A stretch of DNA of 64,000 nucleotides. It comes from Macrostomum lignano (taxonomy: Eukaryota). Positions 1-64,000 of this stretch are shown here, piece by piece (position 1 is the stretch's first letter; each line of letters begins with the position of its first letter). The notes beneath the pieces were generated by a model. It had not been told where the DNA came from and made no database searches. It saw nothing but the letters and a program-made list of their open reading frames with translations. The DNA lies in the NCBI GenBank assembly GCA_002269645.1, contig NIVC01000106.1, forward strand, positions 558,001 through 622,000. The letters are read 5' to 3'. The position numbers were made by a program, and so were the translations under genes.

Positions 1-13
1 GCACAAATCCTGG

Positions 14-3000
14 TGCTCCCATCTGACTGCTTGTGATCCCATTCTTCCCCAAATAGGATTTTGATCAGTAGCTCCCATCTGACTGCTTGTGATCCCATTC
101 TTCTCCAAATGGGATTTTGATCAGTAGCTCCCATCTGACTGCTTGTGATCCCATTCTTCTCCAAATGGGATTTTGATCAGTAGCTCCCATCTGACTGCTT
201 GTGATCCCATTCTTCTCCAAATAGGATTTTGATCAGTAGCTCCCATCTGACTGCTTGTGATCCCATTCTTCCCCAAATAGGATTTTGATCAGTAGCTCCC
301 ATCTGACTGCTTGTGATCCCATTCTTCCCCAAATAGGATTTTGATCAGTAGCTCCTATCTGACTGCTTGTGATCCCATTCTTCCCCAAATAGGATTTTGA
401 TCAGTAGCTCCCATCTGACTGCTTGTGATCCCATTCTTCCCCAAATAGGATTTTGATCAGTAGCTCCCATCTGACTGCTTGTGATCCCATTCTTCCCCAA
501 ATAGGATTTTGATCAGTAGCTCCCATCTGACTGCTTGTGATCCCATTCTTCTCCAAATGGGATTTTGATCAGTAGCTCCCATCTGACTGCTTGTGATCCC
601 ATTCTTCTCCAAATGGGATTTCAATCAGTAGCTCCCATCTGACTGCTTGTGATCCCATTCTTCTCCAAATAGGATTTCAATCAGTAGCTCCCATATGACT
701 GCTTGTGATCCCATTCTTCCCCGAATGGGATTTCAATCAGTAGCTCCAATATGAATGCTTGTGATCCCATTCTTCCCCAAATGGGATTTCAATCAGTAGC
801 TCTAATAGGAATGCTTGTGATCCCATTCTTCTCCAAATGGGATTTCAAGTAGCTCCCATATGAATTATAATCACATTCTTCCCCAAATGGGATTTCAATC
901 AGTAGCTCCCATATGACTGCTTGTGATCCCATTCTTCCCCAAATGGGATTTCAATCAGTAGCTCCCATATGACTGCTTGTGATCCCATTCTTCCCCAAAT
1001 GGGATTTCAATCAGTAGCTCCCATCTGACTGCTTGTGATCCCATTCTTCCCCAAATGGGATTTCAATCAGTAGCTCCCATATGACTGCTTGTGATCCCAT
1101 TCTTCCCCAAATGCGATTTCAATCAGTAGCTCCAATATGAATGCTTGTGATCCCATTCTTCTCCAAATGGGATTTCAAGTAGCTCCCATATGAATTATAA
1201 TCACATTCTTCCCCAAATGGGATTTCAATCAGTAGCTCCCATCTGACTGCTTGTGATCCCATTCTTCCCCAAATGGGATTTCAATCAGTAGCTCCCATCT
1301 GACTGCTTGTGATCCCATTCTTCCCCAAATGGGATTTCAATCAGTAGCTCCCATCTGACTGCTTGTGATCCCATTCTTCTCCAAATAGGATTTCAATCAG
1401 TAGCTCCCATATGACTGCTTGTGATTCCATTCTTCTCCAAATGGGATTTCAATCAGTAGCTCCCATATGACTGCTTGTGATCCCATTCTTCCCCGAATGG
1501 GATTTCAATCAGTAGCTCCAATATGAATGCTTGTGATCCCATTCTTCCCCAAATGGGATTTCAATCAGTAGCTCCAATATGAATGCTTGTGATCCCATTC
1601 TTCCCCAAATGGGATTTCAATCAGTAGCTCCCATATGACTGCTTGTGATCCCATTCTTCCCAAATGGGATTTCAATCAGTAGCTCCAATATGAATGCTTG
1701 TGATCCCATTCTTCCCCAAATGGGATTTCAATCAGTAGCTCCCAAATGACTGCTTGTGATCCCATTCTTCCCCAAATGGGATTTCAATCAGTAGCTCCAA
1801 TATGAATGCTTGTGATCCCATTCTTCTCCAAATGGGATTTCAAGTAGCTCCCATATGAATTATAATCACATTCTTCCCCAAATGGGATTTCAATCAGTAG
1901 CTCCCATCTGACTGCTTGTGATCCCATTCTTCCCCAAATGGGATTTTGATCAGTAGCTCCCATCTGACTGCTTGTGATCCCATTCTTCTCCAAATGGGAT
2001 TTCAATCAGTAGCTCCCATCTGACTGCTTGTGATCCCATTCTTCTCCAAATAGGATTTCAATCAGTAGCTCCCATATGACTGCTTGTGATCCCATTCTTC
2101 CCCGAATGGGATTTCAATCAGTAGCTCCAATATGAATGCTTGTGATCCCATTCTTCCCCAAATGGGATTTCAATCAGTAGCTCTAATAGGAATGCTTGTG
2201 ATCCCATTCTTCTCCAAATGGGATTTCAAGTAGCTCCCATATGAATTATAATCACATTCTTCCCCAAATGGGATTTCAATCAGTAGCTCCAATATGAATG
2301 CTTGTGATCCCATTCTTCTCCAAATGGGATTTCAAGTAGCTCCCATATGAATTATAATCACATTCTTCCCCAAATGGGATTTCAATCAGTAGCTCCCATA
2401 TGACTGCTTGTGATCCCATTCTTCCCCAAATGGGATTTCAATCAGTAGCTCCCATATGACTGCTTGTGATCCCATTCTTCCCCAAATGGGATTTCAATCA
2501 GTAGCTCCAATATGAATGCTTGTGATCCCATTCTTCCCCAAATGGGATTTCAATCAGTAGCTCCCATATGACTGCTTGTGATCCCATTCTTCCCCAAATG
2601 GGATTTCAATCAGTAGCTCCCATATGACTGCTTGTGATCCCATTCTTCCCCAAATGGGATTTCAATCAGTAGCTCCAATATGAATGCTTGTGATCCCATT
2701 CTTCCCCAAATGGGATTTCAATCAGTAGCTCCCATATGACTGCTTGTGATCCCATTCTTCCCCAAATGGGATTTCAATCAGTAGCTCCAATATGAATGCT
2801 TGTGATCCCATTCTTCTCCAAATGGGATTTCAAGTAGCTCCCATGTGAATTATAATCACATTCTTCCCCAAATGGGATTTCAATCAGTAGCTCCCATCTG
2901 ACTGCTTGTGATCCCATTCTTCCCCAAATGGGATTTCAATCAGTAGCTCCCATCTGACTGCTTGTGATCCCATTCTTCCCAAATGGGATTTCAATCAGTA

Positions 3001-3785
3001 GCTCCCATCTGACTGCTTGTGATCCCATTCTTCTCCAAATAGGATTTCAATTAGTAGCTCCCATATGACTGCTTGTGATTCCATTCTTCTCCAAATGGGA
3101 TTTCAATCAGTAGCTCCCATATGACTGCTTGTGATCCCATTCTTCCCCGAATGGGATTTCAATCAGTAGCTCCAATATGAATGCTTGTGATCCCATTCTT
3201 CCCCAAATGGGATTTCAATCAGTAGCTCCAATATGAATGCTTGTGATCCCATTCTTCCCCAAATGGGATTTCAATCAGTAGCTCCCAAATGACTGCTTGT
3301 GATCCCATTCTTCCCCAAATGGGATTTCAATCAGTAGCTCCAATATGAATGCTTGTGATCCCATTCTTCCCCAAATGGGATTTCAATCAGTAGCTCCAAT
3401 ATGAATGCTTGTGATCCCATTCTTCCCCAAATGGGATTTCAATCAGTAGCTCCCAAATGACTGCTTGTGATCCCATTCTTCCCCAAATGGGATTTCAATC
3501 AGTAGCTCCAATATGAATGCTTGTGATCCCATTCTTCTCCAAATGGGATTTCAAGTAGCTCCCATATGAATTATAATCACATTCTTCCCCAAATGGGATT
3601 TCAATCAGTAGCTCCCATCTGACTGCTTGTGATCCCATTCTTCCCCAAATGGGATTTTGATCAGTAGCTCCCATCTGACTGCTTGTGATCCCATTCTTCC
3701 CCAAATGGGATTTCAATCAGTAGCTCCCATCTGACTGCTTGTGATCCCATTCTTCCCCAAATGGGATTTTAATGAATAGCTCCCA
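14..3785. repeat. 56-bp tandem satellite (~67 units) with 55-bp variants
   Basis: Unit CAGTAGCTCCCATCTGACTGCTTGTGATCCCATTCTTCCCCAAATGGGATTTCAAT; GATCAG anchors at 63, 119 and 175 give a period of 56. The two identical 73-aa ORFs are artefacts of this array. Confidence 0.97.
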
Positions 3786-4497
3786 TAAGTGATTTATCAA
3801 AAAAATCGATAAAATATATCCCTAATAATTAGCCCACTTTATGCTGTTCGTGCATTCTATGCTTTAATTTTCAATTGCACCACAACAGCTATGCAATGCG
3901 CACTACGGTGTGGTTATAGCATTTGTTTGTTTTACTTATTTTTACGTGGTGTCGTTATAGATTCCTAAATCAATATTTTCTGTCTATTAGTAGTATAATA
4001 GTAGTATTATAATCATATTAGTGCTATTATTAAATAGCGACAAGCTTCTATACTGTTGTTTGTTCAACCTGTCTACATGTAGAACGTATGGCTAGAAGGC
4101 GCCTGCATCGAGTAAGTTGCTATCAGCTGATAATTTTAATGAGATGCTCATTGCAATATCATTATTAACACTTTACTTAAAGTTCTTAGCAGCAAATTTT
4201 AAATTTGAAACTATAGTATAATAATGATAATTGTCAAAGACAATGGCTCTTGTTATTTTGCTTAAAAGTGTACGATGTACTTCTAATCTCAAAGTAATCA
4301 CATGTGTGCAATATAGCTTTTTGCCTTTATATAACCGCCTAAAATTTGCTGCTAATATCAGTAAATAAAGTGTTAATCAAATTCTAATTTTTGTTTTGAC
4401 TCTTTAAGGACGCTAATGTATAGTAAAATCGTTAACAGTGTCTTTTTTCAATTCCATTGTTCTTTTGAATCTACATTCGACAATTGACTGTTCTATC

Positions 4498-4957
4498 ATA
4501 ACCCTACCCCAACCCAACCCAAACCTACCCAACCCTACCCTAACCCTACCTTACCCCAAACCTACCCTAACCCTACCCCAACCCTACCCAAATCTTACCC
4601 AACCCTACCCTAACCCTACCTTACCCCAAACCTACCCTAACCCTACCCCAACCCTACCCCAACCCTACCCCAACCCTACCCCAACCCTACCCCAACCCTA
4701 CCCCAACCCTACCCCAACCCTACCCCAACCCTACCCAATCCTACCCAACCCTACCCTAACCCTACCTTACCCCAAACCACGTACCTAACCCTACTCAAAC
4801 CCTACCCCAACCCAAACCTTACCCAACCCTCCCCAAACCTACCCAGCCCTACCTTAACCCTACCTTACCCAAACCTACCCTAACCCTACTCTAACCATAC
4901 CCAATCCCAACCCTACCTAACCCTACACACCTACCCCTAACCTTACCCTAACCCAAA
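4498..4957. repeat. Degenerate C-rich (ACCCT/CCCTAA-like) low-complexity repeat
   Basis: Runs of ACCCTACCCCAACCCT and CCCTAACCCTA; the PYP-rich ORF at 4438 is an artefact. Confidence 0.9.
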
Positions 4958-5427
4958 CCAATATTGTCGACAGTGAATAGTCATCAAGTAGCTATTTCTG
5001 TTCAATTCAACTTATTTACTGCTTTAAAAGTACCAACAAAAATGGTTTGTATTTCATTTCATATTTTTAGAGAAATTGGCTATCGAAGGTAATAAAAGAC
5101 GCAGTTTATTATAAATTTCAATAATGATTGAATTATTGAGACTGGGCAACTTCATAGTCTCCACTATATTCATTGTGTCTCAAATAACCAGTTATTACGT
5201 TTTCTATTAATTGCCCTTGATAACATAGGCGTCGGCATAGTGTGACTAATTGGCACTAAATTTTATATTATCGTCTTTAACCAATTTTTATCTCTCGCTT
5301 TCAACGATAAACTTTTTTGGCTGGCATAGTTTTAATTTATTAATTAGTTCCATTAATCCAGTGCGGTTCTACTAAAGGTTTAAATTAATGAACACTATAG
5401 ATATTAAACCAAACTATGGTTTTAGAA

Positions 5428-5752
5428 GGGGGCCGTAGCCCAGTGGTCCAGCAGGCGCTCTGATTTGCCAGCGGCCCAGGCTTGATTCCAAGTGCAGTCA
5501 CATTAATTTGAGGCTAAATTGGAATCTCGACTTGGCTCAGCTCGTGCAATTAACGGCCTTGAGGGCCAACCCCAAGGCACAGTGAAGTGTACATGCCTAG
5601 GGCCGCTGTACACTCCTGTGTGAGTGTGTGCCTGTGCTTATGACTGCTCAGGAGAGTCGGTGGAATGGGCAGTAATGGGCGGGCGGTTGTGTGACAATGT
5701 TCATTTGAAGTGCGCCAGGTGCACACAGCCCCTGCCTCTGATGAAAAATGGT
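5428..5752 (+). mobile_element. tRNA-derived SINE family A, copy 1
   Basis: A-box TAGCCCAGTGG and B-box-like GGCTTGATTCC; body is collinear with the copies at 41262 and 43207. Confidence 0.8.
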
Positions 5753-5894
5753 TATTTATATAAACCGTAGCGCGGTAAACGCACTACTTATTATTGGCAG
5801 TAGTTTTGCAGTTGGCTTAATTCATTATTGTAACGTCGTCCGCTGCGTCGCTGCACTGTAGCCTCTTTCGCTATAGTAAAAAACTTTGCGTTCG

Positions 5895-6016
5895 CTGATT
5901 GGCTGGGGTTTTTATCTCTCTGTCCCGCCTCCATCCTTCTACCCTTCTCCTCATTCCTATTGGCTTGCAGCGTCGTAGCCTGCCCCCTCCCCCTAGTCAG
6001 TATAGTTGATTGGCTA
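5895..6016. promoter_or_regulatory. Cluster of three CCAAT boxes (ATTGG) with a GC-box-like CCCGCC
   Basis: GATTGGCT at ~5897, TATTGGCT at ~5959, GATTGGCT at ~6008, CCCGCC at ~5924, in a GC-richer island. Motif match only. Confidence 0.3.
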
Positions 6017-6564
6017 CAATTACACTAACGAAAAGTCCATTCATTAGGCTTGAGGATGATATTAAAACAGAAGATTTTTATTATAAATTCTGGTATTTTA
6101 ATAAATTTTATTCATATAAAAAACCGATTATAAAATTACTATTAGGGTGATGGTTTTCTTCAACTATTAAACCTTGAATTATTTCTTAAATGTATAGCCA
6201 TTCTGAATAAATCTGATTGCATGTGCTTCAAAGTTTTAATCAGATTGTTCAGAAAACAACTTATACGGTATCGTTGATAAAAATATTCGTAATTGTAGTA
6301 ACTCGTATAAAAGTCGATATTTAGCTTAATAATAGGAGCAACGGACGCTTGCATCAGCCAAGCAAAGTTATTATAATTAATTTTTATTTAATAATATTGT
6401 TTATTTCTTTTGTTGGCGTATAACCATGAACTCAATAATGCTTGTATTCCTAATGAACCAGTGGGTGTCTTAAATTTTAACAATATTACTTGAGCTGTTT
6501 GACTTTATAGGCCAACTCAAGAGTTTTTTAAACAAAACTTTCCACTTGTACACAGGGCCTCCCA

Positions 6565-6950
6565 TCATAGAGCCCCACCCACTCGCCCTAGACAAAGCCT
6601 ACCCTACTCCTAAACAAACAACACCTACCCTCAAATATACGCAGGGCCTTCCCTCAAAAACCCACTCCACTCCTCCCTAGACAATTCCTGCCCCCAGATG
6701 TACGCAAGGCCTCCCGTCATAAACTCCCACCCCACTCCCCCTAGACAATTACTACCCCCAGATGTACGCAGGACCTCTCCACATAACCCCCCGCCCAATT
6801 TCCCCTATTCAATTACTGCCCCCAGATGTAACGCAGGGCCTCCCTCCCTTCATAAACCCCCGCCCCACTCCCCCTAGTCAATTACTGCCCCCAGATGTAC
6901 GCAGGGCCTCCCCTCATAAAACCCCACCCCACTCCCCCTAGACAACTCAG
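6565..6950. repeat. Degenerate ~60-bp C-rich tandem repeat
   Basis: Recurrent CCCCACTCCCCCTAGACAATTACTGCCCCCAGATGTACGCAGGGCCTCCC. Confidence 0.85.
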
Positions 6951-7104
6951 CGCCAATTGTTACACAGAGAGCCTCTCGCACAAGCCTCTACTCCCTCTAC
7001 AGTTATCTTCCTTATCTTCCAACCACAGCAAACACGCCTAAACTTATTCAGTTTTTATTGTGCTACGAGTAGAACCCACCCTTTCCCCAATAAAAACTAC
7101 GCAG

Positions 7105-7538
7105 AAAACAACCAACGCAGCCGGGCCTTCAGCCGGGAGAGCGTCGGTCGGCTACTACTAACAGTAGAGCAGGGCTACTCATTGAAGGTTGGCAATCTGG
7201 GCGGTGACAACAAAAGCGACCCGTACGCAGAAGTTTCACTAGGCTCGCAACGCCAGTGCACCGAAGTGATTAGAGCTACGCTAAATCCGGTGTGGAACAA
7301 AGCAATGCAATTTCACATTGCCGACCCCAACGAGGACGTCCTATCCATCACTGTGTACGATCGTGATTTCTTTTCGCCGAACACTTTCCTAGGCCGAGCC
7401 GAACTGCGCATTGCCGATGTGGCCAAAGACTTGGCTAAAGCGAAGCACGGGCCAATCACAAAACGATTGCGATTGTCCGAGGTTGACACTGGCGAGGTCC
7501 AGATTAAGCTGGACTTGCAGATGCACGGCTCGCATTGA
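7105..7538 (+). CDS. ITSN: Terminal coding exon of a long-isoform intersectin (C-terminal C2 domain)
   Basis: GRLLLTVEQGYSL...KSDPYAEVSLGSQ...TLNPVWN..MQFHIAD...VLSITVYDRDFFSPNTFLGRAELRIAD...GPITKRLRLSEVDTGEVQIKLDLQ matches the recalled ITSN1/2 C2 tail. Candidate acceptor CTACGCAG at 7104 (alternative 7120); stop at 7538. Upstream exons not found in the window. Confidence 0.85.
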
Positions 7539-7764
7539 TCTTGTTTGTTTATTTCTTTTATTCAATTCAGTCACTGCAAAATTTCTTTTTAATATGTATT
7601 AGTACATATTCTGGCTACTTATAGTAGTTCTATATACATGCGTATCTCTGTCTATCTTGTCACACTTGTTTGTTTATGAATCTGTATGAATATGAGAAAA
7701 AATAAGAGAGCTAAGTATTGCGCCTTGTGTTGACAAGCGGAAAATTTCTTTACTGTATACTAGC

Positions 7765-7990
7765 CCCCGCCCGACCCCCTTCCCCCTAATGTACACTCGG
7801 CCCCCAACCCCCTTCCCCTAATGTACACTCGGCCCCCCAACCCCCTTCCCCTAATGTACATTCCGCCCCCGACCCCCTTCCCCCTAATGTACACTCGGCC
7901 CCCAAACCCCCTTGCCCTAATGTACATTCGGCCCCCCCCAACCAACCCCTTCCCCCTAGTGTACACTCGGCCCCGCCCAACCCCCTTAAT
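7765..7990. repeat. ~32-bp C-rich tandem repeat
   Basis: CCCCCTTCCCCTAATGTACACTCGGCCCCCAA units. Confidence 0.88.
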
Positions 7991-8624
7991 GACTAATCTT
8001 TGTCAGTTGTTTTGCAGGCTCTCAGTTCCAACGAATATTATTTTTATCCTTTCATTTTCATTATTTAAGTATTGAAGTGTTGTTATTGTTAGTTATTAAG
8101 CTTTCCTATGAGCCCAGCGCTACCAATAATACTATATATAATATTATATGTTATTATTAACCTTAAATTTTTACAGACTTGTAATAGAGGCTATGTCATT
8201 TGAAAGTTACCTGATTTCTAGTTGTAGCTTATAATATGCAGTACACACAAACTTAGACCAGATTTGAACTGAGTCTGAGAAGCTTATGCTGAACTTTCCT
8301 GGAATTTCAAATTTCGTTCCCCTCCTCCCTGTCTCGATCGTTTTAATTGATTCTTCTTAATCACCTATTTTTCCGCTTAGATTATGCACTTTTTAATTTA
8401 AAAAATGAAGTGTTTCGTGATTTCCAGTTTTTTATAAACTCCTTATTTACACCTGTTTATTATTATTGTTTGCTTCTGCGGGAATTATTATTGCTTAAAT
8501 CTGCTGAATTTTTGTTTTAAAAGTAATTTGCTCTGGTATATATATCGTTTTGGATCTTTTGTTTAGTTAGAGGGGCTTGTCGTAGCTCTTGAATTAATTA
8601 TCCTATCCAGCTTTTACTACTAGT

Positions 8625-9235
8625 TGTACACTCGTCCCTTAGCCCAACCCCCTACCCCTGATGTACACTCGTCCCTTAGCCCAACCCCCTATCTCTTATG
8701 TACACTCGTCCCTTAGCCCAACCCCCTACCCCTGATGTACACTCGTCCCTTAGCCCAACCCCCTACCCCTTATGTACACTCGTCCCTTAGCCCAACCCCC
8801 TACCCCTTATGTACACTCGTCCCTTAGCCCAACCCCCTACCCCTTATGTACACTCGTCCCTTAGCCCAACCCCCTACCTCTTATGTACACTCGTCCCTTA
8901 GCCCAACCCCCTACCTCTTATGTACACTCGTCCCTTAGCCCAACCCCCTACCTCTTATGTTCACTCGTCCCTTAGCCCAACCCCCTACCCCTTATGTACA
9001 CTCGTCCCTTAGCCCAACCCCCTACCTCTTATGTACACTCGTCCCTTAGCCCAACCCCCTACCTCTTATGTACACTCGTCCCTTAGCCCAACCCCCTACC
9101 TCTTATGTACACTCGTCCCTTAGCCCAACCCCCTACCCCTTATGTACACTCGTCCCTTAGCCCAACCCCCTACCCCTGATGTACACTCGTCCCTTAGCCC
9201 AACCCCCTACCTCTAATGTGCACGTTTGTCCCCGC
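8625..9235. repeat. 37-bp tandem repeat (~16 units)
   Basis: TGTACACTCGTCCCTTAGCCCAACCCCCTACCCCTTA; shares the ATGTACACTCG core with the 7765 array. Confidence 0.95.
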
Positions 9236-9700
9236 CCATTCTTGTAATATGCTTAAAATTCAAGAAACTTGAAAGTAGTCAGTTTGGTTAATGTTAAATA
9301 AGTATATCGATGTTGTTTTGTCATTAATAAATTAAGCTAATAATTGATCATTATTATAAATACTAATTTAGCTTGCTCCTTGCTCTTTAGGTTTTAAAAA
9401 CTTATTAATTGTCAGTTTGTCTCTAGGATTTTTTAATTAAAGAACTCAGCTTCCAAGTTATAATTATAATTATAATTATAATTATCTTTTTTAATCCTTG
9501 GCTACTTTCAAGAATGTTATGTGTACTGCTAGACTAAGTTTTGTTAATCCTTGCAATCATCATTATTGAAAATTTACCTGTGCTGACAAAATATTGATAT
9601 GATTGCAGTCAATTGTTGTTATAATTAAAAATTGCTACTTGCCGCGTATTCAAAGAGCGCAGCGACTTAGTTCGTCTTGTTGAGCCTATTGAATAAAAGT

Positions 9701-9718
9701 TGATTGGCTATGACGTCA
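9701..9718. promoter_or_regulatory. CCAAT box adjacent to a perfect CRE palindrome
   Basis: TGATTGGCTA followed directly by TGACGTCA (9711-9718). Motif match only. Confidence 0.3.
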
Positions 9719-9887
9719 TTATTTTATTACGTCTATTTTTCAGCTTGTATGCTCAATTTTCAATGAACCGGTGTTGTTTTTGGTATTTAAAATTTAATTT
9801 TTTTAGCTCGTGTTTTATAAGTAGCAATATATTTTCCTTCATGACTTGGGATTGCGCTGCATCCATACGAGTATCTAGCGCATATCT

Positions 9888-10050
9888 GTTCGGCAGATGT
9901 GCAACCGACAGCTCAGTCGCAGCTACTGCGCGGCGCATCTGAAGGCTGCGTACGGCTGTTCAGTCCAAGGACTGGGGGGTCGCCACGCAAACCCTCAATT
10001 ATCCCAGCTACTGCTGGCACCCATTTTACAGCCTCGCTGTGACGCTGTCG
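9888..10050 (-). mobile_element. SINE family B, 3' fragment
   Basis: CAGATGTGCAACCGACAGCTCAG...GCATCTGAAGGCTGCGTACGGCTGTTCAGTCCAAGGACTGGGGG is near-identical to the copies at 18305 and 54620. Confidence 0.85.
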
Positions 10051-10711
10051 CTTTCACAAGACCGAATATTTTACTGAATATAACTGCCTTCACAATGCTG
10101 AAATTTTGTTCCTTTCAAGTAGATAAGAGATATTCGGGTACATATTTTAACTAGGAAGATACATGCATTATAACTGAATCTATTGTTAATTTATTGAGCA
10201 CAGCAGCTGGCTCTCACCGAAGTGTTAGCGGTTGCTTGTTGCAGCTCAACAGGCATACCGGCAGAGTTCAGAGCAGCCGTTGTCAGGGCAACCCTGTAGT
10301 AGGTGAATCTGCAGTTTCTTCAATTCCATGGCTAATTATTAATTATTATAATTATAGTTCTCTTGGGCTATTTTAACATCTTTTTATGATAGTTCCCAAA
10401 ATCTCGAAAATAGTTTTTCAATGCTCGATCGAAAAGATGAAATTTCTTGTATAGAAGCTGAAGAAAATTTTCTTCTGTGTCGGCAAAAGAGATAAAGCAT
10501 CAAAAGGTGACGATTTATATATAAACATGTAATCGCCATGGTTGCGTAAGACTGACGATCGACGAACTAAAAATAAAAAGCTAATTCGACTGTTTCTTGT
10601 TTTTCAAAAAAGGCAGCAGCAGACGGGACTACAATGTTACGAACACTTACGATTGCTGTTTTTCCTCGCTAGGATTATAAAGTATACACCGCACTGCTGC
10701 TGCAGCTATCC

Positions 10712-11416
10712 CAGCAACTGAGGATCTGGGAGGCTGGCGCAGCGACTGATGAGGATCTGGGAGGCTGGCGCAGCGACTGATGAGGATCTGGGAGGCTGGC
10801 CCAGCGACTGATGAGGATCTGGGAGGCTGGCCAAGTGACTGATGAGGATCTGGGAGGCGGGCCCAGCGACTGATGAGGATCTGGGAGGCTGGCCCAGCGA
10901 CTGATGAGGATCTGGGAGGCTGGCCAAGTGACTGATGAGGATCTGGGAGGCTGGCGCAGCGACTGATGAGGATCTGGGAGGCTGGCCAAGTGACTGATGA
11001 GGATCTGGGAGGCGGGCCCAGCGACTGATGAGGATCTGGGAGGCTGGCCAAGTGACTGATGAGGATCTGGGAGGCTGGCCAAGTGACTGATGAGGATCTG
11101 GGAGGCTGGCCCAGCGACTGATGAGGATCTGGGAGGCTGGCCCAGCGACTGATGAGGATCTGGGAGGCTGGCCCAGCGACTGATGAGGATCTGGGAGGCT
11201 GGCCCAGCGACTGATGAGGATCTGGGAGGCTGGCCCAGCAACTGACGCTCATGGGAGGCTGGCCCAGCAACTGAAACTCTGGGAGGCTGGCCCAGCAACT
11301 GAAACTCTGAGAGGCTGGCCCAGCGACTGATGAGGATCTGGGAGGCTGGCGCAGAAACTGTGGATCTGGGAGGTTGGCCCAGCAAGTGTGGATCTGGGAG
11401 GCTGGCCCAGCAACTG
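10712..11416. repeat. GAGGATCTGGGAGGCTGGCCCAGC satellite, array 1 (28/31-bp units)
   Basis: Direct tandem units; the ASLPDPHQ-type ORFs are artefacts. Confidence 0.96.
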
Positions 11417-12750
11417 GGGACTTTTGGCTGCTGACCAAAGCGGTTTTTCAAGACTGTTGTCAAATCCAAGAAAAAACAATGCTTTTATGCCTTATCATTA
11501 GGATCTGTAAAATCTTTAAATATACCAATTGCTGTTTTATCTTAGTTTAAGCGACCCGTTTTCAATTGTTTTCCTAGTGTTCAATTTTTAAGGGTCAATA
11601 AAATTCCGAAAAATGCATTGCCATCATGATTGCTTTTGATATACCAGCTAAAGTAAACAGTAGTGCGCTAATACTTAGTATCCGATAAGGGAAACTTTGT
11701 TTCGGAAAATCCATGGAAAAACCGTAGAATTTCCATGAGAGTAATGATTGCTTCAGGCTGAAGTTCGTAGCTTAAAGTAAATAAGGACCACTTTAGTAAA
11801 ACTGGACCTACATGTAAAACTCAAACATCGTGTAATTTTTTGGAGGCCGACTTTCTGGAAAAAGTACTCTGTGGAGATATTAAAAAAATCATTTTAATCA
11901 CAAAATAAATGATGATTGCATTTGATTGATTGATTCGTTCATTTTTTAATGATAATCATATTTGTTAATAAAATGTTGCATTCAGGTACTGCTCCTGAGC
12001 GCCACTATGGTAGGCGTAGTTCCATTCCGATGCGCATTGTTTCTACAATACAGCGGGGCAACAATGGTAAATTAAAATAATGGTAATATTCACTGCCCCA
12101 GATAAAATGAAATCATTTTAATTTTTTTTTGATTAAATAGGATTTTTATTATCTCCGCAGTGCATTTCCCAGGAAATTGGTCTCCAAACAATTTCCATAT
12201 GATCTTTAAAGTGTTACGTCCTGTTTTACGAGTACTTCAAGGTAACAAGTGACTGTAATAATCACGGCTTTTATTTATTTACGAGTAATTTAACTTGAGC
12301 AGAATTTGCCCAACTTTAGCAACTTTAATTGTGTATTTATTAATAAGCAGAAACCATTTTTGTTTTAGCAATTAAAAGGATTTTATTGGCCTTATAAGCG
12401 ACTAATGTAGGTAGAAAAGAGTAGAAAACAAAGTGTTAAAGTACGAATTTTAATCAAACACAAAGATGTTTTTTATCATGCTTTTAGACGATTAAATACT
12501 TATAAAGAGATTTGTAGCGAGATTGAATTCAACTGTTTAAAACAACTGGTTATAGATGGATACCGAGCAGAGAAGTACTGCAGCGAGTATGTACACATAG
12601 TTAAGGTCGTCAGGGTTATTTCGAAAAGTAGTTCAGCCAGGAGTCAGTGCGATGGTATAGTGTAGCGATCCATTCAAACTTTTATCATTAGTTTAGGTTA
12701 AAGCCGCATAAACCGCCTTCCATGTTTCATCTCAAGCAGAATCGCTTGTC

Positions 12751-15700
12751 TCAGTCCTCCAGCAGCATGCGGTTCTGCTTGGCGCTCTGCAGCTCCTTCC
12801 GCGACTCGCGCATCTGACAAGCGGCCTGAGTCAGGTAGCGTCTTCTCCGCTGCCTGCCCTCCTTCTCTCGCAGCAGATCCAGGATGTCCACCTGGTCGCT
12901 GCCGCCGGCAAACAGTCGGGTCATGTCGGCAACCAGCTTGGTGGCAACGCTGTCGAGCATGTGGCACAGCACAGACATTGGCACCGTGTCCGCGATGCGC
13001 TGAGAGGCCAGCATCAGGTAGGCTCTGGTTCCCAGGCGAATTTGCTCCTCGTGTGATGGGTCGCTTGAGGCGGCTAGTGCTGTTGGTCCCCTGGAATGAA
13101 TTGGTCAAGGACCGTCACGGTTAATTAACATTATGGAAGTTTAAAAGTATTATTAACATTATGGAAGTTTAAAAGTATTATTAACATCATAGTGAGGCTT
13201 ATTTGTACTAGTATGGATTGAATTTAGCACCAAGGGGCGCCAGCACCAAGGGGCTTTAGAACCAAGGGGCTTTAGAACCAAGGGGCTTTAGCACCAAGGG
13301 GCGCCAGCACCAAGGGGCGCCAGCACCAAGGGGCTTTAGCACCAAGGGGCGCCAGCACCAAGGGGCTTTAGAACCAAGGGGCTTTAGCACCAAGGGGCTT
13401 TAGCACCAAGGGGCGCCAGCACCAAGGGGCTTTAGAACCAAGGGGCGCCAGCACCAAGGGGCGCCAGCACCAAGGGGCTTTAGAACCAAGGGGCTTTAGA
13501 ACCAAGGGGCTTTAGCACCAAGGGGCTTTAGCACCAAGGGGCTTTAGCACCAAGGGGCTTTAGCACCAAGGGGCTTTAGCACCAAGGGGCTTTAGCACCA
13601 AGGGGCTTTAGCACCAAGGGGCTTTAGCACCAAGGGGCTTTAGCACCAAGGGGCTTTAGCACCAAGGGGCTTTAGCACCAAGGGGCTTTAGCACCAAGGG
13701 GCTTTAGCACCAAGGGGCTTTAGCACTAAGGGGCTTTAGCACCAAGGGGCTTTAGCACCAAGGGGCGCCAGCACCAAGGGGCTTTAGCACCAAGGGGCGC
13801 CAGCACCAAGGGGCGCCAGCACCAAGGGGCGCCAGCACCAAGGGGCGCCAGCACCAAGGGGCGCCAGCACCAAGGGGCGCCAGCACCAAGGGGCGCCAGC
13901 ACCAAGGGGCGCCAGCACCAAGGGGCTTTAGCACCAAGGGGCGCCAGCACCAAGGGGCGCCAGCACCAAGGGGCGCCAGCACCAAGGGGCGCCAGCACCA
14001 AGGGGCGCCAGCACCAAGGGGCGCCAGCACCAAGGGGCGCCAGCACCTAGGGGCGCCAGCACCTAGGGGCGCCAGCACCAAGGGGGCGCCAGCACCAAAC
14101 GGGCGCCAGCACCAAACGGGCGCCAGCACCAAGGGGCGCCAGCACCCATACCCTTCCTTAAACGCCCAATCAAAGCAATCACTCACTGAAAAACAAAATG
14201 TGGAGACTGTTTTTGCATTGTAAGAACTCGCAGCTTCTCCGAAAACTGGCTGTCCTGAGTGAACAAGCGGCGCTCGTGTGAAATCAGCTTAGCCAGGTCG
14301 GCCCGGCACTCCGCCTCTTGGGCTTCGATCGCCTTGACAACAGTTTCTTTCAAAAGTAGCAGCAGCCTTGGAAACGCTTTGAAACAGTCATCGGCCAGTT
14401 TCTCTAGCGTTTTAGTAACTTGAGACTGCACCTCACCGAGTAGCCACTTCGCCAGCTTTTCTATCTTTGGCAAATACTTTTCGAATACAATCTTCTGAAC
14501 AACAGGGTACACAAATGTGAAACTTGGAAGCTCGCGTCCTCTTCTTAGCTGCACCTCGCCGGAGACATAGTCGGGTACGCCTTTCGAGTTGTCAACGATC
14601 CAGTCTGAAATGGGCAGTTTGCCATGGACGTCAGTGGATGGCGCCGAGTACATGAGCCATGGTACTCGTAATGAAAAAACAACTCACCAGGCTGGCTCCT
14701 GCTCACAGAGTAGCCAAAGCTGGAACATTTAGTCAGGCAGCTGCTGTACAGACTGCTGGAGCTGCCCGTCGCGAATGCGTCCTCTGAACTAGCCGTGGCG
14801 GCATGTACTTTTGAGGCAAACTGCTGCAGCTTGCGCATCAGGTAGGCTCTCTTGTCGCTGTCTGTCTCGCACAGACTGTCCTCCAGGTCTTTCAGCTCGT
14901 ATTCGTAGTCCTTCAGCTTGCTCTGCGTGAAAATTAAAAATGTTAAATTTACTTTTGCAGACTGGCTTTAGGTGAGGATAAAAAGGAGAGGGAGGAGAGG
15001 AGAGAAGAGAAGAGGGGAGAGAGGAGAGATGAGGGGAGAGAGGAGAGAACAGGGGAGAGAGGAGAGAACAGGGGAGAGAGGAGAGATGAGGGGAGAGAGG
15101 AGAGAACAGGGGAGAGAGGAGAGAACAGGGGAGAGAGGAGAGAAGAGGGGAGAAAGGAGAGAAGAGGGGAGACACAAAAGAAGAAGGGAGAAGGGAGAGA
15201 ACAGGGGAGAGAGGAGAGATGAGGGGAGAGAGGAGAGAACAGGGGAGAGAGGAGAGAAAAGGGGAGAGAGGAGAGAAGAGGGGAGAAAGGAGAGAAGAGG
15301 GGAGACACAAAATAAGAAGGGAGAAGGGAGAGAAGAGGGGAGAGAGGAGAGGAGAGGGGAGACACAAAAGAAGAGGGGAGAGAAGAGAGGAGAGAGCTGA
15401 GAAGACACAAGCACAAACAGATCCCCAGATTGTAATTCTGAAGTTTTAAAGGACCCGGGGGCCGGATGGAGAGGCCTCGCGGGCCGGAGTTTTGCTTCAT
15501 CCGAAATTGGCTTACCTTCAGACTCTCCTCTAGAGTCTCAATGCCAGCAGCCACAGCCTTGAACAATTCGTTTGTCAGCTTCTCTGCCAGCGTCTTTGTG
15601 CCAACGATATCCTTTGGCAGCTGGCTGAAGTGCGGATCGTTTTTGAAATAATCCTCCTCGATTTTGGCCACCTCGCTCAGACTGATGTTGTTCCTGAGCT

Positions 15701-17637
15701 CCTTGGGACTGCGGCATTTCACCATGACAAAGCCTTTGTGCAGTCGCACCCTGCCTTGGTTGTTGACGATGGCTTTGATGTCCTCCTCGCTGCCAGGGTT
15801 GGTCAGGTCCGGGCAAGTCAGGACTCCGATCGTCCTGGTGCCCCTTGGGTCCACTTGTTTGGCTAGAGCGATGGCCTCCACTGTCTCGATGTCCACGCTA
15901 CAGGGTACAACAACCAGGATGATCACCTGCTCCTGGCTGATGTAAGACAGAATCAGCTGCTTGGTGACCTCGTTGATCTTCGGATTCTTCTCAGAGTACC
16001 TGGCAATGCCGGGCAGGTCAACCAGGGTGAGGTCAGACACATCCGCGCTCTCAATGGTCAGGTCGATCTGCTCCGTAGACACGCCGTTCGAGTCGCCAGT
16101 GATTTCGTTTTGTACTTTGCGCACTATTTCGCCTACTTCACATGTTTTCGATATGCTGCGCTCGATGTGCTCGCCCTGGCGATTTTGGTAGCTGATGACG
16201 GGGGTTTTAAAGGGTGTCTTGTCAGTGAATCTCGCACTACGAGCTACTTGTAACGTTGCAGCTTGGAACACAGCACATGAAGAACTTCTGCAGGCTGGCT
16301 TTGGGCGAGGAGAGAAAAGGCCGGAGAGGGGAGAGGAGAAAACAGAGGGAGAGGAGAGAACAGGGGGAGAGGAGAGAACAGGGGGAGAGAGGAGAGAACA
16401 GGGGGAGAGGGGAGAGAACAGGGGGAGAGGAGAGAACAGGGGGAGAGGGGAGAGAACAGGGGGAGAGAGGAGAGAACAGGGGGAGAGAGGAGAGAACAGG
16501 GGGAGAGGGGAGAGAACAGGGGGAGAGGAGAGAACAGGGGGAGAGGGAGAGAACAGGGGGAGAGAGGAGAGAACAGGGGGAGAGGGGAGAGAACAGGGGG
16601 AGAGGAGAGAACAGGGGGAGAGAGGAGAGAACAGGGGGAGAGAGGAGAGAACAGGGGGAGAGGGGAGAGAACAGGGGGAGAGGAGAGAACAGGGGGAGAG
16701 GGGAGAGAACAGGGGGAGAGGAGAGAACAGGGGAAGAGAGGAGAAAAGAGGGGAGAGAGGAGAAGAGGGGAGAGAGGAGAGAAGAGGAGAGAGAGGAGAG
16801 AAGAGGAGAGAGAGAAGAGGGGAGAGAGGAGAGAACAGGGGAGACAGAGGAGAGAACAGGGAGAGGAGAGAAGAGCAGACAATTTCATCAATTTCAATTT
16901 TGAACCAATTTCATTTTTGACAATATCAATGAAGCGCTGCGCTCCAGGCTGAAACGAAGTTGAATGTAAACGCATCTACTAAAAAGCCACGACCCCTGGT
17001 TCGATTCAATGTTTTGACCACATTCATTTGGGACTTGTGCGCACAAAGATTGGCCCAGGGGGTGTCGTAGGCCAGCCCCCCCCAAAGCCTGACGATTAGA
17101 ACGAAAGTCAGGGCCGCTGTACACACCCTGTGTGAGCATACACTGTAATAAGTCAAACAGGAGTTCAAAGGACGTGAATTGATATCTGAACTATAAAGAT
17201 GCTCACCTAATCCTGCCAGTCCAGTCTCCAGTTGGCTTTGAGCGCATGCTCAGCTGCAGCGGGCAGCGAGTCACAATGCCGCTACCGCGCGGCAAGTCCA
17301 CGCCCGAGATGGCCTCCAGCACGCTGGATTTGCCTACCGATTGGTCGCCCACAACGGCTACTGTGGGCAGGCGGAGCTCATTTTGTAGGCCGTGCGACCG
17401 GAGACGATCGATGCTGTTCAGCACTGGCCGGATTCGCTCGCGATACTGCTGACTGAGCGCTGGAGTGAACGGCTTGGAGGCGTCTGCAGCAGCGTCTGGC
17501 GACACAGTCTCAGTGGCACCAGGGCTCTTGACCTGTTTCGCCGGGGTCGGGCCGTCAGAGGACTTGTGCTGCTGTGGGAGAAAAGGTAGTAGTAGTAGTA
17601 GTAGTAGTAATAGTAGTAGTAGTAGTAGTAGTAGTAA

Positions 17638-17729
<92 letters not shown>

Positions 17730-17748
17730 ATAGTAGTAGTAGTAGTAA

Positions 17749-17813
<65 letters not shown>

Positions 17814-17814
17814 A

Positions 17815-17861
<47 letters not shown>

Positions 17862-17867
17862 ATAGTT

Positions 17868-17936
<69 letters not shown>

Positions 17937-18039
17937 ATAGTAGTAGTAGTAGTAGTAGTAGTAGTAACAGTAGTAGTAGTAGTAGCAGTAGTAGTAGTAT
18001 TAGTAGTAGTAGTAGTATTAGTAGTAGTAGTAGTAGTAA

Positions 18040-18120
<81 letters not shown>

Positions 18121-18694
18121 TAGTACAAAAGTTTACAAGCAAATAGCTTGTAGCTTTCGTTTTGTTCTATTAGTCTTCCGCTACAGACCTATAACAACGA
18201 CAGTACGTGGCCGTGGGTAACAAAACCTGGAATTTTCTGAACGACCAAACAAACGGATAATTTTACGTTAATATAATAAATCTTTATTATTGGTTATACG
18301 TGCCCCGATTGGGGCCATGCAGATGTGCAACCGACAGCTCAGCCGCAGTTATTGCGCGGCGCATCTGAAGACTGCGTACGGCTGTTTAGTCCAAGGACTT
18401 AGGGGGGTCGCTACACACCCTCAATTATCCCCCAGCTAATGCTGGCACCCATTTCAAAGCTGGGTGAACTGAAGCAATGCAGAGTTAAGTGTCTTGCTCA
18501 ATAAGGACACAGCTTGTTCCAGCAGGATCGGGAATCGTTAACGTTAACACTTACAGATACAGAATTACGAGCTACAATGAGCTACACTCCGACTCCTACA
18601 GTAACTTCTAGCATGGCAAAAGCAAAGCATGCAGTACAAAATAACTCACCCGCTTGTTTGCTACAGAGCATGACGCACTACGTAGCGATGACAT
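12751..18694 (-). CDS. Mx: Mx-like dynamin-family GTPase, 6 exons, 692 aa
   Basis: Exons 18694-18650, 17571-17207, 16191-15516, 14922-14688, 14604-14187, 13090-12751. All junctions are GT-AG and phase-compatible (0,2,0,1,2); total 2079 nt. Motifs: G1 [22 protein letters not shown]3 DLPG, G4 [13 protein letters not shown], stalk [27 protein letters not shown]. No PH or PRD domain, which fits Mx. Exon 1 is the least certain. Confidence 0.92.
13226..14146. repeat. 16-bp AGCACCAAGGGG(CTTT/CGCC) satellite in Mx intron 5
   Basis: Two alternating unit variants; the same family occurs inverted at 32275-33580. Confidence 0.96.
14985..15405. repeat. Polypurine GA-rich repeat in Mx intron 3
   Basis: GGAGAGAACAGGGGAGAGA-type units. 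Confidence 0.93.
16305..16875. repeat. Polypurine GA-rich repeat in Mx intron 2
   Basis: GGAGAGAACAGGGGGAGA units. Confidence 0.93.
16988..17145 (+). mobile_element. Diverged, 5'-truncated SINE family A relative in Mx intron 2
   Basis: B-box GGTTCGATTC, CACATTCATTTGGGAC and AGGGCCGCTGTACAC..TGTGTGAG blocks shared with family A. Confidence 0.6.
17587..18124. repeat. (TAG)n/(CTA)n microsatellite, ~180 units, in Mx intron 1
   Basis: Direct reading; the poly-S/T/V ORFs are artefacts. Confidence 0.98.
18305..18590 (-). mobile_element. SINE family B copy in Mx intron 1
   Basis: Shares the 3' body and the CORE-like GTGTCCTT...AGCAAGACACTTAACTCTGCATTGCTTCAGTTCACCCAG block with the 54620 copy; head is decayed. 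Confidence 0.8.
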
Positions 18695-19283
18695 TTTAGG
18701 TTGATACAGTTTCTCTTTTAAAACTAAATAAAGCGTTTTTTGAAAACTTAAAATTTAAGTTAAATTAAAACTTAAGATTAGGAATAACAACGGTGTATAT
18801 ACTCTTCTTTGCTCACTGGTACATCACTATCCGTTGGCTTTTCTACGAGTAGATATACCTATTTTAACCAGCTTATAACACTTGCTCTAGCGACACTGTA
18901 CATTCCTCTCATCAATGTACATTCAGGTCTTAACGTGCACGTAAAGAACTGCTGTCAGCATTTCTAGGAAATTCCCGCATATATTGCGGATGAACTATTT
19001 ACTAGAAATGTTTTGTCTGCATCAATTGATTTTTGCAATTGATCGGTGTAATAAACTAGAAAAAATACCTTACGGATATAGGTATTCATTTTTTAGAACA
19101 AATACTCTTATTGCTTTGGTAGGAGGCAGACCCAGTGCTCATCTTTTGATATGTTGTGCCTTTCCTACAGTATAGCTCTATTGATCTTTATAAAGCTCTT
19201 CAGTTAGAAAATTAGGGTTCAATGTCATTTTTTCTTCTACGTACAATCTTACATGTCGTCCTGTGCCTAAATACTATAAAAAT

Positions 19284-19622
19284 CAACGTCTCTAGTCATT
19301 GTCCAGAAGACACAGCCTGGCGTAATGACAAACTCAACTGGCCATTATTTCAGCTACTTCTCGTCAGCTCAAGCCTATCATCAGCTTATTCATAGTCTAT
19401 GGCCCAACAGCTTTTTTATTTATAGTCTATGGCCCAACCACCGCCCTCTTTACGCAGTCGCACGCACGCAGATTCTTACCCTGAAATAATGACCGCTTCC
19501 GGCACGCTGAAATAATGGCCAGGCTGTGTCTTATAGACAATGACGTTGCGTAGTAGGTAAGGGGCTGAAATAATGGCGCACTCGTGTTTGGCCATTATTT
19601 CAGCCCCTTACCTACTACGCAA
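19284..19622. repeat. Nested inverted-repeat (foldback/MITE-like) element
   Basis: Perfect 32-bp stem 19546-19577 / 19591-19622 with a 13-nt loop; second inverted pair ~19295-19355 vs ~19506-19545. Confidence 0.85.
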
Positions 19623-19967
19623 TCTACCACACTGTGTGCAAGAGATGAAAATAAGGTTGATTTATAAAACTGAAAAAGGAATTCGTTCGTAAGAAAATGT
19701 GCTTTATAATGCAGTTGCACCAATAAATTTAGCTCCTTGCTTACTGCGCACCCCGAATGGGGCACTAGATTGCTAGTCGAATCTTATTTTCTAAGCGAAA
19801 AGCTCTATACTGCATTTGTGTCCGATTAAAAGCCAATAGCAATTCTTGTGCCGAAAAATGAAAACCTCCATCTTCGCAATGCACTTTACTCGGTAAAATC
19901 AGCCTCCTAAATTTCCCAAGAAACGTAATTAATAGTTTCCCGTTTATCTACTTGAAATAGTTGAATA

Positions 19968-20972
19968 CTGAGGAACTGGGAAGCTGGCCCAGCAACTGAG
20001 GATCTGGGAGGCTGGCCCAGCAACTGAGGATCTGGGAGGCTGGCCCAGCAACTGCAGAGGATCTGGGAGGCTGGCCCAGCAACTGAGGATCTGGGAGGCT
20101 GGCCCAGCAACTGCAGAGGATCTGGGAGGCTGGCCCAGCAACTGAGGATCTGGGAGGCTGGCCCAACAACTGAGGATCTGGGAGGCTGGCCCAGCAACTG
20201 CAGAGGATCTGGGAGGCTGGCCCAGCAACTGAGGATCTGGGAGGCTGGCCCAGCAACTGCAGAGGATCTGGGAGGCTGGCCCAGCAACTGAGGATCTGGG
20301 AGGCTGGCCCAGCAACTGCAGAGGATCTGGGAGGCTGGCCCAGCAACTGAGGATTTGGGAGGCTGGCCCAGCAACTGAGGATCTGGGAGGCTGGCCCAGC
20401 AACTGAGGAACTGGGAGGCTGGCCCAGCAACTGAGGATCTGGGAGGCTGGCCCAGTAACTGAGGAACTGGGAAGCTGGCCCAGCAATTGAGGATCTGGGA
20501 GGCTGGCCCAGCAACTGCAGAGGATCTGGGAGGCTGGCCTAGCAATTGAGGATCTGGGAGGCTGGCCCAGCAACTGCAGAGGATCTGGGAGGCTGGCCCA
20601 GCAACTGAGGATCTGGGAGGCTGGCCCAGCAACTGCAGAGGATCTGGGAGGCTGGCCCAGCAACTGAGGATCTGGGAGGCTGGCCCAGCAACTGCAGAGG
20701 ATCTGGGAGGCTGGCCCAACAACTGAGGATCTGGGAGGCTGGCCCAACAACTGAGGAACTGGGAGGCTGGCCCAGCAACTGAGGATCTGGGAGGCTGGCC
20801 CAGCAACTGAGGATCTGGGAAGCTGGCCCAGCAACTGAGGATCTGGGAGGCTGGCCCAGCAACTGAGGATCTGGGAGGCTGGCCCAGCAACTGAGGATCT
20901 GGGAGGCTGGCCCAGCAACTGAGGATCTGGGAGGCTGGCCCAGCAACTGAGGATCTGGGAGGCTGGCCCAGC
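19968..20972. repeat. GAGGATCTGGGAGGCTGGCCCAGC satellite, array 2
   Basis: 28-bp (CAACTGAG) and 31-bp (CAACTGCAGAG) units; same orientation as array 1. Confidence 0.96.
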
Positions 20973-21224
20973 TAAGACTATAGTTGGAAAAAGACACACG
21001 CATGAATCACACGCATTAAAGGTTTCCCCCCAAAAGCCAGCTAAACACCTTCAAAGCCACAACGCGATACGTGCCATCATATTTTTTAATTTTCTAAACG
21101 GAAAAGCCTTTGTTTTACATTTTCCACCTTTATAAATGTACTTTTCAAACGATGTATACCTCAATGGACACGCAATCAGAAAGAATCGCCATGTCAATCA
21201 TAATTGATTCCTGGGGAATCGCTA

Positions 21225-21430
21225 AGATGTCAAGACTCATGAGGAGAATTGCTGAGATTTCAAGGCTTATGAGGGGAATCGCTGAGATGTCAAGGCTCAC
21301 GATTTGAATTGCTGAGATGTCAAGGCTCACGATTTGAATTGCTGAGATGTCAAGGCTCAGGAAGAGAATTGCTGAGATGTCAAGGCTCAGGAAGAGAATT
21401 GCTGAGATGTCAAGGCTCACGAGGTGAATT
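21225..21430. repeat. 30-bp tandem repeat
   Basis: GAATTGCTGAGATGTCAAGGCTCACGATTT units. Confidence 0.9.
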
Positions 21431-21909
21431 TCTAAAATTCTTTGTCTGTCTTTTAAGGCGGATGCTTTTTTGCATCATTTTCCTTAAGAAATTAACAATA
21501 GTGACTCTGCGAGGCCAAAAACCGACATTATTGTGGTTCATTCAAAGTGTTGATTTATTTTTTTGCTGCCTCCGCAATGAGGGGCCGCAGGTTGACATTT
21601 CTTCTGTCTTCAGTTTCTCTACAACCGCAAAGATAAGAAAATATGCAATTTATTCTTTGAGGCTCTTTACTCAAAACAATAAGACTAAAAAATCTTCTCC
21701 CAACAAATTTGAAATTTGCAAAAAGGAACCGAGTAAAACAAACAGCGCTTAATGCAGTCACTGAAGTGAGTTCAGGTATTCAATTATTCCCTGTATATTT
21801 TCCATATTCCGCATAGAGATCTTTCATGATCAGGTGTGTCTGAGAAGCGTCCCGACGGCATCAGTAGCGCAGAACACCGATTGAAACTTATTGAGCTTCA
21901 CCACCCCCA

Positions 21910-22110
21910 CTACCACCACCACCACCACCAACTATGCGTAGCGCTGCACGTGTCCCCTACGTTGCAACTGGAATCTCCATAGCATATTTCGTTAATACAA
22001 AAGCAGATGTCACTTAGACACTGGGGGCTTTTATATCGATCGAAATTAAAAGCTTCAACTGCTACCATAGAAACGATGAGAACCAGAACCTGAACAAACA
22101 GAACTCGCAT
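21910..22110 (-). CDS. Putative secreted 6-cysteine peptide with a C-terminal hexa-tryptophan tail (66 aa)
   Basis: ATG at 22110. Signal-peptide-like MRVLFVQVLVLIVSMVAVEA, then FNFDRYKSPQCLSDICFCINEICYGDSSCNVGDTCSATHSWWWWWW*. TATAAATA at 22198-22191; AATAAA at 21654-21649 on the minus strand. Confidence 0.7.
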   Translation of the reverse strand: MRVLFVQVLVLIVSMVAVEAFNFDRYKSPQCLSDICFCINEICYGDSSCNVGDTCSATHSWWWWWW

Positions 22111-22190
22111 GCCTGCTTCTTGAAGCTGTTTGGAGTCAATAATCTTGTATTGTATAAGAATTGATTGGGTGTCCGTGCCGCTGTAACTTT

Positions 22191-22198
22191 TATTTATA
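22191..22198 (-). promoter_or_regulatory. TATA box of the small secreted peptide gene
   Basis: TATAAATAAAA about 80 nt upstream of the ATG at 22110. Confidence 0.55.
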
Positions 22199-22679
22199 GA
22201 CTCAAGATTCCATAAAAATCGACAAGCAGCAGTTCTCAAATTCGACTTCCTGTCAAGATTACAATAAAATTTCTATTTCCCTAGATTTTAATCCAGCAAC
22301 ATAAAAAAATTATTGCAATCTGAGCAGGAAGTCCCATTAAGGATTTTATGATCACGATCTCTGTAAGGAATATGAATAGTAAATTTTCTAACTGCTGAGC
22401 TCACTTTATTGATTGCATTCAGGGCTGTCTGTTTTACTTTCTTATTACTTTTGAGTAATTAATTAAAGAACCTTCTGTGAGTAAGTTACACGTCAATTCT
22501 TATCTTTGGCTGTACAGAAACTGAAAAAAGTGCAATCTGCGTAGGAGTGGGGAGGCTGGAACTTTAAAACACTTAGAAATATCGAAAACAATGATTCCCT
22601 TCTAAAGTCTCCTAAAGAAAAAAACCCCCAATATCTCTAACTCAAATCCAGCAGGGGTGTTTGGGATGGCAATTTTTTC

Positions 22680-23015
22680 GGGGTTCCGAAACCCGACCCC
22701 GAAACCCGACCCCGAAACCCGACCCCGAAACCCGACCCCGAAACACGAAACCCGACCCCGAAACCTGACCCCGAAACCCGACCCCGAAACCCGACCCCGA
22801 AACCCGACCCCGAAACCCGACCCCGAAACCCGGCCCGAAACCCGACCCCGAAACCCGACCCCGAAACCCGACCCCGAAACCCGGCCCCGAAACCCGACCC
22901 CGAAACCCGACCCCGAAACCCGACCCCGAAACCCGACCCCGAAACCCGACCCCGAAACCCGACCCCGAAACCCGACCCCGAAACCCGACCCCGAAACCCG
23001 ACCCCGAAACCCGAC
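22680..23015. repeat. 13-bp CCCCGAAACCCGA tandem repeat
   Basis: Direct reading. Confidence 0.96.
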
Positions 23016-23394
23016 CACCTTTAAATCTGCGCCCCCGTTGGAAAGGCAACAGAGAACGAATTTTTAAGCAACCATGTACAGACTTTGGCCTTGTGCAGTC
23101 ACTATTGAAAATTTCCCAAGGAAAATGATGTTTGAAGCAAAAAGGCATCCGGCCATGGCTTAACCTCAAGTTTTCTTCTTTAATTTTTGTCCTACAAACC
23201 ACTCCCAATTTTGAGACCTATCTCAGCATCTCAGAAATTCTCCCCATAAGCAACAGGATTTTAATGGAATTTTGAAGTTTCTTTAAAAACTTTTGATATG
23301 AGCGTACTATTTGGTTTTCTCTTCACTCGAGACGATATATTCTGAAGTCTATATAACTATAAATCTAAAAAGTTTGTATGTATATATGTATATG

Positions 23395-24465
23395 CAACTG
23401 ACACTCTGGGAGGCTGGCCCAGCAACTGATGAGGATCTGGAAGGCTGGCCCAGCAACTGATGAGGATCTGGGAGGCTGGCCCAGCAACTGATGAGGATCT
23501 GGGAGGCTGGCCCAGCAACTGATGAGGATCTGGGAGGCTGGCCCAGCAACTGATGAGGATCTGGGAGGCTGGCCCAGCAACTGATGAGGATCTGGGAGGC
23601 TGGTCCAGCAACTGATGAGGATCTGGGAGGCTTTCCCAGCGACTGATGAGGATCTGGGAGGCTGGCCCAGCAACTGATGAGGATCTGGGAGGCTGGTCCA
23701 GCAACTGATGAGGATCTGGGAGGCTTTCCCAGCAACTGATGAGGATCTGGAAGGCTGGCCCAGCAACTGATGAGGATCTGGGAGGCTGGCCCAGCAACTG
23801 ATGAGGATCTGGGAGGCTGGCCCAGCAACTGATGAGGATCTGGGAGGCTGGTCCAGCAACTGATGAGGATCTGGGAGGCTTTCCCAGCGACTGATGAGGA
23901 TCTGGGAGGCTGGCCCAGCAACTGATGAGGATCTGGGAGGCTGGCCCAGCAACTGACACTCTGGGAGGCTGGCCCAGCAACTGACACTCTGGGAGGCTGG
24001 CCCAGCAACTGATGAGGATCTGGGAGGTTGGCCCAGCAACTGATGAGGATCTGGGAGGCTGGCCCAGCAACTGACACTCTGGGAGGCTGGCCCAGCAACT
24101 GGCACTCTGGGAGGCTGGCCCAGCAACTGAGGATCTGGGAGGCTTGCCCAGCAACTGACACTCTGGGAGGCTGGCCTAACAACTGACACTCTGGGAGGCT
24201 TGCCCAGCAACTGACACTCTGGGAGGCTGTCCCAGCAACTGATGAGGATCTGGGAGGCTGGCCCAGCAACTGACACTCTGGGAGGCTGGCCCAGCAACTG
24301 ACACTCTGGGAGGCTGGCCCAGCAACTGACACTCTAGGAGGCTTGATGAGAATCTGAGAGGCTGTCCCAGCAACTGATGAGGATCTGAGAGGCTGTCCCA
24401 GCAACTGATGAGGATCTGAGAGGCTGTCCCAGTAATTGATGATGATCTGGGTGGCTGGCGCAGTA
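23395..24465. repeat. GAGGATCTGGGAGGCTGGCCCAGC satellite, array 3
   Basis: 31-bp (CAACTGATGAG) and 28-bp (CAACTGACACTCT) units; same orientation as arrays 1 and 2. Confidence 0.96.
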
Positions 24466-24640
24466 CGCGCGTGCGCACAGCTGGTGACTGTTGGTCTTTG
24501 AGCACGAGAATCAGATTTCGTAGTTACATGTACGAGTTATTTATATGCAGTCTATGGTATTGGAAATGAGAATGATGAGGATTGAAAATTTGCATCTATT
24601 TTGTCTGAGACAAGACAAACAAGAAATTCTTCAATAATAA

Positions 24641-27600
24641 ATGAATCGATCTTATAGAGCCGTCCTGAGCATGAGCAGCTTACCCAAAGCCATGGAGAGA
24701 CAAAATCCAAGCTTACTTGCTAGCAGCAATTCAGCAGCAGAGGACAATACATGTACAAGTTCAACCGTCACGTCAACCAGGCGACGGTTGCACTACATGG
24801 ATTTTGGTCGATTAGAGCAGTTCCTTCAACGTAGATTGAACGAAGTTCAAGAGCGTCAAAATCATCAGCAGGAGCATCAGGCGTCTCCTGCAACTATGGA
24901 GGTGCCCAATGAAGCTAAATATAACCATCTAGCATCGCCACTGACTACTCAGTCCAGCCGGTCAGCAGCCACCGCCAGGAATTGGTTGCAGCGGGCCAAC
25001 GGAGCTCGTCGGCGTGTTGCCCGTCGTTTGTCGTCAGTTCTGGCCGGCTGTCTGCGAGGAGGTGAACGCGTTGAAGGCGAACTGGTTGACGCTGGTCCAG
25101 AGGTCGCTGGGTTGCCCATGCAGCCGCTGAAGAGAATCGATGAGAGCAACGAACGGCAGCGCTGCAACAACGCCACCGCTGATGAGCTGACATCGGCCAA
25201 TGCGAGATCCAGCGTCTTGCCTACAATTGAGGCCGTTGACTTGGTGCCAGGTTGGTTTGCTCCGTCTGTTTTTTCTTGGTGTCTGTCTCTGTTTTCTGTC
25301 TGTCTCTGGAGCTGTCTGTATTTATAAATCAACAAATGTAAATTATCGTAGGAAAGTAGTGGGAACTCTGGCGCTAACACATTCGACGTCATTTTTCCTG
25401 AGGCAATGAGCTGCGAGGCAGCTCTGGGGCAATTCTGTTCACTCCTCTGACTGTATGCAGACACGCACTCATACAAACGCTTCACCGGGTGGTCCCAAAT
25501 GATGTCGTGTCACACCTTGCAGCAGCAGCTGAAGTGTCATCCGCAGGCGCTAAGTCGGGCACTCGTCGCTCCGCCAGGAGCAGCGGCAGGAGGAGCCCTC
25601 GCTCTTGCGCCACCACCCTGACGGCTGTGTCAGCCAGTCGGCTGGTCTCGTTACCATCGTCGACAACAGCCCGGACACCGACTCCAACTGCTACTCGAAC
25701 TTCGAAGTCGTCAGCGACATCCCGTCAGAGACGCCATCGTCACGTACAGAGCGACGACACCAACGACAAGACGGCCCTGTTGAGATCTTCCGGCAGCGAG
25801 CAACCGGACGCGAACCTTGACATTGATCACCAGCTGGTGAACTTCAGCGCAGCGACAAATTCGGTTATCGACGCCGTCAGGGTGGACCGTTTCTTGAAAC
25901 GCGGCGCCGCCGGCGCTGTAGTCGGCGGGGCCGGGGGCGTCATTACCAGCGGAGCAGGGAAAACTGCGACTGTTGCAAAAAAAGACGGTTTTGCTGGTAA
26001 AATCACGCCCGTCGGCAAAGGCCCCGCTGCAGGCAGAGGTGCCAAAAAGGTTGTTGCTGGGCAAAGTCGCGAGTTGGGCGGTGGCAATACGAAACTAGCG
26101 AAAGTGAGTCTGAGTCCTGTTTTTTCTTTGCAGGCACTTATAATGCACTTATTGATACGAGTTGGTCTATTCACGAGCCTACCAAAGTTTAAAAGATTTT
26201 ATTAGTAGTATCAGAATGCTAACAAAATCATTATTGAGCTATTTTAATACAAGGGAATAGAGGTGAGATAGAGGGGTATTAGAGAGGTGAGAGAGAGGGG
26301 TATTAGAGAGGTGAGTTAGAGGGGTATTAGAGAGGTGAGATAGAGGGGTATTAGAGAGGTGAGATAGAGGGGTATTAGAGAGGTGAGATAAAGGGGTATT
26401 AGAGAGGTGAGACAGAGGGGTACTTAGGAGTTTAAGAGTGGCTTAAAAAGAATCAGAAAGAGTCGGGAGCTCCCAAAACAGGTGCAAAGGAGCAAAGCAA
26501 TAAAAAAATAGAAATAAATATTGTAATAAATTTATGATTGAAAATTATTCATACTTACTTCTAAATCGTTTTGTATCAACTTTATAAAAAAGAAGCGGCC
26601 CGTAAAGAAGTCAGGCAAGAAGTCGGCCAGATCTAAGAATTCCGGCACAACCGCTGGTGCTTCTAGCCTGAACAAGCTGGTGACCATCACCTCCGAGGGT
26701 GTAGCCTGGAGCGACGAATTAGAATCGTTGGGCAATGCGCCAATTAATGAGCTCTACAGACCAGGCGCAGTCGAAAGGCGTCCGGCGCACCGGCTTCCAG
26801 AGGATCCTGTGCACGATCCGCCGAAAAGTGTGGCACTACGGCGTACCATCGAGTGTCCGCTGGTACCGCTGACTACCTATAAGACCGACAAGAAGGGCGA
26901 GCTGTTTTATTCAGTGGTAAGATTGTCCCACTGGACGTCTGTGATTGCAGTTGGTCACGTGATCCGTAAAAGCTCCTAGCTGATCTCGCTTTTTATGGCT
27001 GTACATTCGCAGCAACCCCACTCCGCTACACTGGGAGTCTGCGGTTGCAGTTGGTCACGTGATCTGCAAAAGCTCCTAGCTGATCTCGCTTTTTATGACT
27101 TAAAATGTACAGAAACCTCACTCCACTAGGCGTCAATAATTGTGATTGGTCACGTGATCCATAGAAGCTCCATAGCCGATCTCGCATTTTTTGGCTGTAC
27201 ATTTGCAGCAACCTCACCTCCGGATAGACTGGGGAGTATCTATCATTGCAATCGGTCACGTGATCCATAAAAGTCACGTGATCTTTTCAAACTTCACGAT
27301 TAATTTTTACATATACATATGTACTCTGTATATAGCTACGAGTACAGTGGTCCTTGCTTCTACGTTGGCGAAGGGCCTGTTACTTTTAAAACTACATTGT
27401 GCGCTGCAAAATAAACGTCTTGCACACCGAAAGTCGTGGAAGAGGGCTATGGCTCACTGACGAAGGCAAACAAGCCAGAAAGCGGTCTAGGTCTATATAC
27501 TAGGTCACATCATGTACTATACGTACACTTGTAATCAATTAAAACAAAAGCAAACAAAAAAACAGGGCCATTCATCTACTGCAGGTCCAACTGTGCCAAA

Positions 27601-28043
27601 CGTGCCGTAAAGACGTCTGTCCGAGATGTCGCCGCAGTCTGTGCACATTCTGCACGGCTATCACCTGTTCAGACTGTCGCATGCTGTTGCACCAGATGGT
27701 CGAGATTGGCAAAGTCGATGGCGGCGGCGGAGGAGGACGCAGGTCGCTGGTCCGAGCCAGCCAATCGCAGCAGAGACAGCAGATGCAGCCGTACTGTCAC
27801 TCTTGCGAGAAACCGGTTTGCCTAGTCTGCATCGACAGCCTGTCGATGTCGCTGCCAACTAACGATCGTTGCGTTCAGCACAGCATCTCTGGCAACGTTT
27901 ACGAAAACATCTGTCCCTGGTGCGGCCGGACAATCTGCCGGGAGTGCCGTCGGAGTTCATGCTTTGCCTGCACCAAAGCGTTTCAGTGCGCCTGTCAAAG
28001 CAGCTGTCAGTGCGACAGTTACGCTAACCTGCAAAATTCATGA
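24641..28043 (+). CDS. Uncharacterised protein (~697 aa): low-complexity/basic N-terminal part and CxxC-rich C-terminal domain
   Basis: Proposed exons 24641-25250, 25403-26103, 26593-26916, 27585-28043; phases 1,0,0 compatible; 2094 nt open. The last exon encodes many CxxC pairs (CQTC, CPRC, CTFC, CSDC, CHSC, CLVC, CPWC, CREC, CFAC). The acceptor at 26593 is weak and the start codon is uncertain. Confidence 0.6.
26260..26422. repeat. 24-bp purine-rich tandem repeat (intron)
   Basis: AGAGAGGTGAGATAGAGGGGTATT units. Confidence 0.9.
26935..27285. repeat. ~100-bp degenerate tandem repeat carrying CACGTG E-boxes
   Basis: GTCACGTGATC with CACGTG at 26956, 27056, 27151, 27257 and 27275. Confidence 0.85.
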
Positions 28044-29070
28044 TCTGATGCTATGATCGGCACACTGAGTTATAGGAATGGAAGTCGTATGAAATGTTCG
28101 TTTTCTGCTTGATTCAATGCTTGAGCTGTGTAAGGACGATTTTTCTGCATATTTTGATTGAAGAAGTTCATGATATTAGCCCATACGCGGGCATACATGT
28201 ACATGTATGTACTTACATTGTAAGTGATCACTAATTAATTGATTTTCAAAGAAATACACTCGACCCATCGCATTTCCCAGACGGAAATTAGATTCTTCCG
28301 TCTAATCTACGATGACAAATTTAAAGGATCCCGATCTGTTGATCAGAAAAATATTGTTTTCATGTAACATTTGCATGTCATATAATTCGATCGAGAATTT
28401 CATACATGTATACCAAAGAAAGGAACCACGGTAAAAAATTCGATCTAGTGGTTCTTGATCGATGACAATGACATGCATATAACGTTCAAGTCTACCATCG
28501 ATGGTACAGCATGATTTTGCAGCACACGCTTTAATTTTTAGTGAAACATCTAATGGAATCCTTAATCTAAAAATACTCTTACTATTGAAGATTTAAACAA
28601 CTATAACGCCTTGTAAAGTTACAGATGCACAAAGCCAGAGCCTCCTGTTCTGTAAGTTAAACTGTCATGTACGTGTTCGGCTACGAAGGACAAACTTAGT
28701 CGGAAATGTAGCTTCCTCTGAACTGTAAATTTTTTAGTTTTCTGAAACCTAGATTAAATGTATTTAAGCTATTAAAATCCTTTCTTAAAAGCTGTTTTTG
28801 ACAATCGAAATTGTGCTATTTGTTTGAAAGCACTGCCTAAGCGGTTTTAAATCTTAATTATTCTAAGAAATCTCTATAAATTTCACCAATTTAAGGATAA
28901 AAGTGTGACGAAGTCAACAGAAGTATCGGACAGAATTTGACTCCGTCACAAGTGAATCGAGATTTTTTGGCAATCTTTCACATAAATCATTTAAAGGCCA
29001 ACTAGCCTCACTTCTATTCTGTATTCGCTGATATTTTGGTGGACGTGAACAATTTTTAAACCGACTTAAA

Positions 29071-31543
29071 ATGGCTTTGCGATCCTTTCTTCTCAAGAAT
29101 TTGAGTTTAAACTACATAAGTTTTATTGCAAATGGCTTGCGACAGAAACCAACCAAATTTATGAACATTCTGAGGACAAAGACCCAATACGAAGCGTTAT
29201 TCAGGTTCAAAAGAGGCAAAGTGAGTGCAAAAGCGTTTTTATTTTTGAATATGTAGATATAGAACTGCAGAAAAAAACACTACTTACTTCATCAGATTAA
29301 CTAATGTAAGACATTGTCTATTTTAACCCCGATTAAAAATATAAATACTTAACCTTTTTTAGATTCCAATTCTATCAAAGTCTGGTCATAAGTGGCTGAT
29401 TCTATTTTGCAATCCAGTTTATCTATTGGCCTTTTCACTTTTTCAATCTAAAGGTAAGAATTATTTGAATAAAAATTAAAGAAACAAGTATCGTTTTGAA
29501 TTGAATTTGAAAATAATATTAATGTAACATTTTTAATTTGTTTTTTCATGAAGCTTTTTTTATGTTTTTTGTGTTGATTAGTTATTCTATTTAATTAATT
29601 TTATACCTTATTTTATACCTTATATATACCTTATACCTTACCCGATACCTTAATTTTAACTTAAGGTATCAAAATTTATTTATTTTTATATTTCTATTGT
29701 GTTTTGTTTTACCTTTATTTATATTTAATAATCTGGATTTTTATTAGAGCTGGAATAGTTTTTTACCCTATTGAAAATGTCTTAAATCCCAAAAAATTGG
29801 TATCTTGACCTTATTTACCTAGTCCTAACAGGATTGATCCTATTTAATATCTTTTATTTTAGATGTTTTATTTTTTATCCAAATCCAAAGCCAGATTTTG
29901 ATAAAAATAAATAATATAACATATCATTTCTATTGTTTTAGTGTAATTATAGCTTTGTGATAGGGTCTATTATGGCAACTATGGAAATATGGTACCTTGA
30001 AGTTTTTTTATAGTTATAGTTTCTCATTATCAATTATTATAAAAAATTACTGATAGTGATAATAATAAATGCAAAAAACTCTGTTTAAACTGCTTTTATG
30101 ACTGCAACTACAGAAATGCCCATAACTAAGCTTATACAGTACAATAAACCTCATTATAGGGAAACACAATTTGTTCCCACCACAGAAAACCAGCCTACAA
30201 TCGAATCTGCTAGCCTGGAGCAGCTTCTAGCCAATGTAGACAAGCTGCACACATCTGGTTCCGAAGCTGAGGCTTACAGCCAGCTGTGCAACGCCCTCGC
30301 CACTGGCTCTGCTGTCTACCAATGCGCCGAAGTGTTCTGGCGCGCAGCCCGCGGCGCCCGCGCCATGGCCAACGCCACACACGACGAATCAGCTAGGAAA
30401 GCGCTGACCTACGAGGCATTCGAATTCGCCAAGCAAGGCCTGGCTCTGGAGCCACAGAACTCGGCCTGCCACAAGTGGATGGGGATTCTGCTGGAGCTCA
30501 CGGGCCGGTTCGAGGGTACAAAGAAACGAATAGAAAATTCCTATTTAGTTCGGGATCACTTTCAGCGGGCTGTCGAGGCCAAGCCAGATGACGCCGTCGT
30601 ATTGCACTGCCTCGGAGCCTGGTGCTTTGAAGTGGCCGACCTGCCCTGGTATCAGCGGAAACTGGCTGCGGCCTTCTTTGCCACGCCGCCATCGTCCAGT
30701 TATGATGAGGCGTTGAAATACCTGCTGAAGGCCGAGGAAGGTGGGCTATACTAACCGGAAGTGTAGGTTGTTTGTATATACTAACCGGAAGCGTAGGTTG
30801 TTTGTATATACTGACCGGAAGTGTAGGTTGTTTGTATATACTAACCGGAAGTGTAGGTTGTTTGTATATACTAACCGGAAGCGTAGGTTGTTTGTATATA
30901 CTGACCGGAAGTGTAGGTTGTTTGTATATACTAACCGGAAGTGTAGGTTGTTTGTATATACTGACCGGAAGTGTAGGTTGTTTGTATATACTGACCGGAA
31001 GTGTAGGTTGTTTGTATATACTGACCGGAAGTGTAGGTTGTTTGTATATACTGACCGGAAGTGTAGGTTGTTTGTATATACTAACCGGAAGTGTAGGTTG
31101 TTTGTATATACTGACCGGAAGTGTAGGTTGTTTGTATATACTGACCGGAAGTGTAGGTTGTTTGTATATACTGACCGGAAGTGTAGGTTGTCTGTATATA
31201 CTAACCGGAAGCGTAGGTTGTCTTCTGTGACTCAGTGACCTAAAATCTATAGAATTAGTTTTTAATTCGACCCTAATCAACAGTCACTTTTCAATTTCAG
31301 TTGACCCGAATTTGTACAGCAGCAATTTGCTGTACATCGGCAAAGCCTACCTGCGCAAAGGTGACAGGACCAATGCGCGGACTTATCTGCAGAGAACTGT
31401 CAATTATAAGGGCGACACGGTTGACGACAAACAGGTTTGTTTTAATTTGCTGTTTTGATCTTTTTGAAACAAATCATTTTATTCAAATTTTGTTTTTCTT
31501 TCAGTCAAGAGATGAAGCGGCGCAGTTGTTGAAGTCCATCTGA
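29071..31543 (+). CDS. RMDN1: Regulator of microtubule dynamics protein 1 (RMD/FAM82, TPR-like), 5 exons, 322 aa
   Basis: Exons 29071-29220, 29363-29453, 30186-30740, 31301-31434, 31505-31543; phases 0,1,1,0; 969 nt. EVFWRAAR...CHKWMGI...ADLPWYQRKLAAAFFATPPSSSYDEALKYLLKAEEVDPNLYSSNLLYIGKAY matches recalled RMDN1. The basic N-terminus resembles a mitochondrial targeting peptide. Confidence 0.92.
30751..31222. repeat. 30-bp tandem repeat (16 units) in RMDN1 intron 3, each unit with an ETS core
   Basis: ACCGGAAG(T/C)GTAGGTTGTTTGTATATACT(G/A). Confidence 0.96.
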
Positions 31544-32274
31544 GCTGGGTTGAGATTCGCGAACAAAAGGACATTGAGACATTTTTAAGTATGAGCTTAA
31601 TGTCTGTATTTGTTTATTTATATAATTATTTGTGTACAAGTTCAATTTTAATGTGACTTATAAGTTATTGAATGTAACAATAAATACAAGTATAAGTGAG
31701 TTTATTAGATGTAATTTTCATTGTTTAACAAATATTAATTCGTTAAATAAAAAATTTTCTTCTGTAACAATTGGTTTAAATACATATTTGCCAATCAAAA
31801 AGTTATTGATTAAAGCAAAATCAATGTTATTACAGCTCGTGGTTAGTTTGCAGGAATACGCTTGCACGGGATGTACATACGAGCGTATTATATTTGGTCA
31901 GTTAATTTGCGTATTATATACTGTAGTTTTATTGCTAGAATCAGAACTGTAAGTAGTTGATGCGCGTTTTGTTAGAGTTTTTATATACTGCAGGAAATTT
32001 CTTAGACACTTCATGGATTACTAATTATTACATGTCATTGTCAGACCTGGCGGCATTTTAAGCTTTCAGTTTTAGCTCTGGCTGGGCAATATGGTTCACC
32101 TCACCTAAACTTCCAGATTAAATATTATGCATGCGAAACTGTATTGCGTCTAACTAAAAAACAGATTAGTACTATGGTAAGCTACTACAGTGTAGTTCGT
32201 TTTCAGAGGACAGAGGCCGTATCTGACACGCTCACTCAGGGTTCTGGCGCTGGGGGCCGTTTACTGCTGACACT

Positions 32275-33580
32275 CTTGGTGCCAAAGCCCCTGGTGCTAA
32301 AGGCACTGGTGCTAAAGCCCTGGTGCCAAAGCCCCTGGTGCTAAAGGCACTGGTGCTAAAGCCCTGGTGCTAAAGCCACTGGTGCTAAAGCCACTGGTGC
32401 TAAAGCCCTGGTGCTAAAGCCACTGGTGCTAAAGCCACTGGTGCTAAAGCCCCTGGTGCTAAAGCCACTGGTGCTAAAGCCACTGGTGCTAAAGCCACTG
32501 GTGCTAAAGCCACTGGTGCTAAAGCCCCTGATGCTAAAGCCCTGGTGCTAAAGCCACTGGTGCTAAAGCCACTGGTGCTAAAGCCCCTGGTGCTAAAGCC
32601 CTTGATGCTAAAGCCCAGTGTCTAGTGCTGAAGGCACTGGTGCTAAAGCCCCTGGTGCTAAAGCCCCTGGTGTTAAAGCCCTTGATGCTAAAGCCCCTGG
32701 TGCTAAAGCCCTGGTGCTAAAGCCACTGGTGCTAAAGCCCTTGATGCTAAAGCCCCTGGTGCTAAAGCCCTTGATGCTAAAGCCCAGCCCCTAGTGCTAA
32801 AGGCACTGGTGTTAAAGGCACTGGTGCTAAAGGCACTGGTGCTAAAGCCCTGGTGCTAAAGCCACTGGTGCTAAAGCCACTGGTGCTAAAGCCCCTGGTG
32901 CTAAAGCCACTGGTGCTAAAGCCACTGGTGCTAAAGCCACTGGTGCTAAAGCCACTGGTGCTAAAGCCCCTGATGCTAAAGCCCTGGTGCTAAAGCCACT
33001 GGTGCTAAAGCCCCTGGTGCTAAAGCCCTTGATGCTAAAGCCCAGCGCCTAGTGCTGAAGGCACTGGTGCTAAAGCCCCTGGTGCTAAAGCCCCTGGTGT
33101 TAAAGCCCTTGATGCTAAAGCCCCTGGTGCTAAAGCCCTGGTGCTAAAGCCACTGGTGCTAAAGCCCTTGATGCTAAAGCCCCTGGTGCTAAAGCCCTTG
33201 ATGCTAAAGCCCAGCCCCTAGTGCTAAAGGCACTGGTGTTAAAGGCACTGGTGCTAAAGGCACTGGTGCTAAAGCCCTGGTGCTAAAGCCACTGGTGTTA
33301 AAGCCCCTGGTGCTAAAGCCACTGGTGCTAAAGCCCCTGGTGCTAAAGCCACTGGTGCTAAAGCCCCTGGTGCTAAAGCCACTGGTGCTAAAGCCACTGA
33401 TGCTAAAGCCCTGGTGCTAAAGCCACTGATGCTAAAGCCCTGGTGCTAAAGCCCCTGGTGCTAAAGCCCCTGGTGCTAAAGCCACTGGTGCTAAAGCCAC
33501 TGATGCTAAAGCCCCTGGTGCTAAAGGCCCTGGTGCTAAAGCCCCTGGTGCTAAACCCCCGGTGCTTAAGGCACTGGGTG
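32275..33580. repeat. 15/16-bp CTGGTGCTAAAGCC satellite
   Basis: Reverse complement GGCTTTAGCACCAG matches the Mx intron 5 satellite. Confidence 0.96.
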
Positions 33581-33740
33581 CTTGTGAAATGTATTCAATA
33601 GTTTCACATTTTTAATATTTATTTTGAAAAAATGTTTAATTTTCAAACTGGAAGCTCAGCTGATGGTATTTAGATAATTTATGACCTAAAATAACAATTC
33701 CTCTGTCCTGTCCATCGAGCTACTTTAGCGATCAAATAAA

Positions 33741-34876
33741 TCATATCTGCTGCTGCTGCTGCTGTTGTTGTTGTTGTTGACTGCGGACCGAGCTCGGAAT
33801 AACCGGACCAGGTACCAAACCCCTACCGCTGACAGAGCCAGCGACAAAGGCTGAGCACAGAGGGCCGGACCGAGCCACATCCACCGCCCCTGAGCCAGGA
33901 GCGGTGACCGATTCCCGGCGCTCTTCGCCGCCCGAAGAACGGGCGTTGCCTCCCCCCCGCGACAAAGACGCGGCGCCGGATAGGGCCTGCTGATTACCCA
34001 GCAGGCTGGGAGTAAATCCCAGGGGGTGCTGCTGTTGTTGTTGTTGTTGTTGTAAGGGGCTAGCCTGCCAGGAAGCGCCTCCGAACGCCGGGCAGGGAGG
34101 GGACAAGCCACGCATCATCCTGGACTCCAGAAGGGTGGTTGCTGCCAGCGTGGGAGCATGGCATGTTATCCTCCCACCGGAGCCAGTCAGCGCCAACGTC
34201 ATCCCAGACGAGTCAGCCAAGGGACCAGACGCAGCCTCGCCTGGGGCGAGTGCTGGACCGGCCGACCCTGGCTTCGGCGCCTGGTCGGTCGCACTCCCAG
34301 CCGAGTCGGAGTGCCTGCCTGCCAGCAGGGGGGCAGGGACGCAGGCAGCCGCTGTGTCCCTGTCGACAGCCGAAGGGTGGACACTTTGGTTCTCCTGCCG
34401 CCGGCAACCGGCGGGAGCCGACGACAGGATTAAGCCGGGTCGCCACGACAAGGCAGTGTCCATGACCGTGCCCCCGATGGACTGGGGCACCCGGTCCCTG
34501 TTGGGGCCGGCGGGCTGCTGCTGCTGCTGCCGCTGCTCCTTTTTCCAGCGCATCCGCCGGTTCTGGTACCAAATCTTCACGTGCCTCTCCGTCACCAGAA
34601 GACTGTCTGCCAGCTCCCTTCTTCTGGCTCTAGTCAGGTATTTGGTGAAGTGGAATTCTTTCTCAAGTTCCAACAATTGCAGGCGACTGTAGTTGGTTCT
34701 TTGTCGTCTGATTTTCACGACTGCCTGTTGTTGATACTGCAGGTGGCTGCTGGTGCTTGATTGACACTTGCCTGACCACAGAATCTGCTGCTGATGATGC
34801 TGATGATGAGGTTGTCCGGTTTTAGAATCTGCCGCCTCGCTTTTGACCTCTGTGCACCTTCTGGGATCCGACTGTG
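33741..34876 (-). CDS. ANTP-class homeobox gene, homeodomain-containing terminal exon; most like Xlox/Pdx (ParaHox)
   Basis: Homeodomain 34712-34533: [60 protein letters not shown]. Open frame extends to an acceptor CTCTCCAG at 34877 (alternative CAG at 34872); polyQ tracts; stop at 33741. Upstream exon unresolved. Confidence 0.88.
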
Positions 34877-35094
34877 CTGGAGAGTGGTGATGATTGATGG
34901 AATTGTTTTGTTTCGTTAAAAATCTGACTCGATCTTAAGTACCTGCGCCATGTACTTACAAGCCTACTGTAAGTAGCAAACCGTGCGATAATTAAAAAAA
35001 GTTATTAACATGACGGGTAGTTTAACTTTTATGAATTTTCGGTTTTACGCATCGCGAGGTGACACCAGTGACATATAACAATGTGACGCTATCC

Positions 35095-35595
35095 TGTCTA
35101 ACATGTGACACTCCCGTCTAACAGGTGACACTCCCGTCTAACAGTTGACACTCCTGTCTAACAGTTGACACTCCTGTCTAACAGGTGACATTCCTGTCTA
35201 ACAGGTGACACCCCTGTCTAACAGGTGACACTCCTGTCTAACAGTTGACCCTCCTGTCTAACAGGTGACATTATCCTGTCTGACAGGTGACACTCCTATC
35301 TAACAGGTGACACTCCTGTCTAACAGGTGACATTATCCTGTCTGACAGGTGACACTCCTATCTAACAGGTGACACTCCTGTCTAACAGGTGACATTATCC
35401 TGTCTAACAGGTGACACCCCTGTCTAACAGGTGACATTCCTGTCTAACAGGTGATATTCCTGTCTGACAGGTGACACTCCTGTCTAACAGGTGACACTCA
35501 TGTCTAACAGGTGACACTCCTGCCTAAAAGGTTAAATTCCTGTCTAACAGGTGACACTCCTGTCTAACAGGTAACATTCCTGTCTTAAGGTGACC
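35095..35595. repeat. 20-bp tandem repeat with CAGGTG E2-boxes
   Basis: TCTAACAGGTGACACTCCTG units. Confidence 0.93.
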
Positions 35596-36546
35596 TATGC
35601 AACTTTCACCCTAACTATCTCCCTAACTAACTAACTAACACCCAATTATTTCTATATATGTGCACGATTTTAAGACACCCATATATACCCGTAGCATGCT
35701 ATAGTACAATATTCGATAACAAATTATGGTTTATCAGAGGCCTTCGTCACAAGTTTGCATATCATCGCCGTACTGCAGTTGACTATCAGATCTTAGATAA
35801 TACGAACTGCACATTAAACTGCGCATTTCTATAGACGCTGCACGTTAAGGTACGGACGGTGAAATTAAACAATTTAGTAGTTTATTAAACCGTAGTGCAT
35901 GCATACTATTAATATTAGTAATCATAGTCCGAGCTATTTGTTTTTTTGAGTCTGAACAATTGCTTGTACTGTATAGTATTTTATAAAAAATCCTCCATAT
36001 CTTTCTCTCCCTTTTCTTTCTTATTTCACGTCTAGAAGGCAAAAACGGTTCCAATAGCAGTTGCCGCCCACCCCACCCCAGCCTGCAGCTGATTCGTCAT
36101 CTATCTCTGGCAGACTCTCTCCAGCGCACGGGTTGAGGGTTTGCCTAAGAGGGTTCGGTCTGACTGCATGGCACCCCTTCTTGCGCTGCTTGTGCCTGAC
36201 GAACAGTCCAAGACTAAGAAAGGAGAGAGACGCAGTTGTTATATAAAACGCTTCGCCTAACACTGTTTGTGCCATTCTGTTGTTACAGCAAGCAAGCAGT
36301 CTTGTTCGGTCCTCGAATAACTCGGTCTCAACTTGGAAGTACGGTTGGAGTACAGACGGGGGCTCGGCTGGGACAGTACTTGAAAAGTGAACTGACATTT
36401 ATTTAGGTCTGTCTCTACTACATCTGGACGACTGGTCTGTTGACAGTTCTTGACAGCTGTTAAGCCAACTAGAATTTTAAGACGACAGATTCTTGTTACG
36501 AAAGGCTTGAAGAAGTAGAAAATTACAGTGCTGCAAGCAACACAAC

Positions 36547-58899
<22,353 letters not shown>

Positions 58900-59439
58900 A
58901 GCGGGCAAGCGGTTTACTTTACTGGAAGCAGTTCCAAGCAGCAGCATGACTGGCAGACTGACAGGAGATGAAACCATTTCAATCTATATTTGACCTCGTA
59001 TTATTTTGTTGAATTTGCCAAGGACCTCTGTGGTATAACTGGACGTAAAGCTCAAAGATGCTGTTAATGATTTGAATTTGATCTGGGGCAGTAAATGTGA
59101 TAACCATTCCTTTAATTTAGCGTGAACAGCGTGTTACCAGTACTAGAATGCAATCGTTGGTTTTGTGATAGGAAAGAAAAATTAAAAAATTAAAAGACTA
59201 ATGGGAAAAAATCTCATACAGTGGTCCTTAGTAATTGTGTCGTTAAATTGTAAACACACAGAACTGCACTTTGCCCGCAAAACTTAGTCACTTTTTTATT
59301 ATTGACATTATTGCATCATGCTTTTTCCTGCTATTATTGAGTACTGCTTTTGCTTTTGTTTGTATTGAAAACAACTTGCTTCATTTACATTAAACAAGCG
59401 CCATTAGTAGGGATGTTTTCTTAAGTTTGGAGACTCAGT

Positions 59440-59990
59440 GTACCTGTTTGATTGTACCTGTGTTTGATTGTAATCAAAATTTTGATTGGAGTTTTACCTG
59501 TTTACCTGTTAGAATGTTACCTGTTTGATTGGAATGTCAACTGTTTGATTGGAACGTTTCCTGTGTGATTGGAATGTCAACTGCTTGATTGGAATGTTTA
59601 TCTGTTTGATTGGAATGTTTATCTGTTTGATTGGAATGTTTATCTGTTTGATTGGAATGTTTATCTTTATCTGTTTGATTGGAATGTCAACTGCTTGATT
59701 GGAATGTTTATCTGTTTGATTGGAATGTTTATATGTTTGATTGGAATGTTTATATGTTTGATTGGAATGTTTATATGTTTGATTGGAATGTTTATATGTT
59801 TGATTGGAATGTTTATCTGTTTGATTGGAATGTCGCCTGTTTGATTGGAATGTTTGTCTGTTTGATTGGAATGTTTATATGTTTGATTGGAATGTTTGTC
59901 TGTTTGATTGGAATGTTTATCTGCTTGATTGGAATGTCACCTGTTTGATTGGAATGTCACCTGTTAGATTGGAAAGTTTATCTGATTGAC
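59440..59990. repeat. 21-bp GTTTGATTGGAATGTTTATCT repeat
   Basis: Direct reading. Confidence 0.92.
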
Positions 59991-60499
59991 TGCAGGAATG
60001 TTACATCTATTCGGTGGTAACAGGTCGCTAAGGAATGCTTTTTAATCTTCATCGCAAAACGTTTAATCCCTGATAATATGAATCTCTGTTTTTGTAGAAT
60101 AATTTTTCACTTTCCATCAGCTACTACTCACACTCTCAGTAGTTGATTCAGAATCGATAACATGCCCATCGCTATTAATCTTACGGATATTTAAACTGCG
60201 GTGATTGTCTACCTCATGGCTTCGATCGCTCCAAGAATTAAAAATTTAGTTTTATGCAAAAACCGAATAAATATTATTCCCATTTTATAAACTTTTCTTT
60301 GTTTTAAATTTTTACGAGCGTATCCTCATTAAATTAAGGATTATCGATCTGGGCCCGAGCATATTCACTGTTTCATAGAAACTTTTTGTTTGAAATATAT
60401 TGCTATACAAAATGCAATCGCGCAACTTGCGCTCTAAGTTTGGCTCTATTCTGGGCATAAGAGTTGATAACTAAAAAAATATTATGCGATAAACATCTT

Positions 60500-60785
60500 T
60501 ACACCAAAACCACAATACCCTGTACCGAAACCACAATACCCTGTACCGTAACCACAATACCCTGTACCGAAACCACAATACCCTGTACCGAAACCACAAT
60601 ACCCTGTACCGAAACCACAATACCCTGTACCAAAAGCACAATACCCTGTACCGAAACCACAATACCCTGTACCGTAACCACAATACCCTGTACCGTAACC
60701 ACAATACCCTGTACCGTAACCACAATACCCTGTACCGTAACCACAATACCCTGTACCGAAACCACAATACTAATGTACCAAAACC
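60500..60785. repeat. 21-bp ACCACAATACCCTGTACCG(A/T)A repeat
   Basis: Direct reading. Confidence 0.93.
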
Positions 60786-60861
60786 AAAATGCACCATATA
60801 AAAAAACACAAAATCCCCCATTATTTTAAGCAGCTGCAAAATTATACTCTCAAGTACTCAC

Positions 60862-61246
60862 AAATCTTGAAATCCTGAGCCAAATTTGCAGACTCTTCAG
60901 AGCAGGAGCAGCAGCGGGCATGATTTGGATTGTCAGTCTGCTCACCGCTACTTCTGGCCCAGCTGGTTGCTGAAGCCGCGGCAACTGCGGCCGCGGCGGC
61001 TGCAGCGGCACTGCAGATCAATCCGTGCTGCTGTGACTCGCTACTGAAGGTAGCCGCTGAACAGGGGTAGCCAGTGCTGGCACAGGTAGACATAGGGAAC
61101 AAAGGACACTGTCGACAAATGGCTTGAAGCGTTGAAGAAAACTTCATCGATTTGGCTGGGTTTGAATCAGCGTGAGACATGGCGCTGTTGGGGCTTTTGA
61201 ACTGTCTCGATTGGCTTGAAGTCACGACGCTGTTGGCGTTAATTGA
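60862..61246 (-). CDS. Possible coding exon of an unidentified gene (Cys- and poly-Ala-containing)
   Basis: Open frame SINANSVVTSSQ...MSHADSNP...CRQC...[14 protein letters not shown]...CCSC...DFKI between a TAG acceptor (~61247) and a strong GTGAGT donor at 60861; no recognisable domain. Confidence 0.35.
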
Positions 61247-61369
61247 CTATCTTATTTGTTTATTTGTGGCTCAGTTACCTGCAGGATATGTAAATGTGGA
61301 TTCAATATATGTGGTGAAGACCAGACAAGAAGAGTCTGGTAAGAGAGGGGAAAATGGTGAAAGTGAGGA

Positions 61370-62030
61370 AAAAAGGTGGGAGTGGGAACGAGAGGGTGGG
61401 AGGGGAACGAGAGGGTGGGAGGGGGAACGAGAGGGTGGGAGGGGGAACGAGAGGGTGGGAGGGGGAACGAGAGGGTGGGAGGGGGAACGAGAGGGTAGGA
61501 GGGGGAACGAGAGGGTGGGAGGGGGAACGAGAGGGTGGGAGGGGGAACGAGAGGGTGGGAGGGGGAACGAGAGGGTGGGAGGGGAACGAGAGGGTGGGAG
61601 GGGGAACGAGAGGGTGGGAGGGGGAACGAGAGGACGAGAGAGAGGAAGGAGGGGTGGGAGTGGGGAGGAGAGGGTGAGAAATTGGATGGAGAGGGTGAGA
61701 TATCCCGGAGAGGGTGAGAGAGGGGGATGAGGGGGTGAGGGGAAGGAGATGAGAAAAGGGGAAAGAGAGGGTGAAAGAGGGGATGGAGAGGGTGAGAGAG
61801 AGAGGAAGGAGAGGGTGGGAGGGGGAAGGAGAGGGTGAGAGAGGGGAAGGAGAGGAGAATGAGAGGAGAAGAGGGGAAGGAGAGGGTTAGAGAGGGGAAG
61901 GAGAGGAGAATGAGAGGAGAAGAAGGGAAGGAGAGGGTGAGAGAGGGGAAGGAGAGAAGAGGGGAAAGAGAGGCTGAGAGAGGGGAATGAGAAGGGGAAA
62001 CGGGGGGTGAGAGAGGGCTAATCAGGGGTG
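61370..62030. repeat. Polypurine GGGAACGAGAGGGTGGGAG repeat
   Basis: Direct reading. Confidence 0.92.
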
Positions 62031-62699
62031 AGAGGCGGGCTGTTATAGCCACATAAACACTCAATCGTATCTGTAAGCACAGCTCACCCTCAGTCTTCAG
62101 TGCGTGTCTCAAAGAAACAGAAGACAGTCTTAGCAAAAGAGTTTCCTTGCAGTTTTCCCGGAGTCTTCACCGTAAGTCCCAGCATTTTATAGCCGCGGTC
62201 GTGGTGAGTGGAATTGAAAAATCAATGAAATCATCGCCTAAAACGCGATTGGCCCCAAAATTTGATGGCCCGTCATCTCAAGGAATGATTGCTCTTTGAA
62301 TGAAAGATTTCGAAGCAATAAATCTGTCAAAAAGCAGTCCAGTTTTATCAACGCAAGAAATAAATTAAGAAGAAAGTCATTTCTGCTTTCAGCAATCTTT
62401 TTCTGGAACATTTCTTGATTGGTCGCTGTGACTCAACCGTGTTTTGGCTTGCACAATTTTCAAAGCGTGTGCCATAGGACGCATATTTATTGAAATTATG
62501 GTTATTAAAACGATAGAGCGATGAAATTATGGAAGAATATTTTTAAATATTTACTTATATTTACTAGCTACTGCTAGTAAAATATTGCATTTGCAAATAA
62601 ACTCCTTCCACCAACAGGGCAAAACAGATTAATTAAAACTCTTTGACTAGCGGCTCAGAAGTCAAAGTGGGATTGAAAGAGATTAAATGTGAGATTAGG

Positions 62700-63380
62700 G
62701 GTACTGGACAGTGAGATGAAGGGAGAGACTAGAGAGCGAGATAAAGGGAGAGACTAGAGAGGGAGATAAAGGGAGAGACTAGAGAGGGAGATGAAGGGAG
62801 AGACTAGAGAGGGAGATGAAGGGAGAGACTAGAGAGGGAGATGAAGGGAGAGAGTGGAGAGTGAGATGAAGGGAGAGACTAGAGAGGGAGATAAAGGGAG
62901 AGACTAGAGAGTGAGATTAAGGGAGAGAGTGGAGAGTGAGATAAAGGGAGAGACTAGAGAGGGAGATGAAGGGAGAGAATAGAAAGGGAGATGAAGGAAG
63001 AGACTAGAGAGGGAGATGAAGGGAGAGACTAGAGAGTGCAGTGAAGGGAGAGACTAGAGAGTGCAATGAAGGGAGAGACTATAGAGTGAGATGAAGGGAG
63101 AGACTAGAGAGGGAGATAAAGGGAGAGACTAGAGAGGGAGATGAAGAGAGAGACTAGAGAGGGAGATGAAGAGAGAGACTAGAGAGGGAGATGAAGGGAG
63201 AGACTAGAGAGGGAGATGAAGGGAGAGACTAGAGAAGGAGATGAAGGGAGAGACTAGAGAGCGAGATGAAGGGAGAGACTAGAAAGTGAGATGAAGGGAG
63301 AAATTAAAGATTGAGATGAAGGCAGGGTTTAGAGTGGAGAGGTGAGACTGAGATGAGACATGAGATGAGAGAGAGAGAGA
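62700..63380. repeat. 25-bp purine-rich AGAGAGGGAGATGAAGGGAGAGACT repeat
   Basis: Direct reading. Confidence 0.93.
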
Positions 63381-64000
63381 CAGCACTAGAATATTAGGAC
63401 ACGTACCCAATAACAAGCTCTCGTCAAAAAATATTCAGAACCCAAACACCACTAGTAAAGACTAGACAGAAAAGCAATTAAACTGACAGAAACACACAGA
63501 AAAGCTGCAATTCACCAGGAGAAAAACAGTGAACAAAGAAAATTTCAACCAGCTTGTTCTTGTAAAACATTTAAAATCGAATGACTGCCTTAAAAACTTT
63601 AATCTCAATTTTAATCTACTGGAAAGCTGACGATGCTAAACAAAAATCATTAATTTCGTATTGGAAAAAGAGTAAAAGTTTAAAGCAAACAAAAAGAAGT
63701 TCTGAAACACACCAAGAGCAAGAAATACTGACTGAAAGAAAAACAAGCAACAAAACAGTTGAACCACAGGACAATCTAGGGGAAAGGCATTGATTAGAAC
63801 AGTGTTAATTAAAGTGGATTATATCGGCACCAAGAGTCAGAAATCAGGTTCTATGAGAGGTTCGGCCATAGACATTCTGTCCTCAGCCTCAAGACAGGGG
63901 GTCGAGACTCTATATTATAAAACAATCAAACAGGATCTTCTGAAGTATAGTAAAGCACAAAATAAATATATAAATAATTAATAGGAACACACCGACACCC

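What the first reader, a model, noticed from the sequence alone, without database searches (positions are those of the whole stretch)
21910..22198. Unrecognised small secreted 6-Cys peptide ending in six consecutive tryptophans
Seen: a compact intronless unit with TATAAATA ~80 nt upstream, ATG 22110, a 20-aa hydrophobic leader ending VEA, a 46-aa mature part with pattern C-x4-C-x-C-x4-C-x5-C-x5-C (net anionic), then SWWWWWW-stop and a downstream AATAAA. I recognise no family with this Cys frame plus a W6 tail. Inference: a disulfide-stabilised effector (defence, toxin-like, mucus or adhesive peptide) whose aromatic tail could bind membranes, lipids or glycans, or drive aggregation. Caveat: the tail lies in a (TGG)n microsatellite that continues degenerately past the stop (TGG x6 TAG TGG GGG TGG).
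Basis: partly seen in the sequence, partly recalled or inferred. Interest (0 to 1): 0.8.

Follow-up and report, generated by a model that had tools for sequence, protein, structure and literature searches.

The report
Orphan secreted-peptide ORF in Macrostomum
A 66-codon reading frame in the flatworm Macrostomum lignano looks like a small secreted six-cysteine peptide with a tryptophan-run tail and is intact in all three subgenome copies, but it has no relatives and no expression evidence, so it is only a plausible young gene.

Summary
The ORF is real and lies on the minus strand: ATG 22110, stop TAG 21912-21910. All described features are present except the "downstream AATAAA", which is AATAAG; the nearest true AATAAA is 256 nt past the stop. 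The window is Macrostomum lignano assembly Mlig_3_7, contig NIVC01000106.1.

An ORF with a signal-like leader and at least 6 Cys is expected 0.007-0.027 times per 64 kb. That is unusual for one window, but roughly 80-320 chance cases are expected genome-wide.

No homologue turned up in 5.8 billion proteins, 1.84 billion representatives, Pfam, PDB or JGI metagenomes.

Two further syntenic subgenome copies carry the ORF. One is identical. The other keeps the TATA box, the whole leader and all six Cys, but has five amino-acid changes in the mature part and a different tail (WWRWWWWG). dN/dS is 0.65 and not significant, and codon usage is no better than that of random ORFs.

The GenBank annotation has no gene here, but its pipeline dropped non-coding and repeat-overlapping transcripts.

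Verdict: a plausible lineage-restricted small secreted peptide gene (about 0.5), against a chance ORF (about 0.38). The W tail is an evolutionarily labile microsatellite product. Interest is modest.

The parts
22191..22198 (-). TATAAATA, candidate TATA box 88 nt upstream of the ATG
   Evidence: Read directly. Identical in L003 and L004. Only 3 of 164 window ORFs have TATAAA at -130..-40 with no upstream ATG.
22111..22190 (-). Putative 5' leader: no ATG, G at -3 of the start codon
   Evidence: There are two substitutions right after the TATA box (22187, 22184) and none in the remaining 73 nt between the window and L003.
22051..22110 (-). Codons 1-20, signal-peptide-like leader MRVLFVQVLVLIVSMVAVEA
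   Evidence: There are 0 substitutions in 60 nt versus L003. AF2 models it as a helix (residues 2-24, pLDDT 85-88). It has a cryptic GTTCNN repeat: GTTC occurs 4 times, shuffle p = 0.0006.
21931..22050 (-). Codons 21-60, mature core with six Cys (C31, C36, C38, C43, C49, C55)
   Evidence: There are 7 substitutions in 120 nt versus L003 (5.8%), giving 5 amino-acid changes; all Cys are kept. AF2 single-sequence pLDDT is 71-80 for the Cys core, with one beta-hairpin.
21913..21930 (-). (TGG)6 encoding the W6 tail
   Evidence: In L003 the tail is TGG TGG CGG TGG TGG TGG TGG GGG TGA, i.e. WWRWWWWG-stop.
21910..21912 (-). Stop codon TAG, one G->A step away from a seventh TGG repeat unit
   Evidence: L003 has TGG at this position and stops at a TGA where the window has TGG.
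21899..21930 (-). Degenerate (TGG)n microsatellite containing the tail, the stop and the first 3'-flanking codons
   Evidence: TRF: period 3, 10.7 copies, 86% matches.
21887..21892 (-).
   Evidence: Conserved in L003 and L004.
21649..21654 (-). Nearest canonical AATAAA, 256 nt after the stop, inside the left arm of the inverted repeat
   Evidence: Conserved in L003 and L004.
22232..22345 (-). 114-nt hairpin immediately upstream of the TATA box
   Evidence: Minus-strand MFE is -47.5 kcal/mol (z = -10.6); plus-strand MFE is -27.4. It has 43 pairs including 5 G:U. Rfam gives only sub-threshold miRNA-precursor hits.
21459..21832 (.). Left arm of a long degenerate inverted repeat that brackets the ORF-bearing centre (21833-22348)
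22349..23151 (.). Right arm of the inverted repeat, interrupted at 22602-23083 by an insertion that includes a 13-nt tandem array (22686-23016)

Best explanation
This is a lineage-restricted, probably young, intronless gene of Macrostomum lignano, located at NIVC01000106.1:579,910-580,198 on the minus strand.

Inferred mechanism:
- RNA polymerase II starts about 30 nt downstream of the TATA box and makes a short mRNA.
- Its first ATG opens a 66-codon frame.
- The 20-residue leader directs the product into the ER and is cut after VEA.
- The 46-residue acidic product folds into a small three-disulfide module that ends in a tryptophan-rich tail.
- The tail is simply the translated part of a (TGG)n microsatellite. 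Its length and its stop are set by slippage and point mutation, so it is a labile hydrophobic or interfacial appendage, not a conserved motif.

Shown: the sequence anatomy, its rarity under null models, the absence of any relative, and its retention in all three subgenome copies.

Inferred: transcription, translation, secretion, disulfide formation and any function. A gland secretion such as mucus, rhabdite, adhesive or seminal fluid is the most natural setting in this animal.
For: - ORF, leader, Cys frame, TATA box and a leader free of upstream ATGs were read directly.
- It is the only one of 164 window ORFs that combines a signal-like leader with at least 6 Cys. The expectation is 0.007-0.027 per 64 kb.
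- TATAAA at the right distance with no upstream ATG occurs in only 3 of 164 ORFs.
- All six TGY triplets of the core are in frame.
- The window is M. lignano Mlig_3_7.
- The two other syntenic subgenome copies both keep the ORF. L004 is identical. L003 has the TATA box, 5' leader, signal peptide (0 of 60 nt changed) and 6 of 6 Cys intact.
- Substitutions between the window and L003 concentrate in the mature-peptide codons: 5.8%, against 1.9% for the 1.17-kb unit (binomial p = 0.005), 0.5% for everything upstream including the signal-peptide codons (p = 0.0003), and 0.4-2.6% in neighbouring unique DNA. A conserved signal with a variable mature part and a fixed Cys frame is typical of fast-evolving secreted peptides.
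- AF2 without an alignment gives pLDDT 71-80 for the Cys core.
- The missing annotation is not evidence of absence. The GenBank 'coregenes' set excluded transcripts judged non-coding by TransDecoder and transcripts overlapping repeats (PMC5730564). The window's Mx/dynamin-like gene has no exact match in the protein collection either.
- W6 is below the run lengths reported to stall yeast ribosomes: more than 8 for NGD and more than 11 for RQC (PMC7913769).
Against: - No transcript, peptide or homologue was found.
- Genome-wide, about 80-320 ORFs with a leader plus 6 Cys are expected by chance (scaled), and the supporting features were chosen after the fact.
- Codon-usage log-odds is -0.21 bits per codon, the same as random window ORFs (-0.16) and unlike known exons (+0.46). 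The training set was tiny.
- dN/dS is 0.65 (5 nonsynonymous, 2 synonymous; p = 0.64), with no third-position bias.
- The ORF diverges at about 4%, against a CDS average of 1.1% between subgenomes (PMC10733133). It does not behave like a constrained CDS.
- 3 of the 7 core substitutions are CpG transitions in a CpG-rich stretch (o/e 1.3 against 0.57 for the window). Against the downstream flank the excess is only p = 0.065.
- Keeping the frame and the Cys after 7 random substitutions has p = 0.29.
- Both ends of the ORF are simple-sequence-like.
- There is no canonical poly(A) signal near the stop.
- The unit sits in minisatellite-dominated DNA inside a large inverted repeat.
Confidence: 0.5

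Rival explanations
1. It is a chance open reading frame in non-coding, repeat-rich DNA. The DNA is either intergenic or an intron of the neighbouring Mx/dynamin-like gene. A degenerate GTTCNN repeat happens to read as a hydrophobic leader and a (TGG)n microsatellite reads as poly-W. The frame is intact in all three copies only because the subgenomes are about 2% apart.
For: - The expected genome-wide count of such ORFs is about 80-320 (scaled).
- Codon usage matches that of random ORFs.
- dN/dS is not different from 1, and substitutions are spread over all codon positions.
- Retention has probability 0.29 under neutrality.
- The tail differs between copies as a drifting microsatellite would.
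- GTTC is enriched in the leader (p = 0.0006).
- No gene is annotated in any of the three copies.
- No homologue exists anywhere.
- An older gene model (A0A1I8F431) places the site in a 7.4-kb intron.
Against: - The joint occurrence of leader, 6 in-frame Cys, a TATA box at -88 and no upstream ATG is rare. It is roughly 0.02 x 0.02-0.05 per window, i.e. a handful of cases per genome.
- The leader and 5' region are unchanged between diverged copies, while the mature part is the most variable stretch of the unit.
- The Cys core is modelled with moderate confidence.
Confidence: 0.38
2. The unit belongs to a mobile or foldback-like element, or to a structured-RNA locus, and the ORF is incidental. 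The features would be about 370-nt degenerate inverted arms, a central 516-nt segment and a strong 114-nt hairpin. The biologically relevant product, if any, would be the hairpin RNA (miRNA- or hpRNA-like) or nothing at all.
For: - Nested inverted repeats bracket the ORF.
- The arms can pair: cofold gain is -81 kcal/mol, against -14 for shuffled partners.
- The hairpin has z = -10.6 on the ORF strand, with 5 G:U pairs and no A.C pairs, and folds 20 kcal/mol better than the opposite strand.
- There are weak Rfam matches to long miRNA precursors.
Against: - No second copy of the arms or the centre was found in the window, L001 or L005.
- No target-site duplication is seen at the arm ends (by inspection).
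- Arm pairing is equal on both strands, which points to a DNA-level duplication rather than RNA-level selection.
- The arms are only 72-85% alike, with many indels.
- Rfam scores are far below threshold: 30 bits against 79.
- This reading does not exclude a nested gene.
Confidence: 0.1

Closest known systems
Small secreted cysteine-rich peptides with a conserved signal and a variable mature part (conotoxin/defensin-type gene organisation)
   Same: A short precursor with an N-terminal signal peptide and six Cys in a 25-residue core. Between the two diverged copies the signal is unchanged, the mature residues vary and the Cys frame is fixed.
   Different: There is no pro-region and no CC doublet. 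The spacing C4-C1-C4-C5-C5 matches no framework I know, and Pfam and PDB searches gave nothing. Only two distinct alleles exist, so the pattern is not statistically secure.
Inhibitor cystine knot (knottin) peptides
   Same: Six Cys, about 30-40 residues, secreted, and a beta-hairpin in the model.
   Different: The ICK loop consensus (CX3-7CX3-6CX0-5CX1-4CX4-13C, from my own knowledge) fails at loop 2 (1 residue) and loop 4 (5 residues). Disulfide connectivity is unknown. There is no Foldseek match.
Tryptophan-rich lipid-binding or antimicrobial domains (puroindoline Trp-rich loop WRWWKWWK; indolicidin; tritrpticin). This is from my own knowledge and was not tested.
   Same: A Trp cluster attached to, or forming, a small secreted peptide. 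The L003 tail WWRWWWWG resembles the puroindoline-a motif. Puroindolines are also Cys-rich.
   Different: Those peptides are cationic, whereas this one is acidic (net -3, pI 4.35). The Trp run here is C-terminal and microsatellite-encoded. There is no sequence relationship.
Taxonomically restricted or de novo genes arising in simple-sequence-rich DNA
   Same: No homologue in billions of proteins. The ORF is short and intronless, its ends are made of repeat-like sequence, its codon usage is weak and its evolution is near neutral.
   Different: Neither expression nor a non-genic ancestral state in an outgroup could be checked here.
Tenebrio-type beta-helical antifreeze proteins (Cys every sixth residue). 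This is from my own knowledge.
   Same: The segment CYGDSSCNVGDTCSATHS has C-x5-C-x5-C with a Ser/Thr/Asp/Asn/Gly-rich filling.
   Different: There are only one and a half such units, there is no TCT motif, and there is no sequence or fold hit.

Membership tests
Classical secretory signal peptide | A positively charged n-region, a 7-15+ residue hydrophobic h-region, and small uncharged residues at -3 and -1 of the cleavage site | tested here: met
   M-R, then V3..V18 (mean Kyte-Doolittle 2.97), then V-E-A|F. AF2 models a helix at residues 2-24. This was checked by rule only; SignalP was not available.
Knottin / inhibitor cystine knot | Loop lengths within CX3-7CX3-6CX0-5CX1-4CX4-13C (consensus from my own knowledge) | tested here: not met
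   The observed loops are 4, 1, 4, 5, 5. Loops 2 and 4 fall outside the ranges.
Knottin / inhibitor cystine knot | Disulfide connectivity I-IV, II-V, III-VI forming a knot | not testable with these tools
   Only summary output of the AF2 models is available. There is no Foldseek match to any PDB chain.
EGF-like, TIL, granulin, WAP, Kazal, defensin and other curated Cys-rich domains (Pfam) | A match to the family profile | tested here: not met
   Pfam-A gave 0 families at E <= 10. PDB phmmer gave only a 10-bit hit at E = 9.
Puroindoline / Trp-rich antimicrobial peptides | A cationic Trp-rich segment, and for puroindolines a 10-Cys backbone in the plant LTP/amylase-inhibitor fold | tested here: not met
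   The mature peptide is acidic (5 D/E against 2 K/R, pI 4.35), has six Cys and gives no Pfam hit.
Fast-evolving secreted-peptide gene (conotoxin-like evolutionary pattern) | A conserved signal sequence, a hypervariable mature region with dN/dS > 1, and invariant Cys | tested here: inconclusive
   The signal has 0 of 60 nt changed, the core has 7 of 120 changed and 6 of 6 Cys are kept. However, dN/dS is 0.65 (p = 0.64), Cys retention has p = 0.29 by chance, and 3 of the 7 changes are CpG transitions.
Taxonomically restricted (orphan or de novo) gene | No detectable homologue outside the lineage | tested here: met
   0 hits in 5.8 billion clustered proteins, in 1.84 billion representatives by phmmer and in JGI metagenome contigs. 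The collection does not appear to hold gene calls from M. lignano read sets, so only annotated proteins of the genus were covered.
Taxonomically restricted (orphan or de novo) gene | Evidence of transcription and translation | not testable with these tools
   No RNA-seq or proteomics access. There is no annotated gene at the site in any of the three copies, but the annotation pipeline filtered out such transcripts (PMC5730564).
Taxonomically restricted (orphan or de novo) gene | A non-coding orthologous sequence in an outgroup | not testable with these tools
   No other Macrostomum genome is searchable here. The older RMD paralogue locus L005 has different neighbours and no trace of the ORF.
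MITE / foldback transposon | Multiple genomic copies, terminal inverted repeats and target-site duplication | tested here: inconclusive
   Inverted arms are present. No TSD is seen. No extra copy was found in about 150 kb of other M. lignano sequence, which cannot detect low or moderate copy numbers.

The most novel reading that the evidence does not exclude
This is a young, possibly de novo, secreted mini-protein gene assembled from simple-sequence DNA. A degenerate GTTCNN repeat supplied the hydrophobic signal peptide. A (TGG)n microsatellite supplies a poly-tryptophan tail, whose length and stop position are reset by slippage and single-base changes in each subgenome (W6 against WWRWWWWG). 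The uninterrupted W run stays below the length that stalls ribosomes. Meanwhile the disulfide core diversifies quickly between the three subgenomes of a neopolyploid.
Probability: 0.25. Interest if true: 0.55.

Novelty: new member of a known kind. Interest (0 to 1): 0.3.

Why it matters
If the ORF is expressed, three things follow.
- It would be an unannotated, lineage-specific secreted peptide of a regeneration and sexual-selection model flatworm. The species' published GenBank annotation excludes short-ORF and repeat-overlapping transcripts by design, so there may be a hidden class of such genes.
- It would be a clean example of a coding sequence whose signal peptide and C-terminal tail come from simple repeats.
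- It would be a rare natural poly-tryptophan terminus whose length is microsatellite-tunable.

If it is not expressed, it is a useful calibration case. A very gene-like small ORF (TATA box, leader, Cys frame) can arise and persist in repeat-rich DNA of a recently triplicated genome without any constraint.

Tried and rejected
- **Exact-sequence look-up.** Neither the 66-aa form nor the 109-aa TTG-extended form is on record. An RMD1 ORF from the same window is not on record either, so the collection does not hold ORF calls from this genome and the negative result says little.
- **Homology.** All of these were empty: word-indexed search, exhaustive phmmer, Pfam, PDB sequences, Foldseek with two AF2 models and JGI metagenomes.
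- **Paralogues.** None were found in the window, in L001 or in L005, the older RMD paralogue locus.
- **L002.** I first took L002 for an independent M. lignano locus, but it is the window itself (100% identity over 11,930 nt), so I discarded it as evidence.
- **Apparent tandem duplicate in L003.** The tblastn output seemed to show two copies in L003. This was an artefact of two loci stored in one file, and it resolved into L003 and L004.
- **Internal symmetry of the central segment.** None was found, so the ORF has no mirror copy.
- **RNA-level selection on the long arms.** Rejected, because pairing is equal on both strands.
- **Rfam.** Nothing at gathering score for the whole window.
- **Splice donor in the W run.** Considered and rejected: GTAGTG is a poor match and is absent in L003 (by inspection).
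- **GPI-anchor signal.** Rejected, because a six-residue hydrophobic tail is too short (my own knowledge).
- **Seminal-fluid screen.** The supplementary files of the M. lignano seminal-fluid screen do not contain the sequence. A full-text search for the peptide strings found nothing.

Full report
**What is in the sequence**

The finding's unit lies on the minus strand.
- TATAAATA is at 22198-22191.
- An 88-nt stretch without any ATG follows, then gcaggcATGc with the ATG at 22110.
- Sixty-six codons follow, ending at TAG 21912-21910.
- The product is MRVLFVQVLVLIVSMVAVEA|FNFDRYKSPQCLSDICFCINEICYGDSSCNVGDTCSATHSWWWWWW.

The leader has the n/h/c layout of a signal peptide: R2, a 16-residue h-region with mean Kyte-Doolittle 2.97, and V-E-A before the predicted cut. 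The 46-residue remainder has six Cys spaced 4-1-4-5-5, net charge -3 and pI 4.35.

The six Trp codons are the in-frame part of a degenerate (TGG)n microsatellite (TRF 21899-21930). It reads TGGx6 TAG TGG GGG TGG TGA.

One detail of the finding is wrong. The motif after the stop is AATAAG (21892-21887). The first true AATAAA on this strand is 256 nt downstream, at 21654-21649.

**Is it more than chance?**

- Of 164 ATG-ORFs of at least 40 aa in the window, 4 have a signal-like leader and 7 have at least 6 Cys. Only this one has both.
- Markov-chain simulations of the window (orders 1, 3 and 5) give 0.007-0.027 such ORFs per 64 kb.
- That is unusual for one window. Scaled to a 764-Mb genome it means roughly 80-320 chance cases, so the ORF alone proves nothing.
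- A TATAAA at -130..-40 with no intervening ATG is found for only 3 of 164 ORFs. This lowers the chance expectation to a handful per genome, but these features were picked after the fact.
- All six TGY triplets of the core are in frame, with none in the other two frames.

**Where the window comes from**

- The best hits to a neighbouring Mx/dynamin-like ORF are Macrostomum lignano proteins.
- The RMD1 gene at 30.1 kb hits BOX15_Mlig000495g1.
- Its locus, L002 (GCA_002269645.1, NIVC01000106.1:577,071-599,543), is 100% identical to window 19071-31000 without a gap.
- The window is therefore NIVC01000106.1:558,001-622,000 of assembly Mlig_3_7, and the ORF is at 579,910-580,110. L002 is not independent evidence.

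The ORF sits between two genes:
- an unannotated Mx/dynamin-like gene (exons about 14.2-17.6 kb, minus strand);
- unannotated ORFs at 24.6-26.2 kb.

Minisatellites flank it on both sides. An older automatic gene model (UniRef A0A1I8F431) splices exons at 25.6-25.0 kb to the dynamin exons. That would put the ORF in a 7.4-kb intron on the same strand.

**Local architecture**

- The ORF occupies the unique 516-nt centre (21833-22348) of a long, degenerate inverted repeat.
- The left arm is 21459-21832.
- The right arm is 22349-22601 and resumes at 23084-23151, after an insertion that carries a 13-nt tandem array.
- The arms could pair (-81 kcal/mol gain), but equally on both strands. This points to a DNA-level inverted duplication.
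- I saw no target-site duplication and no further copy in the roughly 150 kb of M. lignano sequence I held.
- Directly upstream of the TATA box lies a 114-nt hairpin (22345-22232). It folds far better on the ORF strand (-47.5 kcal/mol, z = -10.6) than on the other (-27.4), thanks to five G:U pairs. Rfam gives only sub-threshold miRNA-precursor matches.

**Relatives**

There are none.
- Exact look-ups failed.
- The word-indexed search of 5.8 billion proteins found nothing.
- The exhaustive phmmer search of 1.84 billion representatives found nothing at E <= 0.001.
- Pfam gave nothing at E <= 10, and PDB sequences gave one meaningless hit at E = 9.
- JGI metagenome contigs gave nothing.
- AlphaFold2 without an alignment gives a confident helix for the leader. 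For the mature peptide alone it gives pLDDT 71-80 over the Cys core, with a single beta-hairpin and a disordered tail.
- Foldseek finds no similar solved structure.

The negative protein searches say little about expression. An ordinary ORF of this genome and the window's own dynamin-like gene are also not on record.

**Independent copies**

The RMD1 cluster has two further members on other contigs. Their loci, L003 (NIVC01001182.1) and L004 (NIVC01002533.1), are colinear with the window. The DV1 genome is known to consist of three paralogous subgenome copies, with about 2.2% SNP divergence genome-wide and 1.1% in CDS (PMC10733133).

*L004.* It carries the identical ORF within a 3.4-kb tract of near identity, so it adds nothing.

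*L003.* It is the informative copy.
- Over the 1,172 aligned positions compared in the unit, it differs from the window by 22 substitutions.
- There is 1 substitution in the 440 nt upstream, 2 just after the TATA box, 0 in the rest of the 5' leader, and 0 in the 60 nt of signal-peptide codons.
- There are 7 in the 120 nt of mature-core codons, 1 in the tail, and 11 in the 445 nt downstream.
- The protein changes are D24N, R25Q, I35N, I39F and H59Y. All six Cys are kept.
- The tail reads SWWRWWWWG-stop. It has one TGG unit fewer and a TGG->CGG change. It has TGG where the window has its TAG, and TGA where the window has TGG.

Both copies therefore end inside the microsatellite but at different units, without a frameshift.

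**How to read that comparison**

*For a gene.* The leader and promoter-proximal region are unchanged, while the mature core is the most diverged stretch.
- It differs at 5.8%, against 1.9% for the unit (binomial p = 0.005).
- Everything upstream of it, including the signal-peptide codons, differs at 0.5% (p = 0.0003).
- Neighbouring unique DNA differs at 0.4-2.6%.
- This is the familiar pattern of fast-evolving secreted Cys-rich peptides.

*Against over-reading it.*
- Versus the downstream flank the excess is only p = 0.065.
- Three of the seven changes are CpG transitions in an unusually CpG-rich stretch (o/e 1.3 against 0.57 for the window).
- Nei-Gojobori counts are 5 nonsynonymous and 2 synonymous, giving dN/dS = 0.65 (p = 0.64).
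- Seven random substitutions would leave the frame and all Cys intact 29% of the time.
- Divergence between the copies is patchy at the kilobase scale.
- A crude codon-usage score places the ORF at the median of random window ORFs (-0.21 against -0.16 bits per codon; known exons score +0.46, from only 871 training codons).
- The leader contains a cryptic GTTCNN repeat (GTTC four times in 60 nt, shuffle p = 0.0006). Both ends of the ORF therefore look like translated simple sequence.

**Annotation**

No gene is called at the site in any of the three copies. However, the GenBank annotation used the 'coregenes' set. That set removed transcripts without a TransDecoder ORF and transcripts overlapping repeat annotations (PMC5730564). 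TransDecoder's default minimum is 100 aa (my own knowledge), so a 66-codon gene between minisatellites would have been dropped even if it is transcribed.

**Most likely explanation**

I put about 0.5 on a real, lineage-restricted and probably young gene. In this reading:
- transcription is TATA-driven;
- the first ATG starts a 66-residue precursor;
- the precursor is cleaved after VEA;
- the product is a secreted acidic three-disulfide mini-protein;
- its Trp-rich tail is a microsatellite read-out that changes freely, not a conserved functional motif.

The tail would make the C-terminus strongly interfacial or aggregation-prone. This works like the Trp-rich segments of puroindolines or indolicidin (my own knowledge), but the peptide is acidic and unrelated to them, so membership fails.

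In yeast, more than 8 consecutive Trp trigger no-go decay and more than 11 trigger RQC (PMC7913769). The uninterrupted runs here (6 and 4) are below that, so translation is feasible.

Many prostate-limited transcripts of M. lignano encode secreted proteins (PMC5977470). A gland product is therefore a natural guess, but it is only a guess. The sequence is not in that paper's supplementary files.

**Rivals**

- **Chance ORF in neutral, repeat-rich DNA: about 0.38.** It explains the codon usage, the near-neutral substitution pattern, the labile tail and the lack of annotation. It handles the joint rarity of the features and the conserved-leader/variable-core contrast less well.
- **Foldback-like element or hairpin-RNA locus with an incidental ORF: about 0.1.** It rests on the inverted arms and the strong strand-biased hairpin. 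It lacks copies, a TSD or any family match.

**Novelty and verdict**

If real, this is a new, family-less member of a well-known kind: an orphan small secreted Cys-rich peptide. Its curiosity is a microsatellite-encoded poly-Trp terminus. Interest is 0.3.

Noticed in passing
window 22232-22345 (minus strand): A 114-nt near-perfect hairpin lies 40-140 nt upstream of the TATA box. Minus-strand MFE is -47.5 kcal/mol (z = -10.6), against -27.4 on the plus strand. It has 43 pairs with 5 G:U and no A.C. Rfam gives only sub-threshold hits to long miRNA precursors. Apart from a 1-nt T-run indel it is unchanged in the diverged subgenome copy. It could be a structured RNA or a small palindromic insertion.
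   Followed up: partly
window 21459-21832 and 22349-23151: A long degenerate inverted repeat (72-85% identity, many indels) brackets the ORF-bearing 516-nt centre. The right arm is split by a 482-nt insertion containing a 13-nt tandem array (CCGAAACCCGACC, 26 copies). No TSD and no other copy were seen.
   Followed up: partly
window 19546-19622: A perfect 32-nt inverted repeat with a 13-nt loop (TTGCGTAGTAGGTAAGGGGCTGAAATAATGGC / reverse complement), lying 345 nt before the 28-nt minisatellite that starts at 19967.
   Followed up: no
window 10704-11420, 19967-20972, 23405-24463: Three arrays of one minisatellite family (28-31-nt unit containing TCTGGGAGGCTGGCCCAGCAACTGA), all in the same orientation, about 85% alike. 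Two of them flank the ORF unit. They generate long spurious ORFs on both strands.
   Followed up: partly
window about 14183-17571 (minus strand): An Mx/dynamin-like GTPase gene (Dynamin_N and Dynamin_M domains). It has no exact match in the protein collection; the best M. lignano hit covers 79% of the query at 67% identity. So it appears to be missing from the GenBank annotation of this contig. One long ORF runs from the coding exon into a Ser/Leu/Pro-coding minisatellite.
   Followed up: partly
window 24641-26205 (plus) and 24949-25640 (minus): A GC-rich segment with long ORFs on both strands and no Pfam match. The old UniRef model A0A1I8F431 uses the minus-strand frames as 5' exons of the dynamin-like gene. 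No gene is annotated here in GenBank.
   Followed up: partly
window 33741-34718 (minus strand): A homeobox exon (homeodomain E = 1.7e-19) followed by poly-Gln and low-complexity sequence. By eye the helix-3 sequence looks Hox-like ([14 protein letters not shown]). It was not classified further.
   Followed up: no
window 18900-39500 versus L003 and L004: Divergence among the three subgenome copies is mosaic at the kilobase scale: 0-2% in most unique segments and about 5% at 37.7-38.5 kb. A 3.4-kb tract (19.3-22.7 kb) is nearly identical between the window and L004. This suggests gene conversion or recombination between copies, or partial assembly redundancy.
   Followed up: partly
window 17465-18220: A roughly 650-nt (AGC/AGT)n-type array encodes poly-Ser, poly-Thr or poly-Val depending on the frame. 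It lies immediately upstream of the dynamin-like gene's first matched exon.
   Followed up: no
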